NCBI GenBank assembly: GCA_963665665.1
Contig: OY762428.1
Span: 1,280,001-1,344,000, forward strand
From: Candidatus Kapaibacterium sp.
GTDB lineage: Bacteria > Bacteroidota > Ignavibacteria > Kapaibacteriales > UBA2268
DNA: 64,000 nt
Reading direction: 5' to 3'
The position numbers and the translations under genes are program-made. Under the pieces are notes generated by a model. The model saw nothing but the letters and a program-made list of their open reading frames with translations, searched no databases and was not told the origin of the DNA. Position 1 is the first letter of the stretch, and each line of letters opens with the position of its first letter. Of the stretch, positions 1-64,000 are shown one piece after another.

Positions 1-507
1 GCAAAGCTGACTCTTACAGGAAAGCTTGGCGATGTGATGAAAGAATCGGCAATGGCAGCACTATCTTATGTCAGGTCTAATTTCAGAAAGCTGAATGTAC
101 CTGAGAACTTCCAGAAAAAAAGCGAAATACATATTCATGTTCCGGAAGGCGCCATTCCCAAGGATGGCCCGTCGGCCGGTATTACTATGACTATGGCCCT
201 GATTTCATGCGCTTCAAAGAAGAAGCTTAAAGGCGATACGGCAATGACAGGCGAAGTTACTCTGCGCGGGAATATACTCCCGATCGGCGGACTGAACGAA
301 AAGCTTCTTGCAGCAAAACGCCTCGGCATCAAATCGGTTCTTATTCCGATGGACAACAAAAGAGATATTGAAGATATCGACAAGGAGATCACGGATGGAC
401 TGGAAATTATTCCGGTAAAAAATATCGAGCAAGCTTTGCCACATGCCTTCAGGAATTGGGAAGTCAAAAAACAGAGAAAAACAGCAACTAAGGCCAAATC
501 GAAATAA
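1..507 (+). CDS. lon: Lon protease, C-terminal proteolytic domain (5' partial)
   Basis: Frame is open from base 1. HIHVPEGAIPKDGPSAG catalytic Ser motif and TGEVTLRG...IGGLNEK Lys motif. Confidence 0.95.
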   Translation, partial: AKLTLTGKLGDVMKESAMAALSYVRSNFRKLNVPENFQKKSEIHIHVPEGAIPKDGPSAGITMTMALISCASKKKLKGDTAMTGEVTLRGNILPIGGLNEKLLAAKRLGIKSVLIPMDNKRDIEDIDKEITDGLEIIPVKNIEQALPHAFRNWEVKKQRKTATKAKSK

Positions 508-529
508 TCATTGCAAATATATTTATATT

Positions 530-560
530 AAAGCCCGGGGTTGAACATCCGGGCTTTTTT
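530..560 (+). terminator. Intrinsic terminator after lon
   Basis: AAAGCCCGG-loop-CCGGGCTTTTTT hairpin with U-tract. Confidence 0.8.
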
Positions 561-663
561 AATTATGATAATTTCTTGAATAATATCCGAACTTCAGAAA
601 TTTAAAGTACACCCTATTAATACTTCTCCTTTACAAAAAGATAACAGCGGAGAACATTTCTAT

Positions 664-1110
664 CCGTCATTCCCCGGCTCGTCGGGGTCAGCGGGGGACA
701 GTGCCGTTTTTGTTCTGATGTCCCCCTCAACGATGGTGGGACCGTCAGGCCGGGGAGGATTTTCAAGTAATTCTATGCTTTAAAACCCCATTTAAAAATC
801 TGTTTTGCAAGAGCATCCTTTTAATTGGTACGTATCTTCGAGTTGTTTTCCACCCCTGCCCTTCGGGCATCTCTCAAGAGGGGAAGTTTTATAAAATCAG
901 CCATCCAGAAAGCGGCGTAGCCGCGACATTTTTGTAGAAAGACGAATCCGGAAAGGACAACAGCCCCGTAGGGGCGACATTGGCAAAAGATTGTGTCGCT
1001 CCTACGGAGCTTTTAATAATCGCAATGTAAACATTATCTACAAAAATTCCGCTCCTACGGAGCTTTTTCCCTTCTTCCGAAGAATGTGGCCGGGGTGAAG
1101 CAGGAAGGGG
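664..1110. repeat. Cluster of GC-rich REP-like palindromes
   Basis: Nested stems at 671-757, CCACCCCTGCCCTTCGGGCA...GAGGGGAA at 850-886, and two GCTCCTACGGAGCT copies with TTTTTGTAGA/TCTACAAAAA inverted ends at 910-1064. Confidence 0.6.
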
Positions 1111-1255
1111 CGGAGATAAAGCACCAATGGTCGACACTATTGAACCAATGTTTTGCTTTATTGCTGCCTTGTTTTACTTCAAAACCCTCTCCTTCGGGGA
1201 GGGTTTGGGAGGGGTCAGAGGTATTGAGGTCTTGTTTGCACCTATTGCACCGATG

Positions 1256-1522
1256 TTTGAAGATAATGACGCCTTGGTTGAAGTTATTGATGCCTTTGTC
1301 GGAGTCATTGACGCCTTGGTCGAAGTCATTGATGCCTTGGTTGAAGATAATGACGCCTTGGTCGGAGTCATTGATGCCTTGGTCGAAGTCATTGCTGCCT
1401 TGGTCGAAGTCATTGCTGCCTTGGTCGAAGTCATTGCTGCCTTGGTCGAAGTCATTGCCGCCTTGGTTGAAGTCATTGATGCCTTGGTTGGAGTTATTGC
1501 TGCCTTGTTTGAAGATAATGAG
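1256..1522 (+). repeat. 21-bp tandem array, arm A (copy 1), about 12.7 units
   Basis: Consensus GTCGAAGTCATTG(A/C)TGCCTTG repeated without spacers. Confidence 0.97.
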
Positions 1523-1526
1523 TAAC

Positions 1527-1841
1527 CTCAATAAGGTCAAACAAGTCCTCAATAAGGCTAAACAAGTCCTCAGTAAAGTCAAACAAGTCCTCAATAAGGC
1601 TAAACAAGTCCTCAATAAGGCTAAACAAGTCCTCAGTAAGGCTAAACAAGTCCTCAGTAAAGTCAAACAAGTCCTCAATAAGGCCAAACAAGACCTCAAT
1701 AAGGTCAACCAAGACCTCAATAAGGTCAAACAAGTCCTCAGTAAAGTCAAACAAGACCTCAGTAAGGTCAACCAAGTCCTCAGTAAAGTCAAACAAGTCC
1801 TCAATGAGGCCAAATTTCACTACAATAAGGCCAAACAGTAG
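1527..1841 (+). repeat. 21-bp tandem array, arm B (copy 1), 15 units
   Basis: Consensus CTCA(A/G)TAA(G/A)G(CT/TC)AAACAAG(T/A)C repeated without spacers. Confidence 0.97.
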
Positions 1842-2187
1842 TTCAATACCACCGGCCAAGGCGGTATAAAGCCCTGCCAAAAAAGCAATTAGCCCAAACA
1901 TCAGGATTCTGGTTCAAAACAGCGTTGAAATAAGGAAATTATCCGATTCATTGATACCACAGGATGGGGAATTAAGTCCGGCGGTTGGTTCATTGGGGTG
2001 GAAGAACGGGGGGAGAGGGCCGGAGAAGGAAGTATTATGTTGTCATTCTGACGGAGCGAACCGACCGAAGAATCCATGCAAAATAGCAGATAATTTATAA
2101 AGAATGGATTCTTCGCTGGCGCTCAGAATGACCTTCCGGCCTTATAATCGTCAAATTCAATAGCCAGGTGCTTTAGCTCGTGGATAA
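1842..2187. repeat. Non-tandem tail of the element, inverted homolog of 11507-11974, includes a REP pair
   Basis: Near-identical reverse complement of 11740-11974 and 11507-11594. GTCATTCTGA...GAAGAATCC / GGATTCTTCG...CAGAATGAC pair at 2042-2132. Confidence 0.93.
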
Positions 2188-2282
2188 GGGCGTAACGTCC
2201 GGATGAAAGGCTATTTAAAAAAAACGTCCGGCACTTTAAAAGTATCGGACGTCTGAATATAAGTGAATTCTATTAATTCATT

Positions 2283-4622
2283 CTACCAGTAAATACCTTC
2301 AAGGTTCAGCTTGCGGCTGTCGTTGAACATTTCCTTGTCTTCGGTGCTTGTGAATGAAGAGGAAATTTCATTATATGCCTTGGCGGCCCACTGCGCGTCG
2401 TTGAAAATAGTTACAATGCCTTCGGCCCATGTAAGTTTGTCGACGGGAGTTTTCAGGGCGGATTTAGCGCTGCTGTACACTTCTTTGACTTTAGTCCTTC
2501 TTATGCCGAGTTCCCTAAGCCTTACGGCCAGGTTGTAAAGCATTTCTCCGCTTTCACAAAGCGAGGCAGCTTCTTTGTAGTATTTCATGGCATTGGCGTC
2601 GTCTTCAAGCTTGCAGTAAATACTTCCCACGTAGCCCTTTGTCATGAAGTCGCCTTTTTCGGCAGCAAGGTTAAGCAGTTCAAGTGTTTTATCCTTGTTT
2701 TCCAGGGCGTTGTATATTATACGTGCCAGCCTGGTAAAGTCATAAGGATCGGCGGTTTCGTCAGCTTTCAGTTTTTCTTCGAACATTGCAGTAAATTTCT
2801 CGACAAGAGATTTAGATTTATTTTTATCTTTGATCTCATCGAAAGTAATATTCACGAGGTCTTCGAGTTGGAACATAAACCTGACTTTGTTTTCAGCCAT
2901 AAAGTCAAGAATCCTGATTACCCATTCCTTATCGGATAAATACTTATTAATAGCTTTGATAAGTTTCTGATATTTTTTCGGGTCGAACATGGTATCGGCA
3001 AGAAGAGTTTCAGCCTTATCAAGAAGCTTTATGCAATAGTATTTATCATCAAGGGCTTCCATCATTTCTTCATTGATATCAAGGTAATCCTTCAGCGTCA
3101 GTGCATGGTCCTCACGTTTCTGAAATTCCTTGTAAATATCCTGGTTGGCTTCGCGTTTCTGATATTTCTCATCCACGCGGGCAGCCCAGTCAGCATCGTC
3201 GGCAAAATGATTTTTAACTGAATCAACAACCTTTTTCATTTCTTCAAGGGTTGTTACGTTTTCTTCGGCGGCTGTAATGATAGTTTTTGCGTAATCTTTA
3301 TCAGCAATCACTTCAATCACTTTTTCGCCTATCTGAAGCATCTCGGGAGAATTAGCAGCTATCTTTTCTACGCTTTCAAGGATTGAACGGCAAAAATCTT
3401 TATCGCCGAGTTGTTTGTCTACTTCGCCGAGCAATTCGATATACTGCGTGAATTTCTTACAGTTATCCTGAGATTTCTGATAGATTGTTTTAGCATAGGC
3501 TTTATCGTCAAGGTTTTTAATAATATCGCCTGCCAGAATCATCAGTTCTTTCGGATCTGTAATGCTTTCTTCAGCGCGTTTGTAAATTTCAAGGGCATAG
3601 TCCTTGTCCTTCACATCGTCGATAACGGCCTGTGCCAGCATTGTCAGGTCTTTAGCACCGGACATTTTGCTTTCTGCCCTGGCATAGAATTTCTTTGCAA
3701 GTTCAAGGTCCTGCATCTCGGTAGCAATATTCTTAGCAAATTCGAGAAGCTGTGCCTTGTCGCTGATATCGTTCATGCCTTTTTCATAAGCTTCCGATGC
3801 AGCTTCTTTGTTTTTAAGAAGGTCCCAGTAGCCTTTAGCCAGGTCGATATTTTCTTCACCGGACATAGCGAAGTCGGCAGCCTGCTCCATAAGCTCTTCG
3901 GCTTTTTCTTTATCATCGCAATATTTGATAAATCCGGTAGCGAGGAACACATATTCTTTTGTGAACTGGGCTTCGTCTTCAACGTCTTCGAGCAGTTCGG
4001 CAATCCATTCTTTATCGCCAAAGAGTTCATTGATGGAAGAACAGAGCCCGAAAGTTTCTTCAATTCCGTCAACCTTGTTTTCAGCTTTTTTAAAGAATGC
4101 CTTAGCTGTTTCCTTATCGTTCTGTTCTTCGATAAGGGATTTTGCCAGATTTTTATAATCGTCTAACGTTTTGCACTGTTCTTCAACTTTACCCATCAGT
4201 TCTTTTGCTTTATCCTCATCTCCGAGGTCGGACTGAACATACTGGGATATTGTAAGGAATTCTGCAATTTTTGATGCACTGTCAGCTGCCTGTTCGAGCA
4301 ATTCTTCTGCTTTTTCTTTATCGTCAAGAAGGGTAGCATAGCCATGGCCTACAACGGCATATTCCATAGCTTCGAAACAACCGTCTTCGCCTTCTTCCAG
4401 CATATCGCCGGCATAGTCCTTGTCATCAAGGCCCGTGGCATAGACTTCCGCGATTTTCACATAATCTGCCGGGAATTGGCAGTCGCCTTCGGCATTATCT
4501 AAGAGTTCCCTGGCATAGTCCTGGTCCGCGGGTTCCTGCGTTGCTTCCATGGCAAGCTGCGCCATTTCGGCAACAGTTGTGCATTCAGCTTCGCGTGCCT
4601 CAAGATCAGCTCTTGTTGCCAT
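2283..4622 (-). CDS. Uncharacterised acidic alpha-helical repeat protein (779 aa), third gene of the qmo-like operon
   Basis: Long ORF with AGGAG RBS and about 35-aa repeats containing a DKxxAxxLLxxA motif. No signal peptide or TM segment seen. Confidence 0.85.
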   Translation of the reverse strand: MATRADLEAREAECTTVAEMAQLAMEATQEPADQDYARELLDNAEGDCQFPADYVKIAEVYATGLDDKDYAGDMLEEGEDGCFEAMEYAVVGHGYATLLDDKEKAEELLEQAADSASKIAEFLTISQYVQSDLGDEDKAKELMGKVEEQCKTLDDYKNLAKSLIEEQNDKETAKAFFKKAENKVDGIEETFGLCSSINELFGDKEWIAELLEDVEDEAQFTKEYVFLATGFIKYCDDKEKAEELMEQAADFAMSGEENIDLAKGYWDLLKNKEAASEAYEKGMNDISDKAQLLEFAKNIATEMQDLELAKKFYARAESKMSGAKDLTMLAQAVIDDVKDKDYALEIYKRAEESITDPKELMILAGDIIKNLDDKAYAKTIYQKSQDNCKKFTQYIELLGEVDKQLGDKDFCRSILESVEKIAANSPEMLQIGEKVIEVIADKDYAKTIITAAEENVTTLEEMKKVVDSVKNHFADDADWAARVDEKYQKREANQDIYKEFQKREDHALTLKDYLDINEEMMEALDDKYYCIKLLDKAETLLADTMFDPKKYQKLIKAINKYLSDKEWVIRILDFMAENKVRFMFQLEDLVNITFDEIKDKNKSKSLVEKFTAMFEEKLKADETADPYDFTRLARIIYNALENKDKTLELLNLAAEKGDFMTKGYVGSIYCKLEDDANAMKYYKEAASLCESGEMLYNLAVRLRELGIRRTKVKEVYSSAKSALKTPVDKLTWAEGIVTIFNDAQWAAKAYNEISSSFTSTEDKEMFNDSRKLNLEGIYW

Positions 4623-4698
4623 ATTTCACTCCTGTATATTATTATATTAATTTTCAGTATAATCTGGCTCCCGAAACCGGGAGCCGCTTTAATCATAA

Positions 4699-6936
4699 TT
4701 ACATTTCTTTATACGGGTTGGGACCGACTTCATCAATAGTTTCAGCGAAGTTATTGATAATATCCGGCAGCTTGTGATACTCATCGATGGCAAGCATGTG
4801 GAGTTCAACCCTTTCAGGTTCAAGAACAAGCTGTTTCAGTTTTTCCTGAACATTTTCCATTCTCTTGTTAGCAAGCATACTGCCGTGAATAAAGTGGCAC
4901 TGGTAATCGTCGCCGTACTTACAGCCGAACAGGATAACGCCATCGAAACCTGCTGAAAGTGAATCTGCTATCCAGCTTGTATTCACCGAACCAAGGCAGC
5001 GCACCGGGATGATCCTGATATTCGGGGTTATCTGTGCCCTGCTTTTTGCAATAGTGTCCAGTGACGGATAGGCATCGTTCTCGCACATGAAGCAGAGAAT
5101 CCTTGGTGTGGCTTCTCCGTCATCTTCTTCCGTAGGTACGTAAATCGATTTGATCATATTGGAGATCATGCGCACGGAGTAGTTCTTGAAGCTGATGATC
5201 CTTTCCGGACATGCCCCCATACAGATACCGCAGCGACGGCAGCGAGTCGGGTTGGGTTTTGGAGTTCCTTTGGCATCTTCATCAAGTGTGCCAAAGGGGC
5301 ATTCCTCGGTACAGCGTTTACACTGTGTACATCTTTGCAGGAAGAAGTCCGGGAATGAAGTATCGCCCGAACGCGGATGAACTGCCTGGCCCTGTTTTGC
5401 ATTTTCGATAATCTGGATAGCTTTCAGTGCTGCACCGTAGGCATCGTTCTTTGCTGTCATGATATCCATTGGGGCCCTTACCGTACCGGCTGCATATACA
5501 CCTGTCCTCCTTGTTTCGTATGGGAAGCAAATATAGTGTGAATCAGGGAACCCATATTTCAATGTCGGTAGGTCTGTTCCCTGCCTGTATGTAAGCTGTA
5601 GTATCTGAGCTCCTGCTTCAGCCCCTGCGGCGGCTTTTTTGCCGTCTTCAAGTTCAGCTTCGTCAGCAGCCTGGCCGTTACCGTTTTCTTCAACTTTCGT
5701 GGATGGAACCATACCTGTTGCCAGAACAACCAGGTCAGCACTAATTGAAATATTTTCGCCAATCAGGGTGTCGTCAACATCAACTGTTATTTCGCCGTTT
5801 TCATTCTCCGCTATATTGGCAATTTCACCCTTGGTAAGGAATATATTATCGGCTGCCTGCACTCTTTTGTAGAATGATTCGTACTGCGCCGGTGTACGCA
5901 TATCTTTATAGATCACAAAAATTCTTGCATCAGGATATTTTTCCCTTACATAAAGGGATTGCTTCAGCGAAGTCATACAGCAGAAACCCGAGCAGTATGG
6001 CAGGTGGTTTTCATCCCTGGAACCGGCGCACTGGACGAATACAACAGTTTTAATATTGCTATCGTCAGATGGTTTTTTGATAACGCCGTTCTTTGCCATT
6101 TCCTCAAGTTCAATATTGGTTACCACGTTCTTCATCTCGCCGTAACCGAGGTGGCCGAGTTTATTAGCGTCGTAAGGTTTCCAGCCTGTTGCCTGAACAA
6201 TAGCACCAACCTGGAATTCAATATTACTACCTTTATGTTCGGCTGTAATATCATACATACCGGGAGCACCATCGGTTTTCTTTATCGTGGTATTCAGGAG
6301 AACCTGGATATTCTTGTCAGATTTAACTTCTGCAATCAGTTCTTCGCTGCGGTTGGGCTGGAGGTCGAGATAAGGTTCGCCGAATGGAGTTGTTTTATAA
6401 AGTTTATTATAAAAGCCGCCAAGCTTATCTTCTTTTTCAACAAGTATAACGTGGTAATCAGCTTTGGAAGCTGCAATAGCGGCATTCATACCTGCCACAC
6501 CGCCGCCAACAACCATCACGGTTTCATTAATATCAAGTTCCAATGGTTCGGGATATTCCATCACATTAACTTTGGCAAGGCCCATTTTCATGTAGTCAAG
6601 AGCCATGTTGTATGTGTTAATATCGCCTGCTTCGTGCATCCAGGCAACCTGTTCACGCAGGTTCACCCTGTCCAGCATTACATGTTTGTCGAATCTGAAA
6701 AGCTCTGTATGGTATCGTGGAGAACTTGCGCCAATAACAACAGCGTTAAGGCCGTTTTCTGCAATATCTTTTTTAACTTCTTCCACACCGGCTTTTGTAC
6801 AAAGGTTTTCCATAACTTTTACAAGAGCCACGTTTTCCTGGCCGGCGAGGTCTTCTTTCAGCTTTTCGCAGTCAACAGCCTCGCCTATACCGAATGCAGA
6901 GCAAATATATAATCCTACTTTTCTTTCATCAGCCAT
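4699..6936 (-). CDS. qmoB: QmoB-like protein (HdrA-like FAD domain + 2x[4Fe-4S] + MvhD-like domain)
   Basis: VVGGGVAG FAD motif, QCAGSRD and YCSGFCC, CTQCKRCTEECP and CRRCGICMGACP ferredoxin motifs, C-terminal CENDAYP...VRCLGS...GCKYGDDYQCHF. Confidence 0.9.
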   Translation of the reverse strand: MADERKVGLYICSAFGIGEAVDCEKLKEDLAGQENVALVKVMENLCTKAGVEEVKKDIAENGLNAVVIGASSPRYHTELFRFDKHVMLDRVNLREQVAWMHEAGDINTYNMALDYMKMGLAKVNVMEYPEPLELDINETVMVVGGGVAGMNAAIAASKADYHVILVEKEDKLGGFYNKLYKTTPFGEPYLDLQPNRSEELIAEVKSDKNIQVLLNTTIKKTDGAPGMYDITAEHKGSNIEFQVGAIVQATGWKPYDANKLGHLGYGEMKNVVTNIELEEMAKNGVIKKPSDDSNIKTVVFVQCAGSRDENHLPYCSGFCCMTSLKQSLYVREKYPDARIFVIYKDMRTPAQYESFYKRVQAADNIFLTKGEIANIAENENGEITVDVDDTLIGENISISADLVVLATGMVPSTKVEENGNGQAADEAELEDGKKAAAGAEAGAQILQLTYRQGTDLPTLKYGFPDSHYICFPYETRRTGVYAAGTVRAPMDIMTAKNDAYGAALKAIQIIENAKQGQAVHPRSGDTSFPDFFLQRCTQCKRCTEECPFGTLDEDAKGTPKPNPTRCRRCGICMGACPERIISFKNYSVRMISNMIKSIYVPTEEDDGEATPRILCFMCENDAYPSLDTIAKSRAQITPNIRIIPVRCLGSVNTSWIADSLSAGFDGVILFGCKYGDDYQCHFIHGSMLANKRMENVQEKLKQLVLEPERVELHMLAIDEYHKLPDIINNFAETIDEVGPNPYKEM

Positions 6937-6937
6937 T

Positions 6938-8206
6938 TTATTTGCTCCTCTTAATAATATGAATAGCTTTCATGGCAGCACCGGTTGATTCCTGAACAAC
7001 ACCGGCAACATCTTTCGGGCGTGTACATACGCCGCACCCGATAATTCCGTCTTTAATATCCGTTCTTACAAAACCGCACCTGTCCAGAAGTTCAGGATTG
7101 AATTCGGCAATTTTCTGTGTGCGCGGTTTCATACCTGTGGCAAGAACTACAAGGTCAACGTCAAGCTGGTTCAGTTCGCCGGCAATAGTATCTTCGGCTT
7201 CAACTGTCAACTTGTCGGAACCGTGTTCTTTGAAGACTTTAGCAACTTTACCGCGGTGGAAGAATAATTTCTCATCTTCTTTGGTATCATTGTAGAAATC
7301 TTCAAAAATTCCATAAGACCGAATATCAATATAAAATATATGTACTTCCGCTTCGGGAAGCTGTTCGCGTATATAACGAGCCTGTTTCAGCGATGCAAGG
7401 CAGCATATCGAAGAGCAGTATTCCAGGTGGTTTTCATCCCTGGAGCCTGCGCACTGCACAAATGCCACACTTTTTATTTCTTTATCCATACCCGGAACCT
7501 GTATCTTTCCTTCAGTAGGTCCGTTAGGTGCGGCGAGCCTTTCAAGCTCAACGTTGGTGATTACATCCGGGTTGTTCTTATAGCCAAGAAGTTCAAGCTT
7601 ATTTGCATCATAAGGATCCCAACCGGCAGCCCAAATAACTGATTTAGCAGTAAAGACTTTGGTTTCCGGTTTCTGTGCCAGGTCAAGGCAGTCAGTAAAT
7701 TTTTCCCCGAGTTCGTCAAGCTTATCTGCCGGGCAGGCAGATTTGTCGAATACATATTTCATGGGGAAAGCATTGTTGTAGGGCATATACATTATTTTTG
7801 ATTTATTCAGCCCGTAGTTAAAATCATCATCTTTTGTGAACTCAATTTCGGAAGCTACTTTCTCGCACAGGTCTTCCGGGGCTTCATCCCGAATATAGCG
7901 CGGTGTTATCTTAACTGTAACTTCATAATTTCCGGGTTCGCCCTTAATACTTTCAACTTCCGTAAGTGTATAAAGAGTTATTCTCGGGTTTTCTTTCAGC
8001 CTTTTTGTGTTGATCTCCAGGCCGCAAGTCGGGGGACATAATTTTGGGAAATACTGGTTTAGCTGTGCAACGCGCCCTCCGATGAAGGGATTCTTTTCGA
8101 TCAGGGTAACATTGAACCCTGTTTCGGCTGTTTCAAGCGCTGCTGATAAACCGGAAATTCCCGCCCCCACTACCAGAACGTCGGTTGCGATGGTTTTTTT
8201 TTCCAT
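6938..8206 (-). CDS. qmoA: QmoA-like HdrA-family flavoprotein
   Basis: VVGAGISG, QYFPKLCPPTCG, QCAGSRD and YCSSICC motifs. About 420 aa and directly upstream of qmoB. Confidence 0.9.
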   Translation of the reverse strand: MEKKTIATDVLVVGAGISGLSAALETAETGFNVTLIEKNPFIGGRVAQLNQYFPKLCPPTCGLEINTKRLKENPRITLYTLTEVESIKGEPGNYEVTVKITPRYIRDEAPEDLCEKVASEIEFTKDDDFNYGLNKSKIMYMPYNNAFPMKYVFDKSACPADKLDELGEKFTDCLDLAQKPETKVFTAKSVIWAAGWDPYDANKLELLGYKNNPDVITNVELERLAAPNGPTEGKIQVPGMDKEIKSVAFVQCAGSRDENHLEYCSSICCLASLKQARYIREQLPEAEVHIFYIDIRSYGIFEDFYNDTKEDEKLFFHRGKVAKVFKEHGSDKLTVEAEDTIAGELNQLDVDLVVLATGMKPRTQKIAEFNPELLDRCGFVRTDIKDGIIGCGVCTRPKDVAGVVQESTGAAMKAIHIIKRSK

Positions 8207-8702
8207 AACAGGCCTTTCCGTTATTAATCAATAGAATTATTTATTATCGAAAATTCAATTCTGATTTATTGTTCTATTCGTCAAGCCTTTGCGGTCATTA
8301 TCCGTGCATCTCGTCTTTTTTAAACTAAAACAGGGGTTGTTCATTCCCCCTACAGCGTATCGCGTCATCAATTCCTAAAAGTCGTCGGAATATAAACCAT
8401 AAGGGCTGTTCAAACAAAATGTATTCTGATATTGTAACCTGACTGTTGGCGGGGCTTTCTTGTTGATTTTTATAAGCTGTAGAAAAAAAATGAAATAGCT
8501 TTGCCAAAATCATTTTTTTGTTGATTTCAATATAGAATTTCTTCTGATTTTCAAGCATTTTCAGCAGGCGATCCATAAATATTCTATCTGATGTTTTTTT
8601 TTGAATTAGTCGCAAACAAAAAAAATAATTTTTTTTGCGACCAATTGCCGTTTGATCGGTTATTACTGTAAACGTCTTTCAAAATTTGTTAGCGGAGTCT
8701 TT

Positions 8703-11264
8703 ATGAAGAGTCTATTATTTGTAGTATTATTTATGAGTTTTATCAGCCTGAATGCGCAGACATTGAATGTGTTATCTGTTGATACTGACAGCTACCCGCT
8801 TATGAAAATTAATTTTACACTATCGGATGCGAACGGATTTATATACGGGGATCTGGACAAGGACGATTTTTCCCTTAAGGTTGATAATATTGTTAACGAT
8901 GATATTTCGATAGAATGTGATTCCGAAAGCTATGGTGAGAATACTTACATTATTTTATCCCTTGATGTTAGTACTTCAATGAATAACTCTATCGGGAACA
9001 ATGAAAATCGCTTTGACTGGGCCAAATATGCTTCAACAAATTTTATTGACCAGGTAGAATTAAGGAATGATTCCAAAATTTATATCAGTACTTTTTCAGA
9101 TGATGTTAAGAATGTAAGCGGATTCCAGGGCAATAAAGATTTTCTTCATGAATTTATTGATACAATAAAGGTAAAGGGGGGAGTAACTAATTATAACCCG
9201 CCATTCCTGAACGATGGTAACGGTGCAATAAGCCTGCTCAGAAATCTTCCCAAAGAATCACGAAAAATTGTTGTTTTCCTGAGCGACGGGAAGCCTGCCT
9301 ATGAATTTATGTCAGATCAGATTGCGCTTCTTGCCAATCAGTATAATATTGAAATTTATACAATTCTTCTTGCCTCGCCGAAATCAGAAGAACTTACGAA
9401 GTTCTCGGAATCAACCGGCGGTGCGCATTATTCCACTTACGACAAAATTGAACTCAATGATATATACTCCAATATTGCCAAAAGAATAAAAGGAGAAAAT
9501 GTCTGTACAATCGAATGGCTTCAGCCATGGGAGTGTTCGCGGGATATAGTGGCAAGGGATATTGATCTTTGCTTTAAAAGGGAGATTATTATCCGGGAAG
9601 TCAACTACGAAATTCCTGAAGAAGCCTATGTTGAATCATCAACGGATAAGGATGAAATAATCTTCGGTACCGATATGTCCATTGGAAAAAAAGAGATCTT
9701 TACCGTTAAAGCCGAAAGTGGAGAGTGTATAATTGATGATTGCCGGATTTTACCGGACGACGGCGCATTTGAACTCCGCCTGATCAATAATAGCTTCCCG
9801 ATTACTTTGAAGGAAGGCAACAGCGTCGACTTTGAAATTGAAATGACGGCAGAACCACAGGAAGAAATATACAAAGTTGATTTCCTTTCTTCTCCATGCC
9901 CGATCAAAAGCATTGATATTTATACAGACTGCAGGGTCGGTGCTTTGGATGAAATCGATCTTGGCAGCAGAATTCATCAAAGCAAAAGAAGTTTTAGCAT
10001 AAATAACGTTATTACAAACAATAATCAATTTGATATATCCGGCAGATTTATAATAATGGGTAAAGATGCCGGTAAATTTTCTATCGGGGGCAGCAATTAT
10101 TTCGAACTAAAGCCGGGGGAATCTCTGGATATCGACCTTGACTTTTTCTCCGACGAAGACGGAATATTCAATGCCGGAATTGAGTTTCAGCTAATCGACG
10201 CTTGCGACGATGTTGTGATACCTCTGTTATTCGAATCCTATAAAGCTTTTGAATGCAATGATATTAACTTTGGAATCAACCCGGGATGCGTAACAAAGGA
10301 TACAACAATTATTTTCTCTGCTCCGGATAAAACTTCGATGACTGTTGAAGATATTGAGCTATACGGATCTTCTGCCAGTTTTTATGCAGTAGATTATGAA
10401 AAGAGAACATATCTCCCGAATGAAAAAATACCTTTGAAAATTTTATTTACACCTCAGCATCACGGTACATATAATACCGATATGAAAATTAATACAGATA
10501 TTGGTTCATCATCCATACATTTATCAGGGAATGCTGAAAGAGCAGAAGTTGCGATTATAAAATTTGAACCCCACGGGAGTTTCGCCTCCGACAATGATAC
10601 ATGGCAGATTGTGCCGGGAATAAGAAACAGCCTGCAAATGAATTTGTCATTACCGGAAAGCGCTGATATTGAATTTGACTCAATTAAAATAATTATTGAT
10701 TATTATGAAAAAATGTTCCTGTTCCTTCCCGAAGATTTCATGATTTCAAATATTGATGATAAGAACACCAACATATATTATCCGGAAAAAGGTAAATGCC
10801 ACATTGTTGTCAGGCCGGTAAAAAATCAAAATATTGAATACAATCTGGCTTTCCTTCCCTTGCTTGCAGATACCACGGGTTCGGCATTGAATGTGTCTGC
10901 TGAATGTTACGGACCGTTTTACTGCGTGGATAATACAAGCACAGGCAGAAATATTTATATGAAAACCTGCAACAGCGAGGGCAGGGTGGTAATTGTAAAC
11001 GCCGACCATAAATTGAAAAACATTTATCCACAGCCTGCCGGTAAATATCTCAACTTTGATCTCTTCCTTGGCAGAAACGATAATGTTAATCTTAAGATAT
11101 TCGATTCTTATTCCAATATTATTAATGAAATAAATTATAAAGAGTTATCTCCGGGCAATCAGCAATTGAAGATAAATACCGGCAGCTATTATTCCGGCTT
11201 GTTCTCTTATGTCCTGACAGTTGGCAGTGCAGTCTTCAAAGGGAGTTTTATTAAAGTGGAATAA
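8703..11264 (+). CDS. Secreted vWA-domain protein with Ig-like domains and T9SS-type C-terminal domain
   Basis: Signal peptide, MIDAS LDVSTSM and FLSDG, C-terminal IYPQPA...G.F...FIKVE. GGAG upstream of ATG 8703. Confidence 0.85.
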   Translation: MKSLLFVVLFMSFISLNAQTLNVLSVDTDSYPLMKINFTLSDANGFIYGDLDKDDFSLKVDNIVNDDISIECDSESYGENTYIILSLDVSTSMNNSIGNNENRFDWAKYASTNFIDQVELRNDSKIYISTFSDDVKNVSGFQGNKDFLHEFIDTIKVKGGVTNYNPPFLNDGNGAISLLRNLPKESRKIVVFLSDGKPAYEFMSDQIALLANQYNIEIYTILLASPKSEELTKFSESTGGAHYSTYDKIELNDIYSNIAKRIKGENVCTIEWLQPWECSRDIVARDIDLCFKREIIIREVNYEIPEEAYVESSTDKDEIIFGTDMSIGKKEIFTVKAESGECIIDDCRILPDDGAFELRLINNSFPITLKEGNSVDFEIEMTAEPQEEIYKVDFLSSPCPIKSIDIYTDCRVGALDEIDLGSRIHQSKRSFSINNVITNNNQFDISGRFIIMGKDAGKFSIGGSNYFELKPGESLDIDLDFFSDEDGIFNAGIEFQLIDACDDVVIPLLFESYKAFECNDINFGINPGCVTKDTTIIFSAPDKTSMTVEDIELYGSSASFYAVDYEKRTYLPNEKIPLKILFTPQHHGTYNTDMKINTDIGSSSIHLSGNAERAEVAIIKFEPHGSFASDNDTWQIVPGIRNSLQMNLSLPESADIEFDSIKIIIDYYEKMFLFLPEDFMISNIDDKNTNIYYPEKGKCHIVVRPVKNQNIEYNLAFLPLLADTTGSALNVSAECYGPFYCVDNTSTGRNIYMKTCNSEGRVVIVNADHKLKNIYPQPAGKYLNFDLFLGRNDNVNLKIFDSYSNIINEINYKELSPGNQQLKINTGSYYSGLFSYVLTVGSAVFKGSFIKVE

Positions 11265-11299
11265 TATTCTAAGCTCTGAAAGGTATAGATACCCAACAT

Positions 11300-11974
11300 C
11301 CCCGGGGTGTTGGACATCTATACCATACAGTCTGTCTTTCTGCCTCATTCCCAAGCCCCGCCTGGGAAGGATGGAAATAATTCCCCTCCCTTGGAGGGGT
11401 GTCCGAAGGACGGGGGTGGACTTCCGGAAAAATTCCCCTCGTTGAGGGGTGGCGAGCGCAGCGAGACGGGGTGGTTTCTTTTTCTTTGCCTTCGCACCTT
11501 GCACATTTATCCACGCGCTAAAGCACCTGGCTATTGAATTTGACGATTATAAGGCTGGAATGTCATTCTGAGCGCCAGCGAAGAATCCATTCTTAATGCA
11601 TTCTCCCTCATTAAGAAGTTGTACTTCGTAATGCAGTTTTCAATTGATGCTGAGCTTCTCTATTTCAAAGTAGAACTTTGCAAGAAATATTCCTTCCCAA
11701 GTACAACTTGGGAAGGAGGGAATCAGCTACTAAGAAAGATGGATTCTTCGGTTGCTTCGCTCCGTCAAAATGACAACATAATACTTCCTTCTCCGGCCCT
11801 CTCCCCCCGTTCTTCCACCCCAATGAACCAACCGCCGGACTTAATTCCCCATCCTGTGGTATCAATGAATCGAATAATTTCCTTAATTCAATGCTGTTTT
11901 TAATCAAAACCCTGATGTTGGGGCTAATCGCTTTGTTTTCTGGGCTTTATACCGCCTTGGCCGGTGGTATTGAA
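11300..11974. repeat. REP-like mosaic and inverted tail of the element (copy 2)
   Basis: TTCCCCTCCCTTGGAGGGGTGTCCGAAGGACGGGGGTGG-type palindromes. 11507-11974 is the reverse complement of 1842-2187 with an extra ~145-bp insert. Confidence 0.9.
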
Positions 11975-12247
11975 CTACTGTTTGGCCTCATTGAGGACTT
12001 GTTTAGCCTTATTGAGGTCTTGTTTAGCCTTATTGAGGTCTTGTTTGGCCTTATTGAGGTCTTGTTTGGCCTTACTGAGGACTTGGTTGACTTTACTGAG
12101 GACTTGGTTGACTTTACTGAGGACTTGGTTGATCTTACTGAGGACTTGTTTGACCTTATTGAGGACTTGTTTGACTTTACTGAGGTCTTGTTTGACTTTA
12201 CTGAGGACTTGTTTAGCCTTATTGAGGACTTGTTTGACCTTATTGAG
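11975..12247 (-). repeat. 21-bp tandem array, arm B (copy 2), 13 units
   Basis: Reverse complement of the 1527-1841 unit. Confidence 0.97.
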
Positions 12248-12499
12248 GTTACTCATTATCTTCAAACAAGGCAGCAATAACTCCAAACAAGGCATCAATG
12301 ACTTCAACCAAGGCGGCAATGACTTCGACCAAGGCATCAATAACTTCAACCAAGGCGTCAATGACATCGACCAAGGCATCAATAACTCCGACCAAGGCAT
12401 CAATGACTCCGACCAAGGCATCAATGACTCCGACCAAGGCATCAATGACTTCGACCAAGGCAGCAATAACTTCGAACAAAGCATCAATAGCTTCAAACA
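12248..12499 (-). repeat. 21-bp tandem array, arm A (copy 2), about 12 units
   Basis: Reverse complement of the 1256-1522 unit (CAAGGCATCAATGACTTCGAC). Confidence 0.97.
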
Positions 12500-12877
12500 A
12501 GGCAGCAATGACTTAGAACATCGGTGTTTTACTTCGGCACAAGGTTGCAATGACTTAGAACATCGGTGTTTTACTTCGGCACAAGGCAGCAATGACTTAG
12601 AACAACGGTGCTTTACTTCGGCACAAGGCAGCAATGGCTTAGAACATCGGTGTTTTACTTCGGCACAAGGCGGCAATGGCTTAGAACATCGGTGCTTTAC
12701 TTCGGCACAAGGCGGCAATGGCTTAGAACATCGGTGCTTTACTTCGGCACAAGGCGTCAATGACTTAGAACATCGGTGCTTTACTTCGGCACAAGACGGC
12801 AATGACTTAGTACATCGGTGTTTTACTTCGGCACAAGGCGGCAATGGCTTAGAACATCGGTGCATTGCATTCGACAC
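12500..12877 (-). repeat. 42-bp tandem array (2x21 higher-order repeat), about 9 units
   Basis: AAGGCAGCAATG(A/G)CTTAGAACATCGGTG(C/T)TTTACTTCGGCAC repeated on the + strand. Confidence 0.97.
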
Positions 12878-13300
12878 TTCCTACCTCCCCCCGCCCCCCT
12901 CCTTCAAAAGGAGGGGGAGTTAATTCTATGATATTTAACTTCTTATCCCCTCCTAAAGTAGGAGGGGAATACAGGGGTGGTTTTCTTGCTTTGATTTGGA
13001 AAAAGGCGGCAATAATTTCAAACATCTATGCAATTCCTCTGACCCCTCCCAAACACACGCGGTGTGAAACCCTCCCCCAAGGAGAGGGCTTTGAAGAAGA
13101 ATAAGGCAAAAATAGAATAGAACATCGGTACTTTGCTTTCAAACATCGGTGGATTGCTTCTGACCAGGATGTTTTTAAGATTAACAAGGCCGTCAATTAG
13201 GCCAGGTAATGCTGTATAAAGGTTTGCCATCAGGATTATGATGCCAAACATCCCTGATAATAAAAACTCATCCGATGGCTTAAGGCCACCGGATGAGTAA
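12878..13300. repeat. REP-like palindromes and degenerate 21-mers
   Basis: CCCCTCCTTCAAAAGGAGGGG and TCCCCTCCTAAAGTAGGAGGGGA palindromes. 13031-13110 is an inverted homolog of 1160-1225. ACTCATCCGATGGC-TTAAG-GCCACCGGATGAGT hairpin. Confidence 0.7.
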
Positions 13301-13409
13301 TTAAAGCTAAAGAATGAGTTACTAATACCGCCGGATGAAACTGCAAGGCGGGGGAGTGAATCAGATTGGCAAATAAAAAAATTAAGAAAGATCGCCAGTT
13401 GATTCAAAA

Positions 13410-14453
13410 CTATTGCGGAAAGAAAGTAACAACGTCAGAAGGAATTTCTTTCGCCCATATTCTTGAAGCAGTACTCTGGTTAGCGCGAATCAGTGTTTTT
13501 ACATCTCCTTCATTCCTGATCATCATTATTTCCTTGTTTCTGCCGTGATATTGTAATCCGGTATATTCATAGCGGCTTACAAATTTAACAAGATCTTTGT
13601 ATCTTAAATCGATTTTGAACAATACGTCCTGGGTTGCTATGAATGCCCAGTCGGTTTCCGATATTGTCATATCAATGGGAATTCTTGTTTCAGCTTCGGC
13701 CCCGGCAATTCCAAGAGGAATATTATGGGCGATTTCTGCATCAGCAACAGAAATAAACTGAACGTAGGCAGAGCTGGCAGGCAGGTTGTCGAATTTTCCC
13801 TGCCCGGCGCTGATAACAACTATGGTCTGGTTGTCATGTGATGCCTCTATAAGTACCGGGTCGGGATTAACCACCAAAGTTTTCGTTACCCGATTCAGTC
13901 TGCTGTCAATAATAGAAACAGTATTGTCTTCTAAGTTTGCCGTGTAAACCTGATTTCCCGAGCCTGCAATAGCAACAGGTTTGCGCCCGACGGGAATAGT
14001 TTCGTCAGCAAGTTTCAGGTTTTTAGTATCGAAAACGCTGACCACGGAATCCTCACCGTGAGCAATATATGCTGTAGTGGCATTAACAAAGCAAATATCA
14101 AAGGGTTTTAACATATTTGCAGAGTAATCAATGGTTGCAATATGCTTGTAATTCAGGTCGCTGATAATTTCAATTTTATATGCATCGGGCATCAGAAGAT
14201 ATAACTGGCTGTTGTTTTTCAGGATTTTGGTTACTTTTCCGGGCAAAGTCTCGCCATTGGCAGTTTGATAAATATCCTGATCGCTTATGCTTCCCGAGGG
14301 CATATTCATAAGCGAGAGTACCGACATATTGCTGCCCCTTGCCAGCAGAGCTTTCCATGCTTCGCCTTCGGGCCCGATTACCTTTTCATCGTCGTTGCAT
14401 GAAGCAAGTACAAGCAATGATGCGACAAAAAATATGACAAGTAAATTTTTCAT
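13410..14453 (-). CDS. YncE/YVTN-like beta-propeller lipoprotein
   Basis: Lipobox LASC. IPVGRKPVAIA...VYTANLEDNTVSIID repeats. Confidence 0.75.
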   Translation of the reverse strand: MKNLLVIFFVASLLVLASCNDDEKVIGPEGEAWKALLARGSNMSVLSLMNMPSGSISDQDIYQTANGETLPGKVTKILKNNSQLYLLMPDAYKIEIISDLNYKHIATIDYSANMLKPFDICFVNATTAYIAHGEDSVVSVFDTKNLKLADETIPVGRKPVAIAGSGNQVYTANLEDNTVSIIDSRLNRVTKTLVVNPDPVLIEASHDNQTIVVISAGQGKFDNLPASSAYVQFISVADAEIAHNIPLGIAGAEAETRIPIDMTISETDWAFIATQDVLFKIDLRYKDLVKFVSRYEYTGLQYHGRNKEIMMIRNEGDVKTLIRANQSTASRIWAKEIPSDVVTFFPQ

Positions 14454-14483
14454 AATAATTTTCTCCGAGATAAATTTCAAAAT

Positions 14484-15317
14484 TTATAGTTTCCTGATAA
14501 CATTTCTGATTATTGCATTCATTTTCGGTTCGGCAGTTTTTGCAGCAGCCATAACTTTTTCAAGTGTAACCACTTCAACACCAACAGGAAATCCCACGTC
14601 CGTGATAACCGAAAGGCCGAGGCATTTCATGTTCATGTGGTTGGCAACAATAACTTCCGGTACAGTACTCATACCAACAACATCGGCACCAATTATGTTG
14701 AGCATCCTGTATTCTGCCCTTGTTTCAAGGCTTGGGCCGGAAAGAGCGGCATAAACGCCTTTATGAATTTTTATATTGTTTTCGAGCGCGGCCTGTTCCG
14801 CCAATTCTATCAATTCCTGCGAATAGGGTTCGGACATATCGGGGAATCTCAATCCTATCGAATCATCATTCGGGCCGATCAGCGGATTGGTGCCAAGCAG
14901 GTTAATATGGTCATCTATTATCATAACCGAACCAGCAAGCATATAATTATTCACCGAACCACAGGCATTGGAAACGATCATAGTTTCGATGCCAAGAGCT
15001 TTCATCACCCTGATGGGGAAGGTGATCTGCTGCATGGAATATCCTTCGTAAAAATGGAAGCGCCCCTGCATTGCCATTACGTTTTTTCCGCCAAGCTTTC
15101 CGAATATCAACCTGCCTGCATGGCCTTCCACCGTTGAAACAACAAAGTTGGGAATTTCATAATAATCAATTACCTGTTCTTTTTCAATATCATCGGCAAG
15201 TCCTCCAAGCCCTGTTCCAAGGATTATTCCAATTTCCGGCTTTTCCGAAATAATATTCTCAATAAATTCTGCCGATTCTTTCATTTTTTGTTTTAATTCA
15301 CTAATATTGCTGTTCAT
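14484..15317 (-). CDS. punA: Purine-nucleoside phosphorylase (trimeric type)
   Basis: ILGTGLG, STVEGHAG, QGRFHFYEGY, GPSLETRAE and VGMSTVPE motifs. Confidence 0.93.
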   Translation of the reverse strand: MNSNISELKQKMKESAEFIENIISEKPEIGIILGTGLGGLADDIEKEQVIDYYEIPNFVVSTVEGHAGRLIFGKLGGKNVMAMQGRFHFYEGYSMQQITFPIRVMKALGIETMIVSNACGSVNNYMLAGSVMIIDDHINLLGTNPLIGPNDDSIGLRFPDMSEPYSQELIELAEQAALENNIKIHKGVYAALSGPSLETRAEYRMLNIIGADVVGMSTVPEVIVANHMNMKCLGLSVITDVGFPVGVEVVTLEKVMAAAKTAEPKMNAIIRNVIRKL

Positions 15318-15326
15318 TCCTATCCT

Positions 15327-16052
15327 TTACTTATTATAATTTCTTTGCCCGAAAATTGCAGTGCCAACCCTTACTATAGTTGCGCCTTCTTCGATTGCAT
15401 GCTCATAGTCATGAGTCATTCCCATCGAAAGATGTTCGAATATTTCATTGCCGTGCTTATCGGCGAGTTGGTTCCTAAGTTTTTTCATCAGCCTGAATTC
15501 GGCCCTGTAAACGTCTTCATCGTAGGAGAAAGAACCAATGGTCATCAGCCCGCGAATTTTCAGATTTTCCATTTCCAGAGTTTCTTTGGCTATATCAAAC
15601 ACATCATCGGGCTCACAACCGGATTTAGAATCTTCGCCCGAACTGTTTACCTGCAGCAGAATATCGATTGTTCTGTCATGCTTTGCGGCCTGCTTGTTAA
15701 TTTCTTTGGCCAGCTTAACGGAATCAACCGAATGTATCATTGCCGCGACGGGTGCAACATATTTTACTTTGTTGGATTGCAAATGGCCGATATAATGCCA
15801 TTCCGGAATTTCGATATTGTTTTCTGTGGCATACTTGCTTTTGTCCCTTAGCTCCTGGGCATAGTTTTCGCCAAAATATCTGATTCCGGCTGCCAGGCCT
15901 GCTTCAACATATTCGAAGGGATGCGTTTTAGAGACGGCAATAATTTTAATTTCTTCCGGTTTACGTCCGCAACCTATGGCTGCTTTTCTTGCATTTTCCT
16001 GAACTTCTTTCCAATTCTCACCGAACTGTTCTGCTAATTCCATATTTATCAA
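15327..16052 (-). CDS. yggS: YggS/PROSC PLP-homeostasis protein
   Basis: IAVSKT, FGENYAQE, WHYIGHLQSNK, LSMGMT and VRVGTAIFG motifs. Confidence 0.95.
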   Translation of the reverse strand: MINMELAEQFGENWKEVQENARKAAIGCGRKPEEIKIIAVSKTHPFEYVEAGLAAGIRYFGENYAQELRDKSKYATENNIEIPEWHYIGHLQSNKVKYVAPVAAMIHSVDSVKLAKEINKQAAKHDRTIDILLQVNSSGEDSKSGCEPDDVFDIAKETLEMENLKIRGLMTIGSFSYDEDVYRAEFRLMKKLRNQLADKHGNEIFEHLSMGMTHDYEHAIEEGATIVRVGTAIFGQRNYNK

Positions 16053-16138
16053 TTTATTTTACCATCTGTTTATTCAACATTCTGAATTTAGTAATATGCA
16101 AATTAATCTCTTTTTGCTGAATATTGCAAATCAGGATA

Positions 16139-18091
16139 TCAACGTATAATTACTAAGGGCATTCTTCTGGCACATTTGTAATTATCTATTACAATGTTGT
16201 AAAGGCCCGGTGATAGTCCGGAAACATCTAATCTGCTGTTTTCCATAATTGTCTCCATCAGCATATACCCCTGAATATCAAAAATCGTTAACCTGGCCCC
16301 GGATAAATTCTCTCCGCCTATATTAATAACATCTGCGGCAGGATTAGGATACAGGAAAATATTATTTTTCTTCAGGTCTTGAATTCCGCTGATACTTTCG
16401 GTTTTCATCAAAGTCCTTAATGTAGGCCCCTGGTTTATCGTAACATTAATAAATTTGGCGAGAGAATCAAAAGTAAATTCCTGCTGTACTTCATTCATCC
16501 TTACTATTCTGTATTCAGTTCTTCCCATGTTGTTCTTGAAACCGAATTCCAAAGGTATTCCAAGATAGGCCCCATAGCTTTTGGGTTGTACCTGTTTGGC
16601 TTTTATCCTGACTTTGCTTTCGCTTTCTTTAATCAATTCGAAAGTCAGCACAGGCCAGCCACGCCCGTAAACCCATTGATCAAAGAATGTACTAAGGTCC
16701 TTGCCGCTGAAATTCTCCATAGTGGTTTGAAGGCCCTTGGTTGTTACATTCCCGTAGGCAAAATCATTAAGATACTTTCTTACAGCACCGAAAAACAAAC
16801 TGTCGCCAAGTTCATATCTGAGCATTGCCAGCACCGAAGCCCCCTTATGATATATAGTATATGGGTAGTTTGATGAAGGCTCCTCACGCGGAAAATCATA
16901 AAGGGGAAACACATGTTCATCTACGGCATTAGTATAAAGGTACTCGTTCATCGTTTTTTCAACATAGTTCAGATACCCGGTATAGCCCCATTGGGCTTCG
17001 GCCCATATTGCTTCGCTGAATACGGCAAAGCCTTCGTTCAGCCATGTATCGCGGAAGTCATAAGGGCTTACCATATCGCCGAACCACTGGTGGGAAAGTT
17101 CATGAGCAACGGTCATATTCATATCATCATTGCTCGAATATAAATATCTTAGATAGTTGGATGAAAAGGATATCATAGTCTGATGCTCCATTGCTCCCCT
17201 GGCTGTATTGCAGTAACCAATTTTTTCGAAAGGGTAAGGCCCGAATCTTTCTTCGTAGGCAGCAGCCATATCCTTAACGTGTGAATAAACGAACTTGCTT
17301 GCTGTTGTGTCGTCAGGAAGCGAATATAATTCTATTGGCAGCCCGTTGTAATCATCTTCGATCAGTGCATAAGGGCCGGCAGCAAAAGTCAGAAGGTATG
17401 TGGCCGTGGGGTAATCATGCGTCCATTCATAAGTATCGGTTCCGTTGTCGAAATTAATTACGTTAACAACTCCGTTGGAAGCAACTTTATTCCCAACCGG
17501 GACGTTGAATTTTGCATGAAACCTTGCCTTGTCCGAGGGAACATCATAGCAAGGCAGCCAGTGCCTAGTAGTTGATACATATCCATTGCTGAAGCCAACT
17601 CCGAGTGCATAAAGAATTCCTTCCTGATAGCGTACACCGCCCCAGTGGAAATCAGCCTCGTCGGTCATTTTACCATGATAATATACTGAAAGTATAGCTG
17701 TGTCTCCCGTTTTTGCTTCGTAAGGAGCCTGTACGTAATAAAAAAAATCATCATCCTCAGGCCGACCGTTCACAAAATAAACAGATCCTTCATCATTGTA
17801 TTTAACTGAATCAATTGTTAAATCCCTTAGATGAATAAAAACAGCCTTGTTCCGCGGGTTTTCTGTCCATGTTAAGTGGATATGATTAACAGCAGTGATC
17901 TCGACTGATTCAAGGTCGGAAAATTTAATATCGGCATCATAAAGAAGTATATCATAAGGCTGTGGAAAATATTCAGTGGCAGTGGATATTTTATTTTCTA
18001 TCGCATGTATATCAATAACGTAAAGAAAGAAAAAAATAATAATTGAAATTCGACAAAATGTTCCCATTGCATCAGCTCCGTTTTTCATCAA
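16139..18091 (-). CDS. M1-family aminopeptidase with T9SS-type C-terminal domain
   Basis: GAMEH, HELSHQWFG...WLNEGFA and YHKG motifs, C-terminal LYPNPA. The start may be the Met at 18067. Confidence 0.9.
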   Translation of the reverse strand: MMKNGADAMGTFCRISIIIFFFLYVIDIHAIENKISTATEYFPQPYDILLYDADIKFSDLESVEITAVNHIHLTWTENPRNKAVFIHLRDLTIDSVKYNDEGSVYFVNGRPEDDDFFYYVQAPYEAKTGDTAILSVYYHGKMTDEADFHWGGVRYQEGILYALGVGFSNGYVSTTRHWLPCYDVPSDKARFHAKFNVPVGNKVASNGVVNVINFDNGTDTYEWTHDYPTATYLLTFAAGPYALIEDDYNGLPIELYSLPDDTTASKFVYSHVKDMAAAYEERFGPYPFEKIGYCNTARGAMEHQTMISFSSNYLRYLYSSNDDMNMTVAHELSHQWFGDMVSPYDFRDTWLNEGFAVFSEAIWAEAQWGYTGYLNYVEKTMNEYLYTNAVDEHVFPLYDFPREEPSSNYPYTIYHKGASVLAMLRYELGDSLFFGAVRKYLNDFAYGNVTTKGLQTTMENFSGKDLSTFFDQWVYGRGWPVLTFELIKESESKVRIKAKQVQPKSYGAYLGIPLEFGFKNNMGRTEYRIVRMNEVQQEFTFDSLAKFINVTINQGPTLRTLMKTESISGIQDLKKNNIFLYPNPAADVINIGGENLSGARLTIFDIQGYMLMETIMENSRLDVSGLSPGLYNIVIDNYKCARRMPLVIIR

Positions 18092-18234
18092 TTGTTAAAG
18101 AAGATATAATCTAAAAACTTTATTCTAAACTGACAAATAATTTAATTTTTTTTCTTGCTTATTGCCTTTTTTTATTCTATTTTAAATCAAAGTATTGAAG
18201 TTTTTAGCGATTAATTAATTTTCTCGGAGGTTAA

Positions 18235-19179
18235 ATGCAGACCATCTCAGACGGAAACGGAACGGAGAATTTTCAGAACGAAAATATCTTCTTTGATTTA
18301 GACAGCGCACTGGCAAATGTTGACAAAGTTTATAAACTTGACCTTCACTTCAAAGACCTTGAATGTTTTCCGAAAGATATTTTAAAACTAAAAAATTTAC
18401 AATCATTGGTTCTCTGGAATAATCAGATAGAAGAAATTCCCGAAGAAATAGAACAATTGAAAGAACTTTCCAAGCTGGAATTAAGCGGCAATAAATTGAA
18501 AAAACTTCCCGAATCAATCGGAAATCTCAGTAAACTTCATACACTTGTTGTCAGCTGGAATAATCTTGAAACCTTGCCTGATAGTATTGGCAAACTTAAC
18601 AATCTGAAAAGGCTCGGGCTGAACAATAATAAATTGAAATCCCTGCCGGAATCAATTTCCGGGCTTGAAAACCTTGATGAGCTTATTCTTAGAGAAAACA
18701 GGCTGATCGATCTTCCTGAAAATATAGGCAACCTTAAGAACCTGAAAAAGCTTCGTGCATCGGGCAATCATTTATCGAAATTGCCGGATAGCATTTGTGA
18801 AATAATTTCACTTGAAAAACTGGAAGTAGAAGAAAATAATATTGAAGAATTGCCAAAAAATATTGGCAATCTTATCAATCTGGACAAAATCAGGCTTCAT
18901 AAAAATCTTATTGAAACGCTCCCTGATTCATTCTGTAAGCTTGCTTCACTAACCAAACTCCTGATGTATGAAAATGAATTGGTTAAACTTCCCGAAAATA
19001 TTGGCAATCTTACAAATCTGATAGATCTGAATTTCAGTTTCAATCATTTGTCATGTTTGCCGGAGAGTATGGCCGGGCTGAATGAAAATTGCCGTATTGA
19101 TATTACAATGAATGAATTTGATGAAGAAGGCCTGAATAAAGCCAGGGAAATTCTTAAAGGCCATATTGTTCATAGCTAA
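18235..19179 (+). CDS. Leucine-rich repeat protein
   Basis: About 11 23-aa LxxLxLxxNxLxxLPxxIG repeats. GGAGG RBS. Confidence 0.92.
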   Translation: MQTISDGNGTENFQNENIFFDLDSALANVDKVYKLDLHFKDLECFPKDILKLKNLQSLVLWNNQIEEIPEEIEQLKELSKLELSGNKLKKLPESIGNLSKLHTLVVSWNNLETLPDSIGKLNNLKRLGLNNNKLKSLPESISGLENLDELILRENRLIDLPENIGNLKNLKKLRASGNHLSKLPDSICEIISLEKLEVEENNIEELPKNIGNLINLDKIRLHKNLIETLPDSFCKLASLTKLLMYENELVKLPENIGNLTNLIDLNFSFNHLSCLPESMAGLNENCRIDITMNEFDEEGLNKAREILKGHIVHS

Positions 19180-19202
19180 TTCAATTCATAAATGTTTATG
19201 CT

Positions 19203-19237
19203 AAATCCCTTCCATATTACGGAGGGGATTTTTTTTT
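19203..19237 (+). terminator. Intrinsic terminator
   Basis: ATCCCTTCC-loop-GGAGGGGAT followed by a T-run. Confidence 0.75.
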
Positions 19238-19344
19238 ATTTTCCTGGAGGCAGAAAATATTTTCCGGGGATTTTTAAAATAAAACAATATTGTTAGCGTT
19301 AGCTAAATATAATATTTGTTACGAATAATTCTTCGGAGATATAA

Positions 19345-19518
19345 ATGGATCAGAATATTTGCCCCAATTGCGGGAACGTAAGAAACCCCAAAAATATAGA
19401 CAGAAGCAGGGATTTGGATAATCCCCGCAGCGAAGATGACATTCCAAATAACTGGCTTTGCCCGGGATGTGGTGTTGACAAACGTGGCTTTGTAGAACTA
19501 AAACTCAACTTCGAATAA
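19345..19518 (+). CDS. Rubredoxin-like protein (57 aa, absent from the ORF track)
   Basis: Hand translation MDQNICPNCGNV...EDDIPNNWLCPGCGVDKRGFVELKLNFE. GGAG RBS upstream and a terminator downstream. Confidence 0.85.
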   Translation: MDQNICPNCGNVRNPKNIDRSRDLDNPRSEDDIPNNWLCPGCGVDKRGFVELKLNFE

Positions 19519-19553
19519 ATTTAAAACTTGGTGATAAGTTCTTCTGATAACTG

Positions 19554-19584
19554 AAAACCCTGCTGGCATGTGCAGGGTTTTTTT
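19554..19584 (+). terminator. Intrinsic terminator after rubredoxin-like gene
   Basis: AAAACCCTGC-loop-GCAGGGTTTTTTT. Confidence 0.8.
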
Positions 19585-19679
19585 ATTTTTCCACAGAATC
19601 CAAATACTCAATCTTTTTATTTAATATTTTTTCAATAATTCCGTAGTTTTGAACTTTTGATGATACATAGAATGGGCTG

Positions 19680-21191
19680 ATGATGACGGATCATAATTAC
19701 ATGCAAAACCCCGATTTGGACAAACCAAGGCCAAACTGCGCCGTGGTTGGTGTTTTTAACCACCCCCAGGCTTCAATAATGAGCTATTATATGCTGCATT
19801 CACTACAGCACCGCGGACAGGAAGCTGCAGGAATTACAACCATATATTATGACGAGCAAAAGAAAAAGAAAAGATTTGCCTATACAAGGGGCGAAGGCCT
19901 GGTATTAGATGTTTTTTCGGAACCGGACACGCTTACCGAAGTCCTGAAAGGCGATTCCGGTATAGGGCATAACCGTTATTCTACTACAGGATCATCTTCA
20001 AGAGCCAATATTCAGCCTTTCAACATGCTTTACCACTCGGGAATTCTTTGCGTGGCTCATAACGGCAATCTTACAAACACAATGGAACTAAGGAAAAAAC
20101 TCCAGAGAGAGGGTGCTATTTTCCAGACAACAACAGATTCAGAGATTTTTATGCACCTGATTGCACACAGCAAAAAGGAAACTCAGATTGACCAGGTAAG
20201 GGAAGCTCTGGAAACAGCCAAAGGAGCTTATTCGCTTTGCATTCTTACAGAAGATTCCCTGATTGCGGCCCGCGACCCGCATGGTGTCCGTCCTCTTTGC
20301 ATTGGCAGAAAAAAAGTTAACGGCGAGTGGGCATATTTTGTTGCTTCGGAATCCTGCGCTTTTGATATTATCAGTGCTGAATATGTCAGGTCGGTAAAGC
20401 ACAATGAGATAGTGGTTATAAACCGAAAAACTGTTGAAACCGGCGAAATGACAACCTATAAAATTATCGAAGAAACACCGGAAGCACATCATTGTATTTT
20501 TGAATATATATATTTCTCTCGTCCGGATAGTAAAATTTTCGAGCATAATGTTGATAAAGTAAGAAGAAAACTTGGCAAGAACTTAGCGGCCGAAAGCCCG
20601 ATAAAAGCTCCTAAAGGAGAAAAAATTACGGTTATACCTGTGCCCGACAGCGGAAACACTGCTACTCTTGGCTATGCTGTTGAGAATAATAAGCACCAGG
20701 GGCCTACCCGCTACGAAATAGGTTTGATAAGAAGCCACTATGTTGGACGAACATTTATTGCGCCGGGGCAGGACAATCGGGAATTCAAAGTGAAAGTGAA
20801 ATTCAATGTGGTTAAGGGAGTTATAAAAAACAGAAATATTGTTGTAATGGACGACTCTATAGTTCGTGGCACAACTTCAAAATCGCTTATTAAGCTGATA
20901 AAAGATGCCGGCCCTAATTGCGTTCATTGCAAAATCACTTCACCGCCAATAAAATACCCTTGTTTCTATGGTATGGACTTCCCGAGCAGGGAAGAACTTA
21001 TTGCCAATCACTACAAGGATCAGGATGCAATAGCAGAAGCAATCGGTGTTGATTCCCTGCACTACCTTACACTTGATACTTTGCTGAAATCTGTTCCAAA
21101 GGATGAAGGCGTATCATACTGCACAGCCTGCTTTAATGGTGATTATCCCATTCCGGTGAATGGAGAGGTAAACAAAGATTCGGCGGAATGA
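19680..21191 (+). CDS. purF: Amidophosphoribosyltransferase (propeptide/Fe-S type)
   Basis: LQHRGQE, GHNRYSTTG, HNGN, VMDDSIVRGTT, plus CIFE / PCFYG / CTACF cysteines. Confidence 0.96.
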   Translation: MMTDHNYMQNPDLDKPRPNCAVVGVFNHPQASIMSYYMLHSLQHRGQEAAGITTIYYDEQKKKKRFAYTRGEGLVLDVFSEPDTLTEVLKGDSGIGHNRYSTTGSSSRANIQPFNMLYHSGILCVAHNGNLTNTMELRKKLQREGAIFQTTTDSEIFMHLIAHSKKETQIDQVREALETAKGAYSLCILTEDSLIAARDPHGVRPLCIGRKKVNGEWAYFVASESCAFDIISAEYVRSVKHNEIVVINRKTVETGEMTTYKIIEETPEAHHCIFEYIYFSRPDSKIFEHNVDKVRRKLGKNLAAESPIKAPKGEKITVIPVPDSGNTATLGYAVENNKHQGPTRYEIGLIRSHYVGRTFIAPGQDNREFKVKVKFNVVKGVIKNRNIVVMDDSIVRGTTSKSLIKLIKDAGPNCVHCKITSPPIKYPCFYGMDFPSREELIANHYKDQDAIAEAIGVDSLHYLTLDTLLKSVPKDEGVSYCTACFNGDYPIPVNGEVNKDSAE

Positions 21192-21370
21192 TAGCTTGAA
21201 TATTTTAAATTTAATTTTTAAATATTATCTCCTTTCAAAATTAGCTGAAAGGAGATTTTTACATTCAGAAAAAACTATGTTGAACAACTCTCAAATTCTC
21301 ATCATTGTAATATGGCGTGATATTATTAATTTGTAAGCCTGAAAATTTTAATTTTAATAAATGAAATTTA

Positions 21371-22792
21371 ATGCTTTTTAATTCTTATACATTTATTGCA
21401 TTTTTTATTATTGTTATCAGCCTGCATTATCTCGTTAAAAACTGGCAGGTAAACAAAACTGTATTGCTTGTTGCAAGCTACATGTTCTATGCTGCCTGGA
21501 ATCCGCCTTTCGTGATATTATTGTGGGTTTCAACCCTTGCGGACTGGTTCCTGGCAAGGCGTATCCATGTGGAAGACAGTAAATCAAGAAAAAAAATATT
21601 CCTTGCCGGAAGCCTGATTGTAAACCTCGGGCTGCTGTCATTTTTTAAGTACGGCGGTTTTCTTGTTGATAATTTTTCAGCTTTTATGGCTTTAATCGGG
21701 GTTAATTACCAGCCTGCCGCACCCGATATTATCCTTCCCGTCGGCATATCATTTTATACATTTCAGACATTGTCATATACAATAGATATCTATAAAGGAA
21801 AAGGCAAACCCTGGCATTCATTCCTTGACTACGCGCTATATGTTACATTTTTCCCACAGCTTGTAGCAGGGCCAATAGTCCGTGCATTTGACTTTCTGCC
21901 CCAATGTGAAAAAAAGAAAGAATTCAAATCCTCCAATCTTTCCTGGGGAATGTATCATTTTGTGATTGGCCTTTTTCTGAAAATTGTTGTTGCCGACGGC
22001 CTTCTTGCTCCGATAGCCGAGCAGATATACTCAAATCCCGCGCAGCCAGATACAATCAGCGCTTATGCCGGTACTTTTGCCTTTGCCGGGCAGATATTTG
22101 CTGATTTTTCAGGATATTCCACCTGTGCTATTGGAATTGCAATGACCCTTGGTTTTATCCTGCCGGAAAACTTCCGCTATCCCTACGCTGCAATCGGCTT
22201 TTCGGATTTCTGGAGGCGCTGGCATATTTCACTTTCTTCCTGGCTGAGGGATTATCTTTATATATCCATGGGCGGCAACAGGAAAGGCAATGTTAGAACT
22301 TACATTAACCTTTCAGCTACTATGCTGCTTGGCGGCCTGTGGCACGGAGCTTCATGGACCTTTGTTGTATGGGGCGGGCTGCACGGCTTTTACCTGATAG
22401 TAGAGAGGCTGCTGCGCAAAGTAATTCCGGCCGGTAAAATATGGGAAAGAAAACCGGTTAAAGTAATTCTTGCACTTTTCACCTTCTGGCTGGTGTGCAT
22501 AACATGGGTGTTTTTCAGGGCTGATACATTTACCCACGCATTCGATATTATCGAATCGATGTTCGGACTTCAGAATGCAAGTATGCTCAGCCTGAGGCTT
22601 AAGGATCTGGCAATTTCATATTTTGCTACAATTGTTATCTTAATTATCCATTGGAATATGAGGGATACAAGTGTGCGCCGGGTTACAGAAAAAATGCCGG
22701 CGTTCCTTAGAATAATTATCTTAGCTGCCATGCTTCTCGCTATTGTTACACTTTCCGGAGACGACCGTGCCTTCATCTATTTCCAGTTCTGA
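21371..22792 (+). CDS. MBOAT family O-acyltransferase (AlgI/DltB-like)
   Basis: LPVGISFYTFQ, FFPQLVAGPI, DFSGYS, FWRRWHISLSSWLRDY and GLWHGA motifs. Confidence 0.93.
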   Translation: MLFNSYTFIAFFIIVISLHYLVKNWQVNKTVLLVASYMFYAAWNPPFVILLWVSTLADWFLARRIHVEDSKSRKKIFLAGSLIVNLGLLSFFKYGGFLVDNFSAFMALIGVNYQPAAPDIILPVGISFYTFQTLSYTIDIYKGKGKPWHSFLDYALYVTFFPQLVAGPIVRAFDFLPQCEKKKEFKSSNLSWGMYHFVIGLFLKIVVADGLLAPIAEQIYSNPAQPDTISAYAGTFAFAGQIFADFSGYSTCAIGIAMTLGFILPENFRYPYAAIGFSDFWRRWHISLSSWLRDYLYISMGGNRKGNVRTYINLSATMLLGGLWHGASWTFVVWGGLHGFYLIVERLLRKVIPAGKIWERKPVKVILALFTFWLVCITWVFFRADTFTHAFDIIESMFGLQNASMLSLRLKDLAISYFATIVILIIHWNMRDTSVRRVTEKMPAFLRIIILAAMLLAIVTLSGDDRAFIYFQF

Positions 22793-22796
22793 GCCA

Positions 22797-23798
22797 ATGA
22801 AATTATCAGGTAAGATTTGGTTGACAGCAATAGCTTCATCTTTGTTGGTATTGATTGGCATGGAAATTTTTTTCAGAGCTATGGGTTATCCTACAGTTAT
22901 AACCGATGATGCCGCACTATGGTCATTGGAAAGGGACAAACTGGGAAAAAGCCCGAAAGAATTTGTTCTTATAGGGGCATCAAGAATTCAGCTGGGTTTT
23001 GATATGCAGCTTTTCAGGGAAAAATATCCGGATTATAATATTATCAACCTGGCTATTGACGGCAGCAATCCCAAACTGACTTTGGAAGCACTGGCAAAAG
23101 ATGAGGATTTCTGTGGAATAGTTCTTTGCAGCATAAACGAGGCTGCTATTCTGAATGCCGATCCGGGACGCAGCCAGGCATATCATAACAATTATTACAG
23201 GAACAATTATAATCTTAATACAAGGATAAACCGTGAAATATCTACATTTTTACAGAAAAACCTTGTACTTGCCAATCCGCTTTTTAACCCTGTGAACTTT
23301 GCCGAATCATGGATATCTCTTGGGGAAATGCCTTCCGAAAATTATCTTAAAACATTCGAAGACAGAAGCAGAAGAGCCGATTACACCCTGGTTGATATTA
23401 AGAAACACCGACGGCAGAGAATTGATATTGAACTTAAATATCTAAAATTTATTGAAAGTAAACTATCTATTGAGAAATTTCATAAGGGAACCTCTGTTCT
23501 CAGGAAATATTCAGAAATGATCAGAAATCGGGGTGGGGTAGTTCTTTTTATTCGCTATCCCACATCCGATGCACTGTTTGAAAGGGAAAATGAACTTTTC
23601 CCGCGAAATGAATTTTGGGATTACTTCGGGGATAATGTAGGGGCTCCCTGCATTTACTTTGCAGATTATCCGGAATTATCGAAATTTAAACTTCCTGAAA
23701 CATCACATCTTGATCAGAGGGATGTTTCGGAATTTACCGAATCAATAATTTCAATTCTTGAGAAAGAAAAAATATTTGATCGAAAGGGAACGAAATAG
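22797..23798 (+). CDS. Membrane-anchored SGNH-like MBOAT partner protein
   Basis: N-terminal TM, IGASR, INLAIDG and C-terminal ETSHL. Starts 4 bp after the MBOAT gene. Confidence 0.65.
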   Translation: MKLSGKIWLTAIASSLLVLIGMEIFFRAMGYPTVITDDAALWSLERDKLGKSPKEFVLIGASRIQLGFDMQLFREKYPDYNIINLAIDGSNPKLTLEALAKDEDFCGIVLCSINEAAILNADPGRSQAYHNNYYRNNYNLNTRINREISTFLQKNLVLANPLFNPVNFAESWISLGEMPSENYLKTFEDRSRRADYTLVDIKKHRRQRIDIELKYLKFIESKLSIEKFHKGTSVLRKYSEMIRNRGGVVLFIRYPTSDALFERENELFPRNEFWDYFGDNVGAPCIYFADYPELSKFKLPETSHLDQRDVSEFTESIISILEKEKIFDRKGTK

Positions 23799-24066
23799 AT
23801 TTTTCTCAGTTATACTTATAGAGTGATGATTATTTGAAAACCTAACTTACAATAATTTGTAACCTTTTTTGTTGTTTATGTGTCTCACAAACCGAGGCTG
23901 AGGTGAAATTGCGAAAGTTTTATTATATTATTTAGCTGTTTTTGTTAAAAAATTGTTAAGAAATTATATTAAAAATGTAAATTTACTTGATTGTATATAA
24001 TTTAAGAGTTAATTTTGTCCGAAATTGATAATTGTTTTATTGTTTTATATAAATCTTGGAGTTAAG

Positions 24067-26070
24067 ATGAAAAAATTAATTTACGCTATTGCACTCATCG
24101 TGCTTCCTTTAAGCATCTTTGCTAAGGACATGATGGTAAGCAATGCTCCGGACCTCAATAACATTGAGATCAAAACACAGTACATGAAGGATATTGACAC
24201 AAAAGATCACCTTCCGACAATTTTGGGTAAATACAACCCTGCATTTTCTTCTGGAAGCGGTTTCTGGGGTGCTTATTTCAACTCAACACCTATTGCTTAT
24301 GATGCAACTTCAGGCATGACTTTTATTGCTGACTCACCTTATGGTTTGAAAGAAGACGATGATGAGATAATGACTGGTTTCATCCGTATTCACTATACAG
24401 CAGATGGCACAAACTTCACACAGATGGACGTATTCGAAGAACAGGGAACTATTTGTGTTAACCCGTCGATTGCAGTTCTCAATCCAAACGGAAGTTCAAA
24501 CCCGGCAGAAATGAACTATCTGATAACAACAAGGGTTTACAAATGGGACGGCCAGCAGTATGGTTATAATGGCGGTTTTTATCTTTTCATTACACCCGAC
24601 GGCGTGGAGAACTTTGAAATTGACGGCCCCGGCACAGGCTATATGTGGTCGATTATGAATACAGTATCTTACCAGGGCGAAGACGAAGGTTATGCATATA
24701 ATACTTCAACTCTTAGCAATGCTGACGGATACCAGTATGGCGCTTATGGCTTCTCAGGTGTTTATTTCGATTCAGACAACGCTTTTGATTTCACTTCTCT
24801 TGATATTCCGAGCCAGTGGTCAACATCCAAATTCCGTTCTTCAGACGGAGGCCTTGGTTCATCTTACAACGGCCCGATGGATATCGACGTTGATGAAGCA
24901 GGTAATGTGTATGTAGCTGTAAACAATATGTTCATTGAAAATCAGGATGCCCGCGTACCTGGTGTTTCAAAATCAACTGACCTTGGCCAGACATGGTCTG
25001 ATTTCGATCAGATGCCCAGCTCACTGCTTACAACTCTTATCGATGAATTAGGCCAGGATCCAAACGCTGAAGGCGTTGCAATTCCCGGTTCTATGCCTTA
25101 CTCCGCTAATGGTTTCGTTGTTACAGGCGAAGACGAATTCAGCATGGCATACAGGATAATCGTATGGGAAACAGATCCTGATGATCCCGAAAATCAGATT
25201 GGTACTCCTCACCTTGTTGAGGCATATAAAAAAGCCGGCGCATGGGGCGTTCGTGAAATTACCACATACAGATACCGCGATCCTTACGTTATCCAGAATC
25301 AGGGCTCGGGCGATGTACTGTTTGATTCTCTTATATCAAATAACAGGGCACACGAAGTTCAGTTAGCCAAAACTGCTGACGGCGAAGGTATCATCGTAAA
25401 ATGGATGCAGGAAGAATTTGATGAAGAAACTGAAAAATATGTAATTCTTGATCCTAACAAAAAAGGCCTTGGCGGCTGGGATGGCGATTTCTTCCCGGAT
25501 ACAATGTGGACTTCCGATATTCATGGTGCTTTCAGGGCTCATGGTGATAATGCCTGGGGACCTGCAATAAATATTACAGACGACAACCAGTTTAACAAAC
25601 TTTCATGGATTCCTAAAGTTGTTCCGAATGCAATCGCTGCACCAGTTCTAACATATATGACAAGGGAATATCAGGCAACTTCAACAAGTGATCGTAAAGA
25701 TTATGATCCGCATATCATGCAGATGATAATTGACGGTGGCCAGGATGCATACCTTGGAATGTGGAACTTTAAAACTGTTGGCGTTGAAGTAAATACACAG
25801 GCATTCAACTTCTCACTTAAAGACGCTGTTCCGAATCCTGTTGTAAATAACATTACTGAAATAGGTTTTGTTCTTGACAGAGATGCCAACGTTCAGATGG
25901 ATCTTTACAATGCTGTTGGCCAGAGGGTTCAGAGCCTTCTTAACAGCCATCAGTTTGAAGGCGTACACGTTGTAAATGTAAACACAGAAAATCTTTCCTC
26001 AGGTGTTTATTATTACACACTTACAGTTGAAGGCCAGTCTGTAACAAAGATGTTTGTTGTTAACCGTTAA
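24067..26070 (+). CDS. Secreted acidic protein with BNR/Asp-box and T9SS-type C-terminal domain
   Basis: Signal peptide, SKSTDLGQTWS Asp-box, C-terminal AVPNP...LSSGVYYY...TKMFVVNR. Confidence 0.85.
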   Translation: MKKLIYAIALIVLPLSIFAKDMMVSNAPDLNNIEIKTQYMKDIDTKDHLPTILGKYNPAFSSGSGFWGAYFNSTPIAYDATSGMTFIADSPYGLKEDDDEIMTGFIRIHYTADGTNFTQMDVFEEQGTICVNPSIAVLNPNGSSNPAEMNYLITTRVYKWDGQQYGYNGGFYLFITPDGVENFEIDGPGTGYMWSIMNTVSYQGEDEGYAYNTSTLSNADGYQYGAYGFSGVYFDSDNAFDFTSLDIPSQWSTSKFRSSDGGLGSSYNGPMDIDVDEAGNVYVAVNNMFIENQDARVPGVSKSTDLGQTWSDFDQMPSSLLTTLIDELGQDPNAEGVAIPGSMPYSANGFVVTGEDEFSMAYRIIVWETDPDDPENQIGTPHLVEAYKKAGAWGVREITTYRYRDPYVIQNQGSGDVLFDSLISNNRAHEVQLAKTADGEGIIVKWMQEEFDEETEKYVILDPNKKGLGGWDGDFFPDTMWTSDIHGAFRAHGDNAWGPAINITDDNQFNKLSWIPKVVPNAIAAPVLTYMTREYQATSTSDRKDYDPHIMQMIIDGGQDAYLGMWNFKTVGVEVNTQAFNFSLKDAVPNPVVNNITEIGFVLDRDANVQMDLYNAVGQRVQSLLNSHQFEGVHVVNVNTENLSSGVYYYTLTVEGQSVTKMFVVNR

Positions 26071-26091
26071 TCTAAAAGATATATAAATATC

Positions 26092-26121
26092 AAAAGGCCG
26101 CGATCTTCGCGGCCTTTTTTT
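26092..26121. terminator. Intrinsic terminator (possibly bidirectional)
   Basis: AAAAGGCCGCGA-TCT-TCGCGGCCTTTTTTT. Confidence 0.85.
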
Positions 26122-26129
26122 ATTCTTCC

Positions 26130-26440
26130 CCGGGAACAGGCATTTCTGAAAGAAAATGACATTCTGAACGAGCTTGCGACTGAAGAATCCATTTTCGTTT
26201 GCAGATAATGTATGAAGAATGTGGCCGGGGGGAGGTAGGAAGGGTCGAAAGCAAAGAACCAAAGTTTTAACCTATTGCTGCCTTGATCCAAATCAAAGCA
26301 AGAAAACCACCCCTTTAATCCCCTCCAAGGGAGGGGAATTTTTCCGGAATTTGTCGGCGCCGGCGGTGGGCAGTTACCTCCCAAGCGGGTATTGGGAAAG
26401 AGGTAGAAAGACAGACCGTATGTATTACCCGGATACCGGA
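26130..26440. repeat. Short third copy of the modular REP/21-mer element
   Basis: Segments match 1079-1095, the reverse complement of 12835-12891, the reverse complement of 12973-13013, the reverse complement of 11380-11400 and the reverse complement of 11323-11367. Confidence 0.8.
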
Positions 26441-26541
26441 TTTCTGGAAATTATATATAAGTGGAATTACGACAGAGATTAGAATACAAAAAAAGGAGCC
26501 CCGGTATTGGAACTCCTTCAATAAAACAAATTTTATGTTTA

Positions 26542-27930
26542 TCAGCTGTTCATACCCATAAGGAAATCGCGGTTCGAGCGTGTGCCCTTGATCCTCTTGA
26601 GCAGGAATTCCATAGCTTCCATAGGCTGCATATCTGCAAGAACTTTCCTGAGAACCCATACCCGCTTAAGCTCGTCTTTCGGCATAAGTAGGTCTTCCCG
26701 CCTTGTGCCGGATTTATTAACATCCATGGCAGGATAGATTCTCCTGTCAGAAACACGGCGGTCAAGCACGAGTTCAAGGTTACCTGTACCTTTGAATTCT
26801 TCAAAGATAACTTCGTCCATTCTTGAACCTGTTTCGATAAGAGCGGTAGCAATAATCGTCAGCGATCCGCCTTCCTCGATATTCCTGGCAGCACCAAAGA
26901 AGCGTTTGGGTTTGTGCAATGCATTGGCATCCACACCACCGGAAAGAATCTTGCCGGAATGAGGGATAACAGTGTTATGAGCCCTGGCAAGCCTGGTTAG
27001 CGAATCCAGAAGGATAACCACATCCTGGCCTGTTTCTGCAAGCCTTTTTGCTTTTTCAAGAACCATTTCAGCTACCTGAACGTGTCTCTCGGGCGGCTCA
27101 TCAAATGTGGAGGCCAATACTTCGGCACGTACATTTCTCTCCATATCGGTAACCTCTTCAGGCCTTTCGTCAATCAGAAGCACGATAAGTTTTACATCCG
27201 GATGGTTTGCGCTAATACTGTTAGCGGTTTGCTGCAGAAGGATTGTTTTACCTGATTTGGGCGGAGCAACTATCAGCCCGCGCTGCCCTTTACCAACGGG
27301 GCAAAGCATATCGACTATTCGCATTGAATATTCGTTCGGCTTTACTTCAAGTTTAAATTTTTCCTGGGGGTAAAACGGGGTCAGGTTATCGAACCTTGTT
27401 CTCTCGCGAACATACTCCGGATCCATGTAATTGACTGTATCAATTTTAAGGAGTGCAAAAAAACGCTCGCCCTCTTTCGGGGGCCTTACCTGCCCGCGAA
27501 TAGTATCACCGGTTTTAAGCATAAATTTTTTAATCTGGGATGGCGATACATAAATATCATCAGGAGAAGAAAGATAGTTGTAATCAGATGAACGGAGGAA
27601 TCCATAACCGTCAGGAAGAACTTCCAGCACTCCTCCGCTTGTTATCAATCCGTCAACGGATTTAATTTCCTTATGCTGTTTGTTCTGAGACTCAACGATC
27701 TTTACAATCAGCTCCTGCTTTCTCAGGTTTGAAAGGTCTGCAATTCCCAGTTCTTTGGCAATTTTGGTTAATTCAGCAATTTTTTTTGATTTCAGCTCAG
27801 CGATGTCTATCAGTGGTTCGGGAATCGGAATTTCTTCCGGCTCCTGATCTACCATAGTCATATCATCAAACGGCAATTGCTTTTCCTTTACCGGTTTTTC
27901 TTTTGGCTTACGTTTTTTAAACGTTTTCAT
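26542..27930 (-). CDS. rho: Transcription termination factor Rho
   Basis: [36 protein letters not shown] and FEEFKGTGN motifs. Confidence 0.98.
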
Positions 27931-28252
27931 ATTGTTTTTTCCGAATTTTTGTGAATTATTAAGTGTATGATAATTTCGAAGTGATTTTAAGCTGGTAAAT
28001 TGTGATAAGTTATATATTTCAGTTACTTAAAGCGAAGTCGCTTAAAATAAAAATTTATTGTAAAAAATATTGCTATTGCTCAATATAGTCAAATATCCTA
28101 TATTGTTTTTCCGGAAATCATAAAAAAATCAAATAACGCGGTTGAGATAGAAGTAATTAACAGATATGCTCTTACATTCAGGTACAAAATTAAATTATTT
28201 ATATCATTTATGCAAATTCTTAACGCTAATAGTTTTAATTTTAAAAAATATT

Positions 28253-29572
28253 TCAGGGAAACAGTTCCAATTGGATACCAAAATCTTTCAAGGATTCAAT
28301 TACACCTGCTTTTGCTTCAGGAAGTTCGCCCCAATTGGTTGTATATCTGCCCGAGAGTTTGTCCCGGCGCATATTCCAGTTCCTGCCGGTGCCGGATGAA
28401 GCGTGAAAAATCGTTTCCCTGCCATAGATTGCATTTACTTTATCCACAATTTCTGTTATACGTGCCATTCTTTTCCTGTCCTCTGTTTCAAAAAGGGACA
28501 TCTGCGAACTGTCGTGCGGCACAAGGCCGCTAAGCATAACGCCCACTTTCTGGTATTCATATCCTTCCCGGTATATCTGTTCCAGGGATTTCATCGCATA
28601 AAACAGCAATTCGGAAGTTGAAGATGCCGGAACAGGCATCTGTGCCTGGCAGCCATTGTGGTACTGAGGTTTTTCCTTGCGGAATGGGTTGGTTCGCAGG
28701 AAAACAGCAAGCAATGTGGCTGCTGATTTTTGCTGACGCATCTTTTCTGCTGCTTTGCTTGTGAATAATGAAATGGCTTCTTTCAAATCATTCAATTCTG
28801 TTACATACCTGCCAAATGACCGGGAGGATACAATAGCTTTTTTTGCAGGGGGTGTATATTCCATTTCAATACATGATATTCCCCGTAATTCCAGTACTGT
28901 TCTTAAACCCATAACCGTCATTTTCTTTTTTACCCAGTATTCGTTTGCTTTGGAAAGCTCCCAGGCATTATTTATTCCGTTCTTGTTCAATAGTTTAGAA
29001 TATTGCCTTCCTATTCCCCAAACATCCGAAACATCTGTCCATTTCAGATATTTGTCTATATCCGGGGCATCCGAAATATTGAGCGCTCCATTGCATTCGG
29101 GATGTTTCTTCGCATAGCGGTTGGCGATTTTAGCAAGTGTTTTCGTCCGGGCAACTCCCACTGAAACCGGTATGCCCGTCCAGCGATAGACGGTTTCGCG
29201 GATTTCGCTGGCATAATCATCAAGGTTTCCGTTTATACCCTCCAGGCTTACAAAGGCTTCATCTATAGAATATATTTCCACATCAGGTGAAAACTGTTCC
29301 AGGGTATCCATTACTCTTCGCGACATATCTCCGTAAAGAGTATAATTTGAAGAAAATACCCTTACATCATGTTTTTTTATAAAGGGTTTGATCTTGAAAA
29401 GCGGCTCACCCATTTTAACGCCAATTTCCTTAGCCTCATTCGACCGTGCAATGATCATACCGTCATTATTTGAAAGGACAACAATAGGCTTGTTCCTGAG
29501 CGCCGGGTTGAAAACCCTTTCGCAGGAAGCATAAAAATTATTGCAGTCAACAAGGGCTACAGGTCCTTTCAT
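28253..29572 (-). CDS. umuC: Y-family DNA polymerase (UmuC-like, C-terminal DUF4113-like tail)
   Basis: VDCNNFYASCE, VLSNNDG, SSNYTLYGDMS, YSIDEAF and W.MRR..LS.RYTT.W motifs. Confidence 0.9.
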   Translation of the reverse strand: MKGPVALVDCNNFYASCERVFNPALRNKPIVVLSNNDGMIIARSNEAKEIGVKMGEPLFKIKPFIKKHDVRVFSSNYTLYGDMSRRVMDTLEQFSPDVEIYSIDEAFVSLEGINGNLDDYASEIRETVYRWTGIPVSVGVARTKTLAKIANRYAKKHPECNGALNISDAPDIDKYLKWTDVSDVWGIGRQYSKLLNKNGINNAWELSKANEYWVKKKMTVMGLRTVLELRGISCIEMEYTPPAKKAIVSSRSFGRYVTELNDLKEAISLFTSKAAEKMRQQKSAATLLAVFLRTNPFRKEKPQYHNGCQAQMPVPASSTSELLFYAMKSLEQIYREGYEYQKVGVMLSGLVPHDSSQMSLFETEDRKRMARITEIVDKVNAIYGRETIFHASSGTGRNWNMRRDKLSGRYTTNWGELPEAKAGVIESLKDFGIQLELFP

Positions 29573-30018
29573 TAAGTTTTGCCTTTGGTTTTTTAATTAA
29601 ATAAGTATACTCTGGATAAAAAAATGAAATCAATAATAAATTCAAATGTTCCCGATAAATGGCATCCCTGAAAAAGATACCTGAAAAAAAAGACGGCACA
29701 GTATCCGGAATATTAAAACGGCATCTGTTTCAGGTTTTTGTCAGTGCCGCTAATTCAACGGGAATTTATTAAATTTTTACAAAAACCAGTACAAAAATAC
29801 TAAAAAACAATTACGCCAACAGGTATCATTCTATAATGTATCACGATATTCATGCACTGAGGGACGAAATTAAAATCCAGATAGTCATCAATTGTAATGA
29901 TTAAGTTCCCAAATTCAAATACGAAATGGTTCAACTTGGCAGGCTTATTAAATTTGTGGGCCGCAAATATTATTCATCAATTTTATGATCAGTTAAATTC
30001 AGTGCATATTGGTACAAA

Positions 30019-30681
30019 TCAAAATCTGAAACCAATGTTAATACCCATAATTAAGCTGCTTCTGTTTCCTTCCAATGCCATCCTGTAACCGATACGGGGC
30101 ATAAAAATGAACTTTTTGGATCTGCCGATTGCCGCTCCTACGCCAAATTCAGAACAATGAGTTCCAACACCTTTGTTATATTCAATTCCGAGAAAATTCA
30201 TGTACGGATGCACCGAATAGTCATCGTTAAGATTGATATTTACCGTCACTCCCTCGGGAAGTATCATAAAACAAACAGCAAGAATTGCCCCGACAGCAGA
30301 AATTTCATTCCGGGCTTCACACTCACTTTCATACTCATCATCGCTGTAATATTCGTCGTCGTCGTCATCATTCGTTCTATAATCGCCTATTGATTCAAAA
30401 AGATGTAAGCCGTAAACCGGGCCTGCAAAAACATGAGTAACATTTCCAATATCCGGAATTTTGGCAAAAGATACAGTATAGTTCAGGCTTAAAGCTTCGA
30501 AAAGATCATACCGGATGCTTAAGCCAAAGAAATTTGCACCTTCCGGGCCGTAAGAAGGGCATCTGCTGTAGGTAAAGGAAAAAGTCCATTTAGTCGAATC
30601 AGAATTTTTCACTGATGTTGATTCCTGTGAAAACATTTCTGAAGGTATCAATATTATCATAGCAATTACAACAAATCTCAT
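30019..30681 (-). CDS. Hypothetical outer-membrane beta-barrel-like protein (paralog 1)
   Basis: Signal peptide, alternating strands and terminal GFRF. Shares HVFAGPV, PEGVT and DDYS.PY.N.LG with the neighbouring gene. Confidence 0.7.
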   Translation of the reverse strand: MRFVVIAMIILIPSEMFSQESTSVKNSDSTKWTFSFTYSRCPSYGPEGANFFGLSIRYDLFEALSLNYTVSFAKIPDIGNVTHVFAGPVYGLHLFESIGDYRTNDDDDDEYYSDDEYESECEARNEISAVGAILAVCFMILPEGVTVNINLNDDYSVHPYMNFLGIEYNKGVGTHCSEFGVGAAIGRSKKFIFMPRIGYRMALEGNRSSLIMGINIGFRF

Positions 30682-30961
30682 TTTTCTCTCCTTTTAATGA
30701 TTCAGCTCAGAGTAAAAAATCGATAGTACCGTTATTTCAGAAAATTGTTGATATATTCCAATATCTGATATTTCAATAATGCCGGGCTTTTACTCAAAAT
30801 CTGACATACTGTTAAATTTTCAAAACCGGCGATGCCTCTTTATTATGAATTTTTGCTATTTTGGGTTCTGAACAAAGTGAAAAATCTGCTATCCATGCAG
30901 GTTTTAGACTCTTCGCTGCTTTCAGAGTGGCAACATTGTCAGCTTATGAGACAGCCTCAAT

Positions 30962-31573
30962 TTAAAACTTATAACCAAATTCAACCCCTAAAACCACGCT
31001 TCCGGTTATTCCCTCGTAGAAGAACCTGTAGCCGGCTTTGGGCATAATCAAAAAATTCTTTGTTTTCCCAATAGTTCCTCCAAGGCCAATTTCAGAACTC
31101 ATCAACCATCGCTCGTTATAGTATTCGTAACCCAAAAGATTGATATATGGATTAAGTGAATAATCATCGTTCATATCTAAGTTAAAAGTTACGCCTTCGG
31201 GTATTAGCAAAAACAAAATCGATCCTGCTTTGATAGCGTTGAGAAAATCAATTGCTGCATTTTCCCCGTCATTACTTTCAATTGAACTGATAAGGTTATA
31301 ACTCCATACCGGGCCTGCAAAAACATGAGCCAGGGATCCGATTTCCGAAGAACTGCCAAAAGATAATGAGTAATTCAGGCTGACAAATTTCGTCAAATCG
31401 AATTTCATGTTAATGCCGAACATATTTGAACCGCCGTTTTCATAGCCGGGAAAATGGTTATAGGTTAGGCTAAGTGAAAAGCGTTGCCAGTCTTCCTTTT
31501 CAATGTATTCCATTTCCTGGGAATATAGCTGCGTTGAAAGCAATATAACAATTGAAATTATGGCGTATCTCAT
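30962..31573 (-). CDS. Hypothetical outer-membrane beta-barrel-like protein (paralog 2)
   Basis: Signal peptide, terminal FGYKF, GGAG RBS. Clear similarity to 30019-30681. Confidence 0.7.
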   Translation of the reverse strand: MRYAIISIVILLSTQLYSQEMEYIEKEDWQRFSLSLTYNHFPGYENGGSNMFGINMKFDLTKFVSLNYSLSFGSSSEIGSLAHVFAGPVWSYNLISSIESNDGENAAIDFLNAIKAGSILFLLIPEGVTFNLDMNDDYSLNPYINLLGYEYYNERWLMSSEIGLGGTIGKTKNFLIMPKAGYRFFYEGITGSVVLGVEFGYKF

Positions 31574-31812
31574 ATCTTATCTCCGTTCAAGTTTATTAAT
31601 AATACTTCCCAAACGAATAAAAAGTTTCAGAAATAATTAATTTTATTGAATTATAAAAACTACCACCATTACTGAAGGGATGAAAACTATTCAGGAATTA
31701 CATATAATATTGCAAAATACAGCAATTAATTAAAATAACAATGGAGATAAAAGTTGGAATATATACAAACACAACTTGCCGGGAAATCCGTTTTTAAAGC
31801 TAACTTTAGGGT

Positions 31813-32985
31813 TCATACCCGAGAATCACGAAACATATTATCCAGGGATTCTGTCAGGGCATCCCAGTTATAATTATTTTCAACAAACTCTCTGCCTTTA
31901 CGTGCAATTTCGGCAGCAAAATCCTTATTGCATAGCAGGTAGTTAATTAGCTTAGCATAATCTGCCGGAGTTTTTCCGATTAATATTTCTTTTCCGTCTA
32001 CGGCTCCAAGAGCATTGTTTGCCAGTGCAGAACTAATGCAGGGTATTTCCATAGCCATGGCCTGAAGCAATTTATTTTGCAGGCCTATTCCAATCTGCAT
32101 GGGTGCAAGAAATATTCCGGACTCGGCATAGCATTTCCTGATATCATCAACCCAACCCGTTACTTCAATATTTTCCGATTGAAGCTTTAGTACGGATTTA
32201 GCAGGATTTGCTCCGGCAATCATAAACTTTATATTCGGAAACTCATTTTCAAGAAGAGGCATAATTTCCGAGGCAATATAATTTACAGCCGATACATTTG
32301 GCTGGTAATTCATATTGCCGATAAACAGTAGTTCATATTTCTTTTCAGCTGCAATCGGCTTATAGAAATCCAGGTCCACTCCGTTTCGAACTATTTGTAT
32401 TTTATTTTTTTCGGGATGGTCTATCAGGTCTCTGTCCTGCTCAGAAATAATTGTTTTGTTTTCGAACAGCTCAAACACATCCCTTTCATATCTTAAAAGT
32501 CTTGAATATTCCAGCTTCAATAAGGGCAAATAGTAGACAGGGTCGGTTTTGAACCTTCTTTCCACACCTTTCGAGAAAGCATCCTGATAATCGATCGTTT
32601 TTGGAATACCATCTATCTCCCTTGCATATTCCGCAGTCCGGACTAACTGGCAATAAATATGATCAGGCTTGGATTTACGGATAATATCCATTATTTCATT
32701 TTTTATTTTTCCTGAATAAAAATACCCTGCCTGCAGGGGCTTACCACTGAAAAATGCTTTCAATACATTATATGCAATAGTCGCCTTTCCCATCTCGAAT
32801 ACATGAACTTCAGAGCATAATTTATCTAATTTCTCTTTTTCTTCCGGCTTAACTTTTCTTGATGAAACTGCACACAATACGATATCGTTATTCTTTGATA
32901 GATGTTTAATCTGATAATATGCCCTGAGTTTATCACCCTTTTCAAGAGGATATGGAAAACGCGGCAATATTACAAGAATTTTCAT
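31813..32985 (-). CDS. GT4-family glycosyltransferase
   Basis: RFPYPLEKGDKLR, VRNGVD, FIGNMNYQPN and GLQNKLLQAMAM motifs. Confidence 0.88.
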   Translation of the reverse strand: MKILVILPRFPYPLEKGDKLRAYYQIKHLSKNNDIVLCAVSSRKVKPEEKEKLDKLCSEVHVFEMGKATIAYNVLKAFFSGKPLQAGYFYSGKIKNEIMDIIRKSKPDHIYCQLVRTAEYAREIDGIPKTIDYQDAFSKGVERRFKTDPVYYLPLLKLEYSRLLRYERDVFELFENKTIISEQDRDLIDHPEKNKIQIVRNGVDLDFYKPIAAEKKYELLFIGNMNYQPNVSAVNYIASEIMPLLENEFPNIKFMIAGANPAKSVLKLQSENIEVTGWVDDIRKCYAESGIFLAPMQIGIGLQNKLLQAMAMEIPCISSALANNALGAVDGKEILIGKTPADYAKLINYLLCNKDFAAEIARKGREFVENNYNWDALTESLDNMFRDSRV

Positions 32986-33202
32986 AAAACAAACTGTATA
33001 TTAAATTTATTATATATATTTTATTCAAAAATAAAGAATTTGATGTTTTAATTTTAATTTTTTAGAATTATATTACTATGTAGGTAAGTATTCTGGAAAA
33101 TTATTTCATTGTACAAAATTTTGTAATCAACATCCTTTACTCTTGGAATTGGCAGAAAAAATATGACGAGTAGTTAAAAAAAGGATAAAAATATGAAAGT
33201 AA

Positions 33203-35389
33203 ATGAGAAGTAATTCAATATATTGGAGCATGACAGATAAATCAATTATACGCGTAATGCGTATAATAGGAATTGTGGTAATTTCAGCATCATTTATTTC
33301 AATGAACGAAGATATTTTCTATCTTAAAGAAACAAATTGGGTAAGCATTGTTTTAAGGCTGTTACCGATTTTATATAGTATTGGTTTTATTGGTTTTTCC
33401 TTCATAAATCCCGACAATTTTATTAAGTTGTTAAAAGTAATAATTATTACCGGAGTAATAATTATATCAATACCTGTTTCGATAATAAGTGCCATGATCG
33501 GAGGATTCAATAATCTCTATTTTCTCGGGATAATTCAACTGGAATTCGGCCTTATTAGTTTTATCCATTTGTCCCGAAGGGATTCATTCCTGATTATTCT
33601 TTTTCTCAATTCATTTTTTATTGTAAGCAATATTGTTATTCCTGATAATTTTGACATGGCAAATGCCTTAAGTGTTTGCACCGCCCTAATTATTTTTGCC
33701 CTTATCAGCATAGCGGCACATCATGTTTTTTCAATCAGCCGTGAATCTATTGCAATTAACAATCAGGAAAAAGATATTAACCTTGAGAGAATCAAACACG
33801 ACTTGATCATGAGTGAAAAAAAATTTTATGAATTATTTTACTCTTCTGACCTTCCTTTGCTAATAATTGAAAAGAACAGGATAGTTGATTGTAACAAAGC
33901 ATTTCTGAAGATGCTTGGATTTCAGGACAGGGAATTAGTATTAAATTTAATGCCGGCAGATTTATCACCGGATTATCAACCCGATGGCTATAGCTCGATA
34001 CAAATGCAGCAGGAATACTATACAAAATCCAGGGAAAGAGGTAGTATAAGCTTCTACTGGAAATATCAAAAATCCAATGGTAAAGAAATTGATACAAGAA
34101 TCAACCTCGTATCTATCCCGCTTAAAGGCAAAAGTGTGCTGTACGCTATTATTGATGATATTTCAGAACAAATTGTTGCCGAACAGAAGCTTAAGCAATC
34201 AGAAGAAACTGCAAATGCTTTTATTCACTCAATTAAAGATATTGCTATTCTGATAGATATTGATGGGGTAATTCTGAAGCACAATAAATTGCTCCCTCTG
34301 TCAGTAGGGAGCAAAATAATGGATATGACAGGATCAAATATCTATGATTATTTTGATTCGGAAACAGCGGAAAGAAGAAGGTCTTTTTCCAAAGTAATTA
34401 TAAATACAGGAAAATCTCATACTTTCGAGGATACAAGGGACAACAGAATTTTTATAATCTCTCAATCCCCGATATTTAATTCAAATAGTAAGATCGAAGC
34501 TATAGCAATCCATGTTCGTGATGTTACCAAAGAAAGAAAATCCGAACAGGACCTGAAGAAATATCAGAAAAAACTTGAGCAGATAGTTAATGAAAGAACC
34601 AAAGACCTCATTAAAGCAAATAATGACCTGACTTTGAGAAATACAGAAATTACTGAACAAAAGGAGGCTCTGCAGGTTTTAAATATTGAATTGAAAGAAG
34701 TTAACGCTGCTAAGGATAAATTCTTTTCGATTATAGCCCACGACCTGAGAAACCCGCTTATAAATCTCAGGGATGCCACGAATATACTTCTGGATTCAAT
34801 GGCAGATTTGGGCAAGGATGATATCACCGTTTATCTCAGAGATATAAATTCCTCTGCCTCGGGGGTGTACAGCCTGTTGGAAAATCTTTTGAACTGGTCG
34901 CGGGCACAAACTGGCAAAATTCAGTTTGTTCGCGAGGATTTTGACCTTAGAATATTGGTTGACGCTGTTCTTGCAATACACAAACTTCAGTCGGAAGCAA
35001 AGAATATTAAGCTGATAAATAATGTTCCCGAAGGCATTATTGTGCCTGCCGACCCGAATATTACATCAACAATCATCAGGAACATTGTATCCAATTCCCT
35101 GAAATTCACAGCTAACGGCGGCGAGATAAAAGTTGATATGAATGAAATGGACAATATTTTCCAGGTAGTGATTTCTGATAACGGTATTGGTATGTCCCGG
35201 GATACTTTGCTTGATATTTTCAGCATAGACAAACAAATATCCACTCCCGGAACAAATGATGAAAAGGGAACGGGCCTGGGGCTTATCATCTGCCGGGACC
35301 TTGCTAAAATCAATCATGGCGATTTAAAAATCGAATCGGAAGAAGGCAGGGGCACACATATTATTATTACTCTGCCTAAAAAGGCATAG
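33203..35389 (+). CDS. Membrane-bound PAS-domain sensor histidine kinase
   Basis: N-terminal TM helices, two PAS-like domains, IIAHDLRNP H-box, NSLKFT, DNGIG and GTGLGL. Confidence 0.92.
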   Translation: MRSNSIYWSMTDKSIIRVMRIIGIVVISASFISMNEDIFYLKETNWVSIVLRLLPILYSIGFIGFSFINPDNFIKLLKVIIITGVIIISIPVSIISAMIGGFNNLYFLGIIQLEFGLISFIHLSRRDSFLIILFLNSFFIVSNIVIPDNFDMANALSVCTALIIFALISIAAHHVFSISRESIAINNQEKDINLERIKHDLIMSEKKFYELFYSSDLPLLIIEKNRIVDCNKAFLKMLGFQDRELVLNLMPADLSPDYQPDGYSSIQMQQEYYTKSRERGSISFYWKYQKSNGKEIDTRINLVSIPLKGKSVLYAIIDDISEQIVAEQKLKQSEETANAFIHSIKDIAILIDIDGVILKHNKLLPLSVGSKIMDMTGSNIYDYFDSETAERRRSFSKVIINTGKSHTFEDTRDNRIFIISQSPIFNSNSKIEAIAIHVRDVTKERKSEQDLKKYQKKLEQIVNERTKDLIKANNDLTLRNTEITEQKEALQVLNIELKEVNAAKDKFFSIIAHDLRNPLINLRDATNILLDSMADLGKDDITVYLRDINSSASGVYSLLENLLNWSRAQTGKIQFVREDFDLRILVDAVLAIHKLQSEAKNIKLINNVPEGIIVPADPNITSTIIRNIVSNSLKFTANGGEIKVDMNEMDNIFQVVISDNGIGMSRDTLLDIFSIDKQISTPGTNDEKGTGLGLIICRDLAKINHGDLKIESEEGRGTHIIITLPKKA

Positions 35390-35469
35390 GATACAATATA
35401 TTATATTCTTCAAAGGCCATGCGAATATTTCGTATGGCCTTTTGAAATAGATCAGTTCAGTTTCAATCT

Positions 35470-35709
35470 TCAGTTAAATGGATTTTCCTCTTCGTCTTCA
35501 TCATCAAAATATTCATCATCAAAATCTGACAAATCCTGTTCAATAGCGGCAAGGTTGCTCAATGTGTTTGAAAAATGTTCTAACGCCTGGCTCAGGTTTC
35601 TGATTACTTCGCTATATTTTACCTTGTCGTCAACGCTCTTTGCTTTTTTCAATTTTTCCAGATTTTCGCCAATCTGGTCAGAGATGGAATCAATAAAAAT
35701 TTCCTGCAT
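35470..35709 (-). CDS. Small acidic hypothetical protein
   Basis: 79-aa ORF with AAGG upstream, directly downstream of the OmpA-family gene. A bidirectional hairpin follows at 35412-35443. Confidence 0.65.
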   Translation of the reverse strand: MQEIFIDSISDQIGENLEKLKKAKSVDDKVKYSEVIRNLSQALEHFSNTLSNLAAIEQDLSDFDDEYFDDEDEEENPFN

Positions 35710-35733
35710 TTTCTTTTCCTTTATAATATAGAA

Positions 35734-37824
35734 TTACTTTCTTACATTTCTAATTTCTATGGTAACGGCCCTGCTCAGGAACCTGTCAATAGGAGTGGCG
35801 TAGCTATCAATACCCGGAGGGAATTCACTGCTGGCTACTCCCTCTACTGTTGTAACTTTGGCATCCGGGCGAATTTTAATAATTGCATTGGCGGCACTTC
35901 TTGCCCTGCTTTCGGACAGGGCTTTGTTTCGCTCCGGAATTCCAAGGGCATCGGTATAACCTTTTACGCTGATTGTTGCCCCCGGCCTCATGTCGTTAAG
36001 AAAAATCCTGATCGATTCGATACCTGCACGGGATATTCTGTCGCTTCCAACATCGAACAGTACAAGAGACATCCTTGATATCGACACTTCCGAAGTATCT
36101 GAATTAATTGCAACCTCGGCATGAGCCTCAGTTGCCTGGCCGTCGCCGTCCACCATATAAAGGTCGGCTTTCAGGCTTGAACCGGCAGCAAGGCTTGATT
36201 TCATTGTTTCATCCAGAGGGATTGTTACCCTTGTAGGCGGAGTTGAATATTCTTTTTCCCAGACCGTATTATCATTTACCCTGCATTTCATTTTAGCAAG
36301 CTGAATACCGGTTCTCGTACCACCGGAAGTATTAAATACCACATTCTCGGTAGAAATGCCGGTTGCCTCAAGAAATCGCTTCCGCACAACAGGCATAAAC
36401 ATCCTTGGATCCGCGGAAGTGAAATCAACCCTTCGGTTTTCCGACCATCCGCTGTCATTAGGTGTTAATGTAGGATTTTTGGGGCTGCAATTGCCTCTTG
36501 CCGGTGCAATTTTTAATCTTATAGGGTCAATATTCCAAACATTAACAAGATAATTAACCACAGATTCCGCTCTTTTTCTTGCCAGACCGCAATCCGATTT
36601 CTCGGTTGTTGAATCAGCAGCCCCCTGAAGAGTTACTGCCGCCCTGGGATACATCGTCAGGCGCTGGCCGAGTATATTAAGCGCATTATCGTGAAAAGCG
36701 TATGGATTAGGCTCGATAGCATCTATATCAAAATCTTTACCATTTTCAATTTTTATGTAGTTTTCAGCCAGTTCAGCTGAGTTTTCATCAAAAAACATAA
36801 CCGGCAGCGATGGAAATGATTCTGAAACAAACCTGGCGCTTATATCTATGAGTTTTGTTTCGGGCAGTAGAGATGCCTCGGGAGCAGGCCTTGAATACAG
36901 AGTGTCTGTCCTGTAGGTAATCTCCATTTCAAATATTGTATCACGAACAAATTCATCGCGATATTCTTTTCTTTCATTTCCTTTTACAACATGGCTTTTT
37001 GCAATATCATAGGAATCAATTTTTATTGTATCAATATGTTTCCTGTACAATTTCTCGCGTTTCGACGGTTCCTTGTCGGGAATATACCTGTATTTAACAG
37101 CCAGGCCGCCGCTAAGTGAACTTATAGTCCAGTCTTTCTGGTCGGCCATATTACTCAGCCCCTGGAAGTAGAAAACTTCCGGAACCAATTTTAGGGAACC
37201 ACTTCTGTTCAGTGGCAATTCATAGCTCAGCCCCATAAATATTGAACCATAGGCTGCATTGTATTCGGGAATATCTCCGGACTGTTCGTTTCTGGTTCTT
37301 TTGCCATTTTCAACGAACACTCCCTGATCCGAAGGATTTGTTATCTTTTCCTTATAGTCGAAGGTTGCAGTTGTAATATTGCCGATCCTGCCACCAAAAT
37401 GAATGCCGAAATTCTCTACCGGGCTGTAGATAAAGTATGGGTCAAAATTTATCAACATGAATTCAGAACTCAGAATATGGGCAAATTTCCCGTTAACAAC
37501 ACTATTACCAATCCTGACAGGAATGCTTTCATCTTTGCTTAATTCCCCGTTCAAAGTGGATATACCAGCCCTCAGCCCTATGCGAAGGTTCAATGGCAAA
37601 TCAAATTCCATTAATGCACCCAGGCTGAACCCACTACCATGGCCTGTTTCAAAAACCGGGCAACAGGTAGGAACATTCTTGAACTCCCTGAAATCGGCTT
37701 TATGCAGGTTTATGCCGTAATTGGCATATACCCCGAGTACGGGCCTTAGCGGAGCTCCGTCTTCCGCGTTCAACCAATCTGCTGATAAGGCCAGAAAAGT
37801 AATCAGTATTAATATTTTTTTCAA
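35734..37824 (-). CDS. OmpA-family protein (N-terminal beta-barrel plus two OmpA-like peptidoglycan-binding domains)
   Basis: Signal peptide, GAADS...LARKRAESV...NRRV and GYTD...NKALSESRA...RAVTI motifs. Confidence 0.85.
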   Translation of the reverse strand: MKKILILITFLALSADWLNAEDGAPLRPVLGVYANYGINLHKADFREFKNVPTCCPVFETGHGSGFSLGALMEFDLPLNLRIGLRAGISTLNGELSKDESIPVRIGNSVVNGKFAHILSSEFMLINFDPYFIYSPVENFGIHFGGRIGNITTATFDYKEKITNPSDQGVFVENGKRTRNEQSGDIPEYNAAYGSIFMGLSYELPLNRSGSLKLVPEVFYFQGLSNMADQKDWTISSLSGGLAVKYRYIPDKEPSKREKLYRKHIDTIKIDSYDIAKSHVVKGNERKEYRDEFVRDTIFEMEITYRTDTLYSRPAPEASLLPETKLIDISARFVSESFPSLPVMFFDENSAELAENYIKIENGKDFDIDAIEPNPYAFHDNALNILGQRLTMYPRAAVTLQGAADSTTEKSDCGLARKRAESVVNYLVNVWNIDPIRLKIAPARGNCSPKNPTLTPNDSGWSENRRVDFTSADPRMFMPVVRKRFLEATGISTENVVFNTSGGTRTGIQLAKMKCRVNDNTVWEKEYSTPPTRVTIPLDETMKSSLAAGSSLKADLYMVDGDGQATEAHAEVAINSDTSEVSISRMSLVLFDVGSDRISRAGIESIRIFLNDMRPGATISVKGYTDALGIPERNKALSESRARSAANAIIKIRPDAKVTTVEGVASSEFPPGIDSYATPIDRFLSRAVTIEIRNVRK

Positions 37825-38000
37825 TTTATTACCCGGTATTATTTTTTATTCATCTATTTATCAATATATGATTAAGCAAAAAAAATACCAAATCTTAATA
37901 TTTATATTTGAAATAATTTTATCTGGATTTTGGCTGCATTAAAAAAAAATCATCCGATAAAATTAATCATCGGATGAATTATATTTGCTTGTTTCAATTG

Positions 38001-38966
38001 TTATTCTTCAACAAATTTTCCGTCTTTGATTACTATCTTGTCGTCAACAAAGAGTGTGGATTCGCGAAGTACGGCAGTAACATTCTGGTCTACCTGCAAT
38101 TTTCCCCCGAGAGCGATATTGTTTCCGAAGCCAAGTGATATTGCCCCTAAAACTTTTTCTTCTTCAAGCATTGAACCGGAAAATTCAGCTTTTTCGTTAC
38201 AACCGATACCGATCTTGCCAATATATTTTCCCATATCGCCGCTTTTGTTTATAAGCCTTGAAAAACGTTTTGCATTTCCACCGCCTGCTACTTTGTTTAC
38301 CTTTCCTTTCCTGATGAATATTTCAACCGGAGATTCAAGATTGCCAAGAGTAGAAACAGTACCATTAAGAACAACAATACCATTTATCCTGTTTTCCCTT
38401 GGCGAGAAAAATACTTCGCCCGAAGGAAGGTTGCCACCTTCGCCAATATTCAATAATGCAATCGGGCTGGCAAAAATTTCCCTGTCTTTTTTCTCGAATT
38501 TAAGAGAAGTCCCATTTTCGTGATATACTCTGAATTTCTCTCCTTTAGAAATTTTCTCAAATACTTTGCGGGTAGTTTCTTCGGTCTGAGAAAAATTCTT
38601 TGTAAAGCATCGTTTTATAGTATCACCTGTTATTGCAGGCATCAAGGCTATCCTGACACCAAGGTCAGCAGCCTTTTTTCTTGCCTTTGTATATGCAATC
38701 GAGGTAGAAGCAGGACAAACAACAACATCAACTTCAGTCATCATTTTGTATGCCTGTGCAGGCGGTTCCCGACCGTCAATTTCCATTGTCGGCATTTCAA
38801 AGTAAAAAGCTTCATCTGTTATTTTTGATGCCGATTCAAAAAAAGTCAGCCCAATATCCCTGTTGGCTTCATCGCATAATACCATTATGCTCTCGTCCTC
38901 TTCCAAACCTATATAAGTTTTCAAAGCAAGAGTGGCAGCTTTCTTAACTTGTAAAGTAACAGCCAT
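38001..38966 (-). CDS. M29 (aminopeptidase T/AmpS)-like protein
   Basis: NLPSGEVF, IGIGCN, EEKVLG, GNN...GG and STL.VD...I..G motifs. Confidence 0.75.
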   Translation of the reverse strand: MAVTLQVKKAATLALKTYIGLEEDESIMVLCDEANRDIGLTFFESASKITDEAFYFEMPTMEIDGREPPAQAYKMMTEVDVVVCPASTSIAYTKARKKAADLGVRIALMPAITGDTIKRCFTKNFSQTEETTRKVFEKISKGEKFRVYHENGTSLKFEKKDREIFASPIALLNIGEGGNLPSGEVFFSPRENRINGIVVLNGTVSTLGNLESPVEIFIRKGKVNKVAGGGNAKRFSRLINKSGDMGKYIGKIGIGCNEKAEFSGSMLEEEKVLGAISLGFGNNIALGGKLQVDQNVTAVLRESTLFVDDKIVIKDGKFVEE

Positions 38967-39123
38967 TATTATTACCCGCGTAATTTAAAAAAAATAATAA
39001 ATCTAATTTGTAACAGATATAAATCACCCAGTGGGGCAACAATCAATTCACCTGTTATCAAATAATATATGTCGATTAATATCTAATAAATTTAAAATAA
39101 GGTTTTTATATTTTAAATACAAA

Positions 39124-40512
39124 TTATTTTTTTATTCCTTCAAGCCCGAAGCCGGAATTTCTGCTGTCCTCACGCTTCAAAAAGAATGCGAAAGCAAGCC
39201 CTACCAGGCCCAGGCCGGCAAACATGATCATCGTATAAGTATAATCATAAGTTGCTGTTCCGGCTTTTATCATCTCCTTGGTTACGCCCGGGTTGGAAAT
39301 ATCCAGGATTCTCCCCGCCAGTATCGGGAAAGCAAACAGGCCAAGATTTTGCAGTGATGCCATCATCCCGTAAGCAGTCCCTATACGCCTTTCATCAACT
39401 ATCAAGGCAACCGAAGGCCACATTGCGGCAGGAACCAGCGAAAATGCAATACCGAGAACAACCATGGAAATTACCGGTGTAAGCCCCGTTAGCCCCAAAG
39501 CAAGATGAGACAGCAGCAAAAGGAAGGAACCCAGTATCATCAGAGTTGCACGCTTACCTACTTTATCCACAACAAAACCGAAAAGAGGCGTAAATACAAT
39601 AGTTCCCCAAATAATTGCACTTGTCCAGGTACCACTGGATTCAAGAGAAAAACCGAATTTATTGTGCAGCAGGTCCGGGCAATAAGCCTGAAATGGAAAA
39701 ACTGCCGAATAAAATGTAACACATAGTAATATTATAAATATAAATGATTTATTTGTAACCAATGCAACAATGTCGGAAAATTTAAATTCATCCTCCGGAT
39801 CTTTAAGTGCTTCCTTATCTTCTTTGGGTGAGACTTTTATGTCATAACTCATGTAAAGTACAAATACCAATAATCCAAGCCCCATTAGAATTGCAGCAAC
39901 CCATACAGCAGTTGTCCAGCCGGTGGAAGCTGTTATAAGTATAGGTGAGAAAATCAATGCCATGGCCGTACCTAATCGCGCAATTGCAACATTAACAGCA
40001 AAAGCAAAAGCAAGCTCCTTGCCTTTAAACCACTTAACTATAATTTTATTTATCACAACAATACTTGTTTCCGCTCCAAGGCCGTATAAAAGCCTTCCAA
40101 TCATAAGCATTTTAACTTCGGGAGAATAATCAGTAGGTAAGGCATCAATAAAACCATATCCAAAACCCCCAGCTGAAAAATAATCACTAATTCCGTATGC
40201 GGAAATAAATGTTCCGAGAACACAAAGAAGAACAAACAGGAAACCGGTTTTTCGAATACCCCATTTATCAAGTATTATGCCGCCAAAAATAGTCATCAAC
40301 AGGAATGTATTTGTAAATGAATACATTGCAACAATAATACCATAGTCTGTATTATCGATCCCGAGTTCGCCGGTTAAAACTGACTTAATTGAAGAAAATG
40401 CATCATAAACATAATAATTAGCTGCAATTACAAAACTGACGATTAATAAAATAATCCATCTGACCTTAGGGTTGGCAGCCGCCTGTCCCGAAAATATCTG
40501 TTCTTTTGTCAT
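39124..40512 (-). CDS. MFS transporter
   Basis: About 12 TM helices. GIILDKWGIR and GFVVDKVGKR MFS loops. Confidence 0.9.
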   Translation of the reverse strand: MTKEQIFSGQAAANPKVRWIILLIVSFVIAANYYVYDAFSSIKSVLTGELGIDNTDYGIIVAMYSFTNTFLLMTIFGGIILDKWGIRKTGFLFVLLCVLGTFISAYGISDYFSAGGFGYGFIDALPTDYSPEVKMLMIGRLLYGLGAETSIVVINKIIVKWFKGKELAFAFAVNVAIARLGTAMALIFSPILITASTGWTTAVWVAAILMGLGLLVFVLYMSYDIKVSPKEDKEALKDPEDEFKFSDIVALVTNKSFIFIILLCVTFYSAVFPFQAYCPDLLHNKFGFSLESSGTWTSAIIWGTIVFTPLFGFVVDKVGKRATLMILGSFLLLLSHLALGLTGLTPVISMVVLGIAFSLVPAAMWPSVALIVDERRIGTAYGMMASLQNLGLFAFPILAGRILDISNPGVTKEMIKAGTATYDYTYTMIMFAGLGLVGLAFAFFLKREDSRNSGFGLEGIKK

Positions 40513-40857
40513 AACTATACTTCTGATTTATACAGGAAACCTGTTGTTTAATTAGTGATGCAAAGATATAATATTTTTTTACTTTTGAAAAGGATTTTCC
40601 AACAATAAAAAAAATGTAATATTTTGATAATATTTATTTATTTCCTTAATATTCAGTATTTTATTGATATATTCACAACTTTATGCTCCATGAATCAGCA
40701 TTTTGTAATTGTTTAAAATTCAATAAATTAGAAAATGTTAGCAAATTTGTTAATATTTTTCAAAAAAAATTTCCTCAATCATCTTTAAAATTAAATTTTA
40801 CTGTTTATCCAAAGAACAAAAAATTCCGCTGAATATTACGATAAATTACATTATCTG

Positions 40858-42750
40858 CTATCCCTGGTTAGCGGCAAACTGAATATCATAAAGCTTGCGA
40901 TATACACCATTTTTTTCAAGCAATTCAGAATGTGAGCCATGTTCAGTTATTCTTCCCTTGTCGAAAACAAATATCTCGTCGCAATCGATTATTGTGGCAA
41001 GCCTGTGGGCAACAATTATTGCAGTACGGTTTTCAAGAGAATGGTTGATAGCTTCCTGAACAATTTTTTCCGATTCTGAATCCAATGCCGAAGTGGCTTC
41101 ATCGAATATTAATATCTCAGGATCGCGAACAAGAGCACGTGCTATTGAAACACGTTGCCTTTCACCGCCTGAGAGCATAACACCCCGGTCTCCGATATAA
41201 GTATTGTATCTTTCCGGCAGTTTTGAAATGAAACCATGAGCATTAGAAACTTTTGCCGATTCTTCAATAGTATTATCATCAGCGTCAGGGCTTCCGAATT
41301 TAATATTGTTCGAAAGGCTGTCATTGAATAAAATACTTTCCTGGGCTACAATGCCAAACAAAGACCTGTATGATTTCAGAGTATATTCTTTGATATCACT
41401 TCCGTCAATTGTTATTCTGCCGCCTGCGGGATCGTAGAATCTGACAATTAGGTCCAGCATTGTGGATTTTCCGCTTCCGCTGGCACCTACAAAAGCAACC
41501 TTGGTACATTTTTTTATTTTAAGAGATACATCCTTAATAACAGCGCCTTCATCATAGGCAAAATCCAAACCACTTATTTCGATTGTATCATTGAAGTTAT
41601 CAATTACCTTCTTTCCGGTTTCCTTTTCCGGCTCTTCATCAAGAATAGTAAAAACTCTTCCTGCCGCAACATAACCAAGCTGGAATTTGGAAACAGCATT
41701 GATAACTAGTGATATCGGGTTCATGATTGCAAATAAAGCAAAAAGAAAAGTCATAAGTTCTTCTGGCGGCATTTCGTTATTTATTACCTGAACGCCACCG
41801 ACAAATAACACAACACAAAGCGCCAGTATTGCAAATATTTCATTTATGGACGGAATAAGTGCAATTATTTTCTTATGCTTAATGGCAGAACGCACATACC
41901 TGGCTGTATCGGAAAAGAACCTTCCATTAGCGCTTCCCTCTGCATTATATGCTTTTACTACTTTTATTCCGGATATAGATTCCTGAAGTGTGGAAGTATA
42001 ATCTGCCATTGCCGACTGCATCCTTTTGGCGTAACGTCGAATATATTTCATCGCCAGGTTTACAAGAACCAAACTGACAATACTGGTACTGAAAGCAATA
42101 AAGGACAGATTGGTTGATATTGAAAACAGTATTACAAGGAATAATAATATTTTTGTTGTCTCGCGAAGAACCGTTGTAAAAGAGGAAATCGTTGAATTGT
42201 TGAGCGCGGTTACGTCATTCGTAATTATCGACATAAGGTTGCCCGAACGGCTTTTAGTAAAAAATCCGATCGGCAGGGAGGTTAGCCTGTCGAAAACCTT
42301 ATCCCTTATTGATTTGATAACCCCCTCCTGCAATTTAAGGGAAACAACGCTGCTAAGATATTTAAAGAAATTTTTCAGAATGAATGCAATAATTATAAAT
42401 ATTCCAAGATTTATCAGTGTTGCAATTTTATCTCCCGGCTCTTCAATCAGGTCGTTCAGTACCTGGTAAAGGTAGTCTTTAATTCTTGTTAATGATTCAG
42501 GTGTTGGTATGATCTCCGTCATGCTATCATCATTTGCCGGAGTCTGCCTTACTTCAGTTCCCTCACTTGCCGGAAATATAAGTTGAAAAACCGGTTTTAT
42601 TGAGGCAATAGTAATAGCATCGAATGTAGAGAAAAGGATGTTTAAGAATATTGATAATACGAAAAGCCTGATAAAAGGCTTAATAAATACAGATATTCTC
42701 CTGAGCATCTGAAAGGAGCTGATCTTTTTTTCATCACTGTCTTTTTTCAT
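40858..42750 (-). CDS. MsbA-like ABC exporter (TMD+NBD)
   Basis: GASGSGKST, LSGGERQR, FDEATSALD and IAHRL-like motifs. Confidence 0.92.
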   Translation of the reverse strand: MKKDSDEKKISSFQMLRRISVFIKPFIRLFVLSIFLNILFSTFDAITIASIKPVFQLIFPASEGTEVRQTPANDDSMTEIIPTPESLTRIKDYLYQVLNDLIEEPGDKIATLINLGIFIIIAFILKNFFKYLSSVVSLKLQEGVIKSIRDKVFDRLTSLPIGFFTKSRSGNLMSIITNDVTALNNSTISSFTTVLRETTKILLFLVILFSISTNLSFIAFSTSIVSLVLVNLAMKYIRRYAKRMQSAMADYTSTLQESISGIKVVKAYNAEGSANGRFFSDTARYVRSAIKHKKIIALIPSINEIFAILALCVVLFVGGVQVINNEMPPEELMTFLFALFAIMNPISLVINAVSKFQLGYVAAGRVFTILDEEPEKETGKKVIDNFNDTIEISGLDFAYDEGAVIKDVSLKIKKCTKVAFVGASGSGKSTMLDLIVRFYDPAGGRITIDGSDIKEYTLKSYRSLFGIVAQESILFNDSLSNNIKFGSPDADDNTIEESAKVSNAHGFISKLPERYNTYIGDRGVMLSGGERQRVSIARALVRDPEILIFDEATSALDSESEKIVQEAINHSLENRTAIIVAHRLATIIDCDEIFVFDKGRITEHGSHSELLEKNGVYRKLYDIQFAANQG

Positions 42751-42824
42751 CGTCAACCCGTATGTAAAAAAAAACTCCGGTAAAATTACGAATTTACCGG
42801 AGAATAATATCAAAATCAGTTAAA

Positions 42825-43337
42825 TCATTTTTTTGTGAGTTCAACAATTTTCTCGTAAAGCTCTTCTTCATCACCCGGAGCATATCCGTTATGTTCCCAA
42901 ACGATATTGCCTTTGCCATCACAGAGAATTGTGTGTGGCGGGTTGTTTATACCCAGGGCACGACGGAAGTCACTGTTTTCATCCAGGTAAACATCATAAG
43001 TCCATCCGCGGCCATTTACAAAAGGAGCTACTTTGCGACTGTTGCGCGAATCATCAATTGAAATCGCAAAAATTTTCACGCCTGTCTCATCCTGCCAGTC
43101 CTCATAAACATCACTAATAGTATTCAGCTCCATGATACAGGGTTTGCACCAAGTTGCCCAGAAATTAATAACAAACGGTTTACCATCATTTTCAAAAGAT
43201 GAAGTATTTACAACTTTTCCCCTTAAGTTCTTAACCTTCACTGAAGGAACCTTTTTGGTCGATTCTTTAGAAATTACCTGCTGAGCCATGAAGCCAACGA
43301 AAACGAGAAGAAATAAGCTTAGAATTGTCTTTTTCAT
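42825..43337 (-). CDS. TlpA-like thiol-disulfide oxidoreductase
   Basis: Signal peptide and NFWATWCKPC motif. Confidence 0.9.
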   Translation of the reverse strand: MKKTILSLFLLVFVGFMAQQVISKESTKKVPSVKVKNLRGKVVNTSSFENDGKPFVINFWATWCKPCIMELNTISDVYEDWQDETGVKIFAISIDDSRNSRKVAPFVNGRGWTYDVYLDENSDFRRALGINNPPHTILCDGKGNIVWEHNGYAPGDEEELYEKIVELTKK

Positions 43338-43579
43338 TTTGCACCTTTACTGAATTGTCCCTTTACCAAAAAATTTTAATTTTTTCATTTATTTGTTTAA
43401 ATTAAATTTCTTTCAAAAGAAAGATGTTATTATAGAATTAAAAGTTACAAAAAATTTGAAAAAATATGTAACGAAATTTAAATTAAAGTGTCTCTAATAT
43501 TACATACGGGTAAGATAATGGAATGTTTCCCGTAATAATATTGGCAAAGGGTAATATATAATAAATCCGGAGAGGTAAC

Positions 43580-44311
43580 ATGAACAAAAAATTCCGCAAT
43601 TTCTTTACTGCTTTAATGGCTTTTGTTGTTTGCGCATCATTTAGTTACGCACAGAGCCTTGAATTCACACATCTGGAAACTGAGAAAACGGTTAATCCGG
43701 ATTCTTCATCTGCTGTTTTCCACGCCACTGTAAAAAACATCAGTTCTTCTGACGTCAGCGTTAAAATCACAGTGACCGAAGTTTCGGGTGAAGATGATTA
43801 CGACGTTTCCTGGTGCGATCCGAACTCATGTTATTTCCTTATGAATAATCCTCAGACTTCACCAGCATTCACATTAACCCCCGACGGAACAACCGAAGAA
43901 CAGTTCCATCTTGAAATATCTCCTTACGGTATTGAGGGTACATCAGTTGTGAAAGTTCGTTTTTTCAATGTTAATGATGAGAATGATTACATTGAGTTTG
44001 AAGCAATCGCAACTTTCGACAAAACAACATCTGTTACAAAGTTTACTATTCTTGAGAATAATTTCTCATCATTTGCCCCCAACCCGGCAAATAATGCTAC
44101 TTCATTTGATTTTGACCTTACCGGAATAGCAGATAAATCAACACTTGAAATTCACAGTGCTACCGGTGCTTTGGTAAAAACAATTAATATTACAAACCAT
44201 AGTGGAAATGTAACTATAAATACTTCAGATTTACCTCAGGGTATTTACTATTGCACATTGTTTGTTAACAGCGAAACAAGAAAAACACGGATTCTATCCG
44301 TAACAAGATAA
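43580..44311 (+). CDS. Small secreted Ig-like protein with T9SS-type C-terminal domain
   Basis: Signal peptide, WCDPNSCY, FAPNPA...LPQGIYY. GGAGAGG RBS and a terminator at 44338-44367. Confidence 0.85.
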   Translation: MNKKFRNFFTALMAFVVCASFSYAQSLEFTHLETEKTVNPDSSSAVFHATVKNISSSDVSVKITVTEVSGEDDYDVSWCDPNSCYFLMNNPQTSPAFTLTPDGTTEEQFHLEISPYGIEGTSVVKVRFFNVNDENDYIEFEAIATFDKTTSVTKFTILENNFSSFAPNPANNATSFDFDLTGIADKSTLEIHSATGALVKTINITNHSGNVTINTSDLPQGIYYCTLFVNSETRKTRILSVTR

Positions 44312-44870
44312 AACCTGAAAACAGGAACTCCCCACATAAAACCATCCCCGACCCGGGATGGTTTTTTATTGAATATTGGAAGAATATATATTAATTATAA
44401 TAAATAATTTTTGGTGCTTTATAAGTTGTCATTATTCACTATTCATTACAATCCTTTGTTAATTATTGATTCAAACCAGCAAATATATTAACACAAAACA
44501 TAAGAAATCATTACAATATTTTTGTATATTTTTTTGTAACAAAATGTTCTAATAATATTATTCCAACAGTATAATATATTTATTAAACAATATATTATAA
44601 GATTTATAATTTGGTATTTAATAAAATAATATCAAAAAATATGAATTTTTATGTAACATTTCCAAATTCCTGTTGTTATTATTATTGAAGTTCGAAATAA
44701 TCAAATTATCCCTGCAAACTACAAAGGAATTATTTGAAATGTGGCTTATTGTGTTCTTTGAATACTATGAATAATTCTGTGTTGATTCGATTTTAAAACG
44801 AAAAATTTTAGATTTGATTTTAATTCATATTCCAATAAAATCATTTTTTTTATTTATCAGGGGATTTTTA

Positions 44871-47800
44871 ATGGATACTACTAAACTAATCAGGCATTTA
44901 ATAGCAATTGCTTTTTTCGTTGCAATTGCCATTAGCGGTGCAAAAGCGCAGCTTTTAACGGAGTATACCGTCATGGAATACGATGGTGTTTATACTCCGA
45001 TTTCAGGCATTTACCTTGGGGGAGGCGACTTTGCCTCTTACAGGGTTGATCTACCCTTTACTTTCATCTACGACGAACAGGAAATCACCTGGGTACAATG
45101 TGGCACAAAGGGCTGGATGTCCCTAAATTGGAATTACGGTACCTGGTATCCATATTCGCCAACTGAGAGTGCGAATATTATAGCTTTCAATGCTTGCGAT
45201 TTGCTTGTTGACGGCGAAATTTCATACGAAGTACAGGGATCTGCTCCAAACAGAGTGGTTGTATTTCAATGGCGAAACACCAGATACTATAGTGGGAGTA
45301 GTGTCTGGGTAGATTGCCAGGTAAAACTTTACGAATCATCGAATAAAATCGAGATTGTCTGGGACGAACCTCATAACCTTGGTTATTACACAGGGGGATG
45401 CTTTGTTACCGGCTCTACAATAACCCGGTATATAAACGTTAAGCCGGGTGATCCTTCAACATTCTATTATAGTAATGTTAATCCAAATACAACAACCTGG
45501 ATTAATACTGCTGCGGCTCCATATCTATATGCAGGGAAGACTTTTGCATTTACAACCTACCCGAGCCTTGTGGGGGCTTATCCTCCACAGGATGCTATCC
45601 TTAGCAGGGGTAACATTATTAGTGGAGATAATAAACCTGGGGTAAGACTTGAAAATATGCAGATGGACGGCGTTTATGTAAAATACTCGATTGAAGGTCC
45701 GCTGCCTGCCAGCAACCCGCAATTCGGAACAGTTTATACTGCTACAGTTGAGGGAAATACCAGTGAGGATTTAATACAGGTATATAATGAAGGCATTACA
45801 AGATTTACTCACGCAACAGGCCTGATTGCAAAAACGTCACCTGACAATGACGGCGATATCGACCTGCTGACAAATGAACTCAGTATTCCCGGCGGTACAT
45901 ATAAAATTAAAGCAGAATTACAGTTGCCTTCTGCCGAATATGTGCAGGAACTACCTGATCAAACATTTATTATTGCTCTTGAAAACGACCTTGCAATAAA
46001 CAGGATAATTTCTCCAAAACCGAAAGAAGAAAAGAAATACCCGCTTTCAACAGGCCGCATCCGTGTGCAGTGCAGGGTTCAGAATTTTGGTATCAATGAT
46101 GTATATGAATTTGAAGCTAACGCTATAATATATAAAGACGGTGAAGAAGTTTATGATGAAGATGTCGAATGGTCATCGGCAAATCCACTTGTTACCGGAG
46201 ATTATGTTGATATAAGCTTCCCGGATTATCGCCCTTATGAAACAGGCGATTATGATATAGTATTCAGTGTTAGTACAGTTGGTGTTCAGGACAATGACCT
46301 GACAAATAACACATGGCCAAAGCCAGGCGAACACTTTTGGTTCGAAGTTGCTCATGAGATTGAAGCTGAGGCAGTTGAAATTATTAATCCTGTGGGCGAA
46401 GTATTTGTAGGCCGTCCGGTCAGGCCTTTGGCAAAATTCCAGAATAACGGTGTTTCTGATATTTCCGATATTGATGCTGTAATGGTTATCACAAATTCCA
46501 ATGGCGATGAAGTATACAGAAGTCCGATTATCATTCAGGATATTCCACAGGGAAGGTCAAATAAAGTTATTGCTGACTTCGACGATTTTATTCCTCCGGC
46601 AGCAGGGAATTACACTGCATGTATCACAATTACATCTAATGATGACCCCGTAACTGAGAATAACTCAGTTTGTGAAGATTTCTCTGTTGTTGAAGCTCTC
46701 AGCGGTACATATACAATAGGAACGCTTAACGAAGGAAATAATCGTAATTTCCCGACCTTTAAAGCAGCTCTTGATATTCTTTACCAAAGAGGGATGACTG
46801 GCCCGGTTACATTTGAACTTACAGATGCTGTATATAATATCAGTTCTCATGAAGATTCAAACCAGCCGGCTATAGATATGAGTTCAACAATTGTCGGACT
46901 TAGCGAAGATCAGCCGATATTATTCAAAGCATCAAGTCAGCGTGCTGTTTACCGTGCAGGTGTTAAAATCAACATGAATTCTGACAATGGTGTTGGTATC
47001 CTGATGGGGCAGAACCTGCTTCCTTCAAACTCAAATGCACCTGTACACATTGTCAGGTCCGGTAATAAGAAAAACTATTCTAACTTCCCCGGATATGTAA
47101 CATTTGACGGCGGTGCTAACAAAGCTTTACAATTTTCTATCGACAGTGATGAAGATTTCAGGACTGTATTCTATCTTTCCCAGGGTACATCAAACGTTAC
47201 TATTAAGAACTGTATCATCAAAGGTGATTACAACACTACACCTTCATTTGATGCAAAACTTCCGAAGATGGTTTTCAACTCTGCACAGAGCCAGTTTCTT
47301 TATGAAGAGAATATACGTTCTTACGAAACTTTCAGTGCCGGGATTCTTCTTAGGAGTGTTCCACCCACAACAAGGGAAACTGCTAATCTTTACGCCCTTG
47401 ATTCACTGTTCAACCAGAACAACGTAATCGAGAACAACGAGATCACAGGCTTTGGTTATGGTATAGCATCAATGGGTATGGGCGTACTGTTCAAACAGGA
47501 AGCCAACAACTTCGTAAAATACTACAACATGAATAACGAGTATAAAGACAATGTTATCCATAATGTAAGCCGCGCAGCTATATTCCTTGGTTCCGAGCAG
47601 AACTCAACGATCAAAAACAACAGGATATATGAAATCAACGGCGTAAGCGGCATGGACGCAGCCGGTATTATCCTTGGCGGCGACGCAGAACGCGACTGGT
47701 TCGGTTACAACGTAATCGACATCACAGTTGACGGCAACGAAATAAGCGAAATCGACGGCGACTACGAAATCCGCGGAATCAAAGTATCCCAGGATCCTAT

Positions 47801-50405
47801 CGTTATGCAGGCTCCGGGCGGCGGACTTTCCTTCTATCCTGACAGGGCAGAAACAGTTGTAATTAAAAACAACGTTATCCGCAACTTAAATCCTGAAAAT
47901 GCAGACGTGAAACGCTGCGGTATCCAGCTTTCAACACAGCGTGCAGGCATTGCAGACGAATACATGAATATACTTACACCTGCAAGGAAAGATTATCTTT
48001 CACGCAATGACATAATAGCAAACAATACTATCATCATCACAGATGACGCTGTTGAAAACGTAGGCGCAACAGCAGGTATCATGCTTCAGCAGGTAGACGG
48101 CGCAGTTCTCAAGAACAATGCAATCGCCTTTGAAGACGAAGAATTTGCAGACAATGCATACACAACAACAGCTATCCTGCTCCAGAGCGAATGGCCTGAA
48201 TGGGGTGCAGTAACATCCGACAGGAATGCCTTCGACATGGGCAATGCCAATGCAGACCTCATCCGCTTCATCCACATGGACGAAGACCAGAACGTAATAG
48301 AATACGGCCAGACAGATGAATTTGCAAACATAGCACAGTGGCAGGTATGGACAAAACAGGATGAGAACTCCGTAGTAGGCGAGTTCATAGGCGACCTTGA
48401 CTATACAGGCAACTATCCCTACCAGCTTCGCGTTGTATCGGATCCTTATCCTCTTGGATGTATCCTTAACAACCGCGGCGGCGAAGTAACAGAAGTAGAA
48501 TATGACATCGACGGCAACCTTCGCGGAGCAGCAGGCCAGCGTTACGACATCGGCGCCTTTGAATTCTCAGGCCGCATGTATGTAAGCGACGTAGAAATGC
48601 TTAACGTACCAACACCGGGCGCATACAGGGCCGGCATGGGTACATTCAGCGATGCAGAATACATAATGACAGAAGCCCCGACAAACATCGTGGCAAGCCT
48701 GAGGAACAACGGTACACTTCAGCAGTCAAACATCAATGTATATGCAAAGATCTATCGCGAACAGCCTGACGGATCATTCTCTGATACAGTAGAAATAGAA
48801 ACAACAGTAAAAACAAGCATTCCAACAACAGAATCAGTTAACGTTGACTTCCTTCTTGATGACCAGGACGGCGTAGACTTCTATCCTCAGACTTACGGCG
48901 AACTTGGCTTCTACAATGTACCTGATCATTTTGCAGGTATGGAATCCAATGTAACACCACGCTACAGGATAGTAATCTCGGTAGAATCAGACCAGTATAA
49001 CTCTAATAATGTTATCGACAAAGTTGTACGTTTCTATGTTAAACGTTCATCACTCGGCCTTCTGGCATCAGCCAGGGATATTGCCACAGAAATCTACTGG
49101 GGCGAACCGACAACAGACGAGATAGCCGGTAAGCTGAACCTTGACAGCCTTCGTGAAGGCCTCCGCAAAGTCGGCTGGGTATCAGACCTTGGCGAAGGAC
49201 AGTATGATATAGACCTGTTCAACAGGCTCGGCTGGGAACCCAGGTCAGTAAACTACACAATGTACAAAACACTTCTCTGGTCAGACGGTGATGAAAACAC
49301 AATGAGCAGATACGAGAAGATGGACATTGAAAGCTTCCTTGAAGGCGGCATGCAGAATGATAAGAAAAACCTTGTAATAGGTTCACAGGAACTTGTACGC
49401 CAGCTTGGCGGCAATGCATCCTCACTTGATTATGATCCTGACTTCCTTGATGAAGTATTCAGGGCCGAATACGTAACACCTGGCAACCCGATGGGCGCCG
49501 GGGTTAGCAACAGCGGAAATACTGCAATCGGTATCTCGGTAGGAACAAACCTTGAAAATGCAATCGTGGCTACAAACTATGAATTTGCAGAAGATGAAGA
49601 TCCTTACTGCTCACTGATGAAAGTAACACAAAACGGTGAAGGCCTTGCAAGGCCGGCATATTACTATACAACACATACAGCCACACCTTCGGACAGTACA
49701 CTTGGCGTGGCAGTAACATCCCTAAGCAAGAACATCGTGACACTTGGCGTTGACTGGCGTCACTGGGCAGACATGGAAGACGTTCTTCGCCAGGTACTTG
49801 ACTTCCTGGATCAGAACGGCGGATCGGTAGTACCGGTAGAACTTACAAGCTTCGATGCTATAGCAGCAGGCCAGAGGGTTGACCTTAGCTGGGAAACAGC
49901 AAGTGAATACAAATCCTCACACTTCGAGATAGAAAAAGCCGAAGTAAGCCAGGCAGGCATGGGTTCATTCATGCAGATCGGACGTATGAAAGCAGCCGGA
50001 ACAAGCAGCTATGCCAAACAGTACGGCCCTGTGGTTGACTATGATGTAAACTATGGCAATACTTACGCATACCGCCTGAAAATGGTTGACATTGACGGAA
50101 GCTACGACTACAGCGATGAAGAAGTAGTAACAATCGGTGGTAATGAAATGATCTCGCTCGGCGAGGCATATCCGAACCCGAGTAAAGAATCAGCTAAGTT
50201 CAAACTTACAACTGGCAACGATGTAAATGTAAGCATCGATCTTTATGACATGAGCGGCAAGCTTGTACGCAACGTACTCAGCGAAACAACAAGCGGAACA
50301 GTAACAGTTGAAGTGGATACCCGCGACCTTACAAGCGGCAGCTACACACTTGTTCTTCGCAGCGGCTCAACAATCATCAACAGGACAGTACGCGTTGTTA
50401 AGTAA
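44871..50405 (+). CDS. Very large secreted surface protein (CARDB/Ig-like and beta-helix regions, PVELTSF linker, T9SS-type C-terminal domain)
   Basis: Signal peptide, D...NN CARDB-like motifs, I.NN.I beta-helix repeats, DIDGN.R...YDIGAFEF, VPVELTSF and AYPNP. Confidence 0.88.
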   Translation: MDTTKLIRHLIAIAFFVAIAISGAKAQLLTEYTVMEYDGVYTPISGIYLGGGDFASYRVDLPFTFIYDEQEITWVQCGTKGWMSLNWNYGTWYPYSPTESANIIAFNACDLLVDGEISYEVQGSAPNRVVVFQWRNTRYYSGSSVWVDCQVKLYESSNKIEIVWDEPHNLGYYTGGCFVTGSTITRYINVKPGDPSTFYYSNVNPNTTTWINTAAAPYLYAGKTFAFTTYPSLVGAYPPQDAILSRGNIISGDNKPGVRLENMQMDGVYVKYSIEGPLPASNPQFGTVYTATVEGNTSEDLIQVYNEGITRFTHATGLIAKTSPDNDGDIDLLTNELSIPGGTYKIKAELQLPSAEYVQELPDQTFIIALENDLAINRIISPKPKEEKKYPLSTGRIRVQCRVQNFGINDVYEFEANAIIYKDGEEVYDEDVEWSSANPLVTGDYVDISFPDYRPYETGDYDIVFSVSTVGVQDNDLTNNTWPKPGEHFWFEVAHEIEAEAVEIINPVGEVFVGRPVRPLAKFQNNGVSDISDIDAVMVITNSNGDEVYRSPIIIQDIPQGRSNKVIADFDDFIPPAAGNYTACITITSNDDPVTENNSVCEDFSVVEALSGTYTIGTLNEGNNRNFPTFKAALDILYQRGMTGPVTFELTDAVYNISSHEDSNQPAIDMSSTIVGLSEDQPILFKASSQRAVYRAGVKINMNSDNGVGILMGQNLLPSNSNAPVHIVRSGNKKNYSNFPGYVTFDGGANKALQFSIDSDEDFRTVFYLSQGTSNVTIKNCIIKGDYNTTPSFDAKLPKMVFNSAQSQFLYEENIRSYETFSAGILLRSVPPTTRETANLYALDSLFNQNNVIENNEITGFGYGIASMGMGVLFKQEANNFVKYYNMNNEYKDNVIHNVSRAAIFLGSEQNSTIKNNRIYEINGVSGMDAAGIILGGDAERDWFGYNVIDITVDGNEISEIDGDYEIRGIKVSQDPIVMQAPGGGLSFYPDRAETVVIKNNVIRNLNPENADVKRCGIQLSTQRAGIADEYMNILTPARKDYLSRNDIIANNTIIITDDAVENVGATAGIMLQQVDGAVLKNNAIAFEDEEFADNAYTTTAILLQSEWPEWGAVTSDRNAFDMGNANADLIRFIHMDEDQNVIEYGQTDEFANIAQWQVWTKQDENSVVGEFIGDLDYTGNYPYQLRVVSDPYPLGCILNNRGGEVTEVEYDIDGNLRGAAGQRYDIGAFEFSGRMYVSDVEMLNVPTPGAYRAGMGTFSDAEYIMTEAPTNIVASLRNNGTLQQSNINVYAKIYREQPDGSFSDTVEIETTVKTSIPTTESVNVDFLLDDQDGVDFYPQTYGELGFYNVPDHFAGMESNVTPRYRIVISVESDQYNSNNVIDKVVRFYVKRSSLGLLASARDIATEIYWGEPTTDEIAGKLNLDSLREGLRKVGWVSDLGEGQYDIDLFNRLGWEPRSVNYTMYKTLLWSDGDENTMSRYEKMDIESFLEGGMQNDKKNLVIGSQELVRQLGGNASSLDYDPDFLDEVFRAEYVTPGNPMGAGVSNSGNTAIGISVGTNLENAIVATNYEFAEDEDPYCSLMKVTQNGEGLARPAYYYTTHTATPSDSTLGVAVTSLSKNIVTLGVDWRHWADMEDVLRQVLDFLDQNGGSVVPVELTSFDAIAAGQRVDLSWETASEYKSSHFEIEKAEVSQAGMGSFMQIGRMKAAGTSSYAKQYGPVVDYDVNYGNTYAYRLKMVDIDGSYDYSDEEVVTIGGNEMISLGEAYPNPSKESAKFKLTTGNDVNVSIDLYDMSGKLVRNVLSETTSGTVTVEVDTRDLTSGSYTLVLRSGSTIINRTVRVVK

Positions 50406-50447
50406 TCATCCTTAACAGCTGAAGAATAATTCTTATAATAAGAAAAG

Positions 50448-50475
50448 AACCCCGGGGCAAAGCCCCGGGGTTTTT
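50448..50475 (+). terminator. Intrinsic terminator
   Basis: AACCCCGGGGC-AAA-GCCCCGGGGTTTTT. Confidence 0.85.
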
Positions 50476-50611
50476 AATTTTGTAATTGAGTTTTCTTTTC
50501 AAAATATGTTTTTAAATTTTTAATTATTTTCACTATATATGAAATGGAACAATAAGTTTCATTAAAACAGTAATCTTAAAATTATTTATTCACTTTGAAA
50601 TTTTAAAAATC

Positions 50612-51505
50612 ATGATTATACTTCCTCCGGACAACAATTTCCTTGCTGAAGATATTGGGCATTTTGAAGATTGCAAAATAGCAATACTTTCTGCACCTTA
50701 TGAACATACTGTTTCCTATGGTGGCGGAGCGGGTAAAGGGCCTGAAGCGATAATCAATGCCAGTGCATACGTAGAGTTTTATGATGATGAATTCGACAGA
50801 GAACTGTGCTTTGAGAAGGGCATTGCAACTATCGAACCAATAAAGTTTAATGGCAGGATCGATAAAGCAGCTTTGGATTTGATAGAAGAAAATGTGAGTT
50901 CCCTGCTGGAAAAAGACAAATTCGTTGTTACACTTGGCGGAGAGCATACTATTTCCACTGCTCCTATTGCAGCTCATTTTAAAAAATATCCCGATATGAG
51001 TATCCTGCATTTCGATGCGCATTCCGACCTTAGAGACAGTTACGAAGGCAATATTTATTCGCATGCTTCTTTCATGGCCAGAGTAGCGGAGTTTTTCCCT
51101 CCTGAAAGGATTACCCAGGTCGGTATAAGGGCTCAATGCAGGGAAGAACGGCAATTTATCAGGGATAATAGCATCAATACTTTTTTTGCTTCTGAAATCA
51201 GAAGGGGAATTTACAGCGAAAACTGGCAAAAAGAAATTGTTAAAACACTCGGCAAAAATATTTATATAACATTTGATCTGGATTACTTTGATCCGGCAAT
51301 AATGCCAGCAACAGGAACACCTGAACCTGACGGTTTTCTTTACAGTGAAACTTTGGATATTTTCAGAGACATAGCCACGCAGGGTAAAAATATTATTGGC
51401 TTTGATGTTGTTGAACTGGCCCCTGTGGATGGATTGAATCATCCTGATATGCTGGCAGCAAGACTGGTTTACAAATTGCTGAATTTTTCTTTCTGCAAAA
51501 AATAA
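50612..51505 (+). CDS. speB: Agmatinase
   Basis: LGGEHTIS, FDAHSDLRD, SHAS, TFDLDYFDP, ATGTPEPDG and DVVEL motifs. Confidence 0.92.
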   Translation: MIILPPDNNFLAEDIGHFEDCKIAILSAPYEHTVSYGGGAGKGPEAIINASAYVEFYDDEFDRELCFEKGIATIEPIKFNGRIDKAALDLIEENVSSLLEKDKFVVTLGGEHTISTAPIAAHFKKYPDMSILHFDAHSDLRDSYEGNIYSHASFMARVAEFFPPERITQVGIRAQCREERQFIRDNSINTFFASEIRRGIYSENWQKEIVKTLGKNIYITFDLDYFDPAIMPATGTPEPDGFLYSETLDIFRDIATQGKNIIGFDVVELAPVDGLNHPDMLAARLVYKLLNFSFCKK

Positions 51506-51577
51506 TCTATCTTATAAGAAAGATGATTTATTAATTTTATAACTCTTAAATAATTTTATAAATATTTTATCAGTATT

Positions 51578-52414
51578 ATGGAATCATTACAAAAAAGAAT
51601 CCACAACATCTATACTCAATCAGAAAAATACTCACCCGACTCGGTTAAAGTATTTTTTTCAGAGTTCGTAGATATGCTTAATAACGGAATGATCAGGGCG
51701 GCTGAACCAGACAAAGAATGCAGCTGGAAAGTAAATACATGGGTAAAGGAAGGAATTCTTCTGCTTTTTAAATACAGTGAAATTACAGATATGTCAATCG
51801 ATAAGAACTTCAGGTTTTTCGATAAAGATACGCTACCACTGCGGCCGGCAACCCTTAACGACGGACTTAGGATAGTGCCGGGCGGCTCTTCTATCAGAAC
51901 TGGCTGTTATGTTGCGAAGGGCGTAATTTGCATGCCTCCGATGTACATTAATATTGGTTCTTATGTTGATGAAGGAACAATGATCGATTCCCATGCACTT
52001 GTTGGAACCTGTGCCCAGGTGGGTAAAAATGTACACCTTAGCGCAGCCTCGCAAATCGGCGGTGTACTGGAACCTCCCGGGGCAAGCCCTGTAATAGTTG
52101 AAGACGGCGTTATGATTGGGGGCAATTGCGGGATTTATGAAGGTGTAAGGATAAAGAAAAGAGCCGTACTTGGTTCCGGTGTAATTCTTACTGCTTCAAC
52201 TAAGGTTTTTGACCTGGTTAACGAAACAATTTTGAAATCCGAACCGGGTAAACCTCTGGAAATACCTGAGTCGGCTGTTGTTATTCCTGGTACAAGGCAA
52301 ATAAACAATGAATTCGGGAAGGAGCACGGCCTGTCAGTTTCATCTCCGATTATAATTAAATATCGCGATGAGAAAACTGATGCCAGAACGGCATTGGAAG
52401 ATACTTTAAGATAA
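51578..52414 (+). CDS. dapD: Tetrahydrodipicolinate N-succinyltransferase
   Basis: [19 protein letters not shown], hexapeptide repeats and IGGVLEP. Confidence 0.95.
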
Positions 52415-52446
52415 TTCATACGGCCGGGGTTAAAGCCGGCCGGGGA

Positions 52447-54477
52447 TTACTTGTTTTTGGGCAGTGTAATGATAAATTCACTGCCAATATGTAATTCGCT
52501 TGTAAAAGAAACTGTCCCGTTAATCCTTTCAATGTAATCTTTAACAATCGACAGTCCGAGGCCGGTACCTGTGATAGCCCCTACATTTCTGCCACGGTGG
52601 AATGTTTCCCATATCAGGTGTTTGTCCTCTTCAGGTATTCCAATGCCTTCGTCAGAAATTTTTATCAACGCATTGTTATCAACTTCCTGAATCAGAACGG
52701 AAACCTTCTTTCCGTTTGGAGAAAATTTAACTGCATTATTAATAATATTATTAACAACTACTTCAAGAATTCTGGTATCGGATTCAACAAACAAGTCATA
52801 AGGCGGGAATTCATAAACGATTCTGTGCTTATTGTTATCGATATCTTCCGTGCGGTTGATTGAAGATTTCACGAGACTGTTAATATTGATTTTCAGGAAT
52901 TGAACATCTTTCAGTTTTTCACTACGGTCAATTATCAGAATATTTTCCAGCAGATCTGTCATAAGGTCAATTGATTGTTTCACCCTTTCGATCTGCTTGT
53001 TAAATTTTTCGGTATTTCCTTCTTCAAAATATTTTTCAAGGATATAGGTTGAGGTCATCACCACAGTAAGAGGAGTTCTGTACTCATGTGATATCATAGA
53101 TATAAACCTGCTTTTCAGGTCATTTAATTGTTTTTCCTTCTCAAGAGAATCAGAAATCTTCTCTTTTGCAATAATAAGCTGTTCCTGAGTCTTCTTCCTT
53201 TCTTCATTTTCAATTTTCAGATTTTCCATAGCAACTTTAAGCTGTATGGTTCTTTCATCAACTATCTTTTCCAGGTCTTCGTTCAGTTTTCTGATCTGTT
53301 CTTCAGCAGCCTTTATTTCGCGAAGGTCCATAAATGTTTCCAGCAATACCGGCTCATCTTCCATACTGATTTCTATCACACTTTTAAGGATAGGTATATC
53401 AACATTATCTTTTGTCAGGAGGGTTCTTTCAGAGGAATCAACTTTTTGCCCAAAATCAATAATGGGGCATTTCCCAACTTCAGCCGGACAAACCGTTTTA
53501 TGGCATATTATGCAGTTTATTTCATCAAATGATTTATAACCCATTAAATTCAAAGCCGCATTGTTTGCCTGCCTGATCTTCTTGGTTTTATCAATTATCA
53601 TTATTCCGAAGGGCATGGAATCAATAACACGCTGAAGGAACGCCCCTGATTCTTTTAGCTTTTTGTTGGCTTTTTTTCTTTCCTTAATTTCATCAACAAG
53701 TTTAGCTGTTCTTTTTTCAACCTGAATTTCAAGTTTTTGATTCATATTTTTTAGTTCGTCATAGGCATTTGCAAGGTCACCAGTCATTTTATTGAATGAA
53801 TCAGCAAGTTTCTTTATTTCTCCCCCTCTTTTTGTTATAGCCCTTACTGAAAAATTTCCTTCGGCAACATCGCTCAGTTTTTTTGTGATCATTGATATGG
53901 GATTGAAATACATAGTCAGGATAAATACAGCCATCAGAAACCCGATTATCAGAATAATCGAGCTGAATATTGCAGTATAGTTTTTTAATTCGTTGATATT
54001 GGAGTTTATTTCTCGTAAAGAGTAGCAAATCACCAAAGTTCCCAGGCTTTGGTTCCTGTAATTAATCTCAGTACGTCCGAAAAATATATCTCTTTCATCA
54101 CAAAAGCCATTCTTTTTTTGCTTGATTTTCTCTTTTAAGAAATCAATATCGGAATTATCTTTGCTATAGAAATAAAACAACTCATCATCATTGGTATTTA
54201 TCTGTATTATTTCAATATTTCTGTTTAATTTCAGCCCCCTTACTGCATCTTCCACACTCTGAATATCATCAAAATATACACCGGGGCTTATTCCATAAGA
54301 AGTAATTGCTATTATATCATTTACTTTCTCTTTAATATTTTTTCTGGACAGATTATCAATACCCTGAACAAAGTATGAATATATAATCACGGTAAGGCCT
54401 GCTATCAGAAAAAAGAAAGAAAGCAGAAGCTTAGTTCTGATAGATATTCTGTTCAGGTATGATCTTAATTTGTTCAT
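52447..54477 (-). CDS. HAMP-PAS sensor histidine kinase
   Basis: Two TMs, HAMP (EIKKLADSFNKM), PAS, ISHEYRTPL, NAVKFS, DEGIGI and GTGLGL. Confidence 0.92.
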   Translation of the reverse strand: MNKLRSYLNRISIRTKLLLSFFFLIAGLTVIIYSYFVQGIDNLSRKNIKEKVNDIIAITSYGISPGVYFDDIQSVEDAVRGLKLNRNIEIIQINTNDDELFYFYSKDNSDIDFLKEKIKQKKNGFCDERDIFFGRTEINYRNQSLGTLVICYSLREINSNINELKNYTAIFSSIILIIGFLMAVFILTMYFNPISMITKKLSDVAEGNFSVRAITKRGGEIKKLADSFNKMTGDLANAYDELKNMNQKLEIQVEKRTAKLVDEIKERKKANKKLKESGAFLQRVIDSMPFGIMIIDKTKKIRQANNAALNLMGYKSFDEINCIICHKTVCPAEVGKCPIIDFGQKVDSSERTLLTKDNVDIPILKSVIEISMEDEPVLLETFMDLREIKAAEEQIRKLNEDLEKIVDERTIQLKVAMENLKIENEERKKTQEQLIIAKEKISDSLEKEKQLNDLKSRFISMISHEYRTPLTVVMTSTYILEKYFEEGNTEKFNKQIERVKQSIDLMTDLLENILIIDRSEKLKDVQFLKININSLVKSSINRTEDIDNNKHRIVYEFPPYDLFVESDTRILEVVVNNIINNAVKFSPNGKKVSVLIQEVDNNALIKISDEGIGIPEEDKHLIWETFHRGRNVGAITGTGLGLSIVKDYIERINGTVSFTSELHIGSEFIITLPKNK

Positions 54478-54479
54478 AA

Positions 54480-55046
54480 TTAGTCGATAAGCCGTGATAT
54501 TCTCAAAATTTGTGAACTTAGTTTTGCCCCTTCAAGTTTTGATGCTTTCAGGTTGATCAATATCTTTGGTTTACTGTTGAAAAGGTCTATCCCAACGGAT
54601 ATGCCTTTCACAACATATTCAGGAACAGCTGTAAACGAAAGCATTTTGCTTTTCCTGCATTCTTCGGATATATCACTGATCTTAAAGGCCCTTAATGGCA
54701 AAACATATATAATATTGATTTTCTTTTTATCAATTGATTTTGCCCATTCGTTAGTTTTATCCAGATTGATACCATTTATTATAATTTTCCTGTTACTGAA
54801 AACATTTTTATAGTTATTGATTATCTCATCGCTAATTTTTTTATAAGCCGAAAATGATTCTTTGTAGTTTTCCTGATATAAAATATTTACAACCACATCA
54901 TCATCTTTATCAATCAGGTTCCGTTCGAATGTCAGGACTTTTAAAAATATTTTTGCCTGGATACTTTCAGGAACAGTAATACTTTGTGATTTCATACCAG
55001 AAATCACAAATAAAAGCAAAAATAATATTATCATTGTCCTGTTCAT
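54480..55046 (-). CDS. YfiR-family-like periplasmic protein
   Basis: Signal peptide, AKIFLKVLTF and C-terminal INLKASKLEGAKLSSQILRIS. Sits between a TonB receptor and a kinase. Confidence 0.8.
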   Translation of the reverse strand: MNRTMIILFLLLFVISGMKSQSITVPESIQAKIFLKVLTFERNLIDKDDDVVVNILYQENYKESFSAYKKISDEIINNYKNVFSNRKIIINGINLDKTNEWAKSIDKKKINIIYVLPLRAFKISDISEECRKSKMLSFTAVPEYVVKGISVGIDLFNSKPKILINLKASKLEGAKLSSQILRISRLID

Positions 55047-57004
55047 AAACGAATCCCGGCTGACAATCTAATTTCCCTGCCCCGCTGTGGCAGCATTTCC
55101 TGCAAATGTTCATTACCGGCAGGAAGCTTATATTTCAAATCTAATAAATTCCGAACTTTAAAAGAAATATGAAAGTCCTTAATAATTGAATTTTCAATGG
55201 GGATTTTATAAGCAGTATACAAATTAAGTAAATAGTAGTCGCCAGTCTCTTTCATCGCAAATGTTTCCCGGCTGGTCTCATAATATAAATTTGCAGAAAC
55301 TAATAAATTCTTAAATGGATTATGAGAAAATGCCAATTTGAAAATATGATCAGGCATGTTTAATACTAAATTTTGACCGTTTTTCTTCGAACTGATATTA
55401 TAAGTATAGTTTAAATCAACTGAAGTCATATCAGAAGCCTTGACTATAAATATCAATTCCAATCCCTGCATTTCGAAAGATTCCTTATTTACGAATTGCG
55501 CAAGGTTGTCTCTATGATCCATTGCCTGATTAATAAAATCATCTATCCAATTATGAAAAAATCCTAGATCAACAATAAAATTATTAAAAAATATCTTTTC
55601 AAATCTGAGTTCTGCTGATTTGATTTTCTCAGGTTTTAAATTTGGATTTGGTTTAGATTTTCCTTCTTCAAAATAAAATCTTTCATAGATGTTTGGAATT
55701 CTGTATGCCTGGCCGTATATTAATTTTATGGATGAATTTTCGAAAGGATTATACACTAAAGTAAACCTCGGTGAAAATGAATTTTCATCCTTTGAATAAA
55801 TATCATACCTGAGTCCGGACATTAATTTTAAGTTTTCATATAGCTGCCAGCTGTCTTCTGCAAAAAGTGAAACCAATTTGTAAGGATAATCAGCATAAAG
55901 GAATTCTTCACCTGTCATCCAAAGTCGATAATCATTTTTAAAAATATCAAGATATTCAACACCACCCACTAACCTGTTGGCTGAATTAATATCCCAGGTT
56001 AGATCGGTTGATGCACTGAAAACTCTTCCTGTTCCGGAATCATAATAATCAACATAATCATCTTCAAAATATGGATAGACCCCTTTGTAAAAATAGTCAT
56101 CAAAACCCGCTTCAACATCAAGGTTCAAGTTGGGAAATATCTGTTTTTTATATTTTAGCTCTGTAAAGTATTTTCTATCGCGATAAGAAAGATTTGGATT
56201 ATTAAAATCTGTGAACCATGCAGCAGTTGGTATTCCCTTGTTTCTGTTTCCCCAGAAAAAACTAAACTCAAAATCTTTCCACTCAATAGTTGAATACAGC
56301 CCCCAGTATTTTTCCCAATCAAGATTTTCGGCAATCCCATTATTATTTTCCGGTGAATCATATTCAGGAAAATAAGGATCGTCTCCATCAGAATCAGACA
56401 TTGCTCCGTTCACAGAGATTGCAACATCTCCGAATGCTGCATTATAATATCCCTGCAGGCGTTTCTTTTCCAGGCTGCCATAAGTAAAATCAAGCCCTCC
56501 ACCTGTATTTCTTACCGGATCTTTAGTAATGATATTTACTGCAGCAAGCATAGAACCGGTTCCGTACATAGCTGATACCGGGCCCTTAACAATTTCAATC
56601 CTTTCCACATTCTTTAGGTTCAAAAAGCGGTCCACACCATAAAAAGCAGCGTCGAACACAACCTCGTTAATTTTGTGCCCGTTAATTAGCAATGTAATAC
56701 TTCCACCGTAACTTGACAGCCTTTCTACACCCCGTACTCCTGCGTAATCATAGAACATATCTGTCCTGGAAAAAAATCCCGGGGCATCCTGTAGCACTTC
56801 GTTTATAGTTTCATAGCCAAAAAGGGCAATTTTTTCCTTCGTTATGGTAACTACCGACAAAGGAGCATTCAGGGCCTGTTCTTCAATTTGGGAAGCTGTT
56901 GATATTTTCGTATCCAGAAGTTCCATAAGGTCGAAATCATCCACCTTTTCCCTAGGATACAGAGGCAATGTAAGTAGTATCAAAAGCAGATAGTATTTTA
57001 TCAT
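55043..57004 (-). CDS. TonB-dependent receptor
   Basis: Plug motif VERIEIVKGPVSAMYG, SPR, NPNLKPE and C-terminal VRNLLD...GR. Confidence 0.92.
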   Translation of the reverse strand: MIKYYLLLILLTLPLYPREKVDDFDLMELLDTKISTASQIEEQALNAPLSVVTITKEKIALFGYETINEVLQDAPGFFSRTDMFYDYAGVRGVERLSSYGGSITLLINGHKINEVVFDAAFYGVDRFLNLKNVERIEIVKGPVSAMYGTGSMLAAVNIITKDPVRNTGGGLDFTYGSLEKKRLQGYYNAAFGDVAISVNGAMSDSDGDDPYFPEYDSPENNNGIAENLDWEKYWGLYSTIEWKDFEFSFFWGNRNKGIPTAAWFTDFNNPNLSYRDRKYFTELKYKKQIFPNLNLDVEAGFDDYFYKGVYPYFEDDYVDYYDSGTGRVFSASTDLTWDINSANRLVGGVEYLDIFKNDYRLWMTGEEFLYADYPYKLVSLFAEDSWQLYENLKLMSGLRYDIYSKDENSFSPRFTLVYNPFENSSIKLIYGQAYRIPNIYERFYFEEGKSKPNPNLKPEKIKSAELRFEKIFFNNFIVDLGFFHNWIDDFINQAMDHRDNLAQFVNKESFEMQGLELIFIVKASDMTSVDLNYTYNISSKKNGQNLVLNMPDHIFKLAFSHNPFKNLLVSANLYYETSRETFAMKETGDYYLLNLYTAYKIPIENSIIKDFHISFKVRNLLDLKYKLPAGNEHLQEMLPQRGREIRLSAGIRL

Positions 57005-57061
57005 ATCAGGTTTCCGTCAAAATTGTAAGTAAATTTCCCAAAAATCTGTTCTTGATTTTAA

Positions 57062-59023
57062 CTACAAATCAAGGCCAATTTTGAACCTCAAAAACCTTCC
57101 CCATTGTGGAATAGCATCCTGTAAATGTTCATTTGATCCCGGAAGGGAATATTTTTTATCGAAAAGATTATGAACCTTCAAAGAAAAATTAATATTTTTT
57201 ATCAACCAGTTATCAGTTCTAAAAAGATACGATGCAAAAACATCAAATAATACAAGATTGTCAGTATAATTTCCATTTAATGTTTCTCTTTCTGATTCAA
57301 AATTGATATTAGCTGATAAAGTTAATCCTGCTAAAGGTTTTGAACAGACCGAAAATTTATATATATGCTCGGGCATATTTACAACCCTGCTTTCACCATC
57401 AAGTATCAAATGGTAAGTATAATAACTTTTTAAATCCAAAACTTCAGATACTTTAAATATCATATCAATATCAAGCCCTGAAATCGAAACAATATCTGAA
57501 TTTTGAAATTGGAACTGCCCGTCATCAGGATCTTCCACCTGTGAAATAAAGTTAATAATCCAGCTATGGAATAATCCGGCATCAACAAAAAACACTTCTG
57601 AAAACAATTTTTCGATACGGAATTCCCCCAGCCTGTTTCTTTCAGGTTTCAGTGCGGGATTTGCTTTTGCAATTCCGGGGTCCATATATTTTAGTTCATA
57701 TACATTAGGGACGCGATATGCTTCGCCGTAAATCAATTTTATTGCTGAATTATCCATTGGATTGAATACGATTGATATGCGGGGAGAGAAAGAATTATCA
57801 TTAATTGAATAATGATCATATCGAAGCCCCCCGAGAATACTCAGTTTCGAATTTACCTGCCACCGGTCTTCCAGAAAAACTGAAATAATATTATAGGGCA
57901 TATCAAGATTTATATATTCAGCTTCTTCATCCCAATAAATATAATCTGAAACCATAATATTCTGATATTGAAGCCCGCTGATCAGCCGGTTCGATGAATT
58001 AATATCCCAGGCCAATTCTACTTCACTATCAATCCAGCGGCCAAGGTCTGAATCATATTCATCATACACCGCATCTTCATATTCGTATGGATAAACTCCC
58101 TTGAAAAAATACTCATCAAAACTTATTCGTGATTTGATTCCCAAAGAGCTGCTTAACTGTTCGTTATATTTTAAATCGGCAAAGAATCTTCTGTCACGGC
58201 TTCGGGCAGCCATGTCGTTAAATTTCATTTCCCAGGCAGCTGTCGGAACGCCTTTGCTTCTGTTGCCCCAAAAGATACCCAGTTCAAGATTCTTATATCT
58301 GATATCGGAATAAATACCAATATTTTCCTCCCAATCAAGGCCTTCTGCCAAACCATTATTGTTTTCAGGAAAGTCATATTCCGAATAATAATGATCAGGC
58401 CCCTCGGAGCTTAAAGCTGCTCCGCTCAGACTGAATGAAAGGTCATCAAGGGTTCCGGAATATGCGGCCTGCAATCTGCTGCTGCCAAAACTACCATAAG
58501 AAAAATCAAGTTTACCACCGCTGTTTTTCTCCGGCGATTTTGTAATAACATTAATTACAGACAGCATCCCTCCGGTTCCGTATACAGAGGATGCAGGACC
58601 TTTAACAATTTCAATTCTTTCTACATTATCAAGATTAATAATATTTTCCACACCAAAAAAAGCTGCATCAAAAACCACATCATTTATTTTGTGCCCGTTT
58701 AATAGCAGTATCATTGTTCCGCCGTAACTTGAAGGCCTTTCCACACCCCGAACACCAACATAATCATAATTCATATCCGATCTAATAAAAAATCCTCCGA
58801 CATCCCTGAGTACTTCTGTTATCGTTTCGTAACCATGATCGGATATTGTTTCCGAGCTGATAATTTTTATTGATAAAGAAGCATTAATTGCGTCTTCTTC
58901 GGTTCTTGTTCCCGTAACAACTTTCGATTCAAGTAAAGATAGAAGATCAGCATCATTTACGGGGGCAGCCGAATACACTGAACCGAAAATCAATAAAAAT
59001 AAAATTACAATGCACTTACTCAT
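57062..59023 (-). CDS. TonB-dependent receptor (paralog of 55043-57004)
   Basis: VERIEIVKGPASSVYG, NPALKPE and VHNLFDK motifs. Collinear with its neighbour. Confidence 0.92.
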   Translation of the reverse strand: MSKCIVILFLLIFGSVYSAAPVNDADLLSLLESKVVTGTRTEEDAINASLSIKIISSETISDHGYETITEVLRDVGGFFIRSDMNYDYVGVRGVERPSSYGGTMILLLNGHKINDVVFDAAFFGVENIINLDNVERIEIVKGPASSVYGTGGMLSVINVITKSPEKNSGGKLDFSYGSFGSSRLQAAYSGTLDDLSFSLSGAALSSEGPDHYYSEYDFPENNNGLAEGLDWEENIGIYSDIRYKNLELGIFWGNRSKGVPTAAWEMKFNDMAARSRDRRFFADLKYNEQLSSSLGIKSRISFDEYFFKGVYPYEYEDAVYDEYDSDLGRWIDSEVELAWDINSSNRLISGLQYQNIMVSDYIYWDEEAEYINLDMPYNIISVFLEDRWQVNSKLSILGGLRYDHYSINDNSFSPRISIVFNPMDNSAIKLIYGEAYRVPNVYELKYMDPGIAKANPALKPERNRLGEFRIEKLFSEVFFVDAGLFHSWIINFISQVEDPDDGQFQFQNSDIVSISGLDIDMIFKVSEVLDLKSYYTYHLILDGESRVVNMPEHIYKFSVCSKPLAGLTLSANINFESERETLNGNYTDNLVLFDVFASYLFRTDNWLIKNINFSLKVHNLFDKKYSLPGSNEHLQDAIPQWGRFLRFKIGLDL

Positions 59024-59273
59024 AAATAATCCCGCAATATAGTCTAACACGAGCAGGGGCGGATGTATCAATAGTAAATATAGCAATTAATTTTATTAAT
59101 CCAATTATTAATTTTTACCACATCATTATTTCTGAACAATTGAAATATTATCATGTTTGACCCTGGAAAACGGAGAATTGTATCAACATTATTGATCAAT
59201 TTCCTGGAATTAATCGCCCTAAAAGTTCAGTATTCCGGAATTCACATTATCTGAGCAGATGCTTTTGATATTC

Positions 59274-60167
59274 TCAGTTGTAATACTCAAATCTTGTACG
59301 GGTTATCATTTTCTTGCCGGAATCGAATTCGGATTCCAGAAAATGCTCAATTTCCCTTCCAAGAGAGTCATATTTATATGAAAGCACAGTTTCAAGATTA
59401 CGAAATTCAGTTTCATTGGTTTTTGTGTAAACCAATTTGCCGGAATCATCGTATTCGGATATTTCCTTCCTTATTTGAATCCCGTTTTTATATATGATCT
59501 TTTCAACTAAATTATTATTATCATTATATGTATATTCTGTTCTGTCTGTCTCAGTATTATCAGGCAGGGTAGTTGTTTCCAAAATTTTATTGCCCCTGGA
59601 ATCCTTATTTACAGCTATCCTTTTTATTAATGTTTCGCCGAATCCAAGAATATCGATAAGTGTTTTACTGTCGTTATAGGAGTAAACAGACCGTTGAAAA
59701 ACCGATCCATCCCTGTTATACCACACCTGAAGACTCTTGTTTCCGTCATCATCGTAAAGATATTCGTATTTCAGATATTTTTCATCATCAGCATTAAAAG
59801 CATATTCCCTGATAATATTTCCTTCGTCGTTATACTCATACTCCGCCGATCTTAATTGGAATTCCTCTACTTTTTCTCCGTTTGAATACCTTGTTTCAGC
59901 AAAAGCAATTTTGTTGCCACGGCTGTCGTAGGAATAATTTCGTTCCTTTTGCAGGCTTCCGTCTGTACCAAAAAATTCTTCTTTGGCCAGGTTGCTTTTC
60001 TCGTCGTAAAACCTGACAAGGCGATGCCTGACTTCACCGTCCTTTATAGCCTCCTGGATTATTTTTTTCAGGCCATTATTATTAGTATTGGCATGCAATG
60101 CTGAAATAAATACTGCTGATATAAATACATAAAGCAATAATGCTGGCAGACTTTTGAATCCGGACAT
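59274..60167 (-). CDS. Secreted YD/RHS-like repeat hypothetical protein
   Basis: Signal peptide, repeated Y.Y(D/N)..GN motifs, AGGAGG RBS. Confidence 0.75.
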   Translation of the reverse strand: MSGFKSLPALLLYVFISAVFISALHANTNNNGLKKIIQEAIKDGEVRHRLVRFYDEKSNLAKEEFFGTDGSLQKERNYSYDSRGNKIAFAETRYSNGEKVEEFQLRSAEYEYNDEGNIIREYAFNADDEKYLKYEYLYDDDGNKSLQVWYNRDGSVFQRSVYSYNDSKTLIDILGFGETLIKRIAVNKDSRGNKILETTTLPDNTETDRTEYTYNDNNNLVEKIIYKNGIQIRKEISEYDDSGKLVYTKTNETEFRNLETVLSYKYDSLGREIEHFLESEFDSGKKMITRTRFEYYN

Positions 60168-60326
60168 TTTACCTCCTTATAAAAATTCAATACTACTTAG
60201 TCCTGACCCTGATATAATATACAATTTTTTAATTAATAACTGCAATATTTTTCTTTCTTGGCTTTAATTGCTAATTTTACGACTAAATACTTTTAGAATG
60301 AAAAATTAAATTTGATACGGATAAAA

Positions 60327-61250
60327 ATGAAAAAAGTAATTATCGGAACACGTGGATCGAAACTGGCATTGTGGCAGGCTGAATTTATAAAATCTGAAAT
60401 CGGGAAACTGAACAAAGAAATTGATGTTGAGCTTAAGCTGGTAAAAACAAAAGGAGACAAGATCCTGGATCAGGCGCTTTCGAAGATAGGCGATAAAGGC
60501 CTTTTCACGAAAGAACTTGAAAACGAACTGCTCGCTGGAAACATTGATCTGGCTGTACATTCCCTGAAGGACCTGCAGACAGAAATTGCCCCGGGCCTTA
60601 AAATTGCCGCTGTTACTAAAAGGCACAATGTAGAGGATGTTCTGATTGCAAGGGATAATGGAGCAGGAATTAGTGACATTCCCCGGGGGGCTACTATTGC
60701 CACGGGGTCTCTCCGCAGAAGAGCACAGCTGCTTCATATCCGTCCGGATATTCATACCGTTGACCTTCGGGGCAATGTGCCAACAAGGATAAATAAATTC
60801 AAAGAATCTGACTGGTATGGAATAATACTGGCCCGTGCCGGGGTGGAAAGGCTGAACCTTGAAAAACACATATCTTCGATAATACCGCTTCAGCAATTTC
60901 TTCCGGCCGTAGGGCAGGGAGCTCTCGGAATTGAAATCTCCGATAACAATGAGAATGCAAACATGATTGCAGGCCTGTTGAACTCATCAGATACATGGGA
61001 CTGCATTAGTGCTGAAAGAGCATTCCTAACCGAACTTGGCGGCGGATGCCAGACCCCCATAGCAGCTTATGCGTATCTGAATAATGATATGATTGTTCTT
61101 GATGGACTTGTGGCATCACTTGACGGCAGGATATACATGAAAGACAGAATATCAGGCAGCAGAAATAATTCCGTAGATATTGGTAAAAAGCTTGCCCAAA
61201 CATTACTGAAAGCCGGAGCTGAAGATATTATGGCAGAAATCAGGGGTTAG
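60327..61250 (+). CDS. hemC: Hydroxymethylbilane synthase (porphobilinogen deaminase)
   Basis: IGTRGSKLALWQ, KGLFTKELE, VHSLKD, LRGNV.TR and GGGCQTP motifs. Confidence 0.97.
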   Translation: MKKVIIGTRGSKLALWQAEFIKSEIGKLNKEIDVELKLVKTKGDKILDQALSKIGDKGLFTKELENELLAGNIDLAVHSLKDLQTEIAPGLKIAAVTKRHNVEDVLIARDNGAGISDIPRGATIATGSLRRRAQLLHIRPDIHTVDLRGNVPTRINKFKESDWYGIILARAGVERLNLEKHISSIIPLQQFLPAVGQGALGIEISDNNENANMIAGLLNSSDTWDCISAERAFLTELGGGCQTPIAAYAYLNNDMIVLDGLVASLDGRIYMKDRISGSRNNSVDIGKKLAQTLLKAGAEDIMAEIRG

Positions 61251-61304
61251 TTCCCTGATATTCAGCATTTTATACTTTTATCATGGAGTTGGTGATACCA
61301 AAGT

Positions 61305-61415
61305 ATCCCCGCCGGCGCCGACGTGTCGGGGAAGGGCGGGGGTGGATTCTTTTTCCGATTGAAGTTATTATAGTTGCTGGGATGTCATTCTGAGCGAAGC
61401 GAAGAATCCATTCTT
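61305..61415. repeat. REP-like palindromes
   Basis: CCCCGCCGGCGCCGAC...GGGCGGGGGTGG, and GTCATTCTGAGCGAAGCGAAGAATCC at 61384-61409, the same family as 2042 and 11562. Confidence 0.7.
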
Positions 61416-61568
61416 ATTGCATTATCTGCGCATTCAGCGAGTTTATCAGGGCCTGCTTTATTTTGCTATCATCAAGTTTGAAATATGAATTTAATTTCTT
61501 ATTTTATGCCACCGACAAAACAAGCCGGAAAAACTTTAAAATGATGATTATACTACTCGGATTTTCAA

Positions 61569-63464
61569 ATGACAATCGAACAATATCTTGATAGTATTAA
61601 CAGCCGCTATAAACTTGGAAACGCTACCGAACACAGTTTCCGCGGAGACCTTCAGCAGCTTATCGAAACTATTGCGCCCGGCGTTCAGGCAACGAACGAA
61701 CCAAAAAGGCAGTCCTGCGGCGCTCCCGATTATATTATAACGAAAGGAAATATCCCGCTCGGATTTATCGAGGCGAAAGATATTGGCGCCGCCGACCTCG
61801 AGGGAAAGAAAAAAGCCGGCAATAAGGAACAGTTCGACAGGTACAGGGCTTCGCTTTCAAATCTTATATTTACCGATTACCTGCGCTTCCATCTTTACCA
61901 CGACGGCAAGATTGTCAGCAAGATAGAAATTGCCGAAATCGACGATAAAGGAATAACAGCCTTACCTGATAATTTCCCCGCTTTCGAAAGCCTTATAAGG
62001 GATTTCTGCACTCATATAGGCCAAACAATTAAAAGCCCCAAACAGCTTGCCAAAATGATGGCCGGAAAAGCCCGGCTGCTTTCCGATATTATCGAAAAGG
62101 CGCTGAACAGCGACGAAGAGAACGAGGAAAACAGCTCGCTTAATGACCAGATGGCGGCATTCAGGGAAATACTTATTCACGACATCACCCCGAAAGGCTT
62201 CGCGGATGTTTACGCCCAGACTATCGCCTACGGTATGTTTGCCGCGAGGCTTCACGACGAAACACTGAATGATTTCAGCAGGCAGGAAGCCGCCGAGCTG
62301 ATCCCGAAATCCAATCCCTTCCTGCGCAAGCTGTTCGGATATATTTCAGGTCCGGATATTGACGACCGCATTAAATGGGTGGTGGACAGCCTTGCCGAAA
62401 TTTTCCTTGCCACCAATGTTGAACAGATTCTGAAAAACTACGGCAGGCAAACAAAAACCGAAGACCCCGTTATCCATTTCTACGAAACTTTCCTGAGCGA
62501 GTACGACCCAAAACTGCGTAAATCGCGCGGCGTATGGTATACGCCCCAGCCCGTTGTAAATTTCATTGTCCGTGCGGTGGATGACATTCTGAAAACAGAG
62601 TTCGGGCTGCCGCAGGGACTGGCAGATACATCAAAAACAAAAATAAAAATTGATACCCAGGAACGGGACAAACGCTCTTCCACGGGCTTCAAACAAATGG
62701 AACAGGAAGTGCACAGGGTGCAGATTCTTGATCCCGCGACGGGTACGGGAACTTTCCTTGCCGAGGTGATCAGGCACATACACCGGAAGTTTAAAGGACA
62801 GCAGGGAATATGGAGCAGCTACGTGGAAAACCACCTGCTACCGCGCCTGAACGGATTTGAACTGCTGATGGCAAGCTATGCGATGGCACACCTGAAACTT
62901 GACCTGCTGCTGAAAGATACAGGATACGTCCCGACAAAGGAACAGCGTTTCCGTGTATTCCTGACCAACAGCCTGGAAGAACACCACCCCGACACCGGAA
63001 CGCTATGGGTAAACTGGCTGAGCGCCGAGGCAAACGAGGCCAACCACATAAAACGCGACACCCCGGTTATGGTTGTTATGGGTAACCCGCCCTATTCGGT
63101 CAGTAGTTCAAATAAATCCGAATGGATAGAAAAGTTAATGGCGGACTACAAGAAAGACCTGAACGAGAGGAATATCCAGCCGCTTTCGGATGATTATATT
63201 AAGTTTATCCGTTATGGGCAATATTATATCGAGAAGAACGGCAGCGGAATACTTGCCTATATATCCAATAATTCATTCATTGACGGGATAATTCACAGGA
63301 AAATGAGAGAACATCTGCTGAAAACATTCGACAAAATTTATATCCTTGACCTGCACGGCAACAGCAAGAAAAAGGAAACAACCCCCGAGGGCGGAAAGGA
63401 CGAGAATGTTTTCGATATTATGCAGGGGGTGAGTATTAATATTTTTGTGAAAAAGAGCAGTTAA
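61569..63464 (+). CDS. Type ISP/IIL-like restriction-modification protein (N6-adenine methyltransferase), apparently C-terminally truncated
   Basis: N-terminal PDY...FIEAK nuclease-like motif, GVWYTPQPVV, ILDPATGTGTF and GNPPY. Stops right after ENVFDIMQGVSI. Confidence 0.85.
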   Translation: MTIEQYLDSINSRYKLGNATEHSFRGDLQQLIETIAPGVQATNEPKRQSCGAPDYIITKGNIPLGFIEAKDIGAADLEGKKKAGNKEQFDRYRASLSNLIFTDYLRFHLYHDGKIVSKIEIAEIDDKGITALPDNFPAFESLIRDFCTHIGQTIKSPKQLAKMMAGKARLLSDIIEKALNSDEENEENSSLNDQMAAFREILIHDITPKGFADVYAQTIAYGMFAARLHDETLNDFSRQEAAELIPKSNPFLRKLFGYISGPDIDDRIKWVVDSLAEIFLATNVEQILKNYGRQTKTEDPVIHFYETFLSEYDPKLRKSRGVWYTPQPVVNFIVRAVDDILKTEFGLPQGLADTSKTKIKIDTQERDKRSSTGFKQMEQEVHRVQILDPATGTGTFLAEVIRHIHRKFKGQQGIWSSYVENHLLPRLNGFELLMASYAMAHLKLDLLLKDTGYVPTKEQRFRVFLTNSLEEHHPDTGTLWVNWLSAEANEANHIKRDTPVMVVMGNPPYSVSSSNKSEWIEKLMADYKKDLNERNIQPLSDDYIKFIRYGQYYIEKNGSGILAYISNNSFIDGIIHRKMREHLLKTFDKIYILDLHGNSKKKETTPEGGKDENVFDIMQGVSINIFVKKSS

Positions 63465-63520
63465 TATCATTATATATCAAATAAGTTTCTATCATTTTTT
63501 CAATAATCAGGGAGAAGATT

Positions 63521-64000
63521 ATGAAAGCAATAGAAAAGCAAAAAAATATATTCGAAGCAATAAAGAAAACAAATGATGAAGGAATAGAATACTGGTCTGC
63601 CCGGGAATTAGGAAAAGTTCTGGATTACAATGACTATCGAAATTTTCAAAAAGTTATAGAAAAATCCAAAATTGCCTGTAGCAATAGTCATAATGATATC
63701 GAAGACCATTTCGTTGACGTCACCGAAATGGTTCAGATCGGTTCTGGCGCACAAAGAACGATCTCAACCGTTTGGCTTTCGAGATATGCTTGCTATCTGA
63801 TCGTCCAAAATGCCGATCCACAAAAAGAAATTGTAGCCCTTGGCCAAACCTATTTTGCTTATCAAACAAGAAAACAGGAAATTGAGGAATCAGAAGAATA
63901 TAATTCTCTTGAAACCGAAGATAAGAAACGACTTTATTTGAGAAATCAGTTGAAAAAACATAACATTCAGTTGATGAGCGCCGCAAAAAATGCTGGCGTT
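63521..64000 (+). CDS. dinD: DNA-damage-inducible protein D family (3' partial, absent from the ORF track)
   Basis: Hand translation ...EYWSARELGKVLDY...LSRYACYLIVQNADPQKEIVALGQTYFAYQTRKQE. GGGAG RBS. Confidence 0.88.
   Translation, partial: MKAIEKQKNIFEAIKKTNDEGIEYWSARELGKVLDYNDYRNFQKVIEKSKIACSNSHNDIEDHFVDVTEMVQIGSGAQRTISTVWLSRYACYLIVQNADPQKEIVALGQTYFAYQTRKQEIEESEEYNSLETEDKKRLYLRNQLKKHNIQLMSAAKNAGV

What the first reader, a model, noticed from the sequence alone, without database searches (positions are those of the whole stretch)
1256..1841. Bipartite 21-bp satellite: two adjoining arrays that are diverged reverse complements of each other
Seen: reverse-complemented arm A units (e.g. TCAATAACTTCAACCAAGGCG) align with arm B units (e.g. 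TCAATAAGGTCAACCAAGACC) at about 17/21 for the closest variants and about 12/21 for common ones. The locus is therefore one 21-mer family arranged as two opposed arms around a short hinge (GAAGATAATGAGTAAC). The arms are similar in length in both copies (about 13+15 units here, about 12+13 at 11975-12499). There are no spacers and no transposase, RT or cas gene in the window. Inference: 21 bp is two helical turns, so it could be a phased protein-binding scaffold (iteron- or centromere-like). Alternatively it could be a ~270-bp-arm imperfect hairpin RNA or cruciform with regularly spaced internal loops. I know of no named element with this layout.
Basis: partly seen in the sequence, partly recalled or inferred. 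Interest (0 to 1): 0.82.

Follow-up and report, generated by a model that had tools for sequence, protein, structure and literature searches.

The report
Opposed 21-bp repeat arrays, genome-wide family
The two back-to-back 21-base repeat arrays are real and are one of about forty near-identical copies of a composite repeat scattered between genes of this bacterium; it does not behave like a hairpin, and whether it encodes small seven-residue-repeat proteins is still open.

Summary
Observation confirmed. Arm A (1267-1514) and arm B (1526-1814) are 21-bp tandem arrays. The arm consensuses match 14/21 in reverse complement (P=0.0036 against shuffles) and 9/21 directly.

The locus is not unique. 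The 5.46-Mb genome holds about 104 loci of 21-bp-period arrays (about 55 kb). In 36 of 36 loci that carry both arms, A precedes B in the same relative orientation.

The hairpin/cruciform reading fails its own tests:
- Arm lengths do not co-vary (rho 0.01, n=36).
- The RNA fold is no more stable than column-permuted arrays (z -0.12 on the + strand, -1.71 on the - strand).
- There is no 10-11-bp AA/TT phasing.

Four of six frames are open. No Pfam, NCBIfam or Rfam family matches, and I found no homologous locus elsewhere.

Best reading (0.40): a lineage-specific composite repetitive DNA element. It would have arisen by tandem amplification plus one inverted duplication, been copied as a unit into mostly convergent intergenic regions rich in REP-like hairpins, and resized in 21-bp steps.

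Main rival (0.30): a two-ORF cassette on the + strand. It would encode an acidic (IDALVEV)n product and a basic (LNKVKQV)n product that starts at the hinge. A GGAGG-N8-ATG hinge occurs in 26 copies. The two products would be sense/antisense-related heptad microproteins.

Strand-specific RNA-seq and proteomics would decide between these.

The parts
1127..1266 (+). A-side leader: degenerate 21-bp units in register with arm A, including a 42-nt REP-like hairpin module (core at 1191-1216)
   Evidence: Register listing. The hairpin core occurs 78 times in the genome. The hairpin part alone also matches 8 of 24 same-family genomes and 1 of 16 same-order ones.
1267..1514 (+). Arm A: 21-bp tandem array, consensus ATTGATGCCTTGGTCGAAGTC (reads IDALVEV in one + frame)
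   Evidence: TRF, units, per-site variation.
1511..1526 (+). Hinge GAAGATAATGAGTAAC (class 1). It holds the ATG of candidate ORF B (1518-1520) and the TAA of candidate ORF A (1523-1525).
   Evidence: The class-1 hinge occurs 9 times in the genome.
1526..1814 (+). Arm B: 21-bp tandem array, consensus CCTCAATAAGGTCAAACAAGT (reads LNKVKQV in one + frame). It is a diverged reverse complement of arm A.
   Evidence: TRF. 14/21 match with P=0.0036.
1127..1525 (+). Candidate ORF A (132 aa from the first ATG; 90 aa from the ATG at 1253). Acidic-hydrophobic heptads (IDALVEV)n. No consistent start or Shine-Dalgarno sequence among copies.
   Evidence: Synonymous excess in this frame is 69/188=0.37 against 0.24 expected.
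1518..1841 (+). Candidate ORF B (107 aa): M-SN-(LNKVKQV)n-NEAKFHYNKAKQ-stop. Basic heptads. Overlaps the end of ORF A by 8 nt.
   Evidence: The equivalent hinge in 26 other copies reads GGAGG-N8-ATG.
1494..1901 (-). Rival ORF on the opposite strand (135 aa): hydrophobic start MFGLIAFLAGLYTAL... followed by (EDLFDLI)n, which resembles the arm A product.
   Evidence: By my count from the listing, its 12th codon is TAA in 36 of 48 copies.
1815..2010 (+). Degenerate terminal B-type units followed by a flank conserved among copies for about 170 nt past the ORF B stop
   Evidence: Alignment of 48 copies. No 3-base periodicity in variation: phase means 0.31, 0.36, 0.28.
11979..12248 (-). Second copy, arm B (inverted relative to copy 1). 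Candidate ORF B lies at 11975-12256 on the - strand.
12260..12514 (-). Second copy, arm A. Candidate ORF A lies at 12249-12500 on the - strand.
12497..12863 (-). 42-bp higher-order array (8.7 copies, 93% matches) built from two A-type units. Each 42-mer carries a stop in the IDALVEV frame.
   Evidence: units KAPMF* / IAALCRS.
13018..13240 (-). Third, arrayless fragment: the same hydrophobic start (MFGIIILMANLYTAL...) joined to A-leader modules and a REP-like hairpin

Best explanation
The locus is one copy of a lineage-specific composite repetitive DNA element, a '21-bp repeat island'. It is not a hairpin.

Shown:
- It consists of two adjoining tandem arrays of 21-bp units.
- Arm B is a diverged reverse complement of arm A.
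- The arms sit in one continuum of degenerate 21-bp units. REP-like hairpin modules lie on the A side and a conserved flank of about 170 bp lies on the B side.
- The order and orientation are the same in 36 of 36 loci that carry both arms.
- The copies lie in long intergenic regions, most often between convergent genes.
- The arrays differ between copies by whole units and are mosaics of unit classes.

Inferred:
- A 21-bp unit next to a REP-like hairpin was amplified in tandem.
- The array was duplicated once in inverted orientation.
- The composite then spread as a unit to about 40 sites.
- Since then each arm has grown and shrunk on its own in 21-bp steps, by slipped-strand mispairing or unequal recombination, and has been homogenised by gene conversion.
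- The four open frames are by-products of stop-free units.
- The element acts, if at all, as DNA filling 'safe' convergent intergenic space. At most it is raw material for young small ORFs.
For: Copy number. Genome-wide TRF gives 288 of 861 rows with period 21, plus 83, 56 and 33 rows at periods 42, 63 and 84. These merge into 104 loci totalling 55,348 bp.

Fixed layout. 36 of 36 loci with both arms have A then B in the same orientation. The hinges fall into classes with 26, 9 and 4 copies.

Arms vary independently. Spearman 0.01. Product lengths step by 7 residues and arrays are mosaic.

No frame is gene-like in every class:
- Four frames are stop-free in 34-44 of 45 arrays.
- The site-independent model already expects about 0 stops in those frames.
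- Class-5 arrays have no start codon in the B frame.
- The opposite-strand ORF has an in-frame TAA in 36 of 48 copies.
- The 42-bp array has a stop in the A frame in each unit.
- The array edges decay into degenerate units that carry the stops.
- Dicodon score of the B frame is -0.55, against +0.69 for real genes.

Lineage-specific bloom:
- The array or composite locus (type I) and the type II locus were not found in the other 40 related genomes searched; only short REP-hairpin pieces, one low-complexity stretch (G022) and other short repeat fragments matched in 9 of them.
- No relative turned up among genome or metagenome contigs.
- A complete same-family genome, G160, has its own dispersed 21-bp arrays (78 matches). 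Its congener G157 has 3 short matches.

Genomic setting. 16 of 36 loci lie between convergent genes and 4 of 36 between divergent ones. REP-like hairpin cores occur 78 times. A Y1-transposase ORF is present.
Against: - Every strong tandem array in the genome has a period that is a multiple of 21. This includes type II units with no significant similarity to type I. That is most simply explained by heptad coding, unless all families descend from one array.
- 26 hinges carry a perfect GGAGG 8 nt before an ATG that is in frame with the whole B array. The organism uses Shine-Dalgarno sites: the 16S rRNA ends in CCUCC and G reaches 46% at position -9.
- The class-1 and class-2 hinges differ by a 6-nt indel that keeps the frame.
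- All five B classes keep hydrophobic residues at the a and d positions in one + frame.
- Variation is unevenly spread over codon positions in both arms: 42/77/69 for arm A and 35/61/63 for arm B. Synonymous changes are in excess in the IDALVEV frame.
- I identified no mechanism of spread, no terminal repeats and no target duplications.
Confidence: 0.4

Rival explanations
1. Two-gene cassette on the + strand. Arm A would be translated as an acidic, very hydrophobic heptad protein (IDALVEV)n. Its stop lies 5-14 nt inside the start of ORF B, which would be a basic heptad protein of 56-156 aa, M-(LNKVKQV / FSKVNQV / WDKVKQA)n-NEAKFHYIKAKQ. B is codon-for-codon the antisense of an A-like sequence. 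The pair would therefore be sense/antisense-derived amphipathic helices, possibly forming an acid-base coiled coil. There would be about 39 paralogous cassettes.
For: - GGAGG-N8-ATG at 26 hinges and an ATG at 9 more. Shine-Dalgarno use by the organism.
- An 8-nt stop/start overlap at 1518-1525.
- B lengths differ by multiples of 7 residues, and the hinge indel between classes is 6 nt.
- a/d hydrophobicity is kept in all B classes, with an invariant Q.
- Synonymous excess in the IDALVEV frame: 0.37 against 0.24 expected. The frames of the long ORFs that span both arms are depleted: 0.09 against 0.22 and 0.07 against 0.18.
- B frame synonymous fraction is 0.28 against 0.18 expected.
- Bona fide proteins do carry such arrays. 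L023 is a TPR protein with 15.8 x 21 bp reading LDKANQD. A profile of B matches 2008 proteins at E<=0.001 in a library of 1.84 billion, and the 150 best listed are mostly long heptad-repeat proteins.
Against: - No homologue shares the tail or the architecture.
- The B frame uses G/C-ending codons in an AT-rich genome, and its dicodon score is -0.55.
- The antisense frame that shares wobble positions has an even higher synonymous excess: 0.42 against 0.25.
- Second codon positions vary as much as third positions.
- ORF A has no consistent start and runs through a REP-like hairpin.
- The hinge ATG is the recurrent ATG of the leader units.
- Class-5 arrays lack a start, and 3 of 11 have stops in this frame.
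- The language-model 'recognition' value is low, 868. The tool states this does not show whether a gene is real.
Confidence: 0.3
2. Convergent paralogues. Arm A would be read on the + strand. Arm B would be read on the - strand as an A-like protein: a hydrophobic N-terminus MFGLIALLAGLYTAL..., then (EDLFDLI / EHLVDLT)n, ending just past the hinge.
For: - The - strand frame is stop-free in 44 of 45 arrays.
- It ends just after the array in every class, including class 5.
- It has the best dicodon score of the six frames, +0.65.
- The same hydrophobic start precedes A-type modules at 13018-13240.
Against: - The 12th codon is TAA in 36 of 48 copies, and no Shine-Dalgarno sequence precedes any start.
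- Its wobble positions are the least variable sites: entropy 0.40 against 0.55 and 0.63.
- Synonymous fraction equals expectation: 0.21 against 0.22.
- A best-of-six dicodon score this high arises in 13-33% of shuffled arrays.
- The 'N-terminal domain' is itself a run of degenerate units.
- In class 4 this frame has a proline in every heptad.
Confidence: 0.1
3. Phased DNA scaffold: each 21-bp unit (two helical turns) would bind a protein on one face, in the manner of iterons or partition centromeres.
For: - The period is exactly 21 in all families.
- The layout is fixed.
Against: - About 100 chromosomal loci carry several unrelated unit sequences.
- No partition or replication gene lies beside the two window loci.
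- No AA/TT phasing at 10-11 bp.
- Binding was not tested.
Confidence: 0.07
4. The two arms pair as a long imperfect RNA hairpin or a DNA cruciform.
For: - 14/21 complementarity between arm consensuses.
- 106 A-B pairs in the + strand MFE structure, against a mean of 53 in controls.
Against: - MFE z -0.12 on the + strand and -1.71 on the - strand against column-permuted arrays. Controls reach 159 A-B pairs.
- Arm lengths are uncorrelated.
- The arms occur apart.
Confidence: 0.03

Closest known systems
Dispersed intergenic minisatellites, such as mycobacterial MIRU/VNTR loci (recalled, not read here)
   Same: Dozens of intergenic loci carry tandem copies of one unit family. Copy number differs between loci. 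Small open frames run through the units.
   Different: The unit here is 21 bp (the MIRU length and setting given here are recalled, not checked in any call). Each locus holds two opposed arrays in a fixed order. The loci lie mostly between convergent genes rather than inside operons. Strain polymorphism could not be measured.
REP / BIME / REPIN elements with RAYT (Y1) transposases (recalled)
   Same: The A-side leader contains a short GC-rich hairpin module with 78 genomic copies. The module is also found in related genomes. The setting is intergenic, and a Y1-transposase ORF is present.
   Different: The 21-bp arms are not palindromic and are tandem arrays of 7-33 units. No link between the Y1 gene and the arrays was shown.
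Heptad-repeat (coiled-coil) proteins encoded by 21-bp tandem DNA repeats, for example the TPR protein in L023
   Same: Period 21, high unit identity, and an a/d hydrophobic pattern (LDKANQD in L023, LNKVKQV here).
   Different: In L023 the array sits inside a long, clearly coding gene. Here the putative product is almost only repeat, there are about 39 copies, and no frame is proven.
CRISPR arrays
   Same: Regularly spaced short repeats in intergenic DNA.
   Different: There are no spacers, because the units abut. No cas family was found among the 32 window ORFs scanned.
Sense/antisense ('complementary') peptide pairs (an old hypothesis, recalled)
   Same: ORF B is, codon for codon, the antisense of an A-like sequence. 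It has inverted hydropathy and opposite charge.
   Different: No natural adjacent pair of this kind is known to me. Neither expression nor binding is shown here.

Membership tests
CRISPR array | Repeats separated by unique spacers of similar length | tested here: not met
   Units are head-to-tail with period 21.
CRISPR array | cas genes nearby | tested here: not met
   No Cas family among the 32 window ORFs of >=180 aa scanned.
REP/BIME/REPIN | Unit is a short imperfect palindrome (hairpin) | tested here: not met
   The arm units form few intra-arm pairs (32 and 13 in the MFE structure). Only the 42-nt leader module is a hairpin.
REP/BIME/REPIN | Many intergenic copies and a Y1 (RAYT-type) transposase in the genome | tested here: inconclusive
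   78 hairpin cores and one Y1_Tnp ORF of 155 aa. No association between them was shown.
Dispersed minisatellite (MIRU/VNTR-like) | The same tandem unit family at many intergenic loci | tested here: met
   104 loci. 79 loci belong to the named unit families.
Dispersed minisatellite (MIRU/VNTR-like) | Copy-number polymorphism between strains | not testable with these tools
   Contigs of a related strain (runs X4, X5) stop at the locus edges.
Heptad coiled-coil protein gene | One frame with a start, a stop and a/d hydrophobic heptads across the array | tested here: inconclusive
   Met for ORF B in 35-39 copies. Not met in class 5. Three other frames are equally open.
Heptad coiled-coil protein gene | Evidence of expression or conserved homologues | tested here: not met
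   No homologue. No RNA run is listed, so expression is untested.
Iteron / partition centromere | Array adjacent to rep or par genes on a replicon | tested here: not met
   About 100 chromosomal loci. The neighbours in the window are metabolic or other unrelated genes (no rep or par family).
Long hairpin RNA / cruciform | Arms pair more stably than chance and have matched lengths | tested here: not met
   z -0.12 and -1.71. rho 0.01.
CsrB/Rsm-type sponge RNA | Many GGA motifs presented in hairpin loops | tested here: not met
   GGA is present in 156 of 400 A units. There are no regular local hairpins. A CsrA gene does exist.

The most novel reading that the evidence does not exclude
The opposed arrays would be a two-gene operon. 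Its second gene would have been born from the antisense strand of an inverted copy of the first. Reverse-complementing a heptad-coding 21-bp array yields another amphipathic heptad with inverted hydropathy and opposite charge. The acidic (IDALVEV)n product and the basic (LNKVKQV)n product would then pair as a hetero-coiled coil. On this reading, the roughly 39 cassettes, and more widely the 21-bp arrays found in the other genomes of this order that were examined, would be a hidden class of array-encoded microprotein genes that change length in heptad steps.
Probability: 0.17. Interest if true: 0.85.

Novelty: new variant of a known kind. Interest (0 to 1): 0.6.

Why it matters
About 1% of a complete bacterial genome consists of tandem arrays that all share one period, 21 bp. 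One composite layout, two opposed arrays, is copied about 40 times. Related genomes carry their own 21-bp arrays with different sequences.

If the arrays are non-coding, this is an unusually large minisatellite bloom in a bacterium. It would also explain why short-read assemblies of this group break at these sites.

If they are coding, they would be a natural case of gene birth from the antisense strand of a repeat, and of sense/antisense-related helices encoded side by side. That would make an old idea about complementary peptides directly testable.

In either case, gene callers and repeat annotators will mis-handle these loci.

Tried and rejected
- Rfam at E<=1 over window 1-14000 gave only two chance-level rows.
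- Pfam and NCBIfam on four candidate frames gave only sub-threshold generic coiled-coil rows.
- The search for homologous proteins with ORF B found nothing in the 58-188 aa range. Longer and shorter ranges were not searched.
- The listing of cluster members: the first call used wrong ends for six minus-strand ORFs and I corrected this. No candidate is on record, but neither is the neighbouring 779-aa protein, so the look-up says nothing.
- No RNA holder is listed for this stretch. The laid runs are contigs that stop at about 902-937 and 2148-2161, and at about 11371-11425 and 13080. No contig bridges either locus.
- Complex prediction with ORF A plus the ORF B alignment gave no support (score 0.05, mark 0.32). 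This is not evidence either way.
- The protein atlas gave a best score of 0.84, which is a lead only.
- The dicodon coding score does not discriminate. Best-of-six scores of shuffled arrays average 0.56 +/- 0.45.
- The stop-count test is uninformative because the expected number of stops is already about 0.
- Replication-strand bias: 30 of 48 loci against a genome rate of 0.567, no signal.
- The 3' conserved flank shows no codon periodicity.
- The promoter/terminator scan found no convincing promoter on either strand. It found only the neighbouring genes' terminators and small hairpins.
- Synteny attempt: the neighbouring 779-aa gene was not found in G160 or G157 and matched only weakly in G018.
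- CsrA-sponge idea: a CsrA gene is present but there are no loop-presented GGA hairpins.
- L002 (G022) and L021/L022 are unrelated low-complexity or coiled-coil matches.
- Three literature searches found nothing on such arrays (search listings and abstract openings only, no paper was opened).

Full report
THE OBSERVATION

TRF finds arm A at 1267-1514 (21 bp x 11.8, 86% matches) and arm B at 1526-1814 (21 bp x 13.8, 87%). The second copy is inverted, at 11979-12248 plus 12260-12514. It is followed by a 42-bp higher-order array at 12497-12863. The hinge GAAGATAATGAGTAAC lies at 1511-1526, and its reverse complement lies at 12249-12264.

The arm A consensus matches the reverse complement of the arm B consensus at 14/21. 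The direct comparison gives 9/21. Shuffles of the B unit average 9.8, with P(>=14)=0.0036. The opposed-arm description is therefore correct and more than chance.

SCALE

The window is part of a single-contig genome of 5,458,198 bp with 38.6% GC.

- TRF on the whole genome gives 861 rows. Of these, 288 have period 21, and 83, 56 and 33 have periods 42, 63 and 84. The remaining rows are short low-scoring repeats with other periods.
- The 21-multiple rows merge into 104 loci totalling 55,348 bp.
- With <=3 mismatches to named unit consensuses, 79 loci have >=3 units. Of these, 36 carry both A-type and B-type units, 11 carry B only, 6 carry A only, and 25 belong to a second family, 'type II'.
- In 36 of 36 loci with both arms, A precedes B in the same relative orientation.
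- B units fall into five classes reading, in one + frame, LNKVKQV, FSKVNQV, VSKVNQA, WDKVKQA and EQASNEA.
- The hinges are of three kinds. The finding's class has 9 copies. GGAGGCAAAGAACATGTTCA has 26 copies. ATTGATTATAATCA[AG]TAAGG has 4 copies. In about 11 further loci a conserved AT-rich spacer of about 0.56 kb separates the A arm from an EQASNEA-type array.

ANATOMY

Listing the sequence in 21-nt register shows that the register runs far upstream of arm A. There it passes through degenerate units and fixed modules whose lengths are multiples of 21. One is a 42-nt GC-rich hairpin module with 78 core copies in the genome.

The hairpin part alone also matches related genomes; in all 9 of the 40 relatives searched had some short match.

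At the other end the B array decays into degenerate units. The unit that carries the ORF B stop differs from a normal unit at 3 of 21 positions. A flank conserved among 48 copies for about 170 nt follows, with no 3-base periodicity in its variation.

The loci sit in long intergenic regions, median 2.26 kb. Using ORFs of >=200 aa as gene proxies, 16 of 36 loci lie between convergent genes and 4 of 36 between divergent ones. Some of the proxy ORFs lie inside repeats. In the window, both loci are bounded by the terminators of convergent neighbouring genes.

Hairpin or cruciform:
- The + strand RNA fold of 1256-1841 gives -146.8 kcal/mol. Controls that keep the tandem structure and composition, by permuting unit columns per arm, give -144.5 +/- 18.9 (z -0.12).
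- The - strand gives -188.8 against -155.4 +/- 19.6 (z -1.71).
- Arm lengths are uncorrelated across 36 loci (Spearman 0.01, p=0.95; one locus was mis-parsed).
- The arms occur apart.

Phased scaffold:
- AA/TT autocorrelation at lags 10 and 11 is between -0.13 and 0.13.
- Several unrelated unit sequences share the period.
- Binding itself was not tested.

CODING OR NOT

Twenty-one bases are seven codons. Four of six frames are stop-free in 34-44 of 45 arrays. This is uninformative, because the observed site variants cannot make stops in those frames.

For the + strand:
- ORF B (1518-1841, 107 aa) starts at the hinge.
- In 26 copies the hinge has a perfect GGAGG 8 nt before the ATG. The organism uses Shine-Dalgarno sites.
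- B products are 56-156 aa and differ by multiples of 7 residues. The class-1 and class-2 hinges differ by 6 nt.
- All classes keep hydrophobic a/d positions and an invariant Q.
- In arm A, single-step differences between unit variants are synonymous in the IDALVEV frame in 69 of 188 cases (0.37, against 0.24 expected). They are depleted in the frames of the two long ORFs that span both arms: 0.09 against 0.22 and 0.07 against 0.18.
- ORF A (1127-1525) ends 8 nt inside ORF B.

Against the + strand:
- ORF A has no consistent start and reads through the hairpin module.
- The hinge ATG is the recurrent ATG of the leader units.
- EQASNEA arrays have no start codon in this frame.
- The antisense frame that shares wobble positions shows a larger synonymous excess: 0.42 against 0.25, compared with 0.28 against 0.18.
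- Second codon positions vary as much as third positions.
- The B frame uses G/C-ending codons, and its dicodon score is -0.55. Real genes score +0.69.

For the - strand:
- The frame reading (EDLFDLI)n has the best dicodon score, +0.65. Shuffled arrays reach such values in 13-33% of trials.
- By my count from the listing, its 12th codon is TAA in 36 of 48 copies.
- Its wobble sites are the least variable.

Conclusion on coding: no frame is proven.

RELATIVES

- The array or composite locus of type I and the type II locus were not found in 40 related genomes. Most of these are fragmented assemblies, in which repeats may simply be unassembled.
- ORF B has no relative among genome or metagenome contigs. 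The hits are unrelated coiled coils and a GC-rich TPR protein with a genuine 15.8 x 21-bp LDKANQD array.
- An exhaustive profile search returns 2008 proteins at E<=0.001; the 150 best listed are mostly long, of which I read 8, and each of those holds a heptad array.
- One short predicted protein, P0068, has KANQVFS/KANHVFS heptads like class 2 but has different flanks. Its closest match among 254 genomes of the order is this genome itself.
- That search also showed that nine other genomes of the order carry 21-bp arrays with quite different units. These loci were selected with a heptad query, so they do not test a '21-bp rule'.
- One of them, the complete genome G160, has 78 dispersed matches to its own array locus. 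Its congener G157 has 3 short matches. This is a species-level bloom.

VERDICT

I rank the readings as follows:
- Composite repetitive DNA: 0.40.
- A + strand cassette of two heptad microproteins related as sense and antisense: 0.30.
- Convergent paralogues: 0.10.
- Phased DNA scaffold: 0.07.
- Hairpin or cruciform: 0.03.

It has to assume common descent of all the arrays.

CONTEXT

- At least 150 T9SS sorting-domain matches.
- A canonical anti-Shine-Dalgarno sequence in the 16S rRNA.
- One Y1-transposase ORF.
- One CsrA gene.
- The window's other genes are ordinary chromosomal genes.

Noticed in passing
window 12497-12863: A 42-bp higher-order array (8.7 copies, 93% matches) made of two A-type units. 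Each 42-mer carries a stop in the IDALVEV frame. Only two loci in the genome have it.
   Followed up: partly
window 1183-1216, 12895-12917, 13060-13090, and 78 sites genome-wide: A GC-rich REP-like hairpin module (core CCTTCGGGGAGGGTTTGGGAGGGGTC). It is also present in related genomes. A Y1-transposase ORF of 155 aa lies at G000:C1:1821817-1822161. No link between the two was shown.
   Followed up: partly
G000:C1:235702-236291 and 23 further loci (for example L027): A second family of 21-bp arrays, 'type II'. It has two directly related arms (GCACATACCAACGCTAAGACG and GCTCGGGGGAACGCTCGGAAA), all six frames are open, and it has no significant similarity to the A or B units.
   Followed up: partly
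G000:C1:2485017-2485592 (L028) and about 10 similar sites: A conserved AT-rich spacer of about 0.56 kb lies between an A arm and an EQASNEA-type array. The spacer itself contains short 21-bp-period stretches.
   Followed up: no
L037/L047 (G160), L039 (G162), L040 (G018), L043 (G024) and others: Other genomes of the same order carry 21-bp arrays with different units. G162 reads (IDAIEDL)n on one strand, which recalls arm A. G160 has 78 dispersed matches to its own array locus, while its congener G157 has 3.
   Followed up: partly
protein P0068 (public library): A 130-aa predicted protein with (KANQVFS/KANHVFS)n, the same heptad as class-2 B units, but with unrelated AT-rich-looking flanks. Its source was not found among 254 genomes of the order.
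   Followed up: partly
window 909-1066: A cluster of small hairpins (GCTCCTACGGAGC, GCGGCGTAGCCGC, GCCCCTACGGGGC), some followed by T-runs, lies between the upstream gene's terminator and the repeat locus.
   Followed up: no
window 2040-2110 and 11560-11760: Another dispersed repeat (...GTCATTCTGA...GAAGAATCCAT...) flanks both loci. It is matched at many sites in related genomes.
   Followed up: no
G000:C1:1775392-1777532: Two nearly identical copies of the whole bipartite element lie in tandem, 1.4 kb apart.
   Followed up: no
L023 3002-3332: A GC-rich metagenome contig encodes a TPR protein whose C-terminal part is a 15.8 x 21-bp array reading LDKANQD. This is a clear coding example of such an array.
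   Followed up: yes
window 16142-18091, 24025-26067, 43580-44308, 44814-50402: Four proteins in the window carry T9SS C-terminal sorting domains. The genome has at least 150 such matches.
   Followed up: no
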